A stretch of 64,000 nucleotides of DNA from positions 1-64,000 of the IMG/VR virus record IMGVR_UViG_3300008267_000033. One strand, 5' to 3'. The notes under the pieces are model-generated. The model was not told where the DNA came from. It was given only the letters and a program-made list of their open reading frames with translations, and did not search any database. The DNA comes from a virus. Lineage: Duplodnaviria; Heunggongvirae; Uroviricota; Caudoviricetes. The position numbers and the translations under genes are program-made. Shown here one piece after another: positions 1 through 64,000 of the stretch (position 1 is its first letter; every line of letters starts with the position of its first letter).

Positions 1-703
1 GTGGTCAACAAATCTTGTGTATCAAGGTGGTGTTGCACTCAACTGCTTGGCCAATAGACGACTAGGAAATTACTTTGACGACATCTGGATCATGCCCAAC
101 CCTGGAGACGCCGGTAGCAGCCTCGGAGCCGCTGCTCTTGCTTATGGTCAAAGATTGCATTGGCACAATGCTTACCTAGGTCACAATATTCCTGGCGCTT
201 ATCCTGTTGACGATATTGTCCGCGGTTTACTTCACGATGGTATTGCGGGAGTGGCTAGTGGCCGTGCTGAATTTGGGCCCAGGGCACTGGGTAACCGGAG
301 CCTACTTGCTGACCCCCGCGTTGCAAAAATTAAGGATCAAGTAAATGCAATCAAACGCAGACAAAAATTCCGACCTTTTGCCCCTGTTGTTTTGGCTGAA
401 CTGGCTGGCAATTATTTTGATATGCCTAGTGGCTGGCATACTCATGACTACATGCAGTCAGTAGCTCGTTGCCGGTCTCCTGATGTTTATCCTGCTGTGT
501 GTCATGTTGATGGCACCAGCCGAGTACAAACTGTTGCGGCGGATGGGTCAGGAATAAGACAGTTGTTGGAAGCATGGCACGCCAAAACAGGTTGTGCCAT
601 GTTGTTGAATACCAGTTTGAACATACGTGGCGAGCCCATGGTCAATGATCGAGCAGATGCTGATCGATTTGAAATGCTGTATGGGGTAACGGTGTATTCA
701 TGA
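1..703 (+). CDS. carbamoyltransferase-family protein (NodU/CmcH-like), C-terminal part; 5' end lies upstream of the window
   Basis: ORF open to the window edge; GGVALNCLAN...PGDAGSSLGAA motif typical of the carbamoyltransferase C-terminal domain. Confidence 0.5.
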   Translation, partial: WSTNLVYQGGVALNCLANRRLGNYFDDIWIMPNPGDAGSSLGAAALAYGQRLHWHNAYLGHNIPGAYPVDDIVRGLLHDGIAGVASGRAEFGPRALGNRSLLADPRVAKIKDQVNAIKRRQKFRPFAPVVLAELAGNYFDMPSGWHTHDYMQSVARCRSPDVYPAVCHVDGTSRVQTVAADGSGIRQLLEAWHAKTGCAMLLNTSLNIRGEPMVNDRADADRFEMLYGVTVYS

Positions 704-1485
704 TCGAATCTACAAAAACTCGATATTGCAATGAATTTTGGTACCACAGCAATGATCTAATGATTGGTGCCAGTCTTGCACGGTACGGAGAGTACAGTCA
801 ATGCGAAATTGATTTTCTACTGAGTTTCTTAACCAATGATGCCGTGGTATATGATGTGGGGGCCAACATAGGATACCATACCACAGCATTTGCCACACGG
901 GTCAAACGTGTGTATGCATTTGAACCTCACCCAGGAAATTATGCATTGTTGGAAAAAAACACTGAGGAATTTGACAATGTGTTTTTAGGGCAGTATGCAG
1001 TGAGTGACCGCAGGACAACTTGTTACATTTCAGATTATGATCCTGATCAGATCAGCAATTTTGGTGCTGTCAGTGTTGTTGATGACACCACAGGAATTGC
1101 GGTCCGTGCCATTGATTTAGATACTGCTGGGTTGGACCTACCGGACTTCATCAAGATTGATGCAGAAGGACACGAATTACAAGTGCTACAAGGTTGCAAA
1201 CAAATCGTACAACAACATTGCCCTGTGATCTACTATGAAGCACATGAATCACGGCACCTTAGAGACATATACTTGTTGTTGAGTGAAGATAGATATAGGT
1301 TTTATTGGGCGCAAGTGAACAATTATAATCCTGCAAATTTTGCCAACAACGCAGACAATGTATTTGGAAGTAGTGGATTGATGAGTATTCTAGCCTGGCC
1401 TAGAACGCTGGGAGAATTGCCGATGACTCCTGTGACAGGCATGGATGACACTGCTGGTAGATTCTACGCCAACGGACATCCTTAA
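700..1485 (+). CDS. FkbM-family methyltransferase
   Basis: VYDVGANIGYHT motif (FkbM SAM-binding signature); start overlaps the upstream stop by 4 nt. Confidence 0.5.
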   Translation: MIESTKTRYCNEFWYHSNDLMIGASLARYGEYSQCEIDFLLSFLTNDAVVYDVGANIGYHTTAFATRVKRVYAFEPHPGNYALLEKNTEEFDNVFLGQYAVSDRRTTCYISDYDPDQISNFGAVSVVDDTTGIAVRAIDLDTAGLDLPDFIKIDAEGHELQVLQGCKQIVQQHCPVIYYEAHESRHLRDIYLLLSEDRYRFYWAQVNNYNPANFANNADNVFGSSGLMSILAWPRTLGELPMTPVTGMDDTAGRFYANGHP

Positions 1486-2510
1486 AGATAAGTTTCTAGT
1501 CCGCCACGTCTGCGGATGTCTTGTGTGCAACAACTGATACCGCCATCCCAGAAGTAACTGTGACGCAGTTCACTGATGATAGGGTCTATTCGATGCCGGC
1601 GGCAGTAGTCAAATACTTCTTTGTTGTATGCACTGAATATAACATGCGACTCATCCAGTACCAAACAGTTGACATCAAACACAGTTTCAGCAACAAAGCC
1701 AGTCCACTTGGTCAGATAAGTGTTCACAAAGTCTGAGAACTCTGCGGTAGGAGTTTGCCCTTGCACGTACCAGGCACCCGGTGATTGTTCATACTTGAAC
1801 TTGCCAACTTCCATGGCTGCCCAGATTGAACTATCCCAGATCTTGCAAACATCCCAACCTGGGAAGTCCGCAGCCAAATTCAAGTTTACATCATGCTTGC
1901 TTGACAACAACACACCTGGCTTGAGAATAGCAAACACAGCATCACCGTGCCCATCTGTAATGGCCTCGTGTACTCTATATTCAGCACCCAGCACATTGTC
2001 CACAATCCAACGAGTTTGATCTGGACGCAAGAAGTCTGAGTTATCAAAAAACACATCACGACCCACACGCACAATGCAACTTGCACTGGCGCCATTTAAA
2101 ATACAATCTGAATCCCATGAACTTTTATGCGGATTAACCACTGCATCGCCATATTGTTTGCAAATATTATCTAGCTCTGGCATGGCCAACACACGTAACA
2201 ATTTGTCGCCTAATGTAATCTGCCAATCTCTTGGGGTAAGTGGTGGCAAGGGTGCACCACCACCTTCAGTTTGATGCCAAATAAAACTGTCTTTGTCGGG
2301 CAAGTCTGGACGTTTGACCACAGCACCAAAACGTTCAATGGTCTTGACAAGATTGTCAAGATCTTCGTCAGTCTCTGCCAAGATTTGTTGCAGTTGATTG
2401 CGTACTTGTGCATTGTCTATAAAATCAAAGTAATCAGGTGTGTACGCACACCCCACAATGACTTCTTCAAGTGGTTGCCAGCTGGTATAGGAGTTAACGA
2501 TGTTGTTCAT
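1482..2510 (-). CDS. amidinotransferase-family protein (glycine/inosamine amidinotransferase-like), paralog 1
   Basis: N-terminal WQPLEEVIVG and C-terminal GGISCCTQDIRRRGGLETYL match the amidinotransferase WDPLEEVIVG ... GGFHCxTxDxRRRG signature, including the catalytic Cys. Confidence 0.55.
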   Translation of the reverse strand: MNNIVNSYTSWQPLEEVIVGCAYTPDYFDFIDNAQVRNQLQQILAETDEDLDNLVKTIERFGAVVKRPDLPDKDSFIWHQTEGGGAPLPPLTPRDWQITLGDKLLRVLAMPELDNICKQYGDAVVNPHKSSWDSDCILNGASASCIVRVGRDVFFDNSDFLRPDQTRWIVDNVLGAEYRVHEAITDGHGDAVFAILKPGVLLSSKHDVNLNLAADFPGWDVCKIWDSSIWAAMEVGKFKYEQSPGAWYVQGQTPTAEFSDFVNTYLTKWTGFVAETVFDVNCLVLDESHVIFSAYNKEVFDYCRRHRIDPIISELRHSYFWDGGISCCTQDIRRRGGLETYL

Positions 2511-3684
2511 TTATTTGCTCGATTAAAGTATTTAAACGTCCGGCCTTTGAGGACTGAAATAATTGTTGGTTGTATTCAATGTCAGCTCTGCACTGTTCAA
2601 ACAACTGTGGCAGATGTTGCTTGGCATCGTGTATGGCTTTTGTGAGAGTGATCCAACGCTGAGTGTGATTGTGTTCACAGTCGTAATCATTGTCTAAAAT
2701 GCCATCAAAAACTCGATAGCCAAGATCGCGTAATGCTTGCAAACTGCCTGCACCACCGGCTACAAAAAACATCTGTCCATGCTTGATGGGTTTAAAAGTT
2801 TTTTCAGTGATAAAACATCCATTGGACTGATCCACATCAAATTGGCTTTCCAACACAATATTGCAATAACTATTGACATGGTATTTGGGAATCAGCACAC
2901 TGTGATCGTTGCGTTGGTCAAAGTCCAATTCGTCGCTGATGTATGGTGCGCCGTCAAGAAATTTCTTGCGCTCATATCTCAATCGGGATATCATGTCAAC
3001 TTCAATGGGGCAATCGTCATCTGCGCCTGTGGCAGGTTCACAATAACTCCAGTATGAATTGTCTAACAATCCGCTTTGCCATAGATCAGCTATTGCAGTG
3101 GCCCGCCACCATTTGTGGATTCTACTCAAACAAGTAAAATCATGCTCTCTTGGTTGATTGTGTGCAGGCAATGGCGCCTGGTCAAGATTGCGTTGATAAT
3201 ACCATAATTCAAAGTCATGAAAAGTTACAAATCCAGGTTGTTTGGCAGCGGCTGAATTTGCACTGACAAACACATAGCAATCCATGGGCATGCTGTGTTG
3301 CTGGGCCAATGTGTCCAATCGATTTTTGATACGTGCAGGGTGGTCACCTTCGTGATAGTAAAACAACAATCGCAAATCACCCTGACGCACACGTTGTCGC
3401 ACATGGTCATTCAACAACTCAAAATAATCAATGTCAAAATCAAAAAAGCCAATGCCAATGGGGTAAAAGGTATTGGGAGGTAGCACATCATGTATGGAAA
3501 AAATGTTGATGGGCACTGAATGTTGTTCGCAGTATTCTTGCAGTCTCAATGGAGTGGTGTAAGGCCAGTGCTGTCCAAACTCACGCCAGGCCTGTGTGTA
3601 AGGTCTGGCCTGATGACGTGCCAGTGCAGGATATATTCTACCTTTGACCGTGGCATCTGCCACAAAATTAAGACTTAAATTCAT
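2494..3684 (-). CDS. GT10-like glycosyltransferase, paralog 1 (fucosyltransferase-type C-terminal motif)
   Basis: C-terminal LESQF..CFITEKTFKPIKHGQMFFVAGG...FDGILDNDYD resembles the GT10 FENS..DYITEKxW..AGxVPVVxG motif; five paralogs in the window. Confidence 0.4.
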   Translation of the reverse strand: MNLSLNFVADATVKGRIYPALARHQARPYTQAWREFGQHWPYTTPLRLQEYCEQHSVPINIFSIHDVLPPNTFYPIGIGFFDFDIDYFELLNDHVRQRVRQGDLRLLFYYHEGDHPARIKNRLDTLAQQHSMPMDCYVFVSANSAAAKQPGFVTFHDFELWYYQRNLDQAPLPAHNQPREHDFTCLSRIHKWWRATAIADLWQSGLLDNSYWSYCEPATGADDDCPIEVDMISRLRYERKKFLDGAPYISDELDFDQRNDHSVLIPKYHVNSYCNIVLESQFDVDQSNGCFITEKTFKPIKHGQMFFVAGGAGSLQALRDLGYRVFDGILDNDYDCEHNHTQRWITLTKAIHDAKQHLPQLFEQCRADIEYNQQLFQSSKAGRLNTLIEQINEQHR

Positions 3685-4831
3685 TCAACATATCCTGTAA
3701 TTCCTGCCATAGTATGGCTTCAAAGCCGCCATGATAAAAATGATTCCAATTGTGCTCAATAATTTCATGTGCAGAGTCAAATAGGTCTTGGCGATGTTCT
3801 TCCAACCCATCTAACATTTTTAGCACTTGTGCAATCTTTTCTATGCGCTTGGCATCATCTGGTTCATCATCATAGCTTTCGTCCCACAAGTGATCAAATG
3901 TTCGAAATCCATAACTGCGCAAATACCTCAAACTGCCTTGGGTGCCTACTATGATAAACGGCATGCCCATGGCAATGGGTTTGAAAGTTTTCTCAGTCAA
4001 GTGATGTCTGCGTCCTGTGGCCACAGTCTCAGTAACCAAGTATAACAAACTTTCAGCAGATTCATCAAACAAACTGAGCCAGCACGAATGCATGGGATGA
4101 CCAGTTTCACCTTCAAAGTTCCGGGGTAATGATTGTTGGGCAAACACTGTTTCAATGTCAGGGTACTTGTTTTTAAGAGGTTGTATGGCATCTAGTATAG
4201 CAATGTTTTCCGCAGGACACACAGAGGGACACGACACATGATTTTTAGACATGCCCATTTTAAATATCCAGTACAACATTTCCAATCTGTGCTTGCGTTC
4301 GCCTGCCACAATACGATTAGGTGCCAAGAACGTTCGTGTGATTGTTCGTTGAGCAGGTGGAGTAATCAAAAAAGTTCGATCATATCCACGGAACCAATCC
4401 AATGCTGCCCAGCCATGAAAGAAATAATAATAACTTTTCCAGTTGTATTTGTTGCACACAAACTCAACGGTGTCACTGTCTCGCTCGCTGGTAATAATGC
4501 TGCCAACCTGGTGATCAATTCTTAGCGGCTTGGTGTACCCAGCATCAAGGGCTATTTTGTTTAATTTGATTCGATTGGTACACAATTCATGAATATCTTT
4601 GTTTTTATCCACAACAGATTCAAAAGTGGGCAAGTGTATGTTCAAATGAATAGGCTCTTGATCCCATAATAGTGTATAATTGTGTTCGTGAGTAATATCA
4701 CTGCCATAATTAACTAGACTGTCAGGGTCAGTTCTGCCAAACGGCTCGCACCACCATAATCTTACTCTAGGATGATTTTTTTTAAGCCAAGGCCAAAATG
4801 TGTTGTTGTAAATTTCATCTATTCTAATCAT
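3668..4831 (-). CDS. GT10-like glycosyltransferase, paralog 2
   Basis: LTEKTFKPIAMGMPFIIVGTQGSLRYLRSYGFRTFDHLWDESYD motif shared with 2494..3684. Confidence 0.4.
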   Translation of the reverse strand: MIRIDEIYNNTFWPWLKKNHPRVRLWWCEPFGRTDPDSLVNYGSDITHEHNYTLLWDQEPIHLNIHLPTFESVVDKNKDIHELCTNRIKLNKIALDAGYTKPLRIDHQVGSIITSERDSDTVEFVCNKYNWKSYYYFFHGWAALDWFRGYDRTFLITPPAQRTITRTFLAPNRIVAGERKHRLEMLYWIFKMGMSKNHVSCPSVCPAENIAILDAIQPLKNKYPDIETVFAQQSLPRNFEGETGHPMHSCWLSLFDESAESLLYLVTETVATGRRHHLTEKTFKPIAMGMPFIIVGTQGSLRYLRSYGFRTFDHLWDESYDDEPDDAKRIEKIAQVLKMLDGLEEHRQDLFDSAHEIIEHNWNHFYHGGFEAILWQELQDMLNEFKS

Positions 4832-7457
4832 GTTTGACGTATTTTATTCAGGAAAGAAGCCAGGCCGTTTTGCGCATGAGCGTGAGGCTGATAGTATCGA
4901 GCATGCACAGAAGTTGAGTCGCACAAGGTATTTTTGGTGGATACACTACTTAGCGGACCTCAACACATGGGATTGGCTTTTTGAACCTGTTCCATGGCAA
5001 ACCGACCAACGGCATGCATGGCCCAATCAACATCAACCTGATTCAGGCGTGTACCTTGTGCCACGTGCAGGATACACAGACACAAACTATCACAGTGAGC
5101 TGACTATTCGTCACCAGGCTGATCAGTCGTGCTGGCATGTGCCCGATTACATAGATGCTGCCAGCATTGATACACAGTGGAGTCCTGACCCCATGGATCC
5201 GCCTTACGTGTACGAATTTCCAGTGGAATGGGGATGGGACAACATAGGGGGTCCGGAGTATCGAGTACCTGGCGCTGTTGAACGCAAGTTTGTGATGAAT
5301 TTTGTGGCACGTACTGTGCCCGATCACTCAGCATGGCATCAGCACTGCTCAGCAGACTTGCCACCGGAACTTGCCCGTTGGAGACCCAACCCTGCGGACC
5401 CACCCTATGACTATGTGTTCGGGAATCAGTGGCATTCAGCTGAAGTCATGCCCACAGTGGAATATCGTGTGCCAGGTGCTGTCAGCAAGAAGTACATGTC
5501 AGAACTCAAAGCCCAATTGCCTGCCCAACACACTGATCACTGGCACACTTTGATCGATTGTGACTGGGACTATAGTTGGATACCTGATCCAGGAGATCCT
5601 CCTTATGTGTATGTGTTTGGCAATCAGTGGTGGTCAGCAGAGAAATGGCCCACAGTGGAATATCATGTGCCGGGTGCTACAGAACGCAAGTACATGGATT
5701 ACCCACGTGCTTCATTGCGGACTGTGAACACAGGCTGGCGTGACCGGAGTGATCATGGTTATACATTTGACTGGACCTGGCAGCCTGACCCTGGGGATCA
5801 GCCTTACATCTATGTGTTTGGCAATCAATGGCATTCAGCACAAGTCATGCCCACCGTGGAATGGCGACATCCTGCAGCCACAAATGACTCCCCTGTAAAG
5901 TACATGGACTGGCCACGTGCTGTGTTATTGCCTGATCCAACACTATGGACCATACCCGACGGTGTGGATCATGCACAGATTGATTTTTCTTGGCGGCCTG
6001 ACCCTGGTGAACCACCTTACATGTATCAGTTTGCCACACAGCATCAAAAAACAGGTGGGCCTGTGTACACAGTACCGGGCGCCACAGAAACCAAGTATCT
6101 TGAAAACATACAGATCAAGATCGAAGCAGAAACTGTGCCCATTGTGGAAATAGATCACTTGGACGGTGCAGCAGGGCAGATTGCCAACACCATCAAACGC
6201 ATAAGATACTTTGACAACTATCGCGACACGCTAATTCGCTTGGCCAAGAGTCTGGTGGACCAACATGAATTTGTTTGGGTGTGCTCGAGCATTTGTGACT
6301 ACACTGATTTTGATTTCTCTTGGCATCCTGAACAGTGGCAGCAGACCATGCTGCATGTGTTTGCCAGTGATACCCAAAAGTTTGGCGACACGTTTTACAT
6401 GCATGTGCCTACATTTGCTGCTAGAGCTGAAAAGAAAGCATTGTTGGAATGGTACAGTGTGAACTTTGTCAAAATCACTGTGTCACGACGACCCATGCCG
6501 GTTATTGTACACAACAGTGACAGTCAAGTAGATGCAGTAAAAACAACGAACTGGGCAGGACCACTGGCCACATTTACCAACCATGACTATGTGCAGGGTA
6601 ATCTGGTGACTGTGCCACTATGGCGGCAAGACACCAAGACCATTGTGCCTGTTGGGAGTGGCGCAGGCACAGTAGTTGTTCCCAAGGTCGCTGTTCCCTA
6701 CATAAAGACACAGTTGTATGACTATGCTCACATAGACCGCACACAACGTATTTTGAAAGACCCGCCGTTGGACATTGTGTTCATCAGCAATGGTGAAATA
6801 AATGCTGAAATTTACTTTGAACATTTGGAATACACAGCCCACGACGCAAATCATAAGAATCTCATGCATCATGTGTCAGGCGTGAATGGTCGTGTGGCAG
6901 CATATCAAGCGGCTGCTAGACAGAGCACTACGCCTTGGTTTTTTGCTGTGTTTGCCAAACTAGAAGTCACTAGAGATTTTGACTGGTCCTGGCAACCTGA
7001 CCGTATGCAACAGCCCAAGCACTATATCTTTCATGCACACAATCCTGTTAATGGATTAGTGTACGGTCACCAGGCCATGATTGCTTACAACAAACGATTG
7101 GTGTTGGAGAACTCAGGTGCGGGACTGGACTTTACACTAGACCAAGCACATGAAGTTGTGCCTATTTGCTGTGGCACAGCCATGTATCATGAGTCAGACT
7201 GGATGTGCTGGCGCACTGCTTTCCGTGAAGCGATAAAACTAAAAGCCAGTTTACCTGATGTTGAAAGCGAGCACAGACTAAATCGATGGCTCACGGTTGA
7301 CTCAACAGAAGGTGGGTGGAGTCGCAAAGGTGCTGAAGATGGTGTGGAGTACTATGACTCAGTTGGTGGTGACTTTGCGGCGCTTAAGAAAAGTTATGAG
7401 TGGAACTGGTTGGCCACGTATGCGTTTGTCAAACGCAGTCTAACAACTGATCAATAA
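4830..7457 (+). CDS. large tandem-repeat protein (875 aa) with at least 7 copies of a ~65-aa unit, W-x-PDP-x-DPPY-x-Y-x-FGNQW-x-SAE-x-MPTVEY-x-VPGA
   Basis: Repeats read directly from the translation (DPPYVYEF, DPPYDYVFGNQWHSAEVMPTVEYRVPGA, DPPYVYVFGNQWWSAEKWPTVEYHVPGA, DQPYIYVFGNQWHSAQVMPTVEWRHPAA, EPPYMYQFATQ...); no known family recognised. Confidence 0.55.
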   Translation: MFDVFYSGKKPGRFAHEREADSIEHAQKLSRTRYFWWIHYLADLNTWDWLFEPVPWQTDQRHAWPNQHQPDSGVYLVPRAGYTDTNYHSELTIRHQADQSCWHVPDYIDAASIDTQWSPDPMDPPYVYEFPVEWGWDNIGGPEYRVPGAVERKFVMNFVARTVPDHSAWHQHCSADLPPELARWRPNPADPPYDYVFGNQWHSAEVMPTVEYRVPGAVSKKYMSELKAQLPAQHTDHWHTLIDCDWDYSWIPDPGDPPYVYVFGNQWWSAEKWPTVEYHVPGATERKYMDYPRASLRTVNTGWRDRSDHGYTFDWTWQPDPGDQPYIYVFGNQWHSAQVMPTVEWRHPAATNDSPVKYMDWPRAVLLPDPTLWTIPDGVDHAQIDFSWRPDPGEPPYMYQFATQHQKTGGPVYTVPGATETKYLENIQIKIEAETVPIVEIDHLDGAAGQIANTIKRIRYFDNYRDTLIRLAKSLVDQHEFVWVCSSICDYTDFDFSWHPEQWQQTMLHVFASDTQKFGDTFYMHVPTFAARAEKKALLEWYSVNFVKITVSRRPMPVIVHNSDSQVDAVKTTNWAGPLATFTNHDYVQGNLVTVPLWRQDTKTIVPVGSGAGTVVVPKVAVPYIKTQLYDYAHIDRTQRILKDPPLDIVFISNGEINAEIYFEHLEYTAHDANHKNLMHHVSGVNGRVAAYQAAARQSTTPWFFAVFAKLEVTRDFDWSWQPDRMQQPKHYIFHAHNPVNGLVYGHQAMIAYNKRLVLENSGAGLDFTLDQAHEVVPICCGTAMYHESDWMCWRTAFREAIKLKASLPDVESEHRLNRWLTVDSTEGGWSRKGAEDGVEYYDSVGGDFAALKKSYEWNWLATYAFVKRSLTTDQ

Positions 7458-8511
7458 CATACTCAATTTCCAAGTCTGTTAGTTCAGGATAGATAGGTAG
7501 ACTCAAACATCTACGTGCTAGGCTGCTGCCAGCACTCAGCAAGTCTGGGCTCTGGTAATGTTGATATGCTGGTAACTCATGCATGGGTGTTGCGTAGTGT
7601 ACCTTGGTTTCAACACCACGCAAGGCAAGATTACGTTGCAAGATATCACGATTGTCCACATGAATCACAAATTTGTGAAAACAGTGCTCATCAAAATTGC
7701 TGCTGTCAATCAAACAAGTGATATTAGGATTTTGTTTCAACATCTCTATCCAGTGCTGAGCAATGGTGCGTCTACGTTGTTGCCACTGGTCAATGTAGCG
7801 AGTTTTTACCAACATCTGCGCACAGTCCGTTTCGCTCATTCTACTGTTGGTGCCAACTTCTGCATGTTTGCTGTGTTTGCCATTGCTGATCCAATCCTGG
7901 GCAAAATCTCTCAAGCCAGCATTGGCAGTGATTACCGCCCCACCATTGCTATAGTTGGCTAGATTCTTTGTGGGATCAAAACTAATAGCACAATCGCCCA
8001 GCCGATTATTGTCATTGCTGAGCCAATGCTGTGCGCCATCTTCAATTATGAGATGAGTAAGCGGCCAAATACTGTTTCTCAATGCGTGAAGGGACTGCCC
8101 ATACAAACCTACACCGCATATGGCTTGAACATCTGTACCGTGTAACAGTTTGTCCATGTCCATCACACCATACCGATCAGTGTCCACAATGTGCAAGTTC
8201 CAGCCTGCTCGCACAAATGCATTCAGTGTAGCAGGATATGTTATTGTGGGCACAGCCACAGTGGGCGGTATAAAACCTGATCGTGATTGATACCATTCAG
8301 CAATGATTTCTAATGCTTGTGTACCCGAGTGACAGGTTATGGCATAAGGTTGGTGATTGCGTCGAGCCAGCCAATCTTCAAACTCATAAGTGTAGTTGCC
8401 GCTCATGAGAGATCCTGAACGCAACACTGTATCTGTTACATCTAAGATCTCGGTGCGAAGATTGTTATACTGTTTTCGGATTCCAGTAAACGGAATTGTC
8501 AAGCCACTCAT
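7429..8511 (-). CDS. DegT/DnrJ/EryC1/StrS-family PLP-dependent sugar aminotransferase
   Basis: N-terminal IPFTGIRKQY...AITCHSGTQALEI and ISFDPTKNLANYSNGGAVITAN, the DegT SFxPxKxL..GxGGxxxTN Lys region. Confidence 0.55.
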   Translation of the reverse strand: MSGLTIPFTGIRKQYNNLRTEILDVTDTVLRSGSLMSGNYTYEFEDWLARRNHQPYAITCHSGTQALEIIAEWYQSRSGFIPPTVAVPTITYPATLNAFVRAGWNLHIVDTDRYGVMDMDKLLHGTDVQAICGVGLYGQSLHALRNSIWPLTHLIIEDGAQHWLSNDNNRLGDCAISFDPTKNLANYSNGGAVITANAGLRDFAQDWISNGKHSKHAEVGTNSRMSETDCAQMLVKTRYIDQWQQRRRTIAQHWIEMLKQNPNITCLIDSSNFDEHCFHKFVIHVDNRDILQRNLALRGVETKVHYATPMHELPAYQHYQSPDLLSAGSSLARRCLSLPIYPELTDLEIEYVIDQLLDCV

Positions 8512-9436
8512 AATACTTCTTAAATCCTTGTTCTACATCCGTCTTGGGATCAAAACTCAAGATGGTTCGGGCACGATCAACATTCAGCGCACCGCGACTG
8601 GGAAAGTCTGCATCCCGGTCCTGTATCTCAATAGTACCCTTGCCCACAATCTTCACAATCATTTCTGCGGCTTCTAACAAACTTACTGAATGTGATTTAG
8701 TAATGTTGAATGTCATGTTGCGGCACATGATACGTGTGGCTGCGGAAACAATGCCATCAGCGGCATCATCCACATAGGTAAAGTCTAAGGTTTCGTTTGC
8801 TCCATTAACTCGGAGCACTCCGCCGCGCATTGCTGTGAGCATGAATTTGGCAACGACTCGGTCTTCAACATCAAGTGGCCCATAAACAGCACTGGGGCGA
8901 ATAATAACATACTCAAAACCACAACGGCGGCTATAATCTTTGACAAGGTCTTCTCCACATAGTTTCATTATTCCATACTGCCCTTGCGGGTGGCATGGAT
9001 CATCTTCCAACACATCATCTTCGAAGTTGCCGTACACCATGCTTGAACTGATGTACACAAACCGTTCAATTTTGTGTTTTTTGGCACTCTCAAGCAAGTT
9101 GATCAACCCCCGCATCATGACATCTGCACCCAGTGCAGGGTTGGCATTGACCACTTTCTGTCGGGGAAAACTGGCACAGTGAATGATAACTTTGGGCTTG
9201 TGCTCACCTATGAGCAAGTCCATGTCTGACTCATCAGTGATGTCGTAAAGGTAGATTGGTGTGTCTGGTGCAATCTTCTTTTCACGTTCTGCCATCAAGT
9301 AATCAATTTCTGCTTGTGGAATGATGCCATAAGTGGTTTTGGTATCCATGATCACAGTTTTCTCACCACGTGCTTGCAGTCGTGCCACTATATTGTGCCC
9401 AATGAGGCCTAGTCCACCTGTAACTAAAAATGTCAT
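8465..9436 (-). CDS. NAD-dependent sugar epimerase/dehydratase (extended SDR)
   Basis: N-terminal Rossmann motif FLVTGGLGLIGHNIV; about 320 aa; YxxxK region present. Confidence 0.65.
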   Translation of the reverse strand: MTFLVTGGLGLIGHNIVARLQARGEKTVIMDTKTTYGIIPQAEIDYLMAEREKKIAPDTPIYLYDITDESDMDLLIGEHKPKVIIHCASFPRQKVVNANPALGADVMMRGLINLLESAKKHKIERFVYISSSMVYGNFEDDVLEDDPCHPQGQYGIMKLCGEDLVKDYSRRCGFEYVIIRPSAVYGPLDVEDRVVAKFMLTAMRGGVLRVNGANETLDFTYVDDAADGIVSAATRIMCRNMTFNITKSHSVSLLEAAEMIVKIVGKGTIEIQDRDADFPSRGALNVDRARTILSFDPKTDVEQGFKKYYEWLDNSVYWNPKTV

Positions 9437-9759
9437 TTGAATTTCAATCTAAAAAATGTTTGATTTGGCTCGCTGAGTCGGGCCATGATTCGATATCGAT
9501 AGCCATAACTGCTGTGATCTATTTGACGCATCCAATAAGGCTTTTCCACAGCATGCTCCATCACAAACTTTCCTGCTTCACTGTCTTGCCATTCACTTAT
9601 GGGCTGCGCCGCATACAAGTCCGGATCTTCTACATCGCCCATGGAGAACTCATGTACGCAAATGTCACTAAAGCGCACTACGTGATCATCGATGATTTTG
9701 CATTCTGCACCCTGCCAGTGCATGGAAGTTTCATAAAGAAGGGTAGCTAGTGTTGACAT
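9433..9759 (-). CDS. hypothetical protein
   Basis: ORF track; colinear minus-strand block; no motif recognised. Confidence 0.3.
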   Translation of the reverse strand: MSTLATLLYETSMHWQGAECKIIDDHVVRFSDICVHEFSMGDVEDPDLYAAQPISEWQDSEAGKFVMEHAVEKPYWMRQIDHSSYGYRYRIMARLSEPNQTFFRLKFK

Positions 9760-9775
9760 GCAACATTGTAGCAGA

Positions 9776-10456
9776 TTACTCTGCTAAGGTCGATGCCATT
9801 GGGAAGATGGCAGCAATGGCTTTGGCGCAGGCCCGAGCAACGGCCTGGTGTTCTTTTTGTGTGCCGTTGTCTGATCGTAGTTCAATAAAGTGAATCCATG
9901 ATCTCAAGGTGCCATTCATGTACAGTCGGCTTGACATCATGCCTTCGGGCAGCACAGCACGAGCCTGTTCCTTGGCAATGCCATTTTTGATAGCCCAGTC
10001 GTAGGCTTCAATGGCTGCCATTTTTACACGTTGTTGAGCACGTTCCCACCCCATGGCCAAGTTACGTGCTTCGGGATTGTCCTGTACCAGCTCTATGCTG
10101 TTCTGTCTATTCGTGGTGTCTTGCAGTCGTGCTTCGCGTAGTACGAATTCAAGATCCTTTGTTGGGTCAGCATAGCGTTGCGAAAACTCTTGGAAGCTGA
10201 AACTTCTGTGACGGAGGATTTGCCGCGCAATATCTCTTGTTGTCGTAATTTCCATGCAAGCACTGACCATTTCAAGGGGGCTCCAGTGCTGGTGTCGAAC
10301 AAGATACCGGATAAGTTTCTCGCTAGTGTCTGTGTTGAATTGGTTGGAGGGATTGCTGACACGGGCGCAGTACGCAATGAGTTCTTGTGCATCTCCAATG
10401 CCTTGAGTTGCAAATTCCTGGGTAGGTTGACTATAGCTGAGTAATTTAGCATTCAT
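9776..10456 (-). CDS. thyX: FAD-dependent thymidylate synthase ThyX
   Basis: ThyX signature RHRSFSFQEFSQRY (RHRxxSxxxxSxR) in the 226-aa ORF. Confidence 0.8.
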   Translation of the reverse strand: MNAKLLSYSQPTQEFATQGIGDAQELIAYCARVSNPSNQFNTDTSEKLIRYLVRHQHWSPLEMVSACMEITTTRDIARQILRHRSFSFQEFSQRYADPTKDLEFVLREARLQDTTNRQNSIELVQDNPEARNLAMGWERAQQRVKMAAIEAYDWAIKNGIAKEQARAVLPEGMMSSRLYMNGTLRSWIHFIELRSDNGTQKEHQAVARACAKAIAAIFPMASTLAE

Positions 10457-10725
10457 TTGGTGAAATTAATTTTTTTAAGGATTGGATCATTGGGAAAATT
10501 ATTTTTCAAAGTTTCAAGTGCATCCACACGCCACTCTAACAATTTGAAATTCAATACCCACGGAAAAATTGCATGAACAACACTGCCCAAAGACAAAAAA
10601 AGTAACTTACCGGCTTCGAACATTGACAGTGCAAAATGCCAAATGTAATTTACCACTGGATTATTTTTTTGTCTGCCAGCGTATGCGGATGCCTGTTGCA
10701 AGTGCTGAGAATTGAACCAAGTCAT
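10453..10725 (-). CDS. hypothetical small protein
   Basis: ORF track; 4-nt overlap with thyX start. Confidence 0.3.
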   Translation of the reverse strand: MTWFNSQHLQQASAYAGRQKNNPVVNYIWHFALSMFEAGKLLFLSLGSVVHAIFPWVLNFKLLEWRVDALETLKNNFPNDPILKKINFTK

Positions 10726-11072
10726 AGATCTTTTAGTAATTTGTCAGTTTCGGGTTGCACAATAGTAGCAATAGCACCAACGTCAAGAATAAAATCAACG
10801 TCACGCACAGCTTCTCCAAGGTCGGCCAAGGTTCTTGACATCACAGTTTCAATTTCATCAAAGTCAAGACCTTGACGTCGTAGTAGGTCAAGATTGATGG
10901 TGCGTTGCCGCTTGCCATGCAACTTGACCACAACTTTTTTTATACACTCAAGTGGAACATCGGTGATGTCTACATCGTCAATGATGTGTTCCCAGCGTTC
11001 CAAGAACTCATTACTGAACTGCATCGGCCGCTGCCTTCTTGCGACTGCGTGTTTTGGCGGCAACGGGTTCAA
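10722..11072 (-). CDS. hypothetical protein
   Basis: ORF track; likely real start is a later in-frame Met (MQFSNEF). Confidence 0.3.
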   Translation of the reverse strand: MNPLPPKHAVARRQRPMQFSNEFLERWEHIIDDVDITDVPLECIKKVVVKLHGKRQRTINLDLLRRQGLDFDEIETVMSRTLADLGEAVRDVDFILDVGAIATIVQPETDKLLKDL

Positions 11073-11736
11073 CGGCAGTGGTTACAGGAACAGTTTTAGC
11101 AGACTTCATGTTCACAGCAGGAAACATTTTTTGTGCTTCTTTTTTCATTCTGGCGGCTTCGGCAACCAGGCCTTTGGCATCCGCTTCCATTTTCTTGGCC
11201 TGCGCCAGCATGTTGGCTGCCAGTGACTGGTCATCCAATGCACCTGATGCAGGAGCGACCAATGGTGCTACTAACGCTTCGGCTTCTGAAATGCGACCTT
11301 CTTTGAATGCCTTCTCTGCTTTGCGTTTGGTGGCAGGGTCAACAATGCCGGCATTGGCATCCAGTTCCTGCATGCGTTTGAGAGCCTCGGCGCCTGATTC
11401 CATTTCTTTTACAATGCGGTTTAGTTCGTCAAGTTTGACATTGCTTTGTGCAGTGGGTGTGACAATCACCTGATTGGTATTGATCTTCTTCAACATGCCT
11501 TCATTGTGCAAGGCTTGTAAAATAACTCTACCATCCGGCAACAAGTTGCGATGCAACACATCAGCCAAGTTAGGACTTTGTTGACCAGGAGCTGATTCCA
11601 AAATAGTCATGATGGTATTGTGAATATGCGATGGTAATGTTTCGGGATAAATCACCAGGCACATGTGTTCTTGGCCGGGTAGTTCTCTAAATATGATTGC
11701 AACCTTGCGGTCACCGTGTCGTCCTATGTGTTTCAT
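11011..11736 (-). CDS. hypothetical protein with Lys/Ala/Glu-rich C-terminal coiled-coil-like tail
   Basis: ORF track; KKMEADAKGLVAEAARMKKEAQK segment. Confidence 0.35.
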   Translation of the reverse strand: MKHIGRHGDRKVAIIFRELPGQEHMCLVIYPETLPSHIHNTIMTILESAPGQQSPNLADVLHRNLLPDGRVILQALHNEGMLKKINTNQVIVTPTAQSNVKLDELNRIVKEMESGAEALKRMQELDANAGIVDPATKRKAEKAFKEGRISEAEALVAPLVAPASGALDDQSLAANMLAQAKKMEADAKGLVAEAARMKKEAQKMFPAVNMKSAKTVPVTTAVEPVAAKTRSRKKAAADAVQ

Positions 11737-12128
11737 TGTGATTCTCCTTGTGTGGGTTCAGCTGACGGTTGTGCCTCAGCCTGTGCGGCCAATTGTGCTT
11801 GAGTAGCTGTTAAGAAAGCACCCAGTTTGTCATAGATGCCGCCAACAGTGCTCATTTCATTGGCACGAAAAGCGCCACGTGCAGTGGCAGCTTCGATTAA
11901 GTTTTTGAGTGATGCCATGTCGGCCAGGGTAAGTGATGCGTTTTCCATGTAAATATTTAAGGCAACGGAATGAGGGTGGAATATTTTATGGAGTATTTTG
12001 GAAAAACTCTTCGGCCCGACGTTTTGCTTCTGCTTCACTTGCAGCCCACACTGTGACCATGGCTGTTGAGCCTGCAATCTCAATGTCAAACGGCACCGCA
12101 CCCGAAAAGGCAAAATCTTCAGGAACAC
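11733..12128 (-). CDS. hypothetical protein
   Basis: ORF track. Confidence 0.3.
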   Translation of the reverse strand: MFLKILPFRVRCRLTLRLQAQQPWSQCGLQVKQKQNVGPKSFSKILHKIFHPHSVALNIYMENASLTLADMASLKNLIEAATARGAFRANEMSTVGGIYDKLGAFLTATQAQLAAQAEAQPSAEPTQGESQ

Positions 12129-12312
12129 TTACTTTGACTATGAACTGTTCCAGACGCTTGATCCTGTTGATGATATGTTCAATGGTGTTCATCACGCTTG
12201 TTCCAGTCTCTACGTGCTATACGTGCTTCTTCAATACAACGAGTGATCATGGGCCATGCATACGGCGCCACAAATCCAAACATGGCACCGTACACAAACC
12301 ATTCAAATTGAA

Positions 12313-12534
12313 TCACGCTATTCGTCCCAGTACACTGTAAAACAATCCGTTGAGCATGTGGGTGCAGTTCTGACCTTGTCGGTGCAGGAGATACATCTGT
12401 TCAACCAATTCTCGGGCATTGATATTGCCTTCAGGAGGCAATTCGCCGCGTGATTCTAGTTCTTCTAACAAATCGTTGGTGTCAAAATCTACTAGATCTA
12501 CATCAACTTCTACTTCGGTGTACACTGTTGGCAT
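12313..12534 (-). CDS. hypothetical small acidic protein
   Basis: ORF track. Confidence 0.25.
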   Translation of the reverse strand: MPTVYTEVEVDVDLVDFDTNDLLEELESRGELPPEGNINARELVEQMYLLHRQGQNCTHMLNGLFYSVLGRIA

Positions 12535-12780
12535 TTAAAACTCCTTCATGCGCTTAATATCTTCATGTTTGACAATTACCACATTCTTTACAACACCTTC
12601 GTACTTGACGGGCAAATCCAAGTGTATGCTGATCTTGGGCCCTTGCACCGGACTGATTAGTGTGTCATTACCCACAGTGCCTGCAAAGGGAATGCCGTTC
12701 CAGTGACCGAATACCCTGTCGCCTATTGAGTACTCTGGCTGGTATCCAGTGCGTTCAAAGTATTCGGTCTGATTGCCCAT
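12535..12780 (-). CDS. hypothetical small protein
   Basis: ORF track. Confidence 0.3.
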   Translation of the reverse strand: MGNQTEYFERTGYQPEYSIGDRVFGHWNGIPFAGTVGNDTLISPVQGPKISIHLDLPVKYEGVVKNVVIVKHEDIKRMKEF

Positions 12781-12942
12781 TATTGTTGTTGCACACAGAA
12801 CAAGTGAGCATTTAGTCCACGGTCTTTTAATATCTTAGAAAGGTCTCTACATTCTTGATATGTTTTGACTTCGGCCAATTGAGAGAACTTTATCTCAAAC
12901 GGTGCCACATCCATTGTAAGTGCAATAATCAGTGCCCACATA

Positions 12943-13737
12943 TTACTTGGGCATCATCAATGCGTTGAAGTTTGAAGGAACCACAATGGTCTGCACTTGA
13001 CCGTTCTTGATACCTTCACTAATATTCAACATGGCCTGTGCTTGCATGAACGCAATTGACGCACCGCTATTGTTGGCCAGTGCTGCCATTCTGCGTGACT
13101 CTGCTTCGGCAGTTTTTACTTCAACTTCTTTCTGCTTCAACTCATTCTTGCTACGAACCAAAGCATTGGCACTCTCAACCACTGTGTCACTGGGCAACAC
13201 ATTACGAATCATAACTTGATTGATGGTGATCGAGCCATCTAGTTTTTCTTCAGCAAGATTGCGAGTAATCTCTTCCCTGATGTAGTTTTCCATTTCAGTG
13301 CGATTGTCTGCCATGTCCAGGGCTTCGTGCTTGCGGGCTGATTTGTAGATGGCATTGCGAGCATTTTGCACAATGTAGTTGTACATCACATAAGTGTCGC
13401 CTTTGAACTCAGCGTGGAAACTTTTGTTCTTGGTTGCGTACAATTCACTCACCTGTTGTGGGTTGATGTTGTAAACTACCACAGCATCAAAGTCTTTCAT
13501 GGTTGAGTTGTCTTTGGCCACAGGAGTCATGTTCTCCAATGTGACATTAACGTCCTTGATGGGGAATGTAAGCACATCACCTATCATGGTTTGATTGAAT
13601 GATCCAGGCAACAATTCACCTGGCTGAATCTGTCGGTCAAAGCCCACACGCACACCCACAGTACCAGTTTCAATGCGAGTACAACCTGAGGCAAGAACAG
13701 CGGCTGCAAGAATAGAGAGAGTCAAAATACGTTTCAT
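12943..13737 (-). CDS. SPFH/band-7 (prohibitin/stomatin-like) lipoprotein
   Basis: Lipoprotein signal LAAAVLASGC followed by TGTVGVRVGFD band-7-like core. Confidence 0.5.
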   Translation of the reverse strand: MKRILTLSILAAAVLASGCTRIETGTVGVRVGFDRQIQPGELLPGSFNQTMIGDVLTFPIKDVNVTLENMTPVAKDNSTMKDFDAVVVYNINPQQVSELYATKNKSFHAEFKGDTYVMYNYIVQNARNAIYKSARKHEALDMADNRTEMENYIREEITRNLAEEKLDGSITINQVMIRNVLPSDTVVESANALVRSKNELKQKEVEVKTAEAESRRMAALANNSGASIAFMQAQAMLNISEGIKNGQVQTIVVPSNFNALMMPK

Positions 13738-13746
13738 GTTTTTCCT

Positions 13747-13923
13747 TTAAAATAAAACTACAAGAGTGATTAAAAATACAAGTGTTAGTATAGCACAGAT
13801 AGCACTATATGTCAATAGTTTGGTCACCGACCAAAGTTCTTTTTCGGTCATTTCTCTAATGGTTTTAATGCCAACAAAGAACAGCCCAAAAATAACTACA
13901 AAAGCCAATATGATTTTAAACAT
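13747..13923 (-). CDS. small hydrophobic membrane protein (58 aa; below the ORF-track size cutoff)
   Basis: ATG at 13921-13923 (minus) gives MFKIILAFVVIFGLFFVGIKTIREMTEKELWSVTKLLTYSAICAILTLVFLITLVVLF; stop 13747; lies directly upstream of the lipoprotein RBS AAGGAAAAA. Confidence 0.35.
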   Translation of the reverse strand: MFKIILAFVVIFGLFFVGIKTIREMTEKELWSVTKLLTYSAICAILTLVFLITLVVLF

Positions 13924-14314
13924 TTCGATTGTTCCATTTATGTATATTTTCTAATCGTTGCTCATCTGTGAGTTCATCACAACGGCTGCTGTGATCTGGC
14001 ATGCGTAAGAATTGATCTGTGCCCACTCGTGGGCCATAGGTCTTCCTAAACACACTCATGATAAAGCCTGTGCTAAAAGCCATGGTGATCAAGGCAATAT
14101 GTCCCAGCATGTTGTAGCCAATATAAAATAGTTCTCCAAAGAACAGGCCAAACGCCAAACACCAAAAACACGCCAACAAAATACTAGTTAGATATTTAAG
14201 ATAAGTTGGCGCATACCGCAGGCTGTTGAGATTGGGATTGAGTCCATCTCTAAAGGCCTTGTACAAGATGTAGATAAACTTCAATACTGAAAACATTACA
14301 ATTCCTTTGTCCAA
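13916..14314 (-). CDS. membrane protein (possible partner of the SPFH protein)
   Basis: ORF track; several hydrophobic segments. Confidence 0.35.
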   Translation of the reverse strand: MDKGIVMFSVLKFIYILYKAFRDGLNPNLNSLRYAPTYLKYLTSILLACFWCLAFGLFFGELFYIGYNMLGHIALITMAFSTGFIMSVFRKTYGPRVGTDQFLRMPDHSSRCDELTDEQRLENIHKWNNRNV

Positions 14315-14748
14315 TGTGCGATAAAACTATCACGGTCTTTGCTATCTCTAAACCAAAATGCAGTAGGATCCACATAGTATCTAAGACCAGGTGCCTCAAC
14401 CTTTACAGTTTGTCCCACAATACCCTTAACTCTTCGACCTGCAGGACCAAATGTCTTTTCAGCCCACTCAATCATACTGGCACCGTGTTGCATTCTTATG
14501 GGCAATAGTGGCCTCACAACATGATATAGTTCGTTGTACAGCGACCTTGTTTGACACAGTAGGTTGTGATCCGGTGTCATTGATAACTCCATATCATTGT
14601 GGCACTGTCTTGGGTGAATTTTTTTGACCATGCAACATAACCGCCATTGCTGTCGCTCCAAGGACAATGCTGTTGCCACAGTGCCTGGGCCTCTGCAGGA
14701 TCTGGGTGACCCTTCATCAATTGATCCACTTGAGGTCGTGTGCGCCAA
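14296..14748 (-). CDS. hypothetical protein
   Basis: ORF track. Confidence 0.3.
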   Translation of the reverse strand: MAHTTSSGSIDEGSPRSCRGPGTVATALSLERQQWRLCCMVKKIHPRQCHNDMELSMTPDHNLLCQTRSLYNELYHVVRPLLPIRMQHGASMIEWAEKTFGPAGRRVKGIVGQTVKVEAPGLRYYVDPTAFWFRDSKDRDSFIAHWTKEL

Positions 14749-14794
14749 CCATCTAGGCTCCAGTCATGTGCTTGCAGTGCAATTTCTAATTCGT

Positions 14795-15073
14795 TCATTC
14801 TTCAACTCCGAAATGATTTCTAAATCTAACGACTGCATCTACGATACCTTGATTATTGCCTAGAAGGTATTCTCTGATTAAAGGATCTGTTTCTGTGGCA
14901 AGATCCTCATCGGCAACAATCTCCTCCCAAGCTTCTTTCATACATTCTCGCACAATCAACTGGGCGAACACACTGGAGAGTCGTGTCATCTGTTCATGAC
15001 TCAACTGGGTCCATGTTTCAGGCACCGCTTGATCCAATGCCTTGTCAAGTAGTTTTTTGATATGTTCATTCAT
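14795..15073 (-). CDS. hypothetical protein
   Basis: ORF track. Confidence 0.3.
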   Translation of the reverse strand: MNEHIKKLLDKALDQAVPETWTQLSHEQMTRLSSVFAQLIVRECMKEAWEEIVADEDLATETDPLIREYLLGNNQGIVDAVVRFRNHFGVEE

Positions 15074-15084
15074 TCTGGCACTCC

Positions 15085-16389
15085 TCAGTCTTGTTTGCTC
15101 TCATCATAGTAGGCATGTGTGCCCCAGGGTGGCACAATGGTTGTTGTGCCATGCAAGATCCAAGTGGTGTCACAGTATTCGGCGTCACCCCAAGAACCAA
15201 ACGGGTAGCCGTCTGTGAACACGATGAGTCGGCGTGGTGTGATCTCTTGATCTTTCAAGTAGGTAAAGATACAATCAAAATCAGTGCCACCACCACCAGA
15301 CACTTCGTAGTCAATCATGCTGTCAAGATTGTCCGAGTCATATTGCGCAGGGTTATAGCACTGGGTATCAAACGTTGCCACATGTATCTTGTAACTTGGG
15401 AACGAGTCCATGATGCCTTGGATCTCACTCAAAAAGTCTCTCAGCATGTCCTGGCTGATGGAACCAGACGCATCCAACATCACAGCAACATCAATCATTT
15501 CATCGGGCTTTTGTCCCGGCATCACTGCATCCATGTGCCAACCTTTGCGGCTGGCCCGCATCCATGTGTAGTCGGCTTTGATAGTGCTTTCCAGATTCAT
15601 GCGCAAAATTTCACGCCAGTTCAACTGTGGCTCAGTAAGTTGTTGGATCAGTCGCTTGACACCTGCGGGCAAGTTGCCAGCACCGTCCACTGTGGCCGCT
15701 GCCGCCAGCATGGCTTCTTTGATCTCGTCCTTGATGGCTTGTTTGTCCTCTGCGCTCAGTTTAGGACGGCCCTTGCCTTCGCCTTCTTGATCTCCGTCGC
15801 CATCACCTTCACCGTCCAAGTGCTCGTCGATCATTTGATCCAGCAATGAACCAATGTCAATCTTTTCTGCTTTTTCGTACAACTGATCGTATACTTCTTC
15901 CGAACTCAAGCCGTCATACTTGCGATCATACAAGCAAGGTACACTAGTGATCTTCTCACCCACATTGTGTTTCACCAAGTCACCATTCACACAATAGTCA
16001 TTGGCAATGTTCCACAACTGCGGGTCTCTGTCTCCGCGACGTCCAAAGTGATCATACACACAATGCAACACCTCATGTCCAAACAAGAATTCAATTTCTT
16101 TGGGACGCAACATCTCAATAAAGCGGGTATTGTAGTAAAAATTTCTGCCGTCTGTTGCGGCTGTGGCACACCATTCATCAGCATTGATCAGTTTGAGCCG
16201 TGTTGCAAGGTTACCAAAGAAACTAGCCTTCAACAGCAAACCCACACGAGCCGAAACCAACTTTTCACGCACCACGCGATCCAGTTTTGCATCTGTGGCG
16301 CCGATCAAGTTGGCAAATTTCTTTGCGTCATCTTTGGTGGCAGTGGTGCCTGCTGTGGCATGTAGTACGTCAGGGTTGAAATAGTGCAT
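15085..16389 (-). CDS. VWA-domain protein with N-terminal zincin-like (HEVLH) metallopeptidase domain (CobT-like partner of the CobS-like ATPase)
   Basis: HEVLHCVYDHF HExxH motif; VMLDASGSISQDML VWA MIDAS motif; start moved to the second Met (16389) because the TATAAT box sits 2 nt from the first ATG and AAGGAA precedes the second. Confidence 0.6.
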   Translation of the reverse strand: MHYFNPDVLHATAGTTATKDDAKKFANLIGATDAKLDRVVREKLVSARVGLLLKASFFGNLATRLKLINADEWCATAATDGRNFYYNTRFIEMLRPKEIEFLFGHEVLHCVYDHFGRRGDRDPQLWNIANDYCVNGDLVKHNVGEKITSVPCLYDRKYDGLSSEEVYDQLYEKAEKIDIGSLLDQMIDEHLDGEGDGDGDQEGEGKGRPKLSAEDKQAIKDEIKEAMLAAAATVDGAGNLPAGVKRLIQQLTEPQLNWREILRMNLESTIKADYTWMRASRKGWHMDAVMPGQKPDEMIDVAVMLDASGSISQDMLRDFLSEIQGIMDSFPSYKIHVATFDTQCYNPAQYDSDNLDSMIDYEVSGGGGTDFDCIFTYLKDQEITPRRLIVFTDGYPFGSWGDAEYCDTTWILHGTTTIVPPWGTHAYYDESKQD

Positions 16390-16412
16390 GTGATTCCTTG
16401 TTTGTTTCATGT

Positions 16413-16441
16413 ATTATAGCAGAAGTTGAATTAATGGTCAA
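16413..16441 (-). promoter_or_regulatory. sigma70-type promoter (TTGACC, 17-nt spacer, TATAAT) for the VWA/CobT-like gene
   Basis: Minus strand: -35 TTGACC at 16436-16441, -10 TATAAT at 16413-18, then AAGGAA SD and the second ATG. Confidence 0.6.
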
Positions 16442-16442
16442 T

Positions 16443-16460
16443 GTAGTACTTGAGTATTAC
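16443..16460. promoter_or_regulatory. 18-bp imperfect palindrome GTAGTACTTGAGTATTAC abutting the -35 of the 16413-41 promoter
   Basis: Half-sites GTAGTAC / GTAATAC inverted around TTGA; copies also at 21046-63, 41748-65 and 34360-77. Confidence 0.4.
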
Positions 16461-16461
16461 A

Positions 16462-17010
16462 CTAGTCTGACGCCGAATGAATTTCTATCAAAGGAATATG
16501 GTCGGGATGCTGTATGACGTAATCAATTATTTTAGCAATACTATCTAGTGCTAACCATTTTTCATGTCCAGGTTTGCCATCATTTAGTCCGCCGGCAATT
16601 ATATGTGAAGTTTTAATTCCTTTTTTGTTGTTCAATTGCAGGCTCCGGTCTCGCAATGCTCGCTTTTGTATACTGTATCCACCATAAATGCTATCTATGC
16701 GACCATCATCAACTCCCATCCACTCAGCAGTGCTTCCGATGTTTATAATATGCCCTTTGATATTGTGCTTGGACCAAACATGCCATGTGGTTTCAAGCAA
16801 TGCTAATTGTCCACCATTGCATATAAAACTGCTGTTGATAAAAACATTGTAGTTTTTAATCTTGTTTTGAAAAAAGTCTTCACTGCCCGAATCCCAAAAT
16901 CTCAAATCGTATCCAGTTGCCCTGCTAGCAAATTCTGCCTGAGGAAATTTTCTTTTGATAGCCGAAGCCACAGTAGTATGATCGGGGTTTCCTGTGCAAA
17001 GTATATTCAT
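16462..17010 (-). CDS. hypothetical protein
   Basis: ORF track. Confidence 0.3.
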   Translation of the reverse strand: MNILCTGNPDHTTVASAIKRKFPQAEFASRATGYDLRFWDSGSEDFFQNKIKNYNVFINSSFICNGGQLALLETTWHVWSKHNIKGHIINIGSTAEWMGVDDGRIDSIYGGYSIQKRALRDRSLQLNNKKGIKTSHIIAGGLNDGKPGHEKWLALDSIAKIIDYVIQHPDHIPLIEIHSASD

Positions 17011-18149
17011 GATATAATTTTACTCCATTCGGGGGTTAACGCCTTGAAATCTGTACCTCGTATGTGATTCAATGCAGATATATTTTTCCAAAAATGATCA
17101 TGGGATTGGTCGCTTGTTTTCAAGGATTGCACCAACAGGAGTAATTGGTTGTAGTTTTGAAATTTGCGTTGTAGCGTGGCATGACCCGACTCTGACAGAT
17201 AATCAAGTTCAAAATCACCAACTGCTTTTTGAAAAATTAAATTAGTTGGGTCGCCATATCTGTTTGAAGAAAAATTTTCATTCCACCAATCCCATACTTC
17301 GTTTAAATAAAAAAAGTTAAGATAACTCCATGTACAATTTATATTGAACATATGGTTGTGTGGCATATTAGCATAGAACCAATCCAAGGTAGAGTTGACT
17401 TTGTTCCAGTCTGCTCCAGTGCGTTGGTAATCAAATCGAGCACCAACATCATCAATGCTGAAATACAGTTCAATCAACTGACATTTCTCCCATAATTGTA
17501 AAATTTCATCCGACACTGTTTGCGTAGCATTGGTATTATAAAATACTCTAACATCTGACAGTCCTTTTACTTGTTGAATTTTTTGCAAAAGTCTAACATG
17601 ATTCTCAGACAACAGTGGTTCGCCACCACCATGAAAATGCACATGCTTGATATTTTCCAAAAGAGCCTGGTCAGTTATTTCTAATTGTTCATTTTTTTTG
17701 TATTGAAACGGTGCAATATCATATGTGGGGTGTAATTTTTGATAATCAGGAATCCATTGTGAACTGTTTTGAGGTCCGCATATGACACATTTCAAATTGC
17801 ATAAATTTCCAACACTGTAGTCAATACCTGTTGGCCCAGACAACTCAATGTTGATGTCTTTATGGTATTCTTCGTATAGTTTTTTTGATCCTTGTCGTCG
17901 GCTTTCTATCCCAGCATCTTCGGCACTGTAGCAGGCCTGGCATCCTGGTATAAAGGCATCAGTTTCAACACATTTTTTTAGCTCTAAGTGTTCGGGGCTA
18001 TTCCACACATCAGTCAAATTGAACTCTGATGATGTTTTGATATATCCATTGTAAAAAGAACAAGGATTGTAACCCAGTTCACCGTTGTGAGACCATATGG
18101 CAAGATTTTTATAAATTTCGTAGCAAAAGTATTTTTTATTTTTCATCAC
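17007..18149 (-). CDS. radical SAM protein
   Basis: CNLKCVIC = CxxxCxxC radical SAM cluster motif; 380 aa. Confidence 0.55.
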   Translation of the reverse strand: MMKNKKYFCYEIYKNLAIWSHNGELGYNPCSFYNGYIKTSSEFNLTDVWNSPEHLELKKCVETDAFIPGCQACYSAEDAGIESRRQGSKKLYEEYHKDINIELSGPTGIDYSVGNLCNLKCVICGPQNSSQWIPDYQKLHPTYDIAPFQYKKNEQLEITDQALLENIKHVHFHGGGEPLLSENHVRLLQKIQQVKGLSDVRVFYNTNATQTVSDEILQLWEKCQLIELYFSIDDVGARFDYQRTGADWNKVNSTLDWFYANMPHNHMFNINCTWSYLNFFYLNEVWDWWNENFSSNRYGDPTNLIFQKAVGDFELDYLSESGHATLQRKFQNYNQLLLLVQSLKTSDQSHDHFWKNISALNHIRGTDFKALTPEWSKIIS

Positions 18150-18451
18150 AGGTATTTAAGTATGAACCATGACTGTGAGGTTTCATTGTAGAAGTCCAAA
18201 TGCACTTGATATTCATAGTGGAATCCTGTTGGCGCCGCGCCCCAATGATAACCATCCAACACACCAACAGTTGGACGATTGGGTTCAAGTCCCTGATGGT
18301 CACGTGCAGTAAATCCCAGTTCACGCCGCATGATGTGCCGCATGCGTATGGCAGTGCCAAAATCTTGAGCCAAGCGGTCCAGCACCATGGACCACTCATC
18401 AGGGTTGTGAAAGATGATAAGATTCCGCTTGGTTGTTACCCGATAAGACAT
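18146..18451 (-). CDS. hypothetical protein
   Basis: ORF track. Confidence 0.3.
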   Translation of the reverse strand: MSYRVTTKRNLIIFHNPDEWSMVLDRLAQDFGTAIRMRHIMRRELGFTARDHQGLEPNRPTVGVLDGYHWGAAPTGFHYEYQVHLDFYNETSQSWFILKYL

Positions 18452-18885
18452 TATGCAGTGCCTAAATGTGCCAGTTCAAAGAACATAAGTTCCTTGTCCG
18501 AAGCCACGTAGATTCTATAGTTGCGGTACTCGGTGCTGTAGGCCCACTGTAGATTTAGATCATCTGACTGATGGCTTGAAGGTACTGTATCATTCAGTTG
18601 TTCAGCAATCTCGTTCTGTGTCTTGACATCTGTACTCCAGCCATATGTGCGGTTGAACCAACGTCGGGCTCGATCAAACTCCAGCACACCACTGCTGTAA
18701 TCACCCTTGGGGAATTCAATGGTGTACCGATAGATCTTGCTCCAACTGTTGCGACCATTTAGTTTGACAATTTCGTATTTCATATTAAAAGGGTGGCACA
18801 GCCACAGCCCTGTAAGACTGCACCACCCACCCCCATCAGCTGGCTTGCAAAATGTACTTGCCGTAACGAGCATGGAACTCGTCAA
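18451..18885 (-). CDS. hypothetical protein
   Basis: ORF track. Confidence 0.3.
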   Translation of the reverse strand: MTSSMLVTASTFCKPADGGGWCSLTGLWLCHPFNMKYEIVKLNGRNSWSKIYRYTIEFPKGDYSSGVLEFDRARRWFNRTYGWSTDVKTQNEIAEQLNDTVPSSHQSDDLNLQWAYSTEYRNYRIYVASDKELMFFELAHLGTA

Positions 18886-19927
18886 ACACCTTGATCTTGG
18901 TAGGCTGCATCGGCAACATATAAGTTGTCAGTGCAATACGAGCACCCAACACCACCAGTTCAGTCTCAAAGTTCTTCATCATATATGCCAAAAAGTTATT
19001 GCTCATTTCATGGAACTCTTTGTCTGACACTTTCTTTTGCTCAATGGCGTCTTTGAGTTCGTAGCACATGCTGATGACCAAACTGTACATGGCCGACACT
19101 TCTTTCACATTCAAGTCTGTTACCTTGCCACTCAAGATGTCCGAGGGCTGGGGCATGCGTCCGGACACTTTGCGGTGTGCTTTGAATTTCACAGCAAGGC
19201 CCTCGCCCACAGTACCTGCAATCAGGTTCATTTCTGTGTCCTCGTCACATTCATCCGCCAACAGCTCACTCACAAAACTCCAAGAGCGCGGTGTTGCAAA
19301 TGCACGTGAACTGGACTTGGCATCAAAGTCGTACAAGTCCTGCTTGGCAAAACTCAAGTAACCCACCACGTCTTTGTGGATGTTGTGATTCACAGCCCAC
19401 TCTTGCCATGATGCAAAGTCTACACGCATTTCCTGGTGAACAAAACGATTTGCCAGCGGAGTCGGCATGCGGAAGGTAACACCTTTGTCTGATTCACGAT
19501 TACCTGCTGCCACCATCACCACATTGTCAGGCAGTTTATACTTGCCAATGCGTCGATTCAAAATCAACTGATATGCGGCACTCTGCACTGACGCTGGAGC
19601 TGAGTTCATCTCGTCCAAAAACAGCACCACCACAGGGTACTGGCTGGCAGTTTCTTCATCGGGCATTTCCACAGGGGGAGCCCAATCCATCTTGCCAATG
19701 TCTTTGTTGTAAAACGGAATACCACGAATGTCTGTGGGTTCCATCTGTCCCAGGCGCAAGTCAATCATCAAGCCACCAAGTTCTTCTGTGATGCCAGCCA
19801 CAACTTCGCTCTTGCCGATGCCGGGAGGACCCCACAAAAACATAGGACGCTTTTTCTTAAAAGCATGCATGATGGATTTACGAACTTGGGCACTGGTTAC
19901 TGTACGTGCATCTGATACTGCTGACAT
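18836..19927 (-). CDS. cobS: AAA+ ATPase, CobS/MoxR-like
   Basis: Walker A FLWGPPGIGKSEV; Walker B VVVLFLDEMN; about 360 aa; neighboured by the VWA/CobT-like gene as in phage cobS/cobT pairs. Confidence 0.65.
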   Translation of the reverse strand: MSAVSDARTVTSAQVRKSIMHAFKKKRPMFLWGPPGIGKSEVVAGITEELGGLMIDLRLGQMEPTDIRGIPFYNKDIGKMDWAPPVEMPDEETASQYPVVVLFLDEMNSAPASVQSAAYQLILNRRIGKYKLPDNVVMVAAGNRESDKGVTFRMPTPLANRFVHQEMRVDFASWQEWAVNHNIHKDVVGYLSFAKQDLYDFDAKSSSRAFATPRSWSFVSELLADECDEDTEMNLIAGTVGEGLAVKFKAHRKVSGRMPQPSDILSGKVTDLNVKEVSAMYSLVISMCYELKDAIEQKKVSDKEFHEMSNNFLAYMMKNFETELVVLGARIALTTYMLPMQPTKIKVFDEFHARYGKYILQAS

Positions 19928-20171
19928 GGGCTGTTTCCTTTCGGGGGTTGTAGTAAGTTAAGTCGTTATTGTAGTTGATTGTGAATTTGTTGTCAACATG
20001 CATAGTTGCAGTTTTGCAACAGGTCATCGCGCACAATTTCTGCAATCATCTCTTGTGCTTCGCCTATGCTGAAGCCGTATTCTTGCACAACAAAATCAAT
20101 AACTTGATCTTCAGTGCAGTTGAGGCTGATCATTTCTTGAATGTCAGTGTAAAGTCTGCTCATCTGTCCCA

Positions 20172-20363
20172 TTATAGGTTCTCCTCCATTAATTGGTCAT
20201 CAATTTCACTCAACATGTCGTGCAACAAGCCACTGATCTCATCAAAGTCCACGCACTCGGGTTCAAACAGTCTTCGAAACTCTGTTATCTTTTTAGTCAA
20301 TACTTCAACAGCGTCAACCAGTTCGTCGAATCTGGCTTCAGCCTGTTCTAACTTCTCGCTCAT
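20172..20363 (-). CDS. hypothetical small acidic protein
   Basis: ORF track. Confidence 0.3.
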   Translation of the reverse strand: MSEKLEQAEARFDELVDAVEVLTKKITEFRRLFEPECVDFDEISGLLHDMLSEIDDQLMEENL

Positions 20364-20635
20364 TATGCTGTCTCCCGATCTGTGATGTAAGTGAATAAAA
20401 CAAATTTGGCACGGTTCAGCAGTTGTCGCTGATCTTCTATGGTGTTGAAGTCGGGCTGTTCGTATGCCATCATTTCCTGTGCATCGCTCAGCATACTTGC
20501 CACAACCATTGCAGGTCCTGAAAAACGGAACGTGCTACCGGACTCCACTGCTTCACGCATCTGTGCTTCAGTGCAACCGTACATGCCCACTTCACGGATT
20601 TCTTTAGTTGTCAGTCCTTCAAACGCTTTTCTCAT
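20363..20635 (-). CDS. hypothetical early protein (90 aa)
   Basis: Start set to ATG 20633-20635, preceded by AGGAG and the consensus promoter at 20666-20694; the longer track ORF would begin upstream of the promoter. Confidence 0.4.
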   Translation of the reverse strand: MRKAFEGLTTKEIREVGMYGCTEAQMREAVESGSTFRFSGPAMVVASMLSDAQEMMAYEQPDFNTIEDQRQLLNRAKFVLFTYITDRETA

Positions 20636-20665
20636 CTCAGGCTCCTTTTTGCTTTGTATGCCACT

Positions 20666-20694
20666 ATTATAACAGTTTGGCAATTATTGGTCAA
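20666..20694 (-). promoter_or_regulatory. sigma70-type promoter cassette (TTGACC-17-TATAAT) with conserved 24-nt 5' UTR AGTGGCATACAAAGCAAAAAGGAG
   Basis: -35 at 20689-94, -10 at 20666-71, SD 20642-46, ATG 20633-35. Confidence 0.65.
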
Positions 20695-20702
20695 CCAAAA
20701 TG

Positions 20703-20954
20703 TCAACTGTATTGTGTGGTATCTTCCATCGCCACGGTCAAGCCCAGTTGTTCCAAGACTTCCCACTCAGGTTTTTCACGCCAGGTTTGAATGTATGCCT
20801 CTTTGACGTCGTGGGCCAATGCCCGGGCAAATTTCTTACTCTGCATGATCTTTTGCATCTTGCGGGCGTCAACGATTTCAACGCCTGGCAGATTTTCAAA
20901 CACTGCCTGCAGTTCTTTTTCCGAGAATTCAATGGTCACTGTGATCTTGTTCAT
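20703..20954 (-). CDS. hypothetical early protein
   Basis: ATG 20952-20954 preceded by AGGAG and the consensus promoter at 20985-21013. Confidence 0.4.
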   Translation of the reverse strand: MNKITVTIEFSEKELQAVFENLPGVEIVDARKMQKIMQSKKFARALAHDVKEAYIQTWREKPEWEVLEQLGLTVAMEDTTQYS

Positions 20955-20984
20955 TGCGAGCTCCTTTTTGCTTTGTATGCCATT

Positions 20985-21013
20985 ATTATAGCAAATTGGG
21001 AATTTCCGGTCAA
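20985..21013 (-). promoter_or_regulatory. sigma70-type promoter cassette (CTTGACC-17-TATAAT) with the same conserved 5' UTR
   Basis: -35 at 21008-13, -10 at 20985-90, UTR AATGGCATACAAAGCAAAAAGGAG, ATG 20952-54. Confidence 0.65.
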
Positions 21014-21014
21014 G

Positions 21015-21044
21015 AAAAACCCTGCATCGAGCAGGGTTTTAAAA
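21015..21044. terminator. bidirectional rho-independent terminator
   Basis: AAAAACCCTGC atcgag GCAGGGTTTTAAAA: 7-bp GC stem flanked by A- and T-runs, between the phosphoesterase stop and the next promoter. Confidence 0.6.
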
Positions 21045-21045
21045 G

Positions 21046-21063
21046 GTAGTACTTGAGTATTAC
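21046..21063. promoter_or_regulatory. 18-bp palindrome GTAGTACTTGAGTATTAC (copy 2), upstream of the terminator and promoter unit at 20985-21044
   Basis: Identical to the copy at 16443-60. Confidence 0.4.
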
Positions 21064-21065
21064 TG

Positions 21066-21680
21066 TTAATCCACATGGTGTTCGGTCTTGAAATTGCCGT
21101 TTTTGAATCCAATCTCTCCACCTTCTGCTTGGATGCGCCGGTACACATCATCCAACAATATGGGTGCAAAGTCAGTCTGTTCCACGCACACACAATGGTA
21201 TCGCGGATCGATCTCAGTGCCGTACAATACTTCACCGGTCTTGGCGTTGACACCACGGGCCCGTTTCACACGACTGGCGTGCAAGTGTCCGTGAATGTTG
21301 GTACCAAAGCGACCCAACGAGGCCTCATGCACAGGGATATGACTCAAGATCATTCCGTTCATCACATGGTATGCCCGCAACTCACGAAAGTATTCGCGAT
21401 ACTCCACATCCGGAAAGATATCATGGTTGCCGCGAATCAATACCTTGTCCCCGTTCAAGCGAGCCAAAGTTTTCAACGCACGGCGGTTGATAACCACGTC
21501 ACCCAAATGGTACACTTTGTCAGTGGGCCGGACTCGTGCGTTCCACTTTGCAACCATGTCCTCATCCATCTCCTCGGGAGTGTCGTAAGGACGCAACTTG
21601 GTCACGCCATCGTTGCGAGTGAACTTGCACACACCCATGTGTCCAAAATGTGTGTCACTTACCAAAAACGTTGCTGGCAT
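21066..21680 (-). CDS. calcineurin-like metallophosphoesterase
   Basis: N-terminal FLVSDTHFGH, the DxH(x)nGDxxDR-type metallophosphatase motif; own consensus promoter and SD. Confidence 0.65.
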   Translation of the reverse strand: MPATFLVSDTHFGHMGVCKFTRNDGVTKLRPYDTPEEMDEDMVAKWNARVRPTDKVYHLGDVVINRRALKTLARLNGDKVLIRGNHDIFPDVEYREYFRELRAYHVMNGMILSHIPVHEASLGRFGTNIHGHLHASRVKRARGVNAKTGEVLYGTEIDPRYHCVCVEQTDFAPILLDDVYRRIQAEGGEIGFKNGNFKTEHHVD

Positions 21681-21705
21681 ACGTCACTCCTTTCTTTAAA
21701 GTGTA

Positions 21706-21734
21706 ATTATAACAGATTGGGCATTTCTGGTCAA
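21706..21734 (-). promoter_or_regulatory. sigma70-type promoter (CTTGACC-17-TATAAT) for the metallophosphoesterase gene
   Basis: -35 at 21729-34, -10 at 21706-11, AGGAG SD, ATG 21678-80. Confidence 0.6.
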
Positions 21735-21737
21735 GCA

Positions 21738-22208
21738 CTACTTGGGTACTACTTCCAACCAAGTGTGATCGCCCATGTACTTAACCTGTGCCTGGTACTC
21801 GTAATCCTCAGGTGCACTGCTTGACCAGTCGTCAGGACCATGCGGTGTCAACAAGGTATGTTGCCGGCGCCGGTCCCAGGCCAACCAATACACATTGCCC
21901 ATCACAGGACTGAATTGGTACACTGCCGCATGCACTAGATCTGTAACGGCTAGTCTGCGTCGAATGTCATCTGCTTGCTTTTGCAACACACTCACCAGTT
22001 CCATGATTCGATCATACTCTTGCTGGGCATACATCCTGGCATGATTGATCATGAGATCTTTTTGCTGTGTGACTGGTACTAGATCAAATGCAGGACCCAG
22101 TGTACTGGTGGCGTAGGGTGTGACATTACGGTTGAAGAAGTGCACCAAGGTATTGCCGGTGCTGACATCAAAGCTATCGCGACCCTTGGCGCTATTGCTT
22201 TCATCCAC
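21738..22208 (-). CDS. hypothetical protein (GTG start per ORF track)
   Basis: ORF track. Confidence 0.3.
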   Translation of the reverse strand: MDESNSAKGRDSFDVSTGNTLVHFFNRNVTPYATSTLGPAFDLVPVTQQKDLMINHARMYAQQEYDRIMELVSVLQKQADDIRRRLAVTDLVHAAVYQFSPVMGNVYWLAWDRRRQHTLLTPHGPDDWSSSAPEDYEYQAQVKYMGDHTWLEVVPK

Positions 22209-22210
22209 TG

Positions 22211-22477
22211 TTACAGGGGCTGTTGTTTGTTGCGTCTGCGTGGCTGAACTTCAGTCTCACGATAGATGTAGTCTCGGCCAATTTTACCTGCTTCAATTTC
22301 CAACATAGCTGTGACGCCGGCACTGTGTGCAAATTTAAGTGTGATTTTAGGCATGTCACCGCGACTCAGTTCCCGCATGCGGCGTGCGCCAGCCAGGACC
22401 AAATCGTATCGGTTACCGATCATGGCCACTGCCTGTTCTGAGTTGAGTCCTGCTGTTCTGTCTGCTGGGTGCTTCAT
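22211..22477 (-). CDS. rpoZ: RNA polymerase omega-subunit (RpoZ)-like protein (89 aa)
   Basis: [36 protein letters not shown] aligns with E. coli RpoZ [35 protein letters not shown]; start set to ATG 22475-22477, preceded by GGAAGA. Confidence 0.5.
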   Translation of the reverse strand: [88 protein letters not shown]

Positions 22478-22764
22478 GGTTCTTCCTTGGTTGATAATCC
22501 GTTTGAATGCTTGGCTGTTTGTTGTTCCAAGTCTTGGAACAGGCGCTTTTCTTGTTGGGTCAGTCTGTCCTTGTGTGTCTTGCGTGGATTGCCACACATG
22601 AAACATCGTGGTTGACCACAGTCCATGGCATGACGCTTGGCAAACTTATGCGGCTGACCAATGTTTGAACCAGCGGCTCGGGCAATTTTAACTTGTCTAG
22701 ACACAGCCACATCAGTTTTGTGTCGGCGTCGGCTGTTGACAAATCGGGCTAGGTCGTTGCTCAT
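22474..22764 (-). CDS. small basic protein with CxxxxCxxC motif
   Basis: ORF track; CGQPRCFMCGNPRKTH; ATGA overlap with neighbouring genes. Confidence 0.3.
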   Translation of the reverse strand: MSNDLARFVNSRRRHKTDVAVSRQVKIARAAGSNIGQPHKFAKRHAMDCGQPRCFMCGNPRKTHKDRLTQQEKRLFQDLEQQTAKHSNGLSTKEEP

Positions 22765-22925
22765 CCGCCGCGTCCCACTGTGCGTTGCACAGGTCTACCT
22801 GCAATGGCGGGAGTGCCAGATCGCTTGGTTTTGCCTGATTTGATTTTGGCATCAGGATGAGCAGCCGCATGTTTTTTGGCCAATGCGTCTCGAAGTGTAT
22901 CAGTCAATTTTTTAGGTTTAGTCAT
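22761..22925 (-). CDS. small Lys/Arg-rich basic protein (54 aa)
   Basis: Start set to ATG 22923-22925 (MTKPKKLTD...), downstream of the sigma70-like promoter at 22951-22979; the track ORF starts at TTG inside the -35 box. Confidence 0.35.
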   Translation of the reverse strand: MTKPKKLTDTLRDALAKKHAAAHPDAKIKSGKTKRSGTPAIAGRPVQRTVGRGG

Positions 22926-22950
22926 ACTGTTATTTACGTCCTTGGTGTAC

Positions 22951-22979
22951 AGTATAACAAAGAATCCATTGAGTGTCAA
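22951..22979 (-). promoter_or_regulatory. sigma70-type promoter (TTGACA-17-TATACT) for the small basic protein / RpoZ-like operon
   Basis: -35 at 22974-79, -10 at 22951-56, immediately downstream of the terminator hairpin at 22987-23008. Confidence 0.5.
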
Positions 22980-22982
22980 GAG

Positions 22983-23008
22983 AAAAGGGCCGACGGCCCT
23001 TTTGGTTT
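22983..23008. terminator. rho-independent terminator (bidirectional)
   Basis: GAAAAGGGCC gac GGCCCTTTTGGTTT. Confidence 0.5.
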
Positions 23009-23219
23009 AATGCTTTTGCAAATTAGCGTGTCATAAAATACATGGTAATTTCAAAACCATAACGCATATCTTGCGCGGCTGGTGTAGTCCATTTCATAGT
23101 AATCTCCTTTGGTTAAACATACTGTTGTATGTATGACTATTATACTACACAATCCATCAAGAACATATCCTGATAATCATGATTTTGTGTAAGTGGAACT
23201 CACTAAGTATTTACACTAG

Positions 23220-23657
23220 TTACTGTGTTTCTTTATGTGCAGCCAAGGCCTTGACAAAGCGGTTGGCGTGACTACGTTCTGCTTTGGCCAGTGTTTCAAA
23301 CCAATCAGCAATTTCGTCGTGGCCTTCATCACGTGCAGTTTTGGCCATGCCTGGATACATGTCAGTGTATTCATGTGTTTCACCGTGGATAGCACTTTCC
23401 AATGCTTGGGTAACAGTCCGGGCAGTCATTCCTGTACCAGGATCACCTGAACCACCGTCGATCAGGTATTCCATGTGACCATGTGCATGTCCAGTTTCGC
23501 CTTCGGCAGTGCTACGGAACAAGGCAGCAACATCGTTGTCTCCGGCCACGTCAGCCATGTTTGCAAAGTACAAGTACCGTCGGTTGGCCTGTGATTCACC
23601 GGCAAATGCTTCTTTTAAATTCAATTCAGTTCGGGTTCCTTTTACGGATTGTGTCAT
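23220..23657 (-). CDS. rubrerythrin/ferritin-like diiron protein
   Basis: [23 protein letters not shown] matches the rubrerythrin N-terminal helix; GGAGG SD. Confidence 0.55.
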
Positions 23658-23760
23658 GGGTTCCTCCTATTAGTGACATCACTAGTATATAGTATATCTA
23701 TGGCGCTGGTCTATGGATTTTGCCATTGTATTTTTTAATGGCAGTGTTTGACATTATCTA

Positions 23761-23789
23761 TTGTGTTTTACCAAAATTTATTATATAAT
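23761..23789 (+). promoter_or_regulatory. sigma70-type promoter (TTGTGT-17-TATAAT) for the plus-strand aminotransferase gene; the ATG lies 2-5 nt after the -10 (leaderless)
   Basis: -35 at 23761-66, -10 at 23784-89, ATGATG at 23792-97. Confidence 0.45.
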
Positions 23790-23791
23790 GT

Positions 23792-24664
23792 ATGATGAAT
23801 AATTTTCCTGCATGGCGCAATGGCGCCTATTGCAATGTCGCTGATCTCTCATTGAGCATACTGGATTTGGGTGTGATACACTCTGATGCCACATACGATG
23901 TGCTGGCTGTGAAGCATGGACGAGCACTACAACTCAATCAACATATCAACAGATTAGAGCAAAGTTGCCGTGGTTGGCGACTGCCCATGCTGTACACCAG
24001 CGAAGAACTAAAAACTGTTGTGGCAGAGTTATACCACCGCAGTGAATTGGAAGCGGCGTTTGTTTGGTTTGCAGTCACAAGAGGTATTCCTGAATCAGGC
24101 ATGCCTAGAGATCTGACTCGTTGTGACACACAAGTCATGGCCTATGTCAAACCCTATTACGGATTTAATGTGACCAACACCGCCAGACTGTGTTTGAGCA
24201 CAACTCCGAGAGTTCCATCAACGTCTATCAATCAGAGCTACAAGAACTGGGCCTGGCAAGATCTAACACAAAGCCAATGGCAGGCTCAAGACCGTGGATA
24301 TGACAGTGCAGTGCTGTTGGATCACAATGGGCATTTGACCGAAGGACCTGGATTCAATGTCGGTGTGGTAATTGATTCAGTCATACACATACCACGACAA
24401 AATGTCCTGGGTGGTATTACCATGCAGCTTGTGCAACAGTTGTGTGATGCTCATGACATCAACTATAAATATTCTGACATTGATGCAGGCATGCTGGAAG
24501 CTGCCACAGACATGTTTGTTACCAGCACAGCCGGTGACATTGTGCCTGTTACTGAATTTGAATCTCAAAAGTTTTCAGTATCTGCTGAGCAATACACGCT
24601 GAAAAAACTCATACAAAAAGCCTGGACCTTGGATGGTTATTCCACACTATTACGTACCGTTTGA
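23792..24664 (+). CDS. class IV aminotransferase (BCAT / aminodeoxychorismate-lyase fold)
   Basis: DLGVIHSDATYDVLAVKHGRALQLNQHINRL region typical of the fold type IV PLP enzymes. Confidence 0.5.
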   Translation: MMNNFPAWRNGAYCNVADLSLSILDLGVIHSDATYDVLAVKHGRALQLNQHINRLEQSCRGWRLPMLYTSEELKTVVAELYHRSELEAAFVWFAVTRGIPESGMPRDLTRCDTQVMAYVKPYYGFNVTNTARLCLSTTPRVPSTSINQSYKNWAWQDLTQSQWQAQDRGYDSAVLLDHNGHLTEGPGFNVGVVIDSVIHIPRQNVLGGITMQLVQQLCDAHDINYKYSDIDAGMLEAATDMFVTSTAGDIVPVTEFESQKFSVSAEQYTLKKLIQKAWTLDGYSTLLRTV

Positions 24665-25538
24665 ATCAGGGAACATTTATGTTCACACAGTCACTGCACC
24701 TGGCAACGGCCGTGCTGTGGTAATCCTGCCTGGCCGTTCAATGAGTGGCAGAAACTTTTGGCATTTTGATCCAGGCACTGGCGTCACACATGCTGAACAA
24801 TTGGCTGCACAAGGTGTGGATGTGTACATGGTAGATGCCCTGGGATTTGGCAACAGCACAGGTATGTCGCGTTCAGACTACAATAGAATTTACTTTGCCA
24901 AACAAATTGCGGCTGTGATCGAAACCATGCCACACTACAATAACATTGCTGCCTTGGGTTTTTGCAATACCACGGTAGTGCCTTTAGTGTTAGCAGCACA
25001 AGGCTTGGTCAATCGAGCGGTGGTAATGAGCCCCACTGTGTTTGATACCACATGGTGTGAACAAAACCCTGGCATGATAAGACTGTGGCAACGCACTGCC
25101 ACAGAGTCAGGCTACTGGAGCACCAGTTTGGATGTGTTGATAGAACAACAACTTGCCAAGATCAGTGATAGAGAAATAGGCGAGCCACAGCGTGTTGCAC
25201 CATGGTATCAAAAAATGCAAACACTCACACAAGGCTATACTTCTTACAATTTAGATTCGTGGACAGCACCCAGAACATGGTGGTTAGACAGAATCACGTG
25301 GCCTTTGTTGCATGACAGTCACGGCTTTGACACAGATGCATTGGCTGGAGTGCCAATCTTGTTCACTCGTGGTGAATATGATGTGGATGTTCCACAAGAT
25401 TGGTTTGATCGTGCATGTGGATACTTTGGTAACGCTGATTTGCAAACATACACCATACCTGGCGTCACACACTTTGCACTGTGGGAACATGGTTATCAAG
25501 CCGCTGTGGATCGTGTGCAGGAGTTCTTGCTGTCATGA
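24633..25538 (+). CDS. alpha/beta-hydrolase-like protein (tentative)
   Basis: ORF track; VVILPG...GFGNSTG pattern. Confidence 0.3.
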   Translation: MVIPHYYVPFESGNIYVHTVTAPGNGRAVVILPGRSMSGRNFWHFDPGTGVTHAEQLAAQGVDVYMVDALGFGNSTGMSRSDYNRIYFAKQIAAVIETMPHYNNIAALGFCNTTVVPLVLAAQGLVNRAVVMSPTVFDTTWCEQNPGMIRLWQRTATESGYWSTSLDVLIEQQLAKISDREIGEPQRVAPWYQKMQTLTQGYTSYNLDSWTAPRTWWLDRITWPLLHDSHGFDTDALAGVPILFTRGEYDVDVPQDWFDRACGYFGNADLQTYTIPGVTHFALWEHGYQAAVDRVQEFLLS

Positions 25539-26770
25539 TTTACGTTCCAGATTCAGTAGGTGAGGTATTATACAGCCCACTAGGGCATTACACAGTGGGC
25601 GATAATTGGTTCTACAGCAACAGAGATGCACTAGAGGCCAGTCACCGTACCGGCCAACCTGTGGCTTGGCATTACTATGATGATGTTTGGGCTACTGCAC
25701 ATGCCGCTGGACACTGGCGCAATCAAAATCTACGCGAACTATATTATGCCAGAGCAAGACAAATACGTGAGCAGTATGACTATGTGGCGGTGTTGTTCAG
25801 TGGCGGCTGGGACAGTCGCAACATAATTGAAAGTTTTGCCGCACAAGGACTGCGCATAGATGATATCATTGTGTTGACCACACCAGAACTAGAAAACACA
25901 ACAGACTTCAACAATCAAGACCCCACAAACTGGTACGGTGAGATCATGTATCATGCAGTGCCCTATGCTGAACGTTATGCTGCCGCACATCCGGGCACAG
26001 GAGTGATCAAGATAGAGTGGCTGGATCGTGTGGTAAATGCTTATCGTAATCCTGAGCAAGTGTTCAAGGACAGTCGCCCCAAGCCTGGTGTGTTCTTTGG
26101 CCGTTGGCTCAGCGTAGCAACAAATGCTCAGCTAGAAAAACGAATAGGCAACCGTCGTGCCACATTACTAACTGGGCTAGATAAGCCTTGTGTGATGCGC
26201 ACTGGAGACTCTTACCGAGGATTTTTTCCCGAAGGCCTAATGCGTGTGTACACCTATTGCACAAAAAGCAACGGGTTCCCAGACAATGTGATATGGGAAC
26301 CATTTTATTGGACGCCCAACATGCCTGAACTGGCCATACGTGGTTGGTATGAACTGATAGATTTGTGTCGTCGAGATGCTGTGGTAGCACATGCTCATGA
26401 TTCCACATTGAGCATGGAACAACGTGCCACAGCCAAAATGAGTCGCTATGTACAAGATGCCATGCGCAGACATTTGTACCCAGGGTTTGATGCCGGTGCC
26501 TGGCAAGCAGACAAACAAAACGACTATGGTTTTTTTATGCAATTCGAGTTGCCAATATTGAATTTGCTGGCGCAAAAACAAGTACCGGTTAGAGAAGTGT
26601 TGGGTGAAGTTTTGGCAGAAACTGCTCAACGCATTGGTGAGAGTTCTGTTGCCATCGGCGACCGAACCAACAGCGGTCTGGTGCCTTGGGTTGACATGCC
26701 TGGTGGGCATACTGTGTTAGATTACAAAACCTTTACCAGTTGTGTGATCAATTTAGATGGCCGGCCCTGA
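25481..26770 (+). CDS. PP-loop ATP pyrophosphatase (SGGxDS), asparagine-synthetase / QueC-like
   Basis: VAVLFSGGWDSRNI PP-loop motif; 3' end overlaps tRNA-Arg(TCG) by about 13 nt; true start may be a later Met (MIYVPDS). Confidence 0.4.
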   Translation: MGTWLSSRCGSCAGVLAVMIYVPDSVGEVLYSPLGHYTVGDNWFYSNRDALEASHRTGQPVAWHYYDDVWATAHAAGHWRNQNLRELYYARARQIREQYDYVAVLFSGGWDSRNIIESFAAQGLRIDDIIVLTTPELENTTDFNNQDPTNWYGEIMYHAVPYAERYAAAHPGTGVIKIEWLDRVVNAYRNPEQVFKDSRPKPGVFFGRWLSVATNAQLEKRIGNRRATLLTGLDKPCVMRTGDSYRGFFPEGLMRVYTYCTKSNGFPDNVIWEPFYWTPNMPELAIRGWYELIDLCRRDAVVAHAHDSTLSMEQRATAKMSRYVQDAMRRHLYPGFDAGAWQADKQNDYGFFMQFELPILNLLAQKQVPVREVLGEVLAETAQRIGESSVAIGDRTNSGLVPWVDMPGGHTVLDYKTFTSCVINLDGRP

Positions 26771-26832
26771 CGGAATCGAACCGCCACCGCTTGTTTCGAA
26801 GACAAGCATGATATCCATTTCACCAAGGGCCG
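26758..26832 (-). tRNA. tRNA-Arg (anticodon TCG)
   Basis: Minus-strand cloverleaf: T-arm GGCGGTTCGATTCCGTC, anticodon loop CTTCGAA, acceptor CGGCCCT/AGGGCCG, encoded CCA. Confidence 0.7.
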
Positions 26833-26850
26833 GTGTTTGCTAAGTAACGT

Positions 26851-27552
26851 ATGACTGAACTATTATATACCCTGATTGCAACACATATCACCATTGTTGC
26901 TGTCACACTATTCCTGCACAGAAGCCAAGCACACAGAAGCGTACAGTTTCACCCTGTAGTGTCACACTTCTTTAGATTTTGGCTGTGGCTCACAACTGGC
27001 ATGGTCACAAAACAATGGGTAGCGGTACATCGCAAGCATCACAGATTCAGCGACGAGCCGGGTGATCCACACTCACCGCATGTGTATGGAATCAAACAAG
27101 TTTTCTTCAAAGGAGCAGTGCTATATCATGCGGCATCAAAAGATAAAGTCATGGTTGATACATATGGTGTTGGTACTCCTGCTGATTGGATTGAGCACAA
27201 CCTATACAGTGCTCACTCCAGACTTGGCATTGGCATTCTCTTTTTGTTCAACATCATCGTCTTTGGTTGGGTTGGCGCCATAATCTGGGGCATACAAATG
27301 CTATGGATCCCATTATGGGCCGCTGGTGTTGTGAATGGCATTGGACACTGGTGGGGGTATCGCAATGGTCAAACAAAAGATCAAAGCCAAAACATTGTGC
27401 CTTGGGGCATTGTGATCGGCGGCGAAGAACTACACAACAATCATCACCTTAATCCTGCCGGTGCTCGACTCAGCAGACACTGGTGGGAGTTTGATATTGG
27501 ATGGATGTACATCCGATTGCTCAGTGCCTTGCAGTTGGCCACTGTGAAATAA
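26851..27552 (+). CDS. membrane fatty-acid desaturase / hydroxylase-like protein (His-box)
   Basis: Three His boxes HRKHH, HWWGYRNGQ, HNNHH with hydrophobic segments between. Confidence 0.5.
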   Translation: MTELLYTLIATHITIVAVTLFLHRSQAHRSVQFHPVVSHFFRFWLWLTTGMVTKQWVAVHRKHHRFSDEPGDPHSPHVYGIKQVFFKGAVLYHAASKDKVMVDTYGVGTPADWIEHNLYSAHSRLGIGILFLFNIIVFGWVGAIIWGIQMLWIPLWAAGVVNGIGHWWGYRNGQTKDQSQNIVPWGIVIGGEELHNNHHLNPAGARLSRHWWEFDIGWMYIRLLSALQLATVK

Positions 27553-27553
27553 C

Positions 27554-27627
27554 TGGTGCTCTCACCGAGAATTGAACTCAGGATTCAGTCTTACCAAGAC
27601 TGTGTTATACCACTTAACTACAAGAGC
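27554..27627 (-). tRNA. tRNA-Thr (anticodon GGT)
   Basis: Anticodon stem CAGTC/GACTG with loop TTGGTAA; T-loop TTCAATT; encoded CCA. Confidence 0.6.
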
Positions 27628-27633
27628 AAAAGA

Positions 27634-27707
27634 TGGAGCAGGATACCAGAATCGAACTGGTGACTGGACGTTGGCAACGTTCTATTTTCCCCCTAAACTA
27701 ATCCTGC
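27634..27707 (-). tRNA. tRNA-Gly (anticodon GCC, tentative)
   Basis: T-arm ACCAGTTCGATTCTGGT; acceptor GCAGGAT/ATCCTGC; anticodon loop TTGCCAA with one A-C mismatch in the stem; CCA. Confidence 0.55.
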
Positions 27708-27713
27708 GATATT

Positions 27714-28196
27714 TTAGGCCGCCTGCAGACCTTTGAATCTGTCGGCAGCATAACTTGCGGCAAATGCATGTGGTTTCACAAAAGGAATCACGTTGCATGT
27801 GCCTTTGATGTAGCCTATGGCTTGGCTTAGGACACAACTTGAACCGTGCATTTCGTCAGGGTTGATGTCCAAGTGAACTTCGACATCACGTCCTTCCAAC
27901 ACTTCCGCCAGTTTCAAGTACAACTCTGATACTTTATAAACTTCAGTCATGAGTCGCATGGCAGGTTTGGACACCTTTTGATCCCACACACGTTCACGAT
28001 GCACTTCACCAAAGATCTTGCAACCGTTGTTGCCGTTGATGTGAACCACAACAGCCAACACATAGTCAGCATGCCATGCACCGTCGATGCGCAGGCGTTC
28101 TGAATCACAGCCAAGATAGATCTTGGTTTCCGGAGACTGAGCCCGGATAAATTCTGCCACTTGTTCTAGATCAAGTTTTTTCATATGCACTTTCAA
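27714..28196 (-). CDS. DUF458/YkuK-like RNase H-fold protein (tentative), embedded in the tRNA array
   Basis: Family recalled from memory only (YLGCDS..LAVVVHI..LDINPD..KPHAFAASYAADR); weak. Confidence 0.3.
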   Translation of the reverse strand: MKVHMKKLDLEQVAEFIRAQSPETKIYLGCDSERLRIDGAWHADYVLAVVVHINGNNGCKIFGEVHRERVWDQKVSKPAMRLMTEVYKVSELYLKLAEVLEGRDVEVHLDINPDEMHGSSCVLSQAIGYIKGTCNVIPFVKPHAFAASYAADRFKGLQAA

Positions 28197-28210
28197 GATT
28201 ATTTATTGTT

Positions 28211-28290
28211 GACTGGTACCCCCACTCTGATTCGAACAGAGAACATATACTCCCTTTTGAGGAGAGTGACTTTACCAATTTGTCCATGGG
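28211..28290 (-). tRNA. tRNA, 80 nt, anticodon probably CAA (Leu-like but without a long variable arm)
   Basis: Acceptor GCCCCCA/TGGGGGT; T-arm CTCTGTTCGAATCAGAG; anticodon stem CTCTC/GGGAG with loop CTCAAAA; CCA. Confidence 0.45.
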
Positions 28291-28295
28291 GGCAG

Positions 28296-28372
28296 GTGTG
28301 GTGGATGTTAGTGGGATCGAACCACTGACCCACAGCATGTCGAGCTGTTGCACTACCGCTGTGCTAAACATC
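28296..28372 (-). tRNA. tRNA-Val (anticodon GAC, tentative)
   Basis: GGATGTTTAGCACAGCGGTAGTGC D-arm; anticodon stem ACAGC/GCTGT with loop TCGACAT (C33); GGTTCGATCC; CCA. Confidence 0.55.
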
Positions 28373-28377
28373 CTGAA

Positions 28378-28454
28378 TTGGTGCCCCAGAGGAGACTCGA
28401 ACTCCTAAAATACGGCTTCTAAGACCGGCATGTATACCAATTCCATCACCGGGG
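28378..28454 (-). tRNA. tRNA, anticodon probably TAG (Leu-like, type-I length)
   Basis: Acceptor GCCCCGG/CTGGGGC; T-arm GGAGTTCGAGTCTCC; anticodon loop CTTAGAA; CCA. Confidence 0.45.
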
Positions 28455-28747
28455 CATTAAATACAATATGATTCCATACGAACTACGAGATACCACACAA
28501 GTACTGTATGCTAAGTTCAGCTGTCAGCCCTACGTGCCTGCTAGTTACTGGACCACCTCTAGAGAATTTGTGTTGAATCCACTTTACCAACACACTGTGA
28601 CACAGTATGTGGCGGATCCTGTGTTTGAAAAACCTCAGCATGAATTTGTGCTGGATACCACATTCTTGGTGCCTCCTCCAGGTTCCGACCCTGGTTCTCC
28701 GGATTTTCAATCCGATGCTATGACCACATCAGCTAAAGAGGCAAATT

Positions 28748-28822
28748 TGGTACCTTGTGACGGGATCGAACCGCCGACATTCGCCGTGTAAAGGCGCTAC
28801 TCTACCGCTGAGTTAACAAGGC
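28748..28822 (-). tRNA. tRNA-Val (anticodon TAC)
   Basis: GCCTTGTTAACTCAGCGGTAGAGT; anticodon loop TTTACAC; GGTTCGATCC; CCA. Confidence 0.6.
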
Positions 28823-29012
28823 TTAGGAAATTTGTTGCAATGCGTCTCGACGCATCAGCAGTTGGCGTGTTTCGTTGACTCTATGCACAGAGATGTACTC
28901 GATGCCTTCGAATATTCTTACATGTCTGATATCATCGCAAATGAGTATTTCTCTTGTGATCTTGTTTTCAAATGTAATTTTGTTCATAATCATCTCCTGT
29001 TACAGTACTTAT

Positions 29013-29104
29013 TTGGCGGAAGACGGAGGAGTCGAACCCCATCCCTGTTAAGAGAACCTGGTTTTCAAGGCCAGTCGCAGGACCAACCCCGCTGCATCAT
29101 CTTC
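29013..29104 (-). tRNA. tRNA-Ser (anticodon TGA), type II
   Basis: 92 nt with long variable arm; anticodon stem CTGGC with loop CTTGAAA; T-arm GGGGTTCGACTCC; GCCA end. Confidence 0.65.
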
Positions 29105-29113
29105 CTGTATTTT

Positions 29114-29191
29114 TTGGAGCAACGGGTGAGATTTGAACTCACGGTTTTTGGGATTTGCAATCCCATGCGTTGGGCCACTCCGCCACCGTTG
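29114..29191 (-). tRNA. tRNA-Cys (anticodon GCA)
   Basis: Acceptor GCAACGG/CCGTTGC; anticodon stem TGGGA/TCCCA with loop TTGCAAA; GTTCAAATC; TCCA end. Confidence 0.65.
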
Positions 29192-29197
29192 CATTGC

Positions 29198-29271
29198 ATG
29201 GTCTCCGATGCAAGAATCGAACTTGCGCTCCTTGGTCCCAAACCAAGAGTGATACCATTTCACCAATCGGA
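29198..29271 (-). tRNA. tRNA-Pro (anticodon TGG)
   Basis: Anticodon stem CTTGG/CCAAG with loop TTTGGGA; T-arm GCAAGTTCGATTCTTGC; CCA. Confidence 0.65.
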
Positions 29272-29330
29272 GTAAAAAATTAGACCACAAGTGTAAGGGA
29301 CTTACGCCGGCGGGCTTTGCCTAGCGGGTA

Positions 29331-29537
29331 TTACTTGCGATCCAAATGAGGTTCTCGAGTCTTGTCAACTTCAACATAACGTACAGACTGCATACTCTCT
29401 GGCAAGTTCCAGTTGAGATTTTTCCAGTATCGATGCAACAAGTTGTTGACCAACAGCACTAGACCTACCAGCACTATGATGCCACAGCTCAGTAAAATTA
29501 CACATACCAAAAAGGTTGCGGCACTCTCAATTGTCAT
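29331..29537 (-). CDS. small membrane protein
   Basis: ORF track; hydrophobic core VCVILLSCGIIVLVGLVLLV. Confidence 0.3.
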   Translation of the reverse strand: MTIESAATFLVCVILLSCGIIVLVGLVLLVNNLLHRYWKNLNWNLPESMQSVRYVEVDKTREPHLDRK

Positions 29538-29557
29538 TGTTGTTTCTTTCAGTTGAA

Positions 29558-29631
29558 TGGAGCGGCGTGCGAGAATCGAACTCGCGACACGAACTTGGAA
29601 GGATCGGGTAATACCATTTTACGAACGCCGC
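29558..29631 (-). tRNA. tRNA-Gly (anticodon TCC)
   Basis: Acceptor GCGGCGT/ACGCCGC; anticodon loop CTTCCAA; T-arm GCGAGTTCGATTCTCGC; CCA. Confidence 0.6.
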
Positions 29632-29677
29632 TTATACATTAATTATACAACAAGCCACCGGGTTTGTCTATGTTGTT

Positions 29678-29753
29678 TGGCAGGGGAGATGAGATTCGAA
29701 CTCATGATCACGATTTCAAAGACCGTTGCCTTAGGCCACTAGGCGACACCCCA
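29678..29753 (-). tRNA. tRNA-Gln (anticodon TTG)
   Basis: Architecture parallels E. coli tRNA-Gln (TGGGGTG..GCCTAGTGGCCTAAGGC..); anticodon stem ACGGT/ATCGT with loop CTTTGAA; unpaired 1:72 as in bacterial tRNA-Gln; CCA. Confidence 0.55.
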
Positions 29754-29761
29754 ACAGGAAC

Positions 29762-29835
29762 TGGTAGCCAGTACAAGAATTGAACTTGTGATAATCGCTT
29801 ATCAAGCGACCGTTATACCATTTAACTAACCGGCT
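29762..29835 (-). tRNA. tRNA-Ile (anticodon GAT)
   Basis: Anticodon stem GTCGC/GCGAT with loop TTGATAA; T-loop TTCAATT; CCA. Confidence 0.65.
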
Positions 29836-29841
29836 GAAATT

Positions 29842-29917
29842 TGGTGGTAATAGTTGGACTCGAACCAACGGTGGGTTGCGTATGAAGCAACTGCATTAGC
29901 CACTATGCTATATTACC
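29842..29917 (-). tRNA. tRNA-Met (anticodon CAT), elongator or Ile2 type
   Basis: Acceptor GGTAATA/TATTACC; anticodon stem GTTGC/GCAAC with loop TTCATAC; GGTTCGAGTCC; CCA. Confidence 0.65.
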
Positions 29918-29992
29918 ATATAGAAACACACTTGATATAGGAGATCACTCTCTCACGGATGAACCCGAGGTTGGTCAAATATGTTTTTATAT
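29918..29992. repeat. inter-tRNA spacer bounded by the leader/trailer inverted repeats ATATAGAAACACAC (29918-31) and ATATGTTTTTATAT (29979-92)
   Basis: The motifs abut the 5' end of tRNA-Met and the 3' CCA of tRNA-Lys and are mutually complementary. Confidence 0.55.
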
Positions 29993-30066
29993 GGTAGGAG
30001 CACAGGGAATCGAACCCTGATTAACTGGTTAAAAGCCAGCTACTTTGGCCGTTAAGTTATGCTCCC
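29992..30066 (-). tRNA. tRNA-Lys (anticodon TTT)
   Basis: Anticodon stem GCTGG/CCAGT with loop CTTTTAA; T-arm CAGGGTTCGATTCCCTG; CCA. Confidence 0.65.
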
Positions 30067-30071
30067 GTACA

Positions 30072-30147
30072 TGGTCCCTGCGGTCAGATTCGAACTGACG
30101 ACCAGCGGATTAAGAGTCCGTTGCGCTACCAACTGCGCCACACAGGG
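30072..30147 (-). tRNA. tRNA-Lys (anticodon CTT, tentative)
   Basis: D-arm GCGCAGTTGGTAGCGC; anticodon loop CTCTTAA; T-arm GTCAGTTCGAATCTGAC; CCA. Confidence 0.5.
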
Positions 30148-30251
30148 TCAGTCGTAATTTTTTGATTTTACGTGCCAACCCTAGACCAATACGGGATCTA
30201 GAGCGACACTACGGTTTACCTCGTTTCATGCCATCTCCTTGTTAAAAACGT

Positions 30252-30280
30252 ATTATACAATAAACGGAATCTATCGTCAA
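30252..30280 (-). promoter_or_regulatory. sigma70 consensus promoter (TTGACG-17-TATAAT) reading into the tRNA block 30147 to 29558
   Basis: -35 revcomp of cgtcaa at 30275-80, -10 revcomp of attata at 30252-57; about 100-nt leader before the tRNA at 30147. Confidence 0.6.
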
Positions 30281-30864
30281 CCTTTTGTTCGGCGTTGAAA
30301 GCCGAACCATGCCTTGATGGATTTGCTGATGGGCAAATCTTTATCAAACCCAATTGTCAAACTTATTCTGTGACCAGACAATTCAGGATTAGGATGTACG
30401 CTATGTACGCACGATGCATCAAATAACACTGGTGACACCAATTCAAATTCGGTAATTAGTTCACGTTCTTGATCCATTGGAAATCCTGTATATAATATAC
30501 CATTTGTATCACTAGTAAGTTTTCCAGCACCGTCAGGAACTTGCCAAAGTTTTGTCATTGAGCCTTGACAATTTCTAACTGGCCATAAGATTCTTACATA
30601 CGGGTCTACACCGTCGTTGTCTTTGTGCATGCTTACAATATCATTATCAGCGCAAACTATGGTGGCCAATCTTTCTGGAATCAAATGCCGACTGTTTAAA
30701 AATTCTGCTAGCAACGGACAATGACTCAGCATATGATGTATTGATTGATCATTGAAATAATTTTTACTCAACATTGCATCAGTGTGGTCAACAATATACT
30801 TGTAGACTTCTTCACTTATGTCCTGATGATTTTCTACATCTAAGAATTTGTATGCTAACTTCAT
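30277..30864 (-). CDS. cupin / 2OG-Fe(II)-oxygenase-like protein, paralog 1
   Basis: HKDNDG (HxD) and VHSVHP His motifs; shares PxxNCxxxxTxxW with 35702..36316; start moved to ATG 30862-30864 so the gene does not overlap the tRNA at 30878. Confidence 0.35.
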   Translation of the reverse strand: MKLAYKFLDVENHQDISEEVYKYIVDHTDAMLSKNYFNDQSIHHMLSHCPLLAEFLNSRHLIPERLATIVCADNDIVSMHKDNDGVDPYVRILWPVRNCQGSMTKLWQVPDGAGKLTSDTNGILYTGFPMDQERELITEFELVSPVLFDASCVHSVHPNPELSGHRISLTIGFDKDLPISKSIKAWFGFQRRTKG

Positions 30865-30877
30865 GCTATTACTTATT

Positions 30878-30951
30878 TGGTGCCCCACGACAGAATCGAA
30901 CTGCCATCACAGGATTACAAAACCAGTGTAATGCCATTATACTAGTAGGGC
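30878..30951 (-). tRNA. tRNA, anticodon uncertain (possibly TGT, Thr)
   Basis: Acceptor GCCCTAC/GTGGGGC with one G-U; T-arm GGCAGTTCGATTCTGTC; CCA; anticodon stem pairs poorly (loop TTTGTAA). Confidence 0.4.
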
Positions 30952-30958
30952 GGCGGTA

Positions 30959-31141
30959 TTAAGACTTTGCTATGATCTTTTGAATTGTTTTCTTATAGTC
31001 CAAGGCACGTTGAATCTTTGCACGATTTTTTGGTCTAGCAGTTTCCAACAGGGCTGTTAGCTGTGCCACATTCAGTGGACCAAGCCTGGGCCGGCCACTG
31101 TGATGTTTCATTGGATCGTTGTGTGTGTTATATGCTGACAT
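30959..31141 (-). CDS. hypothetical small basic protein
   Basis: ORF track. Confidence 0.25.
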   Translation of the reverse strand: MSAYNTHNDPMKHHSGRPRLGPLNVAQLTALLETARPKNRAKIQRALDYKKTIQKIIAKS

Positions 31142-31157
31142 AGTTTTCCTTTTTGTT

Positions 31158-31232
31158 TGGCTCCTCAGACTGGGATCGAACCAATGACCGAACGGTTAAC
31201 AGCCGTTTGCTCTACCTCTGAGCTACTGAGGA
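31158..31232 (-). tRNA. tRNA-Asn (anticodon GTT)
   Basis: TCCTCAGTAGCTCAGAGGTAGAGC closely parallels E. coli tRNA-Asn; anticodon stem AACGG/CCGTT with loop CTGTTAA; GGTTCGATCC; CCA. Confidence 0.7.
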
Positions 31233-31240
31233 ATATACTT

Positions 31241-31330
31241 TGGCGGAACGTTAGGGAGTCGAACCCTATGAGCAAGTTTCCTCACCCTACGCATTAGCAG
31301 TGCGTTGCCTTACCGTCCGGCCCACGTTCC
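31241..31330 (-). tRNA. tRNA-Ser (anticodon GCT), type II
   Basis: 90 nt; acceptor GGAACGT/ACGTTCC; D-arm GGGCCGGACGGTAAGGC; anticodon loop CTGCTAA; long variable arm; GGGTTCGACTCCC; CCA. Confidence 0.65.
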
Positions 31331-31352
31331 TTGCGAATACTTATACTGACAT

Positions 31353-31427
31353 TGGTGGAGGGTAAGGGAATCGAACCCTTAACTCATGCTTGCAAAGCAC
31401 ATGTGTTCCCGTTAGCACCAACCCCCC
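31353..31427 (-). tRNA. tRNA-Ala (anticodon TGC)
   Basis: Acceptor GGGGGGT/ACCCTCC with G3-U70 wobble (Ala identity element); anticodon loop TTTGCAA; AAGGGTTCGATTCCCTT; CCA. Confidence 0.65.
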
Positions 31428-31434
31428 AAATACA

Positions 31435-31508
31435 TGGCATCCCGGGAGGGACTCGAACCCCCACAAACGGTTTTGGAGACCGCTATGCTGCCATTACACC
31501 ACCGAGAC
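31435..31508 (-). tRNA. tRNA-Trp (anticodon CCA)
   Basis: Anticodon stem GCGGT/ACCGT with loop CTCCAAA; GGGGGTTCGAGTCCCTC; CCA. Confidence 0.65.
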
Positions 31509-31535
31509 AAATTAAACACACTGTTGCCAATGTGT

Positions 31536-31614
31536 GTATTAAAACAGATTGTATGCTTAGGGAATAATATTTCTGTCAAGCGACCAGCAACGGATACGCA
31601 ATCTGTTTTAATAC
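31536..31614. repeat. perfect 16-bp inverted repeat GTATTAAAACAGATTG / CAATCTGTTTTAATAC enclosing a 47-nt loop, upstream of tRNA-Trp
   Basis: Arms at 31536-51 and 31599-614. Confidence 0.5.
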
Positions 31615-31712
31615 GCTCGGATTTTTTTATGTACAAGAACACAAGCCATCCCCGAGGCCGCCCGTTTATTTTTTTGAGTGCTTGTAGGACCGCGTTTCCG
31701 TTTGCACTAAAT

Positions 31713-31745
31713 AAAAAAACCCCGGAGTGTTTAGTTCCGGGGTTC
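31713..31745. terminator. strong bidirectional rho-independent terminator
   Basis: AAAAAAACCCCGGA gtgtttagt TCCGGGGTTCTTGTT; on the minus strand the stem is followed by T7. Confidence 0.65.
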
Positions 31746-31977
31746 TTGTTAGATATACGAATATAGTCTATCAGAACCCCGGGTCTCCTGGAATACTGTT
31801 GAATGTGCCATTGGCCAACAGCCAGGTTGTTGCCTGGAAGGACATGGGTTTTGTCATTGAACAGAATTGTTGTTTCATCATAGTTCCTATTATAGTTTAT
31901 TTATTATTTGTTGTCAACCACAGAGCAAAATTATTTGCAGTGCTCTGCATTACAAAACTCATTCTATTGCTAGTATA

Positions 31978-32376
31978 TCAAACTTGCTGTATGAATGCAC
32001 TCCAAAGAACAGTGCCATCTTCACTGACAATTGGAACAGCCCAGACGTTCTCAAAATCACATGTGTTGATACTGGCTTGGGTATCAAAGTGAATAAGACT
32101 CCAAAACTTTCGCATGGAAAAATCAGCCTCTAAATTTTGAAATTTGTCAACAAAGGCCTGTGCAGCTTCTTCGCTGATGGAATAATAAATTGATACGTCA
32201 GGCCATGTGTCTGCGTTCACCACGCACAAATTCAATATCAAATTTTCATTTATGCACTCATTCCAGAAATTGACAATAGGATCGAAATGATCAACTACAT
32301 GTTCGCTTCCTTTTGAGCTTATGTTAAGGTCAGACGCCTCTTCCCTAGCAGTCATTATTATTGTAATTTCATACAT
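31978..32376 (-). CDS. hypothetical acidic protein
   Basis: Start set to ATG 32374-32376 (MYEITII...), preceded by AAGGAAA; the upstream part of the track ORF would overlap tRNA-fMet. Confidence 0.35.
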   Translation of the reverse strand: MYEITIIMTAREEASDLNISSKGSEHVVDHFDPIVNFWNECINENLILNLCVVNADTWPDVSIYYSISEEAAQAFVDKFQNLEADFSMRKFWSLIHFDTQASINTCDFENVWAVPIVSEDGTVLWSAFIQQV

Positions 32377-32390
32377 ATATTTCCTTTTAT

Positions 32391-32465
32391 TTGGTTGCAG
32401 AGGACGGATTCGCACCGCCGGTCCCCGGGTTATGAGCCCGATGAGATACTACTTCTCCACTCTGC
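32391..32465 (-). tRNA. initiator tRNA-fMet (anticodon CAT)
   Basis: CGCAGAGTGGAG...TCGGGCTCATAACCCGG...AACCA: C1xA72 mismatch, three G-C pairs closing the anticodon stem, close parallel to E. coli tRNAfMet; T-loop TGCGAAT. Confidence 0.7.
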
Positions 32466-32670
32466 GCTATGTTTATTTATATTGAATGAAGCACTGCCCG
32501 GTGTTTAAAGGTACGTATAGCAATATGCCGATACCATCCTTCCAGGAACATGACTTCGACTGTGACTAGCAGTCCACGCGGCTCTCGCCCGGTCAGCGGC
32601 TCTGGATCAATAAGTCCCTGGCAGTTGGGCCCATTGTCAATGAGTTTTTAACACGCTTCAATCAATATCG
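32466..32670 (-). ncRNA. 205-nt GC-rich non-coding segment between tRNA-His and tRNA-fMet; candidate small structured RNA
   Basis: CCAGG..CCTGG enclosing a GCGGCTCT direct repeat; no ORF. Confidence 0.25.
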
Positions 32671-32747
32671 TGGGGTGCATGATGGGATTCGAACCCACGC
32701 ATATCGGAATCACAATCCGAGGTCTTGACCGCTTGACGACACGCACC
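32671..32747 (-). tRNA. tRNA-His (anticodon GTG)
   Basis: Extra 5' G-1 opposite discriminator C73; anticodon stem TCGGA/TCCGA with loop TTGTGAT; GTGGGTTCGAATCCCAT; CCA. Confidence 0.7.
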
Positions 32748-32826
32748 ATATAGAAACACACTAGTCGGAAACGACTTAGAGACCTACTTGCCCACAGTCA
32801 CGAAGGCTTCTAATGTGTTTTTACAT
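32748..32826. repeat. inter-tRNA spacer bounded by ATATAGAAACACAC (32748-61) and AATGTGTTTTTACAT (32812-26); the spacer contains an AGTCG gaaa CGACT hairpin
   Basis: Abuts the tRNA-His 5' end and the tRNA-Arg(ACG) 3' end. Confidence 0.55.
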
Positions 32827-32902
32827 GGCGCGACCGGAGAGATTCGAACTCCCGACCCCTTGGTTCGTAGCCAAGTACTCTATCCAACTGAGCTACGGTC
32901 GC
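32826..32902 (-). tRNA. tRNA-Arg (anticodon ACG)
   Basis: GCGACCGTAGCTCAGTTGGATAGAGT; anticodon stem CTTGG/CCAAG with loop CTACGAA; GGGAGTTCGAATCTCTC; perfect 7-bp acceptor; CCA. Confidence 0.75.
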
Positions 32903-33518
32903 CGGTTGAATTTGAGAGCCTACGCCGCTTTTATCGTAGATTTATTCAGGACTTACCGGCCGCCTAGCCTGACCTCGAGCACGATGGATATCACTTGGGC
33001 TCCATCCAGCGTGGTCCCCGAGTGGACTACCGCAGTTGCCCGCGGCTGGGTCTCGAACCCACTTGCCTTCTGCTGTTTTGGTCCTTCGAAGAAACCTAGA
33101 CAGCGTGACTTCACTTGCTGACACTCTCAAAACTGGATTTGTTTAGTAGGCTACCCCTCATGTTCTCTTACTCTTGGGTAGCGTGACCATGTCGTATATC
33201 ACCGAAGAACAATCCGCAATATACTAGGCTCCCTCGCTAAAGGCATTACTAAACAAAAACTTGGCGGTCCTAGGGGGTAACGATCCCCACTCTTACGGCG
33301 TGACAAGCCGTCGTGCGTCCATGAACACTTTAGGACCAAAAATCTTGTTGTTACATTAAAAATGCGGCTTGCGCCTCCCACTGCTAACTACTGCTTCCCA
33401 ATTTATCGTCCATCGGCACCCGTGGTAGGGCTTGCGATGCGCATCGGCCTGACGTTCTGGCGTCAGTGATCCTTGGGATAGGACTGCTGGGCCTTGACCT
33501 GCCCAGCATCAGGTTGTT
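32903..33518 (-). ncRNA. about 0.6 kb GC-rich non-coding island inside the tRNA array; candidate structured RNA(s), class unknown
   Basis: No credible ORF; many GC hairpins (TGCTGGGC..GCCCAGCA, CTGACG..CGTCAG, GATGCGCATC) and a T-arm-like GTGGGTTCGAGACCCAG at 33043-62; same strand as the tRNAs. Confidence 0.3.
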
Positions 33519-33604
33519 TGGTGGAGACGGATGGATTCGAACCACCGCGCTTTTTACGGGCCAGATTTACAGTCTGGTGCAATCAACCACTCTGCCACGT
33601 CTCC
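33519..33604 (-). tRNA. tRNA-Tyr (anticodon GTA), type II
   Basis: 86 nt; acceptor GGAGACG/CGTCTCC; anticodon stem CCAGA/TCTGG with loop CTGTAAA; long variable arm; GGTTCGAATCC; CCA. Confidence 0.7.
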
Positions 33605-33614
33605 AAAACGTACT

Positions 33615-33716
33615 ATATAGAAACACACTATACAACAGGTTTAGGTCTGCTTCTGTATCCTGTCACGGCGTAGTATGAAGTTATCTCTAGACCTCAGCCG
33701 TAATGTGTTTTTATAT
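33615..33716. repeat. inter-tRNA spacer bounded by ATATAGAAACACAC (33615-28) and AATGTGTTTTTATAT (33702-16); the spacer contains a GGTCT..AGACC hairpin
   Basis: Abuts the tRNA-Tyr 5' end and the tRNA-Glu 3' end. Confidence 0.55.
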
Positions 33717-33790
33717 GGTACACGATACGAGAATCGAACTCGTCTTTCCGCCTTGAAAGGGCAGCGTCCTAACCGATAGACGAATCGTGC
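33716..33790 (-). tRNA. tRNA-Glu (anticodon TTC)
   Basis: D-arm GTCTATCGGTTAGGAC; anticodon stem CTGCC/GGCGG with loop CTTTCAA; T-arm ACGAGTTCGATTCTCGT; CCA. Confidence 0.6.
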
Positions 33791-33868
33791 ATGCTATACG
33801 AAAACACACTTCGGATACTGTACTAAACAGAAACTATCCAACACGGGCTATCCCGCTGAAGCATGTTT
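33791..33868. repeat. spacer bounded by GCTATACGAAAACACAC (33791-809) and the degenerate GCATGTTTACATATAG (33852-67)
   Basis: Follows the tRNA-Glu 5' end; the partner side is followed by a CCCTGT aactag ACAGGG hairpin instead of a tRNA. Confidence 0.4.
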
Positions 33869-33991
33869 ACATATAGTACCCTGTAACTAGACAGGGACTA
33901 CATGACAATCAAAATTTTAACGAACTTTTCAACTAGTCTCGATCGACTGTGCTGTTTTAAACTGTTTGGTCAACACCATAGAAAAACACAC

Positions 33992-34060
33992 TCTCAGGAA
34001 TCGAACCTGCTACCCTGTAGTACGGGGCTGTATCCAACGGACCATCGCGCATGGTCTGAG
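33992..34060 (-). pseudogene. tRNA-like remnant (T-arm only), flanked by the array's leader/trailer motifs in swapped order
   Basis: GCAGGTTCGATTCCTGA T-arm-like hairpin plus a GACCAT..ATGGTC hairpin; no intact D or anticodon arm; the 14-nt motifs at 33976-33991 and 34061-34074 can pair like an acceptor stem. Confidence 0.25.
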
Positions 34061-34168
34061 TGTGTTTATCTATGTTGTCGCGGAGGCCGAGTCTACAAAC
34101 TCGCTTCGAGTCCCTTGGTTCCAACCCTTTTTGCATCTCTGCGTGGGTTCTTACATTCGAGGACCGCC

Positions 34169-34196
34169 TTGCTTTCTAACTAGTCTCTAGTATAAC
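34169..34196 (+). promoter_or_regulatory. sigma70-like promoter, copy 1 of a 32-bp direct repeat (TTGCTT-16-TATAAC)
   Basis: TTGCTTTCTAACTAGTCTCTAGTATAACATCT at 34169-34200. Confidence 0.4.
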
Positions 34197-34267
34197 ATCT
34201 TGTGTTATTCTGGTCAACTTGTTTTGCAAAATCCCTTTGCTTTGTAGGGTCTTTGCAAACTTTGCTG

Positions 34268-34295
34268 TTGCTTTCTGACTAGTCTCTAATATAAC
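34268..34295 (+). promoter_or_regulatory. sigma70-like promoter, copy 2 of the direct repeat (TTGCTT-16-TATAAC)
   Basis: TTGCTTTCTGACTAGTCTCTAATATAACATCT at 34268-34299, 99 bp after copy 1. Confidence 0.4.
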
Positions 34296-34325
34296 ATCTC
34301 TGCCATTATTGGTCTAGCCGAAAAA

Positions 34326-34353
34326 GAAAAACCCGCCTAGATAGCGGGTTTTT
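34326..34353. terminator. bidirectional rho-independent terminator
   Basis: AAAAACCCGC ctagata GCGGGTTTTTG; ends the minus-strand small gene and the putative plus-strand sRNA. Confidence 0.6.
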
Positions 34354-34359
34354 GCTTGA

Positions 34360-34377
34360 GTAGTACTTTTGTATTAG
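34360..34377. promoter_or_regulatory. palindrome variant GTAGTACTTTTGTATTAG upstream of a TG-extended -10 (GTGTATAAT at 34416-24) inside a CCTCAC..GTGAGG hairpin
   Basis: Motif follows the terminator at 34326-53; possible plus-strand promoter, antisense to the small gene 34533..34724. Confidence 0.3.
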
Positions 34378-34532
34378 GTACCACTGCTCCCGCTGTTAGT
34401 ATAGGCCAGCGCCTCACGTGTATAATCATGTGAGGGTATCTCAAAGGACAGTTGGGTGTATTGCTTGTTCATAGTTTATTATATATGACAGTGAGTCGAA
34501 AGTCAATGATTTGTTAGATGTCTTTTGCCAAT

Positions 34533-34724
34533 TTATGTTCTTCCGGGTGGAGGTTTTGTAGTACCTAGTTGTCGCTCAAACGAACCAGGTCCTGCCAGTT
34601 CGGGTGGTAGTGGTGGCGGAACATAACGTTCCTTCACAGGCTTCTTGCCAAAAATTGATTCGTGTCTGGTGGCCAGTTCTTGTTGACTGACCACTGATGG
34701 ACGGGGTCTTGTGCCTTTGCTCAT
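34533..34724 (-). CDS. small Pro-rich basic protein (63 aa)
   Basis: GAGGAGA SD 5 nt upstream of the ATG. Confidence 0.35.
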   Translation of the reverse strand: MSKGTRPRPSVVSQQELATRHESIFGKKPVKERYVPPPLPPELAGPGSFERQLGTTKPPPGRT

Positions 34725-34780
34725 GGTGTCTCCTCAAATGTGTAGTATATATTAGTGTTGCCAGTGGGTCAACACTTTTA

Positions 34781-35365
34781 TCAAATCACTTGGGCAATAC
34801 GAGCCAAGATGATTTCAACCACTTGATTGCTGATCACAACTTCATAGTGGTTCAGCGGAAGTTCTACCAATTCAAAATCTGTGCGATATTGTTGGCTTTC
34901 TATTGTGACCACACCGTCATTGGGTTCTTGTATCCAGGGACTGGCTCCGCGTGTGGTCACAACCTGTGTCCAACATGGTGGTGCAGGCAACTTTTTGGCC
35001 GCAGCCATGGGATGACTTGCAGGACCAATGTCTTTCATCAGCCGGTTAAACGGCAGGAAGTAACGTGCATAATCTGCTTGTTTGCTGCCACCATAAGGTG
35101 TGCTCAAGCTCACACCGCCCACAGTGGTCGCACTGTAGTGGTTGGCCAGGTGCAGGGCATAGATACCGCCCAGGCTGTGACTGACGAAGAACAGTCGATC
35201 CTGATCATCCAGTTGGCCCTTCATTTCTGCCAGGTTGTGATCAAATCCTGCTTCGCTGTTGTATTCCAGGGCTAGGTCGGGCTCTTCTGTGTGATCCCGC
35301 ACAAACTGTCTGATGTGTGTGAAACTTTCTGCTGTGGCTGATGCCCCGTGTATGTAAACTATCAT
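34781..35365 (-). CDS. alpha/beta hydrolase (lipase/esterase-like)
   Basis: GxSxG nucleophile elbow VSHSLGG; 194 aa. Confidence 0.5.
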   Translation of the reverse strand: MIVYIHGASATAESFTHIRQFVRDHTEEPDLALEYNSEAGFDHNLAEMKGQLDDQDRLFFVSHSLGGIYALHLANHYSATTVGGVSLSTPYGGSKQADYARYFLPFNRLMKDIGPASHPMAAAKKLPAPPCWTQVVTTRGASPWIQEPNDGVVTIESQQYRTDFELVELPLNHYEVVISNQVVEIILARIAQVI

Positions 35366-35377
35366 TTGAATATTTAT

Positions 35378-35405
35378 TGTAGAGAAACCCGCCGAAGCGG
35401 GTTCT
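35378..35405. other. GC hairpin with GNRA-like loop (CCCGC cgaa GCGGG), possible terminator or attenuator upstream of the hydrolase gene
   Basis: AGAGAAACCCGCCGAAGCGGGTTCTGAGTTTCTGTT. Confidence 0.3.
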
Positions 35406-35701
35406 GAGTTTCTGTTACGAGGTATGTCTTACCCTAGGCAGTGTTTAGGCTGCCAAAGCGAACTGTTCGTCGTTTGCATTTACGGTTTTTGCTTGATTAA
35501 CGGTCATCGCCTACCGTGCTGTCCACTCTGTTACTTGTTGCCCTGTCGAAACTATGCACCCCCATCAAAAGAATTATTGACTAACATTCCCCCCATACTT
35601 CATTTCTGGTGCGGCTAATGCAAAAACTCTTTTGGTGGAGGTGGGGGGATTTGCACCCCCGTCCAGAACACTTTTCTCTCGGCTTCATACAACAATAACT
35701 A

Positions 35702-36316
35702 CTATTTAATCAAATGTGGCCATAAGTTGCCATATTCATCCAATGGTTCAGGTTTAAACCTGATGCTTGCGGCTACTCTCAATTGGGTGTGATGAGTTTC
35801 TGGGCGATGTAAAATATTGACATTGATCCAATGAGGAATATTAGAATCACATCGTCCAATTTCTACTGCTGTACGAGGATCCACAACTCTAGCTATTTCA
35901 ACAATAGAAGTACCAATAACATAGTCTGGTAAACTTTGATCTTTGATCTTGCCATCATACCACACAGTGTAGGTGTCTTCACAGTTGATCAGTGGAATGT
36001 TCAGTGCAATATCCACACCTACATCCACATGCGGAGGAAATTCACGAGTGCTTTCAACAGAGATAAACGTTATTACAAAAAAATTGTTGTATATACCCAG
36101 TCGTTGGAACTCTTGCATCAGAGTAGTACAAGTGTTGTGCATGAGTACTTTGTAGCTGATTTCCACAGCGGTGCTGGTATATGGAACCAGTGTGTCTTTC
36201 TTGGTTTGAATAAACAACTTCAATAATTCTTTTTGTATTGCAGGTAATAATTCTGGATTTAGGCTGGGCTCATGATACAGCCAATCAGGAGTGGTATTTC
36301 GATATTTGTAAACCAT
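35702..36316 (-). CDS. cupin / 2OG-oxygenase-like protein, paralog 2
   Basis: PPHVDVG (HxD) plus ETHH His motif; start set to ATG 36314-36316 (MVYKYRN), 7 nt after the stop of the upstream gene; the long N-terminal extension in the ORF track overlaps that gene. Confidence 0.35.
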   Translation of the reverse strand: MVYKYRNTTPDWLYHEPSLNPELLPAIQKELLKLFIQTKKDTLVPYTSTAVEISYKVLMHNTCTTLMQEFQRLGIYNNFFVITFISVESTREFPPHVDVGVDIALNIPLINCEDTYTVWYDGKIKDQSLPDYVIGTSIVEIARVVDPRTAVEIGRCDSNIPHWINVNILHRPETHHTQLRVAASIRFKPEPLDEYGNLWPHLIK

Positions 36317-36323
36317 ATGGTAT

Positions 36324-36818
36324 TTATACGCTGTTGGGCTCGTCGGCCACACGCCATGACAACAGTGCCAAATCTGCGGCAATTTCGTCGGTGACTGTGC
36401 CTTCACTGACGAAATTTCGTGAGCCGTCAGTGTCTCCGTTGCCCAGGCCATCACCAATGCCTGAACAGTACCAGTCCATGTAGTCGCCACCCTTGTCTTG
36501 CAGGTCAGCCACAATACCACCTGCACTACGCCAGGTGCATGACCAATAGACGTCTTTGAGTATGAGCCAAACATCTTGTTTTTGGAAACTGTTGTTGCAC
36601 AAGGCAGCATACAGGTTCTGTGCATAGGTGTCACTGCCACGCACTTTGCTCAAGAACCAGTCGGCCTGGCTCATGTCGTATTCCATGTTGTTGATCCGGT
36701 ACTCAGGAGTCTGCCTGCGTTCAGCTTCCAACTTGACCCACTTGCCACGGATGTCATCAAAGAAGTCATCATCAGTGCCTTCGCTTGCATGTTGTGGTTC
36801 TATTGTGATGTCGTTCAT
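36324..36818 (-). CDS. hypothetical acidic protein
   Basis: Start set to ATG 36816-36818 (MNDITIEP), preceded by AAAGGAA; avoids overlap with tRNA-Leu(TAA). Confidence 0.35.
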   Translation of the reverse strand: MNDITIEPQHASEGTDDDFFDDIRGKWVKLEAERRQTPEYRINNMEYDMSQADWFLSKVRGSDTYAQNLYAALCNNSFQKQDVWLILKDVYWSCTWRSAGGIVADLQDKGGDYMDWYCSGIGDGLGNGDTDGSRNFVSEGTVTDEIAADLALLSWRVADEPNSV

Positions 36819-36829
36819 GTCAGTTCCTT

Positions 36830-36913
36830 TGGTACGAGTAACCGGAGTCGAACCGGTACGCATTCAGCGGCGGATTTTAAGTCCGCTGGGTCTACCTATT
36901 CCCCCATACTCGC
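36830..36913 (-). tRNA. tRNA-Leu (anticodon TAA), type II
   Basis: 84 nt; anticodon stem GCGGA/TCCGC with loop CTTAAAA; long variable arm CGCTGAATGCG; ACCGGTTCGACTCCGGT; CCA. Confidence 0.65.
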
Positions 36914-36927
36914 ATGTTTGTATTTAC

Positions 36928-37002
36928 TGGTCCGGCGTACAGGAATCGAACCCATATTCGCGGAGTAGAAATCCGCTGTATTATCCATTATACTAACGCC
37001 AG
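36928..37002 (-). tRNA. tRNA-Arg (anticodon TCT)
   Basis: D-arm GTATAATGGATAATAC; anticodon stem GCGGA/TCCGC with loop TTTCTAC; CCA. Confidence 0.6.
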
Positions 37003-37005
37003 TGT

Positions 37006-37080
37006 TGGTGCCCACAGAGGGAATTGAACCCCCACTCAAGCGATTATGAGTCGCCTGCTTTACCATTAAGCTATGTGGGC
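37006..37080 (-). tRNA. tRNA-Met/Ile2 (anticodon CAT), third CAT tRNA in the array
   Basis: Acceptor GCCCACA/TGTGGGC; anticodon stem GGCGA/TCGCT with loop CTCATAA; GGGGGTTCAATTCCCTC; CCA. Confidence 0.65.
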
Positions 37081-37103
37081 TGATGTATATTGTAACAGGA
37101 ATT

Positions 37104-39158
37104 TTATTTATTGTCAAGCGACACTGTTGGTCTGGTCCAGACATCTGTGTGAACCCACTTGAAATCAAAATCTAATGATTGGCCTTGACCATGATGGTTG
37201 GCAGCTGGATTGTGATCATAAGTTTCGGCTTGTAAACTGATATCAAAATCTGCGTTCCATACCCCATCTGCATTAATTTCAAAATTGTAAACAGCACGGA
37301 ATTCAAATTTTGTTCCTGATGAACAATTATCAGGATATTTTGGATATCGTCTTGTGCCAAATTCTTTGAGATCTCGATCTGGATCAAACTCCACTCTAAA
37401 CCGGTAGGCACCCATGGCCAACCAGAACACCCGCAACAAAGGCCAAATTTCGTTGATCAAACTATTGGCCATGGGATTGATGTTCACTTTGATGATCTCG
37501 TAGTCAAAGTCTTTTTCCCAAGGAATTGAATCTGCCCAATTTGCAGGGTCTGACTCAATCTGATATTGATTTTTTAAGTCAGGTTCTTGACAGTGCGGTT
37601 GATAACGCCTTTTGGTGCCGTGCAATCTAAATTGTTCCAGCAGTATATTGGTAAGTTTGAATCTGACAAATCTGTGAAACACAGTGTTGCGCAGATCCTG
37701 TGTGGCCCATCCGTGAGTCCAGTCAATTCGTCTCACACCAAATCGTTCGCGTTCTAGATCCAAGGGTGTGTTGTGTCCCAGTCCGCAGGTGCCGGCACTT
37801 TGTGCGCCCATGCCTGAGTTACGCAGCCGCCACATCAAGGTTTGTGTTTGTGCCACGTCAGTCAATTCTTCGCCTGGAAATCCTGTGAACCAAGTAGCAA
37901 ACTGATTGCAAAAATCAATCTCAGCCATGTCGTTAAAATTTTGTTCGATCCATTCCACTCGACAATTTTTTTTCATCAAGTCCAGCACATTCTGTGATCC
38001 AGATTCCACACCAAAAGCAAACCCTGTGGCTCCTGATCGTTTTAACAGTGCCCAAAAGTCTCGGTCCATTTTACCATCAATTCGACTGTAGCCACTCCAA
38101 CTGATACATATTTGTCTTTCCATCAGTCCTTCAGCAAACCCTCTCAACTCACGAAGATTTCCATTCAGCAAACTGTCTATGAATGTGACACTTTGTATGT
38201 GTTGATTGCGATAGGCAATTTCAATTTCCTTCAACACACGAGATCCTTGACGGGCACGATATTTCCAAAACACTGTTTCATTGCAATACACACAGTTGGC
38301 AATGCACCCTCGGCTGAATTCGCTGGTTATGCCGTAAGATTCATATAACGAGATATCAAAATCACTGTAGTCAGCTGGGGGCATGCTGTCTAGATCTATA
38401 CGTGCATCTTTGCTTTGAGTTAAAAATTTTGGCAATTCTTCAGTGGGATTTTCTATGTTTTCCAGCACCTGCAACCACAACATTTCACCTTCGCCAGACA
38501 CATAATGATCAATTGCAGGGTTGTCGGCTCGGCTACCGCCAGGGCTAACGCCGCTGTTGTTGTTCATTTGTGTGATATTGGGACCGCCAATGATGATTTT
38601 TAAATCAGGTGATCGGCGTTTGAATTGTTCAATCATCCACATGACACATGCATCGTTGGTGTACCAACAACTGAATCCCAATACTGTGGGCTGCCAAGAC
38701 AAGATTTCATCTAAGTATGGCGTCAACATTGGCTCAAGCATGGGGTGCAATATCTTGCTGTAATGAGGATCTTGCCATTTCCAATCTTCATAACTGCTCC
38801 AATACGGCAGCAACTCCGGGCCTGCTTGTTTTTTACACACAGCATTGATATCCCATGTTTTGGTAGCAAACCCTGCATGCTTGCTCAGTGCTGCCATTCT
38901 AGCAATGCCATATGGTGGCGAAACAGTACTCCATTCGGGCATGACAATCAGTGCCACACGATTTGATCTAATTGTTTCGTAATGTATTACAACTTCAGTG
39001 AGATTTTTTTGTTTGCGACTTTCAGTTGGACTTTTTTGTGCGGCCACAAACATTTCAGAAAGTTTCACATGTGTGTCATTGCCGACCGCGACTGGAGACA
39101 CAGTTGGATACTGTGTTGTTTGAATGGGTATTATTTTTTTTGAATCGATAACTGACAT
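37104..39158 (-). CDS. B12-binding-domain radical SAM (class B) protein
   Basis: N-terminal Rossmann-like B12-binding region followed by FSRGCIANCVYC (CxxxCxxC); 684 aa. Confidence 0.6.
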   Translation of the reverse strand: MSVIDSKKIIPIQTTQYPTVSPVAVGNDTHVKLSEMFVAAQKSPTESRKQKNLTEVVIHYETIRSNRVALIVMPEWSTVSPPYGIARMAALSKHAGFATKTWDINAVCKKQAGPELLPYWSSYEDWKWQDPHYSKILHPMLEPMLTPYLDEILSWQPTVLGFSCWYTNDACVMWMIEQFKRRSPDLKIIIGGPNITQMNNNSGVSPGGSRADNPAIDHYVSGEGEMLWLQVLENIENPTEELPKFLTQSKDARIDLDSMPPADYSDFDISLYESYGITSEFSRGCIANCVYCNETVFWKYRARQGSRVLKEIEIAYRNQHIQSVTFIDSLLNGNLRELRGFAEGLMERQICISWSGYSRIDGKMDRDFWALLKRSGATGFAFGVESGSQNVLDLMKKNCRVEWIEQNFNDMAEIDFCNQFATWFTGFPGEELTDVAQTQTLMWRLRNSGMGAQSAGTCGLGHNTPLDLERERFGVRRIDWTHGWATQDLRNTVFHRFVRFKLTNILLEQFRLHGTKRRYQPHCQEPDLKNQYQIESDPANWADSIPWEKDFDYEIIKVNINPMANSLINEIWPLLRVFWLAMGAYRFRVEFDPDRDLKEFGTRRYPKYPDNCSSGTKFEFRAVYNFEINADGVWNADFDISLQAETYDHNPAANHHGQGQSLDFDFKWVHTDVWTRPTVSLDNK

Positions 39159-39358
39159 TGTCAGTTACTTATGCACAGTCAGTTTAGGAGTTTGTTGATA
39201 GCGTCTATGGCCATTTTTGCCAGATCTAAATCAATGCCCATTCTGTGTGCTATTTCTGCGGTGCTGAGATTGCGTTCCAACAGTTCGCGCACCTGGTTTA
39301 CGAGTTCTCGTTTCATGTACTATATATAACGTCTTAGCCCTGGCTAGATCAATTTTGC

Positions 39359-39625
39359 CTAACTGAACAACACCCATGTCCATGCTTTGACAAACAGCCA
39401 GATTGCGCCCAAGTACATCAACCCTATTGCAAGGCCAATCAGATCAAACGGTTCCGTCTTGGGGTTGTTAACGTGTCGCACCACAGCCGCACCCATGTGC
39501 AGGTCTTTTGCAATCAACACCATCAATGGCGCTACAACTTCGGGCACGGGTGCATGAAACTCTGCCATCATTTCGTCTGTAAAATCGGGCATGTCAAAGT
39601 CATCATCAACAGGTGTGGTGGCCAT
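39359..39625 (-). CDS. small membrane protein
   Basis: ORF track; hydrophobic C-terminus. Confidence 0.3.
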   Translation of the reverse strand: MATTPVDDDFDMPDFTDEMMAEFHAPVPEVVAPLMVLIAKDLHMGAAVVRHVNNPKTEPFDLIGLAIGLMYLGAIWLFVKAWTWVLFS

Positions 39626-39849
39626 TATTCTAGTCCCAGTGTGGCAGGTGAGTGATCTAAACTATCACGACCATCCTCGCTATAAAAAAACGCATCCGGA
39701 TCTGTGATTCTGATGCTCAAATCACTGTGCATCAAATCATAGTCCACAAAGTCATGATTGGCATCGTACACACGGAAATAATATTCTCCGTCGATACCGC
39801 GTATCAAACATCCTTCAACGCCTGTGGCACTTTTTGCAGTAGTCATCAT
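39625..39849 (-). CDS. hypothetical small protein
   Basis: ORF track; ATGA overlap. Confidence 0.3.
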   Translation of the reverse strand: MMTTAKSATGVEGCLIRGIDGEYYFRVYDANHDFVDYDLMHSDLSIRITDPDAFFYSEDGRDSLDHSPATLGLE

Positions 39850-40134
39850 TTACTCCCAGGTTCTGTGACGTTCAGCCACCCATTCACGGCCGTCATATTC
39901 CTCAACGTACCAATTGACATCATCGGGAACACTTACAATCTTCAATTCAGCATACTCACCGTTAGCGTCAGAGCTCATGAGTTCAACTATTGAAATCAAG
40001 TGCTCATCGTCTCTTGGAATGCGGCGGCTGTGAAAATCAAGATCTGTTATGCCGGCCAGTTCCCGGTATTTATTCTCGGCCGCGGCACTGAGCCCAAAAC
40101 CACCGTGGCAAGTGTTGATCACAACCTTGGTCAT
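39850..40134 (-). CDS. hypothetical small protein
   Basis: ORF track. Confidence 0.3.
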   Translation of the reverse strand: MTKVVINTCHGGFGLSAAAENKYRELAGITDLDFHSRRIPRDDEHLISIVELMSSDANGEYAELKIVSVPDDVNWYVEEYDGREWVAERHRTWE

Positions 40135-40622
40135 AGTTCATCCTCATACCAGTCAACAGCATCAGTTTCAATTACGACATGTCCAAACTGGAGTTGTCCG
40201 CCTTGTGAGCCAGTCACAAATGGCTCGGCAAACTCTTGAATAGCACCCAAGTCCAAGAATTGATCAAAATTGTCAACGTACTTTATATCGTCTAATCGAA
40301 TACAACCGATACTTCCTGCGTCTACACTGTATGCATGACCGTGTTGATCATGATAGGTGCCGTCACCGTAGGCAGTGCTGTAGATGGCAAACCTGCGTCC
40401 ATCGGGCAGTTCAAATTCGCCGTCAAGAATCCGTGGCTCTTTTATGATGATGTTGCAAATTTCACGCCACTCTTCATCGGCCATGACATAGCACAAATCA
40501 CCAATGTAGTATTTTCCGGCGGGCATCATGTTAGTATGTCTCCTTGATGATGTCAAACTGTTCAGCAGGCCATTGGGCCTTGAACTCGTCTGTTTTGACG
40601 TAGGCATTGTAGTCCGTGGCAT
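40131..40622 (-). CDS. hypothetical protein
   Basis: ORF track. Confidence 0.3.
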   Translation of the reverse strand: MPRTTMPTSKQTSSRPNGLLNSLTSSRRHTNMMPAGKYYIGDLCYVMADEEWREICNIIIKEPRILDGEFELPDGRRFAIYSTAYGDGTYHDQHGHAYSVDAGSIGCIRLDDIKYVDNFDQFLDLGAIQEFAEPFVTGSQGGQLQFGHVVIETDAVDWYEDEL

Positions 40623-40703
40623 TGAAAAACACCTTGCGAAACACTGCCGTGTGCTTGCCCTTTTCAGTGATTGTGAGATAAACTGATTTTGCTTTGCCTG
40701 CCA

Positions 40704-40916
40704 TTATGCTGTCTCCCGATCAAATTTACGTTCAACATCTGCCCACAGGGCAGGGTTCATCATGTCTGTATGGTATGCACAAATTTCTTCGGCATCCTCA
40801 AGCACCGAGCACCGGTCTACTGTGGTGCCAGCATACACACCTTCAACTGTTTCGGACCAACGAACCACGTCCCAACGTTCGGCTTTGTCATGCCATTCAA
40901 CTGTGAATCTCATCAT
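40704..40916 (-). CDS. hypothetical small acidic protein
   Basis: ORF track. Confidence 0.3.
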   Translation of the reverse strand: MMRFTVEWHDKAERWDVVRWSETVEGVYAGTTVDRCSVLEDAEEICAYHTDMMNPALWADVERKFDRETA

Positions 40917-41284
40917 GCAGCCTTTCTAAAATAACCGTAGGGCAAGCCCTGGGTGAAACAAAAATAGTCGGCGTCGCCATTGGCGTGTTCAGCATCCATG
41001 AGCCAGGCAATCACACGCTCACGGTCGGCGCCTGTGTGCATGAGACTAGTAACACGATCTTCAAACTTCACAACAGCGTCGGCTTCAGCTGTCTTGCGGT
41101 CAGCCTCTTCACGCTGGATCACAGCACCAAGGCTGGCAAACTCTATTTCAAAGTCTGCAAAGGTCCAGCTGGAGGTGTCAACACCACGGGGACGATGGCC
41201 GTAAGCGTCCTTGTACATGTCCCAATAGGTGCATTGGGCTTGCTCAAGATCTGTCATGTCTTCCCAAGATTTCAACTGTTCCAT
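40913..41284 (-). CDS. hypothetical early protein
   Basis: ATG 41282-41284 preceded by AGGAG and the consensus promoter at 41315-41343. Confidence 0.35.
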   Translation of the reverse strand: MEQLKSWEDMTDLEQAQCTYWDMYKDAYGHRPRGVDTSSWTFADFEIEFASLGAVIQREEADRKTAEADAVVKFEDRVTSLMHTGADRERVIAWLMDAEHANGDADYFCFTQGLPYGYFRKAA

Positions 41285-41314
41285 TGCTGACTCCTTTTTG
41301 CTTTGTATGCCACT

Positions 41315-41343
41315 ATTATAGCAGTTTGTGAATTATTGTGCAA
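41315..41343 (-). promoter_or_regulatory. sigma70-type promoter cassette (TTGCAC-17-TATAAT) with the conserved 5' UTR AGTGGCATACAAAGCAAAAAGGAG
   Basis: -35 at 41338-43, -10 at 41315-20, SD 41291-95, ATG 41282-84. Confidence 0.6.
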
Positions 41344-41665
41344 CCGATTTAACACGCACATCAGTGTTGAGTGAAGGTGTGTACTTTTGTATTAACTCGC
41401 GCTCTAACTTGTGTGCAACATCTTTGCCACGCACAATGTCCACGATTGCATAGTTTACAGCGGCTTCGCCTGCGGCACGAATTGCTTCGTACAGGTTCCA
41501 GCTCTTGTCTTCTGTGCGGGCGCGGTAGATGTGCTTGTTAACACGGCTACGAATAGACATGTTGATTGTGCGCTGAGTTTTAGCGGTAATACCAATGTAG
41601 TACTCCAATCCAATTTGGATTGTGTACACAATGTGGGTTCGATCAGTACGTTTCTTTCTTATCAT
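41333..41665 (-). CDS. GIY-YIG nuclease (standalone catalytic domain)
   Basis: IVYTIQ...YYIGIT GIY-YIG motif with downstream Arg/Glu/Asn; -10 box only 6 nt from the ATG (leaderless). Confidence 0.6.
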
Positions 41666-41671
41666 GTGTGT

Positions 41672-41700
41672 ATTATAGCATTTCGGGCATATTCGGTCAA
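41672..41700 (-). promoter_or_regulatory. sigma70-type promoter (TTGACC-17-TATAAT) giving a leaderless GIY-YIG mRNA
   Basis: -35 at 41695-700, -10 at 41672-77; only ACACAC between the -10 and the ATG at 41663-65. Confidence 0.55.
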
Positions 41701-41747
41701 CCGAACGGTTGTACTACAAAAGTACTACTTTTTGGGTTTCACACCCG

Positions 41748-41765
41748 GTAATACTTGAGTACTAT
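41748..41765. promoter_or_regulatory. palindrome variant GTAATACTTGAGTACTAT directly upstream of the plus-strand GT10-like gene (ATG 41776)
   Basis: Overlaps TATAAGTAT, reminiscent of a T4-type late promoter TATAAATA. Confidence 0.35.
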
Positions 41766-41775
41766 AAGTATTTGT

Positions 41776-42831
41776 ATGACTGACTTGTACCACAGCATAT
41801 ACGAAAACGAAATATTTGTCAAGAGCCGTTGTATTTGGCACGAAAACACCTTGCTGGACTTTTTCCGCAGTCAGCTTATGGCCTTGGGTTACAGCGCCGC
41901 AGACCATAGCAACAAGGTATGGCGGCGAGGTGATCAAACTGTGATTACTTGCCTAGTAGATGATTTTACCACCTGCAACACCAACCATGATCTCAAACTG
42001 CCTTACATGTTTGATCGCAACACTGTGGTCATAACCGACACCTGGTGTGGGGCGCCTACTCAATATCAAGTGGCAACATTGCCCAACAGTTTTTTTGGTA
42101 TCTATGCACATGATCCTGAACGCCTGGCCTGGCAACCCCAACGCAGGTTTAATTTTGCAGTGAATCGCCTGGATGCCAAACGCATGTTGATGCTGTTGGA
42201 ATTGCAGTTAAGGTCAGAAGATCATCCTAGTGACCAGGATTACATCAATTTCAACTGCTGGTCATGGGATGGTGACAATTCCAACACACCTGGACTACAA
42301 GCAAACTTTCAACGCCAGTACCACTTGTTGGAATCACAATACAATGACGTATATGAGCACACTTACAATAGACTGTGTGACACAATGCCTTATGTCAATC
42401 ATGAATTGTCACAGACACAGGTACATCGATCAGCCTGGATGAACATTGTGATGGAAACTTACAGCAGTGACAACACTGTGGCCTTGAGTGAAAAAACATT
42501 TAGGGCCTTGTGTTTGCCTGTGCCTTGGCAACTGTATTCAGGACGACACACTGTGGCCCGACTGGCCAGCCTGGGTTTTGACACCCTAGCAGACACAGTC
42601 ACACATGGTTACGATTCCATGATTGAAAATCGCACAGCAGCCTACGGAGACAAAATGGTAGACTTTTTGTTTGAAGCCACTGAAAATGTACAGCAATTTC
42701 AACAGCAAGATATCACTGATCGTTGTGTTCAGGCCGCTGAACATAACATCACACTGTTACAATCCATGCAACAGCAGTGGCCTTCAGACTTTGCTGCCTG
42801 GTGGCCTGGAGTGCTGAAAAAATTACAATGA
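41776..42831 (+). CDS. GT10-like glycosyltransferase, paralog 3
   Basis: LSEKTFRALCLPVPWQLYSGRHTVARLASLGFDTLADTVTHGYD motif; start moved from the TTG at 41755 to ATG 41776. Confidence 0.4.
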   Translation: MTDLYHSIYENEIFVKSRCIWHENTLLDFFRSQLMALGYSAADHSNKVWRRGDQTVITCLVDDFTTCNTNHDLKLPYMFDRNTVVITDTWCGAPTQYQVATLPNSFFGIYAHDPERLAWQPQRRFNFAVNRLDAKRMLMLLELQLRSEDHPSDQDYINFNCWSWDGDNSNTPGLQANFQRQYHLLESQYNDVYEHTYNRLCDTMPYVNHELSQTQVHRSAWMNIVMETYSSDNTVALSEKTFRALCLPVPWQLYSGRHTVARLASLGFDTLADTVTHGYDSMIENRTAAYGDKMVDFLFEATENVQQFQQQDITDRCVQAAEHNITLLQSMQQQWPSDFAAWWPGVLKKLQ

Positions 42832-43451
42832 ACATTGAACAAGCATTGACAGATAAATTTTGTATGTTTTACAAGATCAATGTTGACCCAATGCTACTAG
42901 CGCCTGGTCAATTGTTGTCAACGTCGTTGAATCATGTGAATCATTGTTTACGCACCCTGGGAGCCAACATTGCATCATGGCCCTGGGGAGATCAAGACGA
43001 AGCCACACGCCTGGTTAGAGTCAACTGGATCTATCAAAATCTACAGCAAGAACCCATACGAAAACCTATTCTAGTAGATCATTTGCACAGAGTCATCTGC
43101 GGAGATACTAGACTCATGGCCTTGTCTTTGTTAAAAGATCTCCCGGCTGTGAGTGTTGTAATGGTCTGCCCAGTGCACCTGCAGGATCAGTATAATCATT
43201 GGATACGCATACGCAACAATCAAGATCTTGTACACGCAGCGAATTTCCAGCCGGATGCACAGGTTCTGGTTGACATCAGCGGTGACAAAATCTGCTGGTT
43301 AGAAATTGGAGATCAAAGTACTGCTCACCATTTGCATGATCATGACACAAGAGTTGCAATGATGACCAACTACTTGAAGACTCAATCTGCAGAACTTGAG
43401 ATAACTACTCAGTGGTGCAGCGACTCGATTGATTGGTCCAGATTCATATGA
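42828..43451 (+). CDS. hypothetical protein
   Basis: In-frame Met MNIEQALTD inside ORF 42777..43451; overlaps flanking genes by a few nt. Confidence 0.3.
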   Translation: MNIEQALTDKFCMFYKINVDPMLLAPGQLLSTSLNHVNHCLRTLGANIASWPWGDQDEATRLVRVNWIYQNLQQEPIRKPILVDHLHRVICGDTRLMALSLLKDLPAVSVVMVCPVHLQDQYNHWIRIRNNQDLVHAANFQPDAQVLVDISGDKICWLEIGDQSTAHHLHDHDTRVAMMTNYLKTQSAELEITTQWCSDSIDWSRFI

Positions 43452-44410
43452 TCAGACATTATTCAGAATTTTTTCAAAACACACTGACAAAGTTAGGTTT
43501 TGACGTGCATGGTGTTTGGAATACATTTGATCCTCCTTACAATCACGACACTGGGTGGCCAATCAAATTACCTGACATTGAATTCCGCGCCAGCACTTTG
43601 TTGGTCATGCACTTTCAAGATTTTGTCACACACAAAGATGGCAAAATTTTAGAACTCGAACAGGTTGAACAAAAATATCAACAATATGCCAATCAAGTGG
43701 TGGTGATTTATTGGCCACACAACCTCAAACACTACTACACAGGCCCAATCAAATTGATCGAATTCAATGTACACGAATATCAGATCTTGCAAAATTTACA
43801 TGTTCGTTGGGACGAATGGCGACACATGGTATCCATGCCCAAAACCCTAGCCTGGCAATGTTTGAATGGCAGGATGTGTGCGCATAGATTTCAAGTCAAA
43901 GAGATTTTGCAACACTGGCCCAATGGCATACTCAGTTATCACGATGCTGTGCCTTTGAGCCAATGGGATTACAGCACATATCAGGGCACCGAGAACGAAG
44001 ACAATTTCATACGGTTGCTAGATGTGTATGGCAGTTGTGCAGTAAACATTGTGACAGAAACTCAATACAACACAGCACCAGGCATAATCACAGAAAAAAC
44101 TTTTATGGCCATGTTGGCCGAACAAATACCCATTGTGATTGGATATCCAGGCATTGTTCAAGATTGCATTGAATTGGGATTTGACATGTTCACGGACATT
44201 GTCGATGTATCTTATGATTACCTGTCCAATGATCAACGGATTCAACATGCCTTAGAAACAAATCGAGATATAATACTTGGCAAGATAGATCTTGCACCCT
44301 ATCGTGAACGTCTATGTGCGCAACGTGAATTCTTGTTGGATGATTATCCCACTGTAATGGAGTTGCGTTTTATTCGTGACTGCGAACAACTCAGTAACTC
44401 AAACTTGTGA
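43433..44410 (+). CDS. GT10-like glycosyltransferase, paralog 4
   Basis: ITEKTFMAMLAEQIPIVIGYPGIVQDCIELGFDMFTDIVDVSYD motif. Confidence 0.4.
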   Translation: MVQIHMIRHYSEFFQNTLTKLGFDVHGVWNTFDPPYNHDTGWPIKLPDIEFRASTLLVMHFQDFVTHKDGKILELEQVEQKYQQYANQVVVIYWPHNLKHYYTGPIKLIEFNVHEYQILQNLHVRWDEWRHMVSMPKTLAWQCLNGRMCAHRFQVKEILQHWPNGILSYHDAVPLSQWDYSTYQGTENEDNFIRLLDVYGSCAVNIVTETQYNTAPGIITEKTFMAMLAEQIPIVIGYPGIVQDCIELGFDMFTDIVDVSYDYLSNDQRIQHALETNRDIILGKIDLAPYRERLCAQREFLLDDYPTVMELRFIRDCEQLSNSNL

Positions 44411-44750
44411 TGAATCGTTGCATGTCTCCATGCAACACAGCCATCATTGCTTCTTTGCTGCCAAACATTATCAGTTTGTTCAGCTTGCGATTGTTGATCA
44501 TGTAGTAGGGACAAGTCATGCGACGATCCAATGCAATTAAGTTTTTGGGTGTCAACAGTTTTTCTGGAAGATCAAATGAATAACTGCTAAGTTCCAACAA
44601 GTTCTCAAACACATAAAAACCTTCATATGTGAGTCGCAATCCCCCATCATCTCTGATGTTCTGCCACCAGGTACGCATGGCATCATCCAAAGTGGGCGCA
44701 TCAGGATAACGTGTTATGAGTTCTTGAGTAAGGGCAAGTTTATTGAGCAT
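44391..44750 (-). CDS. hypothetical protein
   Basis: ORF track. Confidence 0.3.
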   Translation of the reverse strand: MLNKLALTQELITRYPDAPTLDDAMRTWWQNIRDDGGLRLTYEGFYVFENLLELSSYSFDLPEKLLTPKNLIALDRRMTCPYYMINNRKLNKLIMFGSKEAMMAVLHGDMQRFITSLSY

Positions 44751-45036
44751 TGGGATAAATTTTATCCCCTTGCGTTAACAGCACCACACTGAACTTGTCA
44801 GTTCGGAATTGTGTGTTAAGTTTGCGAGCTAGGTTGATAGCGTGTCCGGGGTTGGAGAAAGATACCTTTTTGTATTTGGGTCCAGGAAACTGCGTAAGCA
44901 AGTTGCTGGTCTTTAGATTGATAGGCTTGGTATCAAAGAACACTGCCCACACACCTTCCGAGGCCAGCACTTGTTCTGTCTTGTAGGTTTGTTTGTTTGT
45001 GTGCTCGATCAGCACTGTTGGCTTTGGTCTTGACAT
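44740..45036 (-). CDS. hypothetical protein
   Basis: ORF track. Confidence 0.3.
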   Translation of the reverse strand: MSRPKPTVLIEHTNKQTYKTEQVLASEGVWAVFFDTKPINLKTSNLLTQFPGPKYKKVSFSNPGHAINLARKLNTQFRTDKFSVVLLTQGDKIYPNAQ

Positions 45037-45066
45037 ATTAAACTCCGTGTTTATTTATGTCAATAT

Positions 45067-45279
45067 CTATGTACTTTTAAAACTACCCCCAGTGATCTGC
45101 ACTTCCACTACTTCTGCACCACGTGCTTGTTGTTCACGCAATTGTTCCAATATTAGCAACAATTTGGTTATGTCTGCGTGTAAGTCTTTGGCATCTCGCA
45201 TGGGCATCATGAAATCTTTTTGCCCACGTGCTTCGTGTGCTTTGACGTTGTCTACAAAACGATTTATGTGTATGCTCAT
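45067..45279 (-). CDS. hypothetical small protein
   Basis: ORF track. Confidence 0.3.
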   Translation of the reverse strand: MSIHINRFVDNVKAHEARGQKDFMMPMRDAKDLHADITKLLLILEQLREQQARGAEVVEVQITGGSFKST

Positions 45280-45698
45280 TTTTTCAAGAAGGGAACCAAA
45301 TTAGGTGCAGTCCAGCCCTGAGGCTTGAGCACTTTGCCATCCTCACGCTTGCGCACCTTGCCTGTATCTCGATCAATCTTGGCAAGGTTAGTGGCCATAA
45401 CTTCTTTCCATGCACTTTCTGCATCTGCACCCATCGAATGGATAGCACCTATTGTTACAACCAGAATGTCTATAAGCGCATCCAATTGTTCTACGCGGTC
45501 ATCCGATAATGTAGCTTCCAATAATTCTTGATGTTCTTCGTTAATTAAATTAATATACATTGCATACTGTAGTTCATTAGATGAGTCTACAGTTTGATCG
45601 CAAGCTCGCATGAACTTTTCCTGATCACGAAAGGGATTTGTCACGTGCTGCCTCCTGGGTATGAAATGGACCTTGATATTGATAGCGTTCCAACACAA
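45276..45698 (-). CDS. mazG: MazG-like nucleotide pyrophosphohydrolase
   Basis: LINEEHQELLEA and DALIDILVV helices (EExxE/D motifs of the all-alpha NTP-PPase fold). Confidence 0.55.
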   Translation of the reverse strand: MCWNAINIKVHFIPRRQHVTNPFRDQEKFMRACDQTVDSSNELQYAMYINLINEEHQELLEATLSDDRVEQLDALIDILVVTIGAIHSMGADAESAWKEVMATNLAKIDRDTGKVRKREDGKVLKPQGWTAPNLVPFLKK

Positions 45699-46074
45699 TC
45701 AGCTTGGGGTTGCGAAGCAGTTTCCATGCACGATGTTGTTTCACAGCATACCAACCTGCGGCATACCAAGACTTGGATTTGCTTTCTTTGGTAAACAATG
45801 GCAACCGGTGCTTGACGTCCCACATAGGATTGAATGCTCTACAACCTGTTTCAAATCCATGCACTTGATCTGGTGCTGGTTTAGTGGTTTTTTCTGGCGG
45901 CGCAAACTCAATGCCAACTTTTTTACGCACCATGGGAATGGTCTTGAACTTGCCCACTTGATCATTAATGCGCACAGTGTAGCCATCGGCTTCAGCTTCT
46001 AACGCACCAATCTTGCGATTGTCTTTTTTAAGTATCCAATACTTTTTATCAATTACTGGCTTGGCTTCGATCAT
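45625..46074 (-). CDS. hypothetical protein
   Basis: ORF track; overlaps the mazG start region, true start probably downstream. Confidence 0.3.
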   Translation of the reverse strand: MIEAKPVIDKKYWILKKDNRKIGALEAEADGYTVRINDQVGKFKTIPMVRKKVGIEFAPPEKTTKPAPDQVHGFETGCRAFNPMWDVKHRLPLFTKESKSKSWYAAGWYAVKQHRAWKLLRNPKLIVLERYQYQGPFHTQEAARDKSLS

Positions 46075-46092
46075 CTAAAACTCCTTTGTGTG

Positions 46093-47124
46093 TTATTCGT
46101 CATAAAACAATGTGGTATTAATTTTTTTGACAATTCGTTCATAGAGATCAATCTTATGAACTTCCTTGATTTCATCTTTGATTTGCTGTGGTAATTGTTT
46201 AATATGGTCCAATGTAACCGGCGGGGTCTGTGGCCAGTCAATCCCTTTGATATCGTTATACACAGTGGTGATCCTATATCCTTCGGCTTGATTGAGTTTA
46301 AATGCACTTCCTATTTTGCATTGGTTCTGGTAAGGCATTTTTAAATACTCGAGTCTTTGGTCAGGACTAGATTTTTCAGACCATGTTAGCAACTGTTGAA
46401 AATATTTAATTTCGCTGGAATCCAAATCTTCTAATACAGAATTACTTAACCGGGCATTAACAAAAAAATATTTTGGATATTTGTCTAGTTTGGTTGAGTC
46501 TGCTAGATTACATATTTTTGCCAATAGGCCAAATTCAGAGTCTGACTCAAGAAGATTCATCCAAAAATCATAATATTCGGGCTTAGTTAGCCAGGCTGAT
46601 GAATCACCTATCATAAGTATTTTCAACTGTCCCAGGGTCTCAAGCTGTTTGACTGCATCAGTTACTGTTGGCCATTTGCTGTTGCTGTAGTCATCTTGGC
46701 ATATTAAGCCGTTAGTTGACAGATTATTTAGATAAAATTTTAGATCTGACAATGTGATATCAAAGTTTTTACTACCGTCAATATGGCAGTAAGAAAATTT
46801 AGGCCAATTAAATTGGCCCAGTATTTTACTGTCAACAGTCTTGAGCACAGATTTAGCTGCTGGCCAATGCTCGGTAGATCCAAAATGTGCTAATTCTGCA
46901 GGATCAACATCAAACACATAAAAGTCTCGACTATGCTGTTGTGACAACTCAGTCATAGCATATGTGCTACCACCAACACCAATCTCGCTTATTGCACCAT
47001 CAAGATTTGATACTGCAAGATGTCCTAGATAATAAAACAACAATGTATCGCAGTATGACTTGAGACAACAAGAAATCGAATCTTGATTAGACAATTCTAA
47101 AAATTTACAATTATCTAGTATCAT
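46093..47124 (-). CDS. SAM-dependent methyltransferase-like protein (TylF/MycF type, tentative)
   Basis: EIGVGGSTYAM and CHIDGSKNFDITLSDL resemble the macrocin O-methyltransferase family hIDgDlYeS motif; weak. Confidence 0.3.
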   Translation of the reverse strand: MILDNCKFLELSNQDSISCCLKSYCDTLLFYYLGHLAVSNLDGAISEIGVGGSTYAMTELSQQHSRDFYVFDVDPAELAHFGSTEHWPAAKSVLKTVDSKILGQFNWPKFSYCHIDGSKNFDITLSDLKFYLNNLSTNGLICQDDYSNSKWPTVTDAVKQLETLGQLKILMIGDSSAWLTKPEYYDFWMNLLESDSEFGLLAKICNLADSTKLDKYPKYFFVNARLSNSVLEDLDSSEIKYFQQLLTWSEKSSPDQRLEYLKMPYQNQCKIGSAFKLNQAEGYRITTVYNDIKGIDWPQTPPVTLDHIKQLPQQIKDEIKEVHKIDLYERIVKKINTTLFYDE

Positions 47125-48154
47125 CTAGAACTCCTTTGTATGTCTGATTCATCCAGCGACCCATGGCATCTGCATGTTCGCTGAGCTTGTTGAGCTCGTA
47201 CCGGCCACAGAACCGTAAAAAATGCGCACCTACCATGCCTACATCTCTGTGACTGATCTGCTCACGTATGGCTTCATCTACTACAGCTTTGATTGCATCA
47301 GGCTGTGCCGTTAGATCGATCAGAGTGCAATTGCGTTCATAGTCGTCCAGCACCTTGCGTTCCGTTTGTTCATGATCCATCCAACGTTGCAACATGAGAT
47401 TGTTCCAGGCATAGCCACGCCGGCCACGATCTTCAAATGCTTCTGTTAGTCCCACTTGATTCTTGGTGCCTTTCACACGCACACCAGGGTAGGCCGAGAA
47501 CACATTGTCACCTGGATCGCCACGCATGCACTTCAAGAACAGCACCCACTGTTGATAATCAACAGGTGGCACAAAGTTGGCATCGGGTTTGCCCACCTTG
47601 ATCTTTGAGTTGCTCTCAATAGTAAATGCCAAGTTTTTGCCTTTTGCGTCTGTCACACCCGTGGTACTGAACAAGTGATCGTTGATGCCATTGTACAATT
47701 TCACATTGGGTGCAATCAACTGCACAAAGTCGGAATCTGAACTGACCACAACATGTTCATCCAGGGGGTGTAGTGCAATCCAACGTGCAATGATGTCATC
47801 TGCTTCTGCTGTGGCACAACGAACAACACTACAGTTGGTTTTTGTAGACAAGTATTTAGTCAGCTCATCATAGGTTTCCCAGAACAGTTTGTCCTCTTCT
47901 GCTTCTGACTCACTCATTTGCCCACGAGCCACAGCACGGTTGGCCTTGTAGGGTCGATAGTGATCCTTGCGCCAGCTTCGACCCTCTAATGCGAATACCA
48001 CATGATCAGCACCAAGATCACGTGCCACTTTGTTGGCACTCATCAAGGTAAGATGTAGTGCAAATCCCAATTTGGTCCAAGTATCTGCGGCACGATGCGC
48101 TTGATGCCGCGCACGGAAAAACATGTTGCTTGTGTCAATCAGTAGATAGCGCAT
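47111..48154 (-). CDS. rnh: 5'-3' exonuclease / RNase H (FEN family, T4 rnh-like)
   Basis: N-terminal LLIDTSNMFFRARH matches the LIDGSNLAFR flap-endonuclease PIN motif; 347 aa. Confidence 0.65.
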   Translation of the reverse strand: MRYLLIDTSNMFFRARHQAHRAADTWTKLGFALHLTLMSANKVARDLGADHVVFALEGRSWRKDHYRPYKANRAVARGQMSESEAEEDKLFWETYDELTKYLSTKTNCSVVRCATAEADDIIARWIALHPLDEHVVVSSDSDFVQLIAPNVKLYNGINDHLFSTTGVTDAKGKNLAFTIESNSKIKVGKPDANFVPPVDYQQWVLFLKCMRGDPGDNVFSAYPGVRVKGTKNQVGLTEAFEDRGRRGYAWNNLMLQRWMDHEQTERKVLDDYERNCTLIDLTAQPDAIKAVVDEAIREQISHRDVGMVGAHFLRFCGRYELNKLSEHADAMGRWMNQTYKGVLDDTR

Positions 48155-48857
48155 GTGTGGTTACCAAGTTGTGTTGTTTGATGTATTGTAACACATACTT
48201 GGCCCAAAAGCAATGTCCTTTGGCATCAAAGTGATAGGAATTTGGTGTAACCCACTCAAATCCGTTGTTTACAAGTACAGAATTGTAACTTAGATCTCGA
48301 CTGTACGGACCAAGATAACTTTTACCAAAATCTTTTTTATCTGAGATATCACTAAATGTACTCCATCCGTTGTAAAACAAATGTGTTACTTTTTTGTCTG
48401 ATAGTTCAACGTGCAGATTCCAGATTTTTTTATACCATTCTTGAGTCTTTGCCCAGTAATCGTGATTGGCCACATATTGCTTGTAGCGTAATTGTAAATC
48501 TTTTGGAATCCAGTCAGTTCCGCTGGCGTTAACCTGGTAATAGGTACCATTGTGCAACCACTCTTCTCGTTCCCAAGTAGTCCACTGTATCACAACAAAA
48601 ACGTCTGATAAGTCTGTTTGATTATCTAGCCATTGCTGTGTGGTCCTAAGTATCCGGTCATTGCTGGATGCAGATTCTGCATCACACACCAAGTTGGCAT
48701 CTATTTGTTCTGCAAGTCGGGTACACCAACTGGCTGCTAGGTTTACAGGATGTGGACGTCGATCAATACCTGCACCACCATTGTCCACAGCAAATGCATC
48801 AGGAACAACTGCTTCTGCAGCCGCGGTGTGGCTGCAGCCATTTGCATACAGTATCAT
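48135..48857 (-). CDS. SGNH/GDSL-like hydrolase paralog (GCSH variant of block I)
   Basis: N-terminal LYANGCSHT; C-terminal ..KGHC.. (block V-like); one of six paralogs. Confidence 0.35.
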   Translation of the reverse strand: MILYANGCSHTAAAEAVVPDAFAVDNGGAGIDRRPHPVNLAASWCTRLAEQIDANLVCDAESASSNDRILRTTQQWLDNQTDLSDVFVVIQWTTWEREEWLHNGTYYQVNASGTDWIPKDLQLRYKQYVANHDYWAKTQEWYKKIWNLHVELSDKKVTHLFYNGWSTFSDISDKKDFGKSYLGPYSRDLSYNSVLVNNGFEWVTPNSYHFDAKGHCFWAKYVLQYIKQHNLVTTHALSTD

Positions 48858-49345
48858 CGCGGGCTGGGACCACCTGTGTCGTCAGCACCCACTGGTTCCC
48901 ATGCTTCAAGTTTCTTTTTCAAGAGTTCGGCATTGACCACACGCTGTCGTAATTCACTGCTACTAAACGAATGATCGCGTCCATTAAAGTGTAATTCAAT
49001 ATCACGTTTGTGACAAATCTCGCGTCCAGTGAATTCACGACCTTCGTATTCCACACCTAGTATGCGCACGTCAATGGGCAGGATCAATAACAGGTCTTCT
49101 AGATCTTTTTCTGTGTTATAAACCCAGACTTCATCCACATACTTGCAGCCTATCAATTGCAGTTGTCGCTCCACAATGCTTTGCACTGGGCGATTCTTGT
49201 TGGGTCGGTCCAAGGTGGGATCATTTTGCAATGCGCAAATCAAGTAATCGCATTCTTCTTTTGCTTCACGCAACATGGCTATGTGGCCAGCATGTAACAA
49301 ATCAAATGTGCTGGCAGTAAAGCCAACTCGTCGTCCATCCATCAT
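48854..49345 (-). CDS. cytidylyltransferase-like nucleotidyltransferase
   Basis: GFTASTFDLLHAGHIAML = HxGH nucleotidyltransferase motif (glycerol-3-P cytidylyltransferase / RfaE domain II type). Confidence 0.55.
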   Translation of the reverse strand: MMDGRRVGFTASTFDLLHAGHIAMLREAKEECDYLICALQNDPTLDRPNKNRPVQSIVERQLQLIGCKYVDEVWVYNTEKDLEDLLLILPIDVRILGVEYEGREFTGREICHKRDIELHFNGRDHSFSSSELRQRVVNAELLKKKLEAWEPVGADDTGGPSPR

Positions 49346-49356
49346 AATCTATTTCC

Positions 49357-49779
49357 TTAACTGATCTCTGTGCGCCCATCGCCGATGTCTCTGGTTCGAA
49401 CATATTGTGCACCAGAGTTACGAATGGCTTGTTCTTGTTCCCATGTTTCCATCACAACGTGTCTGCACACATTTTGGAACCACCGATCCACCAGATCCGA
49501 GTCTGCGTCTGTGGGTTTCATCATGTAACCAGCCTTGACCAATCTAGCAATGAATATCTCATTCCAGTCCAGTTCAAATGCGCCTTGGTGCAAGTTGTTG
49601 GGATCAATGTCCATGGTTACAATGGCCACATAAGGCTCACCTTTTTCAGTGGCAAGTTCTTTGGCGGTTTTTTCTGGTGCTCGGGGCACACGCAGAACCT
49701 TTTCTTTTTCCTCTTTTGCAGGAGGTTTTGTTTTAAATCTATCAAAGAATCTCATTATTTGCCCCATCCATTGCCCCAA
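49357..49779 (-). CDS. hypothetical protein
   Basis: ORF track. Confidence 0.3.
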   Translation of the reverse strand: MGQWMGQIMRFFDRFKTKPPAKEEKEKVLRVPRAPEKTAKELATEKGEPYVAIVTMDIDPNNLHQGAFELDWNEIFIARLVKAGYMMKPTDADSDLVDRWFQNVCRHVVMETWEQEQAIRNSGAQYVRTRDIGDGRTEIS

Positions 49780-50600
49780 AGATCAACGTGCAATCTGGGA
49801 CTGTACCAGTAGCCACGCTTGAGTGCTTCGTCAGCAACATTGATCCTGTTGCCATCGTATACCGACACCACACCGCCCACTGGCATCACAAACACAGGAC
49901 CACCAAACTCACGCAGGCGATATTCATCCACAGCACGATCCAGTTCGTTAAAGTCCGCAACCTTTTCCACCACAAACTTGAGATATGTCACACCGTATGT
50001 TTCGTAGTCCCATACCACGTCAGGCTTGATAGCATCCTCCCATGACTCTCCTGATACTGATAGTTTGGGACTTACACTGAAGGTGATCTCACCAAACCAA
50101 TTGCGCAAATAGTCCTTGAACTCTCGCGTCAAGTCTTGAGTACCATTGGTTTCAAATGTGATGTGTCGCAGGCCACGTTCGTGCAACACATCCAACAACT
50201 CAGGATAGGCACGTTGCCAACCCAGCAGTGGCTCGCCACCTGTGATCACAAGATGCACAGGATTGCCATTGGGTTGCAGCCAGTTACCACGGGGCAACAA
50301 TGCTGTCATCTTGTCAACCAGTTGTTCCACTGTATATGTGGGACTCAAGTGCTTGAAGTCTGGATGCCATGACGCATAACTGTCACAGCCTGTGTTCACT
50401 AGTGGCAGTTCTTCAAATGTCTTGTACAACTCCACAGTCTTGGCCACTTCGTCTGCTTCCTTACTCTTTTCTCCTGGCTTGCAACCAAATCCTGAACAGG
50501 TAAAGTTGCAACCAAACATACGCAAGAACACGCTGGGCACACCAACATAGCGTCCTTCACCTTGTGCTGAATAAAATAATTCTGATACTTTTAATTTCAT
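49755..50600 (-). CDS. queE: QueE-like 7-carboxy-7-deazaguanine synthase (radical SAM; atypical CX3CX4C cluster motif)
   Basis: MKLKVSELFYSAQGEGRYVGVPSVFLRMFGCNFTCSGFGC matches the QueE N-terminus ..EIFxSIQGEG..G.P..F.R..GC. Confidence 0.5.
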   Translation of the reverse strand: MKLKVSELFYSAQGEGRYVGVPSVFLRMFGCNFTCSGFGCKPGEKSKEADEVAKTVELYKTFEELPLVNTGCDSYASWHPDFKHLSPTYTVEQLVDKMTALLPRGNWLQPNGNPVHLVITGGEPLLGWQRAYPELLDVLHERGLRHITFETNGTQDLTREFKDYLRNWFGEITFSVSPKLSVSGESWEDAIKPDVVWDYETYGVTYLKFVVEKVADFNELDRAVDEYRLREFGGPVFVMPVGGVVSVYDGNRINVADEALKRGYWYSPRLHVDLWGNGWGK

Positions 50601-51307
50601 AATCTTGTTACCTTTGCCATGCCCGACTTGCGGGGATCTTTATTTAGATTGATACTTTCTTCATGCATTTTAACACGGGTTTCTGTTTTTGTCACCCAAC
50701 CTGGTAATACTGCATCCAAATAGGCCAAATGCTCCTCAGGACTAGGATGCGGATCGCCATTTCGATTGGGCCATCCAGTTTTGGCAAACACAGTTTTGTC
50801 ATAGCCCGGCAAGATAGTGTCCAATACATCACTGTACAATCTCATGACATCTCTGTGCAAACTAATATCATCATTGGGCCAAGGACGAGCCATGAGTTCT
50901 ACCATGCTTATGAATCGCCAGGTCAACCCTGTACGAGTTTCTAACAACGTTTTGACTGCCTTGATATATGCAAGGTCTCGTATCAAATACCCTCGCTCGT
51001 CTATGTGTGTTTTGAGATATTCTTTGTTGAATACGTTGGTTGCAAAATGCGCATTGCCTGGAGTGTGCCACCGTCCGTCAACATACCGATCTTCGCGATC
51101 TAAACTTGTCCAACAAACTATCACAGTATCGGCAACACCGAACTGATGACGTTGATCCGCTTCCATTACTGAGTTAAAAATGTAATGATTGCCGCCACCG
51201 GCCTGTCCCCAATTTTCAAAGTGATCAAATTCTGGTGCCAAGCAATCGGCCCAGGTGCTCCAACGATAGTTGGTAAAACTACACCCAAATGTAAACAGCC
51301 TTGACAT
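50597..51307 (-). CDS. SGNH/GDSL-like hydrolase paralog (GCSF variant)
   Basis: LFTFGCSFT, NWGQAGGGN (block II-like), HPSPEEH (block V-like). Confidence 0.35.
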   Translation of the reverse strand: MSRLFTFGCSFTNYRWSTWADCLAPEFDHFENWGQAGGGNHYIFNSVMEADQRHQFGVADTVIVCWTSLDREDRYVDGRWHTPGNAHFATNVFNKEYLKTHIDERGYLIRDLAYIKAVKTLLETRTGLTWRFISMVELMARPWPNDDISLHRDVMRLYSDVLDTILPGYDKTVFAKTGWPNRNGDPHPSPEEHLAYLDAVLPGWVTKTETRVKMHEESINLNKDPRKSGMAKVTRL

Positions 51308-53313
51308 CAGGTCACTAGTTGTTTTTTCTTAATTGAAAAAGCACCTTGTGCTTTGGCAGCACCTGCACCTCGACGTGTGCCCTTGACATTTTCAACACCA
51401 ATGCGATCCACTGTGGCCTTGCCAAAGTTTCTACGTCGGGCAAAATAAAACAGTTCCAAGAAACGGTTCAAACTCATGGTCTTGTCTTCGGGAAAATCCA
51501 GCCTGTATGTTGTGGCAGTTTTTTCCAAGGGCTGATTGAAACTGAGATAATCCCAGATGTTGTAATCTACATCAAGATTCATGGGATATTGATTTCTATC
51601 ATTGTACTTGATGTAGTAATTTCTTTGCAGTTTCATCAAACTGGCCAACAAATCTTCGGGCAAGTTATAACGTTGTAAAAACTTTTCCAGCACGTCATAC
51701 AGTTCATCCACACGGTCTTCCTGGTGCATGTTCATACTTGTTCTGTGAATGATGTTCCAGCCATGTATTTCTACACCAATCTTGGGATGGTTGATTTTGC
51801 CAGTCATCATCCAGTTGGCAAAGTATTGGCGTGTTTCGGCTTCTTCTTTCTTCACCCATTCATTGGTCATAAAATACTCAAACAAATCTTCATAGTAATC
51901 ATTGTAACTGATGCCCATGTACTTGTTGATGAAACGTGCAACTAGTGTAGCAAAGCCATTGATGTGGAATGTGGTTTGAAACCAGGAGAAAATCTGTGCA
52001 TCCAACATAATGGGTGTGGGCATGTCCTTGGTGCCTGTTATGACATCAATACTTTCTTCAATGTGTTCCACACTGTAACTGCCGGCAAAGTAATCTGTCA
52101 CAGGCTGACTGGTGATCTTGAACAGCTTCTTTTGCAACAGGTTCATCTCAGCATTTTCCAACAACTGTGCCTGGAACACAGTGATGCCGGTGTGCTGATT
52201 CAAGTCATACAGGGCATAGAAGTTCTTTTTCCATGTTTCCAATGTCTCACCAGGCAAGCCCAAGATCAGTTCTGTGTAAGCAGGAATGTTGCGTTGATCA
52301 CACAATTCAAACACTTCGTTTAGCTTGTTCATTTCCATGTTCTTGCGACGAATGTTTTCCAGCACGTCATGGTCCAGACTTTGCACACTCAGTGTGAGGC
52401 CTTGATTGAAGCCACGTGCATCCAGCAGTTTCTTCACAATGTCTATGACTTCTTTCTTTTGATTCTTGGCCCAGGCCACACTGAATGTTCTGGGTGAGCC
52501 ATATTTTTCTTGCATTTCAATAATCTTGTCTGCAATCATGCCATCACGTTCGGGGAACATGCCAAAGTTAGCATCAGTGATTGAGATCCAGTCAAAGTTT
52601 CGCTTGGCCATCCATTCCAGTTCTTCAAACACACGTTCAAGTTCAAACTTCTTGACCTTGTTGTAGGTCAGACTGCCCCAGTCACAAAATGTACAAGCAT
52701 AAGGGCAACCACGATTGGTTTCCAATGTGCCTTGCCATGTGACTTCGGGATGCTGAGCTATCATTTGGTCAAAGATACCTGACAAATAAGGACTGGCTAC
52801 TTCTTCCAAACTTTCAATGCGTTCAGCATCTTGTGTTTTTACTGCTTCGCCGTCTCTGTTGATCAATAGACCTGGCACTGTTTCCCAGTCTTGAGTTTCA
52901 AAATGTTCCAACACACGTTTGAAAGTTATCTCACCTTCATAACAAATCACAAGATCTATAAACGGTTCTTTGACAAACAATTCGGGATCAGTTATGGCCA
53001 CTTCTGGTCCACCAAATATGGTCAACACTGAGGGATTGATTTCTTTGATACGTCGAGCCAGGGCGTAGTTGTAACGATGATTCCACACATACGTACTGAA
53101 GGTTACAATTTCGTTCTTGGCCAAGCGTTGTGCCAATGGCTCCACAGCATCTCTACGCCAAATCCAATCTGTAACTTCAAATTGTTCACGTATGCAAGGA
53201 TCTGCCAGGCTGTAACTCCATACCACACCTGCTGAATATGGCAGGTAATATGCGTTGAATTCTTTTGGCCCTTGTTGAAAGTTGGGCTGAACAAAGGCTA
53301 GTTTATATGTCAT
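51307..53313 (-). CDS. B12-binding-domain radical SAM (class B) protein
   Basis: TNRGCPYACTFC (CxxxCxxC) after an N-terminal B12-binding-like Rossmann region; 668 aa. Confidence 0.6.
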   Translation of the reverse strand: MTYKLAFVQPNFQQGPKEFNAYYLPYSAGVVWSYSLADPCIREQFEVTDWIWRRDAVEPLAQRLAKNEIVTFSTYVWNHRYNYALARRIKEINPSVLTIFGGPEVAITDPELFVKEPFIDLVICYEGEITFKRVLEHFETQDWETVPGLLINRDGEAVKTQDAERIESLEEVASPYLSGIFDQMIAQHPEVTWQGTLETNRGCPYACTFCDWGSLTYNKVKKFELERVFEELEWMAKRNFDWISITDANFGMFPERDGMIADKIIEMQEKYGSPRTFSVAWAKNQKKEVIDIVKKLLDARGFNQGLTLSVQSLDHDVLENIRRKNMEMNKLNEVFELCDQRNIPAYTELILGLPGETLETWKKNFYALYDLNQHTGITVFQAQLLENAEMNLLQKKLFKITSQPVTDYFAGSYSVEHIEESIDVITGTKDMPTPIMLDAQIFSWFQTTFHINGFATLVARFINKYMGISYNDYYEDLFEYFMTNEWVKKEEAETRQYFANWMMTGKINHPKIGVEIHGWNIIHRTSMNMHQEDRVDELYDVLEKFLQRYNLPEDLLASLMKLQRNYYIKYNDRNQYPMNLDVDYNIWDYLSFNQPLEKTATTYRLDFPEDKTMSLNRFLELFYFARRRNFGKATVDRIGVENVKGTRRGAGAAKAQGAFSIKKKQLVT

Positions 53314-53325
53314 CCTGTATTTACG

Positions 53326-54159
53326 TCATTTGGCAAAGTGCCGGTGTGGATTGTCAAATTGCACCATTTGCTTGTTGACATCATTCTGGGCTAATTTTTC
53401 CCAAGGATCTTGTGTGCCTTTGAATATGTTTGTAAAGAATTCAGTACTAATTCCTTGGTTGTGCATGTGCGTGGCCAACTTGACACAGTCCTGATGTCGT
53501 AGTTCAATCTGAGTCTTGCTGTGGAAATCTGCTTCGTCAAATGGACGTCCTTCTAGTGATGCACGTTCTTTGAATGTGGCATCGTTGTTGTTGCCCGTGA
53601 TGTCAGCACGGTCATGCAACACCCAAACAGGTATGCGTTCCCAAATGTCCAACATGTAGGCCTGTTGACTGAGCCAGCCATCTTGCACACTGTGCGGACT
53701 GATATAGCCCAACAACTCATACCACTTGCGTGGCAGTATGGGAAAGATGCTGTAGGGATGATCCAAGTGAGTGTGGAATGCCAGCAGTTTGAATTCCCCT
53801 TCACGGTTCATAATCTCTGTGTCCCAACTTTTGGTCTCCATCACAGCATCATCGTTCCAGATCATCAGCCAACTAGCATCTGTATGTTCGGCCAGTTTGT
53901 TGTTGTACACATTGAGTCTATGGTAGCCCTGGCGTTCAAACTGCATGGCAGTATAACTGAGTTCTTGCTGGTCCAGCCATGGCTGTAGTTCAGTACGGAA
54001 GTATTCAGTGCCTGCTGCATCGTCATTGTCAAACGCAAACATCAATTGTAGTCGGTCAGGACGATCAGCAAGACTGATCAGGCTGCGAACACTGCGACCT
54101 AAACTTTCAGTGCGGCCTCGTGTGGCCAACAGCATTGCAATATCGTACTCAGGTGTCAT
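53326..54159 (-). CDS. hypothetical protein
   Basis: ORF track; no motif recognised. Confidence 0.3.
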   Translation of the reverse strand: MTPEYDIAMLLATRGRTESLGRSVRSLISLADRPDRLQLMFAFDNDDAAGTEYFRTELQPWLDQQELSYTAMQFERQGYHRLNVYNNKLAEHTDASWLMIWNDDAVMETKSWDTEIMNREGEFKLLAFHTHLDHPYSIFPILPRKWYELLGYISPHSVQDGWLSQQAYMLDIWERIPVWVLHDRADITGNNNDATFKERASLEGRPFDEADFHSKTQIELRHQDCVKLATHMHNQGISTEFFTNIFKGTQDPWEKLAQNDVNKQMVQFDNPHRHFAK

Positions 54160-54689
54160 GCAAACAAATCCTCATTCCATTCTCTATGGCCTTCTCTAAA
54201 AGCCATATTTGATTGTGTTTCTCTCACTTCTACTCGGTAGCACCACAAGCGTTGTGCCTCACCAGGCCCCCACATGTCGGGAATGTACACACCGTTCACG
54301 TACCGGTACAACTGATCAGCAAGACCTTCGCAGCCTAGTTTGGGTAATATAGTTAGCTTGGCAATGTTTCTGCGTTGCATTTCCCGGTAGAACTCCAATT
54401 CAGGATCGTCTTCTGCCACCAACAAGGTGTGATCAAATTGACTTTCCAACACTGCCTTGAGCTCTTTGAGTCCACCATAGTCAGCGGCCCAGTTGCGTGT
54501 GTCCAACTGATCTGTTCCAAAGTAGAACTTCATGGAGAAACTGTAACCATGTATCAAATTGCAATGGCTGTCTGCCCGCCACTGACGATATGCACATGGA
54601 AATGCATCGTGGTATTCTTTGGTACTGGTATATTTGTATTGTCTTGCGGACATCCAACGGTGTCCCACTTCATTTTGATCTTGTGTCAT
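54156..54689 (-). CDS. queD: 6-carboxytetrahydropterin synthase QueD / PTPS-like
   Basis: SHCNLIHGYSF = Cx3HGH(Y) PTPS/QueD motif; own promoter (TTTACA-17-TATAAT) and GGAGAA SD. Confidence 0.55.
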   Translation of the reverse strand: MTQDQNEVGHRWMSARQYKYTSTKEYHDAFPCAYRQWRADSHCNLIHGYSFSMKFYFGTDQLDTRNWAADYGGLKELKAVLESQFDHTLLVAEDDPELEFYREMQRRNIAKLTILPKLGCEGLADQLYRYVNGVYIPDMWGPGEAQRLWCYRVEVRETQSNMAFREGHREWNEDLFA

Positions 54690-54707
54690 GCTTTTTCTCC
54701 TATGTTA

Positions 54708-54736
54708 ATTATAGCATAGGCGGCAGAGTTTGTAAA
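54708..54736 (-). promoter_or_regulatory. sigma70-type promoter (TTTACA-17-TATAAT) for queD
   Basis: -35 at 54731-36, -10 at 54708-13, GGAGAA SD, ATG 54687-89. Confidence 0.55.
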
Positions 54737-54770
54737 GCGGGAATGACGCCAAGACCGCTTAAAGGAATAC

Positions 54771-55220
54771 TTATGCTGGCAGTTGATATCCTGTGGCTTT
54801 GTAGTTGGCCTGTCCTGCAATAACTCCGCGCACACCACCCACAGGGTCAGCGCAGTCGCCGTTGCGTCTGGGAATCAAATGCACATGTGGATACATCACA
54901 GTTTGGCCAGCGGCTTGCCCCATGTTGATGCCTATGTTGAATGCATCACATTCTCCATCTCGGACCATTCTACGACCATGCCGCATGGCTGATTCAAAGC
55001 AGTCTGTTATCACGTCATCTGTATTGTATTGCGGCACAAACAACAAGTGTCCCGACGCCACAGGATATCGATCTTGGAACACAGAGACATGATAGTCGCT
55101 ATATTCTCCAACCTTGAGGTCCCAAGGTGCAACTCCTGCGACCTGTGCTTGTTCTAATGTTTCATACTTCATTGATAATCTTTCTCTTTTCACCACGACG
55201 TCGAATATCCAGTGTAACAC
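54771..55220 (-). CDS. HIT-family (histidine triad) protein
   Basis: HVHLIP HxHxHxx triad near the C-terminus; real start may be the internal MKYETLEQ. Confidence 0.5.
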   Translation of the reverse strand: MLHWIFDVVVKRERLSMKYETLEQAQVAGVAPWDLKVGEYSDYHVSVFQDRYPVASGHLLFVPQYNTDDVITDCFESAMRHGRRMVRDGECDAFNIGINMGQAAGQTVMYPHVHLIPRRNGDCADPVGGVRGVIAGQANYKATGYQLPA

Positions 55221-56220
55221 AATGCGGACCTGCTGCCCAAAAAGTTTTATGTCTCAATGATGCTTCATGACACGTAATACCCAAGGATGCCATGTGCTCA
55301 AACAGCACAGAATGATGATTATTAAAAATCACATTGTGTGGGTCAACCACCAAGACATTGGTACTGAATGAGACTATTTGCTCATAGCCTTTTGATTCAT
55401 CTAATAGATGCTCCAAGTTTTCAATTTTTTTTTGTTTTTTTTCTGGTGGGAAATACAATTTGATTTCGTGTATGGTTTTGTTTTGCAGTGCTCTGGGCAC
55501 AAATGAACGATCCACACAAAATACAGTGTCATCGTCGGTCATGAAAAAACCATGATCAATATGCCCCCAATTTTGTAGTGCATCACTGTCTGTAGACACA
55601 ATGGTATTGTTAGGAAGATTTCGTTGCATCCATGCTAGGCCTAGTTGACTGCCCGGACCTTGAGTGTTGGTAATCAAATGCTCACCACATTTGAACATGG
55701 TGGCGGTGTGCCAAAGTAGATGTCTGGCATATAATTTGTGATAAACTATACGACCTAAATCTTTGTAGTTATCCATCCATTTTTTTGAGTCAGTCATGGG
55801 CCATAGATTGGGCATGGGTTGACTGATCCAATTGGACCCGTTTTCAAACAGCGTTCTAAAAATATCGTAATAGCTTCTGCCATCAAAAAATCTGTCAGTC
55901 ATGCTGGTATATGTTTGATACACTGTGTCGCCATACACCAAGTACTGATCCCTAGGCACAATCGGGGCCATGGGAATATCAACTGAGAATGAAGATAAAT
56001 TCACTGGCTGTTGATACTGATACACCCGGGGACGATGCACTACCACACCTAACTCTTGCAATAGTGCGGCTAGATTGTCAAGATCTTGTTTGGTTTCTTC
56101 CAACACATGGTTGAAAGCTGACTGAAGTTCTACTGGTATGGCCCAATCAAGATCGCCCGGTGCATAGCAGTCGCCCACTATGACTTCTTCCAGTGGATCC
56201 CAATCAGTCCATACTGCCAT
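55162..56220 (-). CDS. amidinotransferase-family protein, paralog 2
   Basis: WDPLEEVIVG N-terminus and AAGPHCVTLDIRRRG C-terminus (catalytic Cys). Confidence 0.55.
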   Translation of the reverse strand: MAVWTDWDPLEEVIVGDCYAPGDLDWAIPVELQSAFNHVLEETKQDLDNLAALLQELGVVVHRPRVYQYQQPVNLSSFSVDIPMAPIVPRDQYLVYGDTVYQTYTSMTDRFFDGRSYYDIFRTLFENGSNWISQPMPNLWPMTDSKKWMDNYKDLGRIVYHKLYARHLLWHTATMFKCGEHLITNTQGPGSQLGLAWMQRNLPNNTIVSTDSDALQNWGHIDHGFFMTDDDTVFCVDRSFVPRALQNKTIHEIKLYFPPEKKQKKIENLEHLLDESKGYEQIVSFSTNVLVVDPHNVIFNNHHSVLFEHMASLGITCHEASLRHKTFWAAGPHCVTLDIRRRGEKRKIINEV

Positions 56221-56222
56221 GA

Positions 56223-56921
56223 TTATTCTTTTCTACCGCCAAACAACTGCAACAAATTCAAGAACAAGTTGATAAAGTCCATGTACAATGTCAGCGCACC
56301 ACGTACTTCTACAGCCGCACTGGTCTCTACTGAAATTTCTTCGCGAATCTTTTGTGTGTCGTAGGCAGTGAGTCCCAGGAAGATTATGATAGCCAATGCA
56401 CTGATTACCATCTGCATCACAGTTGACCCAATGAAGATGTTCACAATGCTGGCAATGATGATGGCAATCAAGCCCACAAACATAAACCGGCCCACACTGT
56501 CAAGACTGCGTTTGGTAAAGTAGCCATAGCCACTCATTACCCCAAACAAGATGGCTGCACTCATAAACGCTGACACAATACTGCCCATGGTAAACACCGC
56601 AAAGATCATTGAAAAACTCAAGCCCATGAGTGCCGCAAATCCATGTAAACACAACTGTGCCACAGGTTTTGTGGGGTTATTGGCCAGTACCATGCTGATA
56701 CCAAATATTGCTGCCAAGGGTGCAAAAATCACAATCCATTTCAGCACGCCTGTAAAAAAGAATTGCAACAGTTCTGGAGTGGTACCAATCCAATAACTGA
56801 CCAGCATGCTGACCAGCACAGCCACACTCATGTGTCCATATACACGGCCCATGGCCGAATTAATTTCTTCTGCTGCGCGATATTTTGTTTCATCATTGTC
56901 GTTGTAGTTTGTGCCAAACAT
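56223..56921 (-). CDS. Bax-inhibitor-1 / YccA-family membrane protein
   Basis: 232 aa, 7 predicted TM segments, Lys-rich C-terminal tail typical of BI-1/TMBIM. Confidence 0.5.
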   Translation of the reverse strand: MFGTNYNDNDETKYRAAEEINSAMGRVYGHMSVAVLVSMLVSYWIGTTPELLQFFFTGVLKWIVIFAPLAAIFGISMVLANNPTKPVAQLCLHGFAALMGLSFSMIFAVFTMGSIVSAFMSAAILFGVMSGYGYFTKRSLDSVGRFMFVGLIAIIIASIVNIFIGSTVMQMVISALAIIIFLGLTAYDTQKIREEISVETSAAVEVRGALTLYMDFINLFLNLLQLFGGRKE

Positions 56922-56930
56922 GATATCTCC

Positions 56931-57125
56931 TTAAGACTCAATTTCCATTGTGTTCCACTCTTTGACTACATCCAGCATTTCTGCTTCCGTAGCACAAAGA
57001 ACTTTGGCGGTTTTCCAATCGTTTTCTTTGTCTCGTCCGCCTACTTCCACCATAAAACCATTATCGTAACGATTTACAGTGATGGATTCGTTTACTTTGT
57101 CCAGTTTGCTTAATTTCTTAGCCAT
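56931..57125 (-). CDS. hypothetical small protein
   Basis: ORF track. Confidence 0.3.
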   Translation of the reverse strand: MAKKLSKLDKVNESITVNRYDNGFMVEVGGRDKENDWKTAKVLCATEAEMLDVVKEWNTMEIES

Positions 57126-57272
57126 GCTCTTTCTCCTTAAGTTAATTCTAACACTCTATATTTGCTTGCAGGATAGTTCTCCTGCAACCATTCCAACAGC
57201 CCTGGTTCCCAAGGCAGTTTGATTTCGCCTGTGATATTGGTGATATACATTATTTGTCCTCGTTTAATTTGG

Positions 57273-57965
57273 TTAAAATACCTCTATCCATTCAGGGTAT
57301 AGATAATTTTTAAGTACCCTATTTCCTTTTACACTTGGGTGAGTGTCGCGTTGCTTGAAATAAGTTGGATGTTGAATATAAAAATTATTTTTCGATAGAA
57401 CAAAGTCAGATAGCACTAGCCATTCATCTAACAAGTCTGATCTATGTTCTTTAATGAAAATTCCAATTTCTTCCCAATTGTGGTCCTGATTGAATATAGA
57501 TTCAACATGCTTTTCACTAAGTAAACTGCACCAACTTGGTACAGCGCAAACTAAATTATCTAACCCACTTACAACACTGGGGTCTAAGTCGCACAATCCA
57601 CCAATTAAATTAATTTTAATTTTAAAATTGCCAGCCAACCGGTCAGCTCTTTGTAAATTATCATTCAAAATATTATTAGCTGCTTCCTTAATGGTAGTCC
57701 ATGTTTTTATATTAGTGATATCTATATTTCTTAATGGGTTAGTCAAAATCCAATAAAATGTATCAGTGTAATCAGGGGTATATCTATTTAGGAATTTTTC
57801 ATATGTGTCCAATGCTTGTGACAACGTGCTATTGCAACGGGATAAATTTGCTGATCCCAGCTCATTATCATGATGTAAAGATGCTATAGTAACAAAATTA
57901 GCACCAGTCACTCCCCCGTCTGTCCAGCTTCCTATGCCCCAACTATCACCAGCAATAACAATCAT
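57273..57965 (-). CDS. SGNH/GDSL-like hydrolase paralog
   Basis: N-terminal VIAGDSWGIG (block I GDS). Confidence 0.35.
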   Translation of the reverse strand: MIVIAGDSWGIGSWTDGGVTGANFVTIASLHHDNELGSANLSRCNSTLSQALDTYEKFLNRYTPDYTDTFYWILTNPLRNIDITNIKTWTTIKEAANNILNDNLQRADRLAGNFKIKINLIGGLCDLDPSVVSGLDNLVCAVPSWCSLLSEKHVESIFNQDHNWEEIGIFIKEHRSDLLDEWLVLSDFVLSKNNFYIQHPTYFKQRDTHPSVKGNRVLKNYLYPEWIEVF

Positions 57966-58705
57966 CTTGATGCAAACTCCTGTTGTAGTTTGATATTGTC
58001 CATGAACTCTTTTTTTACACCGTCGTCCGTTTTGAAAGCACCACGCAACACAGTGGTCTGTGTAAGGCTGCTATGTGCCATGATACCACGATTCTCACAG
58101 CATCCGTGTGTGGCCTGTATGTACACGCCCACATCCTTTGATGCAGTTGCGGCCATGATTTCGTTGGCTATGTCTATACACAGTTCTTCCTGTAGTGTAC
58201 CACGCCTAGCGCACCACTGAGCAATGCGAGTATACTTAGATAAACCAATGAGCTTGTTGGCAGCGATGATTCCAATATAGGCGACCCCACTAACTGGTTG
58301 ATGATGATGACTGCACATACTGCGAAGTTCACTGCGTACAACCAGCATGCCTTCATAACGGTCTTGCGAATCATTTGGAAATGCTGTTGCGTCTGGTGGG
58401 GGTTCATATCTTCCTGCCATTATTTCGTTGTAGTACATCTTGGCCAAGCGTCTTGCTGTGCCCTTTGAGTTGGGATCATTCTCGCGATCAATCAGCAATG
58501 CATCCAACACACCTTCAAAAGCCACTGTAGCTTCGTCAATGAGTTTTTCTTTCACAGCGTCACTCATGTAATCGCTGATGTTGTCGCCAGCCCAGAAGCG
58601 TTGACCTCGTGCCTGCATTTGTTCTCTAAGCACTTGTGATAAATTTTTGCTGGTACTCACTGTTTGTTCTTCATCATTGCTGACATATACTTTATCGTAA
58701 CCCAT
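57962..58705 (-). CDS. folE: GTP cyclohydrolase I
   Basis: CSHHHQPV (CEHHLxP-type zinc motif) and downstream HGC region; 247 aa. Confidence 0.65.
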   Translation of the reverse strand: MGYDKVYVSNDEEQTVSTSKNLSQVLREQMQARGQRFWAGDNISDYMSDAVKEKLIDEATVAFEGVLDALLIDRENDPNSKGTARRLAKMYYNEIMAGRYEPPPDATAFPNDSQDRYEGMLVVRSELRSMCSHHHQPVSGVAYIGIIAANKLIGLSKYTRIAQWCARRGTLQEELCIDIANEIMAATASKDVGVYIQATHGCCENRGIMAHSSLTQTTVLRGAFKTDDGVKKEFMDNIKLQQEFASR

Positions 58706-58748
58706 TTATTTCTCCAATGTGTGATTGTACACTATTTAGACTGTACGG

Positions 58749-59426
58749 TCAAGTGTTTTTAATAAAGTCTAGAATTATTTGGGCAATTTTCTCATGTCCG
58801 GCCTGATTGGGATGGCTGATGTTTGGATAGACATAAGGATTTTGGTCTTGATATAGACCACGATCAATGTCCATGTCAAAGCCAAGATCATCTTTCAAAC
58901 TGCGTTGACCTTGCCCGTATATCGTTGTAAGATCTACTTCAGGCCAAAAGTCAAAGTTTTGCCATCCGGCAATGTAATAATCTTTTATGCGGTATTTTTT
59001 ACATATGGCCTGACAGGTTAACACTGTAGTATTGATTCGCAGTGCAGTGTCAGGGGCACTGTCAAAATACCTGTAGTGCATGTCATTACAACGTGTGGCC
59101 AAATCTCTGTCGTGGCCTGGGGGGACCACAGCACCAGTTGGTGTCCAAAACCACCAACGATTGTCTACCCAGGTCATGTGACGATGTTGGCTGGTAAGAA
59201 AAAATACCGCTGTGTGTTCATAACCGTTGTCACGAAACAGTCGAGTTTGATCTAAAAACGTTTTGAGTTGCACAATCAAGTGTGTCAAACTAGATCCAGG
59301 TGCAGCATTGTTGTATACTCTTTCTGCTGGCAACATCTCAGCCAACAGTGTGCCATAGTTCTTTTCACCAGGCTCTAGCTCTGACCCCTGTGGCCAACTG
59401 TCACCAAACACACCCAATATGGTCAT
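58749..59426 (-). CDS. SGNH/GDSL-like hydrolase paralog
   Basis: VFGDSWPQG (block I), NAAPGSS (block II), HPNQAGHEKI (block V). Confidence 0.35.
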   Translation of the reverse strand: MTILGVFGDSWPQGSELEPGEKNYGTLLAEMLPAERVYNNAAPGSSLTHLIVQLKTFLDQTRLFRDNGYEHTAVFFLTSQHRHMTWVDNRWWFWTPTGAVVPPGHDRDLATRCNDMHYRYFDSAPDTALRINTTVLTCQAICKKYRIKDYYIAGWQNFDFWPEVDLTTIYGQGQRSLKDDLGFDMDIDRGLYQDQNPYVYPNISHPNQAGHEKIAQIILDFIKNT

Positions 59427-60163
59427 AGCAAATTGTTTTGATTGATCCAGGGCATGATCACTTGATCCACAAATTTTTCGTGCTGATCGGGCCTGGGATG
59501 AAAGTTGTTGACACCGTCAATTGGGCAAGTTTCTTTGACCCATTCATGTTGATTCTTGACGGGCAACCATTTGGTCCAGTCTATCTGTTCCCAAAGCCAC
59601 GCACAGTTGGTGTTGTTTTTGTAGTAGTCATTGAAAGTGTTGGCAGCGGCTGTGGTCATAAAGTACTTGACATTGTGTAACTTCAAGAAATTCTGCAGAT
59701 TGATAATGTGTTCCAGCGTGTAAATCTGTGCTGCTACTTCGTTATGATAATGTCTGTACCAAGGTGCATTGTGTGGGTGAGTCCAATGCGGGTTACAAAT
59801 AACCCAGCCACCGGGTGCGTTGTCGGCTACTCTAGTGGGATTTTCGATCCAACCATCCATGTTTGTAGTGAACTCAATAGGTTGCTCAAAATAGAAATCA
59901 AATCTATCTCGACCAGTCCACATGATACCCACTGACAAATCTTCAGCAGCGTGTGTTTTCAACAACTGACTCACACGATATTGAACTCTTCTGCTGATCA
60001 ATCCGTTGCCTTGCGATCCCATGGCCTCACTGTGATGTTGTACTCCATCTAGACGTTCTCTAAGAAAGATGGGCCATGTGCGGTTCTCAGGATTGTGATT
60101 GACGTCCCAGTTTATGCACTCACTGAAACTGCATCCTGCTGTTACCAAAACTTTATTGTTCAT
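59423..60163 (-). CDS. SGNH/GDSL-like hydrolase paralog (GCSF variant)
   Basis: VLVTAGCSFSE, AMGSQGNG, HPRPDQHEK. Confidence 0.35.
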   Translation of the reverse strand: MNNKVLVTAGCSFSECINWDVNHNPENRTWPIFLRERLDGVQHHSEAMGSQGNGLISRRVQYRVSQLLKTHAAEDLSVGIMWTGRDRFDFYFEQPIEFTTNMDGWIENPTRVADNAPGGWVICNPHWTHPHNAPWYRHYHNEVAAQIYTLEHIINLQNFLKLHNVKYFMTTAAANTFNDYYKNNTNCAWLWEQIDWTKWLPVKNQHEWVKETCPIDGVNNFHPRPDQHEKFVDQVIMPWINQNNLL

Positions 60164-61154
60164 TGAAATCCTTGATTGTGTGTTGAAATTGCAGTTTCAC
60201 TGTTGATGCATGCTGCAACAACATATTGAAATTATTGTTGAGTCTATCGTGTATATTATCTCTCAATTGCTGGCACTGTGATAAATCCATGCTGTGATTT
60301 AATCTTTGTGTCTGATCAAATATCTGCGCAAATCTTTGCTGTTCATCAACCACTTGATCATAACTGTGATTCACAATGTCATCAAACATATCAAATCCCA
60401 GTTTGCGTACTTCGGCAACTAGGCCGGGAACTGCAAACCAAATGGGAATCTGTCGTAGTCCGAATGCCTTGAAAGTTTTTTCAGTTATAAAAATACTGCG
60501 CCATATACCAGGATCAGTTTGACTGCTACTTTCTACCACTAGGTTAAACAAACAACTGTGGAACACAGGGTTGGTTTGCACATGCTCAATGTTGTTGGTA
60601 GCACGATCTATGATGCCATCTATTGTGATGGGAATATCACAGTCAGGAAACAGGTGTCGATAGTTGCCTAAAACTTCGGGATGGCACATTGAACCAAAAC
60701 TGAATCTGGCATCAATGTTGTTGTCTATCAACCATCTGGCAATTGAGGCTCTACTGGGGCTGGGTCTACGCATCAGGCATAAAAATTTGTGATCTAGCAC
60801 AGAGTTGTACAGCACAGATTGTAACAATGGCAACCATTGCCCCAGTACTACCAACCAATTTGGCATGCTCACAGCCTGGTAAGGCAATGCAGTCACATCA
60901 ACACTAGTGTTGAAAACTACCAATAAATCTTTCACTGGCAGTTGTGTTAAAAATTCAATTAGATCATGTGCCGAATTGTTGCACTGTCCTTCGCATCTAA
61001 AATCAACCACCAACTTGTTGGCCTGCAGGTCTGTCAAAGTCAACCCACTGTCCTGCAGATCTTGATTGAGTTGTAATTCAACATCAGTGTCTCGATTGAT
61101 GTGCAACGCACCGTATTGCAAGGTGTTGGGATATATTCTAAAAATGCAGTTCAT
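60153..61154 (-). CDS. GT10-like glycosyltransferase, paralog 5
   Basis: FITEKTFKAFGLRQIPIWFAVPGLVAEVRKLGFDMFDDIVNHSYD motif. Confidence 0.4.
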   Translation of the reverse strand: MNCIFRIYPNTLQYGALHINRDTDVELQLNQDLQDSGLTLTDLQANKLVVDFRCEGQCNNSAHDLIEFLTQLPVKDLLVVFNTSVDVTALPYQAVSMPNWLVVLGQWLPLLQSVLYNSVLDHKFLCLMRRPSPSRASIARWLIDNNIDARFSFGSMCHPEVLGNYRHLFPDCDIPITIDGIIDRATNNIEHVQTNPVFHSCLFNLVVESSSQTDPGIWRSIFITEKTFKAFGLRQIPIWFAVPGLVAEVRKLGFDMFDDIVNHSYDQVVDEQQRFAQIFDQTQRLNHSMDLSQCQQLRDNIHDRLNNNFNMLLQHASTVKLQFQHTIKDFNEQ

Positions 61155-61741
61155 GACTGTATAATGATTTGTCTACAGTCAGGATATGGCACATGCCGTG
61201 GGGATTGGCTTTGATATTGATCCAACAGTTGTTGGCCACGAACTGCTTCTTCTATTGTGGGCCGATAATGGTAACCAACTCGAAAAGTTTGTTGTGAAAT
61301 CCAGGGAGAAACTGTCAAATCTCTGCCATCATAACGCATAGCCAACAAGGCACGATAAGCCTCAGCATCATTCAACAGTATGGCACCACCACGCCCTATG
61401 GGCAAGGGTTTGTCATGCCCGAAACTCAAGCACTGCATTTGCCCTGGGCGGTACATGCCGCTCTCTAATCGTCTGGCACTGTCCCATATACGTGTTTTCT
61501 GAAATGAATACTCGCCCACCCAACGCTGCCACGCATGATCCAAGTACTGATATTCAATCGCCAGTTTGTGCATGAGCATGGGTATGCTCAAATAGGTATA
61601 TGGAGTGAATTCGCAAGATTCAACACCGTCATACCGCATACACAGTTCAATGGCATGGGTACAACAGTCAGTCATCACAGCATATGGTGCGCCAGTGAAC
61701 TGGGCCAAGGCTGTTTCGAACGCAACAATCTTATCGAACAT
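61151..61741 (-). CDS. compact DegT-like PLP aminotransferase (196 aa, about half the normal length)
   Basis: FETALAQFTGAPYAVMTDCCTHAIEL (DegT N-terminal) and LSFGHDKPLPIGRGGAILLND (Lys/GGxxxTND region) present; C-terminal domain absent. Confidence 0.4.
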   Translation of the reverse strand: MFDKIVAFETALAQFTGAPYAVMTDCCTHAIELCMRYDGVESCEFTPYTYLSIPMLMHKLAIEYQYLDHAWQRWVGEYSFQKTRIWDSARRLESGMYRPGQMQCLSFGHDKPLPIGRGGAILLNDAEAYRALLAMRYDGRDLTVSPWISQQTFRVGYHYRPTIEEAVRGQQLLDQYQSQSPRHVPYPDCRQIIIQS

Positions 61742-61745
61742 ATTT

Positions 61746-62411
61746 TTAATCTGTTAAGAAATTATAAATTTTATCAGCTACAATTTGATGGCCTTCTTCA
61801 AGGAAGTGTAATCGAGGCCCAGTTGGTGTCCCAACCGTCCATTCTTGCATAGATTCTGTTGGCCACCCTAAGAATGTTCTAGTATCAATTTTGTCAATGA
61901 GGTCTTTATTTTTTTCATCAAACCTAATAGGTGATTTGTGATTAATAAACGTATCAAGCATTACGTATTTTTTGTTATAATATTTTAAGTAACTTTGAGT
62001 CAAAATTATTTGTACAAGATATTGTTGTCGATACAAGTACTCATCAACATGATGGCGGTTGATATAATCAATCAATGTGCTTCGAAATTTAGTAGATTGA
62101 TCTGGGATTCGATATTGATTTTTACTTGCACCAGGTATAGTTTCCCAAACACTATATTCGTCGGCAATTTCTATGCGATCAAATCCGCTCCAGGCAATAA
62201 CAGCTAAATCGTAATTGTCCACTGGTTCTTCCACCAATGACCGTACCATTTTAATGTTGCCACTACCAACTACACCTCGATTGATAATGCCATAATTTAA
62301 TTTGTCGGCCAATAGATTGCCCCAACATTTAGTGCGATCCGCTAACTCGTCACCGTATGTAAAACTATCACCTATTACCAGTAAATTTTTTATCATTTTT
62401 AATCTATCCAA
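61746..62411 (-). CDS. SGNH/GDSL-like hydrolase paralog
   Basis: LLVIGDSFTYGDE (block I), NRGVVGSGN (block II), EEGHQ (block V). Confidence 0.35.
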   Translation of the reverse strand: MDRLKMIKNLLVIGDSFTYGDELADRTKCWGNLLADKLNYGIINRGVVGSGNIKMVRSLVEEPVDNYDLAVIAWSGFDRIEIADEYSVWETIPGASKNQYRIPDQSTKFRSTLIDYINRHHVDEYLYRQQYLVQIILTQSYLKYYNKKYVMLDTFINHKSPIRFDEKNKDLIDKIDTRTFLGWPTESMQEWTVGTPTGPRLHFLEEGHQIVADKIYNFLTD

Positions 62412-63112
62412 TTAAGTTGCACAACTTCAAGGTCTAAATTGTTACATGGCTTTTCAGTTGATGTAAAAATAAGCATTGATGGGTCGTTCATTACTGTACC
62501 TGTGACATGGTGCCTCCATCCAAAAAAGTTAGTTGGCACATAATCATCAAACCTGGCAGTATTTAATAAATTATCAACTATAAATTTTTGATCACCTATA
62601 CTTGGCTGTTGCGGAGTCGGGGTACTACATTGTTTTATAATATTATCCTGGTCACTGATATACTTGTTATATAACAAACTGTAATCACCATCCCAGTAAA
62701 TAACTGAACTATTCAACACATACTTATAATATTGTTGGCCAGTAACAGCATCAATTTCTATTGTATAAGGTTCGTTGGGCATCAACAATAAGTCTGGTGG
62801 CAAAATTTTTACTACCTCTGTCAAGTTCTTGCATATAACAACATCCAAGTCAATATACAAGCAAGGTCCGGCAAACAATCCTGGACGAAACATGTCTAAT
62901 TTGTTCCACCAGCCCCAAGAATCTGTGGTCAGTGGAATAATACGGTAGTTGCATTGCTGTTGATTTAAATCATTACTCAAGCATACAAATTCAAATGGGA
63001 GATGAAGATTACGAGTAATTGCGCTGTGCAGTCGATCTACCCACATTTTAGAATATACAGGACGTTTCCAATTAGCTGGATCAATTGTGCATACACAAAT
63101 TACCGTTAACAT
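62399..63112 (-). CDS. hypothetical protein
   Basis: ORF track. Confidence 0.3.
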   Translation of the reverse strand: MLTVICVCTIDPANWKRPVYSKMWVDRLHSAITRNLHLPFEFVCLSNDLNQQQCNYRIIPLTTDSWGWWNKLDMFRPGLFAGPCLYIDLDVVICKNLTEVVKILPPDLLLMPNEPYTIEIDAVTGQQYYKYVLNSSVIYWDGDYSLLYNKYISDQDNIIKQCSTPTPQQPSIGDQKFIVDNLLNTARFDDYVPTNFFGWRHHVTGTVMNDPSMLIFTSTEKPCNNLDLEVVQLNWID

Positions 63113-63474
63113 TATGCGCTCAAATGATCATGTTTGATCTCGTGCAAATATGATTGACCTAATTTATCAGCCATTGTATTTTTTAGACGTATACGTTTGT
63201 TGTTCCAATCTCGTATCAGAATGGCTCTGCGGCCAATTTCTTCAAGTGGCAATTGGTGCTCCGTGCCAGATTTTAATTCTTTTTCCAATGCCCAAATTTC
63301 ATCATGTATTTGATACAGCATCTTTAATTCTTCTTGTACCAAATTGAGATCGTAATTGATTAATTGATGTTGATAAAATATTAACTCTTCTTGATTTTTC
63401 GAAGTTTTTTCAAATTTCAGTTTGGCAATGCAATACCTGTCAACTAGTTCAATAATAGGAAAAATCGGAGTCAT
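63112..63474 (-). CDS. hypothetical protein
   Basis: ORF track. Confidence 0.3.
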   Translation of the reverse strand: MTPIFPIIELVDRYCIAKLKFEKTSKNQEELIFYQHQLINYDLNLVQEELKMLYQIHDEIWALEKELKSGTEHQLPLEEIGRRAILIRDWNNKRIRLKNTMADKLGQSYLHEIKHDHLSA

Positions 63475-63989
63475 ACAAATAATGTTTCCATGGTCATAGG
63501 ATTGTCTAGTGCATTTTGTATTTGAATATTATTTATATTAGGCCTGCAAGGTTGACAAAACTCAACACGAGTTTTATTATAAATTTCATAATGTCGTTGA
63601 TTCAACCAAGAATCTCTAAAATCACCCTGATCCCAATTTGCTAGTTCAAATTGTGAGTTTCCTTTGCCTTCACAACAAGTGTATATTTTTCCATCAGCAC
63701 AAAACACAGGAAACTGAAACATTTGGTGGCATTTTTTATAATTGCGTGGCAATGTTTTATTTGTGTTAATATGATATAGCACCTGGTGTTGATTACTTAG
63801 CTCAGCTATTAATGCAATGATTTCTTCTGTGATCAAGTGTGCCTGATTGTTGACAATAACCGGCCGGAAATAAATTTTCCGGCCGCCCACACGTTTAACC
63901 AACACAAACAGATCATTCATAGCATCAATATTGTCGTTGAATGGATTAAGCAAGCACTTAAAATCTACGTTTACTCCAACATCAATCAA
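63471..63989 (-). CDS. hypothetical Cys-rich protein
   Basis: ORF track; runs to within 11 nt of the window end. Confidence 0.3.
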   Translation of the reverse strand: MIDVGVNVDFKCLLNPFNDNIDAMNDLFVLVKRVGGRKIYFRPVIVNNQAHLITEEIIALIAELSNQHQVLYHINTNKTLPRNYKKCHQMFQFPVFCADGKIYTCCEGKGNSQFELANWDQGDFRDSWLNQRHYEIYNKTRVEFCQPCRPNINNIQIQNALDNPMTMETLFV

Positions 63990-64000
63990 ATTACGTGCAT

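What the first reader, a model, noticed from the sequence alone, without database searches (positions are those of the whole stretch)
32903..33518. 0.6 kb GC-rich non-coding island inside the tRNA array: candidate structured RNA
The segment between tRNA-Arg(ACG) and tRNA-Tyr has no plausible ORF. It is much more GC-rich than the surrounding sequence. It is full of perfect GC hairpins and contains a T-arm-like element (GTGGGTTCGAGACCCAG). It lies on the tRNA strand, so it would be co-transcribed with the array. tmRNA, RNase P RNA or a group I intron are possibilities, but none could be confirmed by eye. The phrase GGGCTCCAT partly resembles the RNase P CR-I element. A second, smaller segment of this kind lies at 32466-32670.
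Basis: partly seen in the sequence, partly recalled or inferred. Interest (0 to 1): 0.65.

Follow-up and report, generated by a model that had tools for sequence, protein, structure and literature searches.

The report
Two unclassified structured RNAs in phage tRNA array
The 0.6 kb "island" is not one RNA but a missed tRNA-Asp gene, a small inserted hairpin element and two separate, strongly conserved folded RNAs that many freshwater phages carry between their tRNA genes; neither matches any catalogued RNA family, and their function is unknown.

Summary
The window is part of a jumbo-phage-like genome with about 31 tRNA genes and a permuted tmRNA on the minus strand. The flagged segment 32903-33518 is real non-coding sequence on that strand, but it is a mosaic.

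- Element A (33362-33513) is a roughly 150-nt pseudoknotted RNA.
- An atypical but genuine tRNA-Asp(GUC) lies at 33262-33337.
- A roughly 120-nt stem-closed insert lies at 33138-33257.
- Element B' (32907-33133) is a roughly 230-nt RNA whose core has T-arm, hairpin and D-arm modules in the order seen in bacterial YrlA Y RNAs.

Element A occurs in at least 118 distinct copies in lake viromes and in Bordetella phage PHB04. On 35 aligned sequences, 23 of 38 pairs show compensatory changes. B' is found in at least 27 full copies, usually filling exactly the gap between two tRNAs, and 15 of 56 pairs show compensatory changes.

Neither element matches any Rfam 15 family. tmRNA, RNase P RNA and group I intron are excluded, and the real tmRNA is at 35354-35725. 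One-nucleotide indels exclude a peptide gene in A.

The best reading is that both are stable non-coding RNAs made from the tRNA transcript and freed by tRNA processing, with B' acting as a tRNA mimic. This function is inferred, not shown. A self-cleaving ribozyme role is not excluded.

The parts
33362..33513 (-). Element A, a roughly 150-nt conserved pseudoknotted RNA. Helices: P2 33501-33508/33485-33492; P3 33461-33466/33449-33454; P4 33435-33439/33411-33415; P5 33428-33431/33418-33421; P6 33389-33391/33383-33386; P7 33373-33375/33366-33368. A long-range CCCAA/UUGGG pairing joins 33473-33477 and 33397-33401. A pseudoknot joins the P5 loop (33422-33425) to 33378-33381.
   Evidence: The covariance model R1 finds a single hit in the window at 187.7 bits. 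On 35 distinct homologues, 99.1% of cells are paired, 23 of 38 pairs have compensatory changes, and 0 of 500 shuffles reach the observed values. There is no Rfam hit.
33338..33361 (-). Spacer after Element A. It starts with GCAUUUUU directly after the P7 hairpin, giving a weak terminator-like tail in this lineage.
   Evidence: Read from the sequence. The same U-run appears in L008, L021 and L005. The consensus scan did not call it a terminator.
33262..33337 (-). tRNA-Asp(GUC) with an encoded GCCA 3' end and an unusual T-loop, AUCGUUA (A54/U58 in place of U54/A58).
   Evidence: ARAGORN calls it. The Rfam tRNA model does not reach E<=1. Eleven distinct homologues keep the GTC anticodon and show compensatory changes in the acceptor and anticodon stems. 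One homologue (L150) has the canonical UUCGAUA loop, which is a coordinated swap of positions 54 and 58. It is the only tRNA-Asp in the array.
33138..33257 (-). A roughly 120-nt insert between tRNA-Asp and Element B'. It is closed by an 11-bp stem (UUGUUUAGUAG/CUACUAAACAA) and flanked by CCAAGUUUU / UCCAGUUUU.
   Evidence: Fold: -37.8 kcal/mol, z = -2.6. In relatives L068, L086 and L066, B' follows tRNA-Asp directly with 0 nt between them. L021 carries a different insert at this place. No homologue of this insert was found in the fetched loci.
32907..33133 (-). Element B', a roughly 230-nt conserved RNA. Closing helix P1 is 33123-33131/32911-32919. A long hairpin ('V') spans 33072-33104. The T-arm-like hairpin is 33047-33061, a further hairpin ('AS') is 33032-33043, and the D-arm-like hairpin is 33014-33027. 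An invariant 3' half spans 32920-32994.
   Evidence: The nhmmer profile gives one hit in the window, 33136-32903, E = 4e-77. On 19 homologues, 98.6% of cells are paired, 15 of 56 pairs have compensatory changes, and 0 of 500 shuffles reach the observed score. The sub-threshold YrlA alignment covers 33014-33062 (17.6 bits against a gathering score of 69).
32826..32902 (-). tRNA-Arg(ACG). Its 5' end abuts the 3' end of B'.
33519..33604 (-). tRNA-Tyr(GUA). Its CCA end lies 5 nt upstream of Element A.
32467..32670 (-). The 'second, smaller segment' named in the finding. This 204-nt spacer lies between tRNA-His and tRNA-Met and is predicted to be closed by a long-range stem.
   Evidence: Fold: -59.7 kcal/mol, z = -2.1. 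No Rfam hit. No homologue among the loci. It remains unclassified.
34189..34217 (-). Sigma-70-like promoter (TTGACC-17-TATACT with an extended TG) that could drive the Glu-Tyr-A-Asp-B'-Arg-His-Met sub-array.
   Evidence: Consensus scan only. A terminator-like hairpin lies just upstream at 34327-34353 on the same strand.

Best explanation
The interval is a mosaic of four minus-strand features inside a phage tRNA array. In order they are Element A, an atypical tRNA-Asp, a stem-closed insert, and Element B'.

A and B' are two unrelated, independently distributed families of structured non-coding RNA. Both appear restricted to phages, mostly from freshwater viromes.

Proposed mechanism (inferred): both are transcribed as part of the polycistronic tRNA precursor. 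They are released as discrete, stable small RNAs by the enzymes that mature the neighbouring tRNAs. RNase P cutting at the 5' end of the downstream tRNA would define their 3' side. Endonucleolytic cutting in the A/U-rich stretch right after the upstream CCA would define their 5' side.

B' pairs its two ends in helix P1 and presents a T-loop/D-loop module arranged as in YrlA Y RNAs. It most likely acts as a tRNA mimic that engages a tRNA-binding host or phage protein. Element A has two long-range pairings and about 70 invariant positions. It most likely works as a protein-bound or catalytic RNA whose partner is unknown.

Shown here: existence, boundaries, conservation, secondary structure, absence from Rfam, and phage restriction. 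Inferred: transcription, processing, stability and function.
For: Mosaic:
- tRNA-Asp is called by ARAGORN and supported by compensatory changes in 11 homologues.
- The insert is absent from relatives in which B' abuts tRNA-Asp directly.

Element A:
- It is found in 26 and then 54 IMG/VR contigs by two invariant strings, in 119 metagenome contigs, and in the cultured Bordetella phage PHB04.
- These give 118-125 distinct copies.
- Covariation: 23 of 38 pairs, 99.1% of cells paired, slid controls 21-42% paired.
- G-U pairs are kept on this strand only, for example pair 93-106 (GU in 33 sequences) and pair 96-103 (UG in 15), so selection acts on RNA of this polarity.

Element B':
- It is found in 30 IMG/VR contigs.
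- Covariation is seen in P1, V, T, AS and D.
- Of 27 full copies, 15 start 0 nt after a tRNA CCA and about 20 end within -2 to +6 nt of the next tRNA.

Independence: B'-bearing loci lack A, apart from three contigs that carry both.

Phage restriction: two gapped patterns for A found only two chance matches in 185,579 species-representative genomes.

The tRNA-like core aligns to the T-AS-D part of the YrlA model. Chen et al. 2014 describe that architecture (PMC4201824).

Transcription context: a promoter-like site lies at 34217-34189, and no strong terminator lies between it and 32392.

Precedent: T4 encodes the stable RNAs rnaC and rnaD within its tRNA cluster. GOLLD sits in the array of the close relative L021.
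Against: - There is no expression or processing data. Transcription and release are inferred from position only.
- Most copies of Element A (about 95 of 125) are not next to a tRNA. They lie 2-8 nt after stop codons and are often followed by a promoter-like site: 41 of 111 copies against 71 of 545 control windows. This fits a 3'-end or cis role at least as well as a trans-acting one.
- B' fails the Rfam YrlA threshold. It lacks the GNCGAAN0-1G Ro-binding motif when read by eye against the motif quoted. No Ro/TROVE protein was found among the window ORFs scanned.
- The invariant 3' half of B', and several helices of A, carry no covariation. They are therefore neither supported nor refuted.
Confidence: 0.55

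Rival explanations
1. One or both elements are self-cleaving ribozymes that cut at or near their own 5' edge. They would free the 3' end of the upstream tRNA or mRNA in cis, as proposed for the HDV-like theta ribozymes of gut phages.
For: - B' begins exactly at the nucleotide after CCA in 15 of 27 copies.
- A begins 5-9 nt after CCA or 2-8 nt after stop codons.
- Both have pseudoknot-type or long-range pairings and many invariant unpaired nucleotides.
- Theta ribozymes are documented with their cleavage site within 5 nt of phage tRNA 3' ends (PMC10879173).
Against: - No hit to any Rfam ribozyme family (HDV-like, hatchet, twister, pistol, hammerhead, glmS) at E<=10.
- Neither element can be drawn as the nested double pseudoknot of HDV. 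In B' the first 3 nt are unpaired and are followed by a terminal helix that pairs with the 3' end.
- They are two to four times larger than theta ribozymes.
- The tRNAs here encode CCA, and the array is so compact that any spacer element would abut tRNAs anyway.
Confidence: 0.15
2. Element A is a cis-acting 3'-end module. It would act as a transcript-end, processing or exonuclease-blocking structure that marks the end of a transcription unit, rather than as a trans-acting RNA.
For: - A sits directly after stop codons in most copies.
- It is followed within 170 nt by a sigma-70-like promoter in 37% of copies against 13% of control windows, with the -35 hexamer starting a median of 48 nt downstream of A's conserved AGUG motif, which lies about 16 nt before the end of the element.
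- In the jumbo-phage lineage its last hairpin is followed by a U-run.
Against: - A simple hairpin would serve these purposes. A has 8 or 9 helices and about 70 invariant positions across phages whose tRNAs are only 75-88% identical.
- Inside tRNA arrays it is followed within about 25 nt by another tRNA with no promoter in between.
- The consensus scan did not call its 3' hairpin a terminator.
Confidence: 0.15
3. The elements are selfish mobile DNA (MITE-like cassettes, or passengers of homing endonucleases) that insert next to tRNA 3' ends. Their conservation would reflect recent spread rather than function.
For: - B' follows at least 8 different tRNA species with the same CCA|AGUUUUG junction.
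- Distribution among related arrays is patchy.
- B' is up to 100% identical over 130 nt where the flanks are 81-88% identical.
- An HNH endonuclease gene lies directly after A in L041, with GIY-YIG-like genes (motifs read by eye, not scanned) nearby.
- The 120-nt insert in this window does have terminal inverted repeats and a duplicated flank.
Against: - Compensatory changes that keep G-U pairs on one strand only show selection on an RNA fold.
- A and B' themselves have no terminal inverted repeats or target duplications.
- Homing endonuclease genes typically settle beside conserved sequence, so their presence is equally explained by A being conserved (established knowledge).
Confidence: 0.1
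4. One reading: the island is a tmRNA, an RNase P RNA, a group I intron, or a small-protein gene.
For: Only superficial evidence: a T-arm-like hairpin and GC-rich hairpins.
Against: - No Rfam hits.
- The tmRNA is at 35354-35725.
- The CR-I-like string is on the wrong strand.
- No interrupted gene flanks the segment.
- One-nucleotide indels break the only frame in A.
Confidence: 0.02

Closest known systems
YrlA / bacterial Y RNA (Rfam RF02553; Chen et al. 2014, PMC4201824)
   Same: The core of B' has a T-arm with a UUCRANY loop, then a short hairpin, then a D-arm-like hairpin with GG in its loop. This is the T-AS-D order of YrlA. An extra arm lies upstream of T (YrlA's 'V'), and the whole is enclosed by helices formed from distal sequence.
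   Different: The score is 17.6 bits against a gathering score of 69. No GNCGAAN0-1G Ro-binding motif is seen. No rsr (Ro60) gene is found in the 64-kb window. B' is about twice as long and has an invariant 100-nt 3' domain with no counterpart in YrlA. It is located between tRNA genes rather than next to rsr.
GOLLD (RF02032) and ROOL ornate RNAs
   Same: These are elaborate RNAs of unknown function found in lake metagenomes and phages, typically beside or around tRNA genes. The close relative L021 carries a GOLLD RNA (164.6 bits) in the same array that holds A and B'.
   Different: There is no sequence or model similarity. A and B' are 150 and 230 nt, against roughly 600-800 nt. The window itself has no GOLLD or ROOL hit.
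Phage T4 stable RNAs rnaC and rnaD (species 1 and 2 RNAs)
   Same: They are small stable RNAs of unknown function encoded inside the phage tRNA cluster on the tRNA strand. rnaC also ends in a T-arm-like hairpin.
   Different: The Element A model finds nothing at their coordinates. Sizes, sequences and host lineage all differ.
Theta (minimal HDV-like) ribozymes next to phage tRNAs (PMC10879173)
   Same: They are structured RNA placed directly at the 3' end of phage tRNA genes.
   Different: Theta ribozymes are about 55-60 nt with the HDV double-pseudoknot fold. They occur in gut phages of Bacteroidota and Bacillota and are mostly next to tRNAs without encoded CCA. A and B' do not fit that fold, and the tRNAs here encode CCA.

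Membership tests
YrlA (Y RNA-like), for Element B' | Reaches the Rfam RF02553 gathering score | tested here: not met
   17.6 bits against 69; E = 0.42 when searched alone. Only model positions 31-81 of 114 align.
YrlA (Y RNA-like), for Element B' | tRNA-like module with T, AS and D stem-loops in that order | tested here: met
   The alignment to the model shows the T hairpin, the AS hairpin, and UAG plus a D-like hairpin. Each of the three helices has compensatory changes in homologues.
YrlA (Y RNA-like), for Element B' | Ro60-binding stem with the GNCGAAN0-1G motif (PMC4201824) | tested here: not met
   The only CGAA in B' is UUCGAAGG at the tip of the V hairpin, and it lacks the leading G.
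YrlA (Y RNA-like), for Element B' | Encoded next to an rsr (Ro60/TROVE) gene | tested here: inconclusive
   None of 30 window ORFs scanned (20 of them the largest, plus 10 around the array) has a TROVE domain. The window is only part of a genome that is probably larger than 200 kb.
tmRNA | tRNA-like domain plus tag reading frame, detected by ARAGORN or Rfam | tested here: not met
   The only tmRNA is at 35354-35725. Within the finding there is only a 15.9-bit chance match.
Bacterial RNase P RNA | Rfam RNaseP_bact_a/b match with CR-I and CR-V forming P4 | tested here: not met
   No hit at E<=10. GGGCTCCAT is on the plus strand.
Group I / group II intron | Rfam intron model match and an interrupted host gene | tested here: not met
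   No hit. The flanking tRNAs are complete.
GOLLD / ROOL | Rfam model match | tested here: not met
   No hit in the window at the gathering score or at E<=1. GOLLD is present only in relative L021. There is no local similarity to A or B'.
Self-cleaving ribozymes (HDV-like/theta, hatchet, twister, pistol, hammerhead) | Family fold and demonstrated self-scission | tested here: inconclusive
   No Rfam hit, and the HDV fold cannot be drawn. Catalysis cannot be tested with these tools.
tRNA (for 33262-33337) | Cloverleaf with anticodon, conserved across homologues | tested here: met
   ARAGORN calls tRNA-Asp(gtc). Eleven homologues show compensatory changes in the stems, an invariant GTC anticodon and a coordinated 54/58 swap. 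The Rfam tRNA model does not reach E<=1, probably because of the T-loop.

The most novel reading that the evidence does not exclude
Element A is a new class of functional RNA that phages deploy both inside tRNA arrays and at the ends of operons. It could be a new self-cleaving or otherwise catalytic RNA, or the RNA subunit of a phage-host ribonucleoprotein. Element B' would be a phage Y-RNA-like tRNA mimic that works without a linked Ro protein. Together with GOLLD in sister phages, this would make phage tRNA arrays a general depot of ornate effector RNAs.
Probability: 0.25. Interest if true: 0.85.

Novelty: new variant of a known kind. Interest (0 to 1): 0.6.

Why it matters
Phage tRNA clusters have long been known to carry extra stable RNAs of unknown purpose, such as T4 species 1 and 2 RNAs, GOLLD and ROOL. 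This locus adds two more families with unusually clear comparative support.

One of them, Element A, is present in a cultured phage with a cultivable host: Bordetella phage PHB04 on B. bronchiseptica. That makes its function directly testable. If A is catalytic or B' is a Ro-independent tRNA mimic, either would be a new RNA mechanism in phage-host conflict.

The practical yield is more modest. The work corrects the annotation with a missed tRNA-Asp and a missed tRNA-Ser(UGA), and it provides two alignments suitable for building new RNA family models.

Tried and rejected
- **Rfam.** I searched at the gathering score on the whole window. I also searched at E<=10 on 32300-34300 and on each piece alone, and at E<=1 on the whole array. 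Only tRNAs, the tmRNA and chance matches came up.
- **GenBank phages.** A search with the 2-kb region matched only tRNA-Tyr genes, plus a 115-nt match to PHB04 that led to Element A.
- **Bacterial and archaeal genomes.** Two gapped patterns gave 0 and 2 hits, and both hits were chance.
- **Peptide gene in A.** Rejected because of 1-nt indels and compensatory changes.
- **Group I intron reading of B'.** Considered because of loose resemblance to R/S-like strings. Rejected because there is no P7/P3 geometry, no exons and no Rfam hit.
- **RNase P reading.** Rejected because the GUAAGUCC in B' is at the wrong place and has no partner strand.
- **HDV-like fold for B' and for its 52-nt mini-form in L015.** It cannot be drawn.
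- **Link between A and the 75-aa protein upstream of it in many contigs.** The protein has no Pfam family and only a weak hit to a PHROG of unknown function. It is not encoded in this window.
- **Similarity of A or B' to the GOLLD of L021, and of A to T4 rnaC/rnaD.** None found. B' was not searched against the T4 region.
- **Catalogue of Fremin et al. 2023 (10,006 viral RNA candidates).** It could contain these motifs, but its supplements are not held, so this could not be checked.
- **Covariance model for B'.** Not built. A sequence profile (nhmmer) was used instead.

Full report
**Context.** ARAGORN finds 30 tRNA genes and one permuted (two-piece) tmRNA, all on the minus strand, between 26758 and 37080. 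Rfam confirms 29 of the tRNAs and the tmRNA. Window ORFs include radical-SAM/B12 proteins, sugar-modifying enzymes, a MoxR-type ATPase, DUF2201 and a 5'-3' exonuclease. The closest relatives are uncultivated viral contigs from lake metagenomes, some of them 215-364 kb long. The window is therefore part of a large, probably jumbo, freshwater phage. Its beta-type tmRNA suggests a betaproteobacterial host; that is an inference.

**Checking the observation.** The interval 32903-33518 lies between tRNA-Arg(ACG) and tRNA-Tyr. It holds only short overlapping ORFs.
- GC content is 52.3%, against 44.5% for the window. That equals the mean of the tRNA genes (52.7%), so the GC contrast is real but modest.
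- The T-arm-like string is at 33046-33062 on the minus strand. The supposed RNase P CR-I string is on the plus strand.
- The interval is not one unit. ARAGORN calls tRNA-Asp(GTC) at 33262-33337.
- The Rfam tRNA model misses this tRNA-Asp even at E<=1, but it is a real gene. It is the only tRNA-Asp of the set and it encodes GCCA.
- Eleven distinct homologues keep the GTC anticodon while changing both sides of acceptor-stem and anticodon-stem pairs.
- Its odd T-loop AUCGUUA (A54, U58) is replaced in one homologue by the canonical UUCGAUA, a coordinated swap of the two positions that pair in the T-loop.

**Element A (33362-33513, minus strand).** A 115-nt stretch matched an unannotated region of Bordetella phage PHB04, downstream of that phage's tRNAs and tmRNA.
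- Distribution:
  - Two invariant strings retrieved 26 and 54 IMG/VR contigs.
  - A gapped pattern retrieved 119 metagenome contigs, almost all from lakes.
  - Together these give 118-125 distinct copies.
- Structure:
  - An alignment of 35 distinct sequences supports five hairpins (P2-P7; P5 is stacked within P4).
  - It also supports a long-range CCCAA/UUGGG pairing and a pseudoknot between the P5 loop (CCAC) and a 3' GUGG. PHB04 changes both sides of one pseudoknot pair (GCAC/GUGC).
  - 99.1% of cells are paired and 23 of 38 pairs have compensatory changes.
  - No shuffle out of 500 reaches the observed values, and slid registers give 21-42% pairing.
- Polarity: G-U pairs are maintained on this strand only, so the selected molecule is an RNA of tRNA polarity.
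- Conservation and coding: about 70 positions are invariant. Element length varies by single nucleotides (134, 135 or 136 nt), which rules out a conserved reading frame.
- Database status:
  - Rfam 15 has no match, even when the 181 nt are searched alone at E<=10.
  - A covariance model built here (R1) finds one copy in the window at 187.7 bits.
  - Two patterns found only two chance matches in 185,579 species-representative bacterial and archaeal genomes.

**Genomic context of Element A.**
- Of 125 distinct copies, 28 start within 15 nt of a tRNA 3' end, as here (5 nt after the CCA of tRNA-Tyr).
- Another 26 start 2-8 nt after the stop codon of a roughly 75-aa protein ending in VVYRLGHSHQSY. 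That protein has no Pfam family and only a weak hit to a PHROG of unknown function.
- Most of the rest follow other stop codons.
- Of the 111 copies with enough downstream sequence, 41 are followed within 170 nt by a TTGAYN-N16-18-TAYAMT site, against 71 of 545 control windows.
- In L041 an HNH/NUMOD4 endonuclease gene follows directly.

Element A is thus not specific to tRNA arrays. It sits at the 3' boundary of whatever precedes it.

**Element B' (32907-33133, minus strand).** The 3' 230 nt of the remaining piece are 81-100% identical to relative L021, while the 5' 120 nt are unrelated.
- Distribution: an invariant string retrieved 30 IMG/VR contigs. A sequence profile finds one copy in the window (E = 4e-77) and 27 full copies overall. 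Shorter variants occur in L004, L016 and L190, and L015 has a 52-nt mini-form with only the terminal helix and the 3' hairpin.
- Junctions: 15 of 27 full copies begin at the nucleotide after a tRNA CCA (CCA|AGUUUUG), following at least eight different tRNA species. About 20 end within -2 to +6 nt of the next tRNA.
- Structure:
  - The consensus structure has a 9-bp terminal helix pairing the two ends and a long hairpin.
  - It then has a T-arm-like hairpin (GGG-UUCRANY-CCC), a short hairpin, and a D-arm-like hairpin with GG in its loop.
  - An invariant 3' domain follows.
  - 98.6% of cells are paired and 15 of 56 pairs have compensatory changes, all of them in the terminal helix and the first five hairpins.
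  - No shuffle out of 500 reaches the observed score.
- Comparison with Rfam: the only hit is a sub-threshold alignment to the T-AS-D part of YrlA (17.6 bits against 69). That architecture is the one described for bacterial Y RNAs (PMC4201824).
- Points against calling B' a Y RNA: it lacks the Ro-binding motif, is twice as long, and no TROVE protein is encoded by the window ORFs tested. I treat it as working like a tRNA mimic of the YrlA type, not as a member of that family.

**The insert (33138-33257).** In L068, L086 and L066, B' follows tRNA-Asp with no spacer. In this window the two are separated by about 120 nt. The insert is closed by an 11-bp stem and flanked by CCAAGUUUU / UCCAGUUUU, which looks like an insertion into the junction. 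L021 carries a different insert at the same place. I found no other copy.

**A and B' are independent.** Loci retrieved through B' do not contain A, and the reverse holds too. The exceptions are L015, L021 and the contig behind L024/L079, which hold both.

**Mechanism.** These steps are inferred.
- A promoter-like site at 34217-34189 follows a terminator-like hairpin at 34353-34327. No strong terminator lies before tRNA-Met at 32392.
- A and B' would therefore be made as part of one precursor: Glu-Tyr-A-Asp-insert-B'-Arg-His-(204 nt)-Met.
- RNase P cleavage at the downstream tRNA, and endonucleolytic cleavage in the A/U-rich sequence after the upstream CCA, would release them.
- B' would then be protected by its terminal helix.

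This is what is known for T4 rnaC and rnaD, which are annotated as stable RNAs in the T4 tRNA cluster but are unrelated to A.

The many invariant unpaired nucleotides suggest a specific macromolecular partner or catalysis. The tRNA-like core of B' suggests recognition by a tRNA-binding protein.

**Rivals.**
1. **Self-cleaving ribozymes.** They would release the upstream 3' end, as proposed for theta ribozymes (PMC10879173). Position favours this. The lack of any ribozyme-family match and of an HDV-type fold counts against it. Only an assay can decide.
2. **A cis-acting 3'-end module, for Element A.** Its placement after stop codons and before promoters favours this. Its complexity and its presence between tRNAs count against it.
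3. **Selfish mobile DNA.** This reading is consistent with the patchy distribution and the neighbouring endonuclease genes. It does not explain strand-specific RNA covariation.
These are refuted.

**Comparison with known systems and novelty.** The closest known relatives in kind are YrlA (for the core of B'), GOLLD/ROOL, T4 rnaC/rnaD and theta ribozymes.
- The sister phage L021 carries a bona fide GOLLD RNA, with a nested tRNA, in the same array as A and B' (164.6 bits). This shows that these arrays collect ornate RNAs.
- Neither A nor B' is in Rfam 15.
- I could not check the unnamed candidates of Fremin et al. 2023, so prior listing as an anonymous motif is possible.
- I rate the finding as a new variant of a known kind: structured RNAs of unknown function embedded in phage tRNA clusters.
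- I give roughly a one-in-four chance that Element A represents a genuinely new functional class.

**Verdict.** Interest is moderate to high, because the comparative evidence is strong and Element A is experimentally reachable in a cultured phage (PHB04). Function remains inferred.

Noticed in passing
window 29018-29105 (-): This looks like a tRNA-Ser(UGA) gene with a long variable arm that ARAGORN and the Rfam tRNA model both missed. It scores 36.6 bits on the tRNA-Sec model, below threshold. It reads GGAAGAUG...CUUGAAA...GGGGUUCGACUCCUC...GUCUUCCGCCA, is 83-86% conserved in four other arrays, and would complete the tRNA set.
   Followed up: partly
window 35354-35725 (-): Permuted (two-piece) beta-type tmRNA with tag ANDEQFALAA. 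The scores are 142.7 bits for tmRNA_permuted and 138.6 bits for beta_tmRNA. Homologous tmRNAs are present in PHB04, L023 and L068.
   Followed up: partly
window 32747-32825, 33605-33715, 33975-34078 (-): The spacers between tRNAs are closed by long stems with shared ends (AUA(G)AAACACA... / ...UGUGUUUCUAUAU). The one at 33975-34078 is very stable (z = -5.9) and encloses a T-arm-like hairpin (CAGGUUCGAUUCCUG). The same element precedes Element A in L194. They may be RNase III-type processing stems or a third RNA family.
   Followed up: partly
window 34061-34189 (-): A 129-nt stretch just downstream of a promoter-like site is 98% identical to L018, while neighbouring sequence is about 85% identical. 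It could be a leader or a recently exchanged segment.
   Followed up: no
L021 1-452 (-), contig IMGVR_UViG_3300042522_000150: A close relative carries a GOLLD RNA (RF02032, 164.6 bits, cut by the contig end) with a nested tRNA. It lies in the same array as Elements A and B'. The window has no GOLLD hit.
   Followed up: partly
L041 2833-3060 and about 25 other loci (for example L029, L007, L014, L031): A roughly 75-aa protein family (...ITVADMMAALSALPPDA...VVYRLGHSHQSY) ends 2-8 nt before Element A in many small phage contigs. It has no Pfam family and only a weak hit to a PHROG of unknown function. It is encoded 2-9 kb away from A in L004, L010 and L017, and is absent from this window.
   Followed up: partly
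L001 (Bordetella phage PHB04, MF663786) about 3150-3850 of the locus: About 700 nt of GC-rich sequence lies between the tmRNA and Element A, carrying only a 37-aa annotated ORF. It has no significant Rfam match (only a 21.7-bit tRNA-Sec match at E = 0.91). It may hold further RNAs.
   Followed up: no
window 37104-39158 (-) and 51307-53313 (-): Two large B12-binding radical-SAM proteins lie in this phage window. A third radical-SAM protein is at 17007-18149, and an aminotransferase/epimerase cluster is at 7429-9436. All are auxiliary metabolic genes.
   Followed up: no
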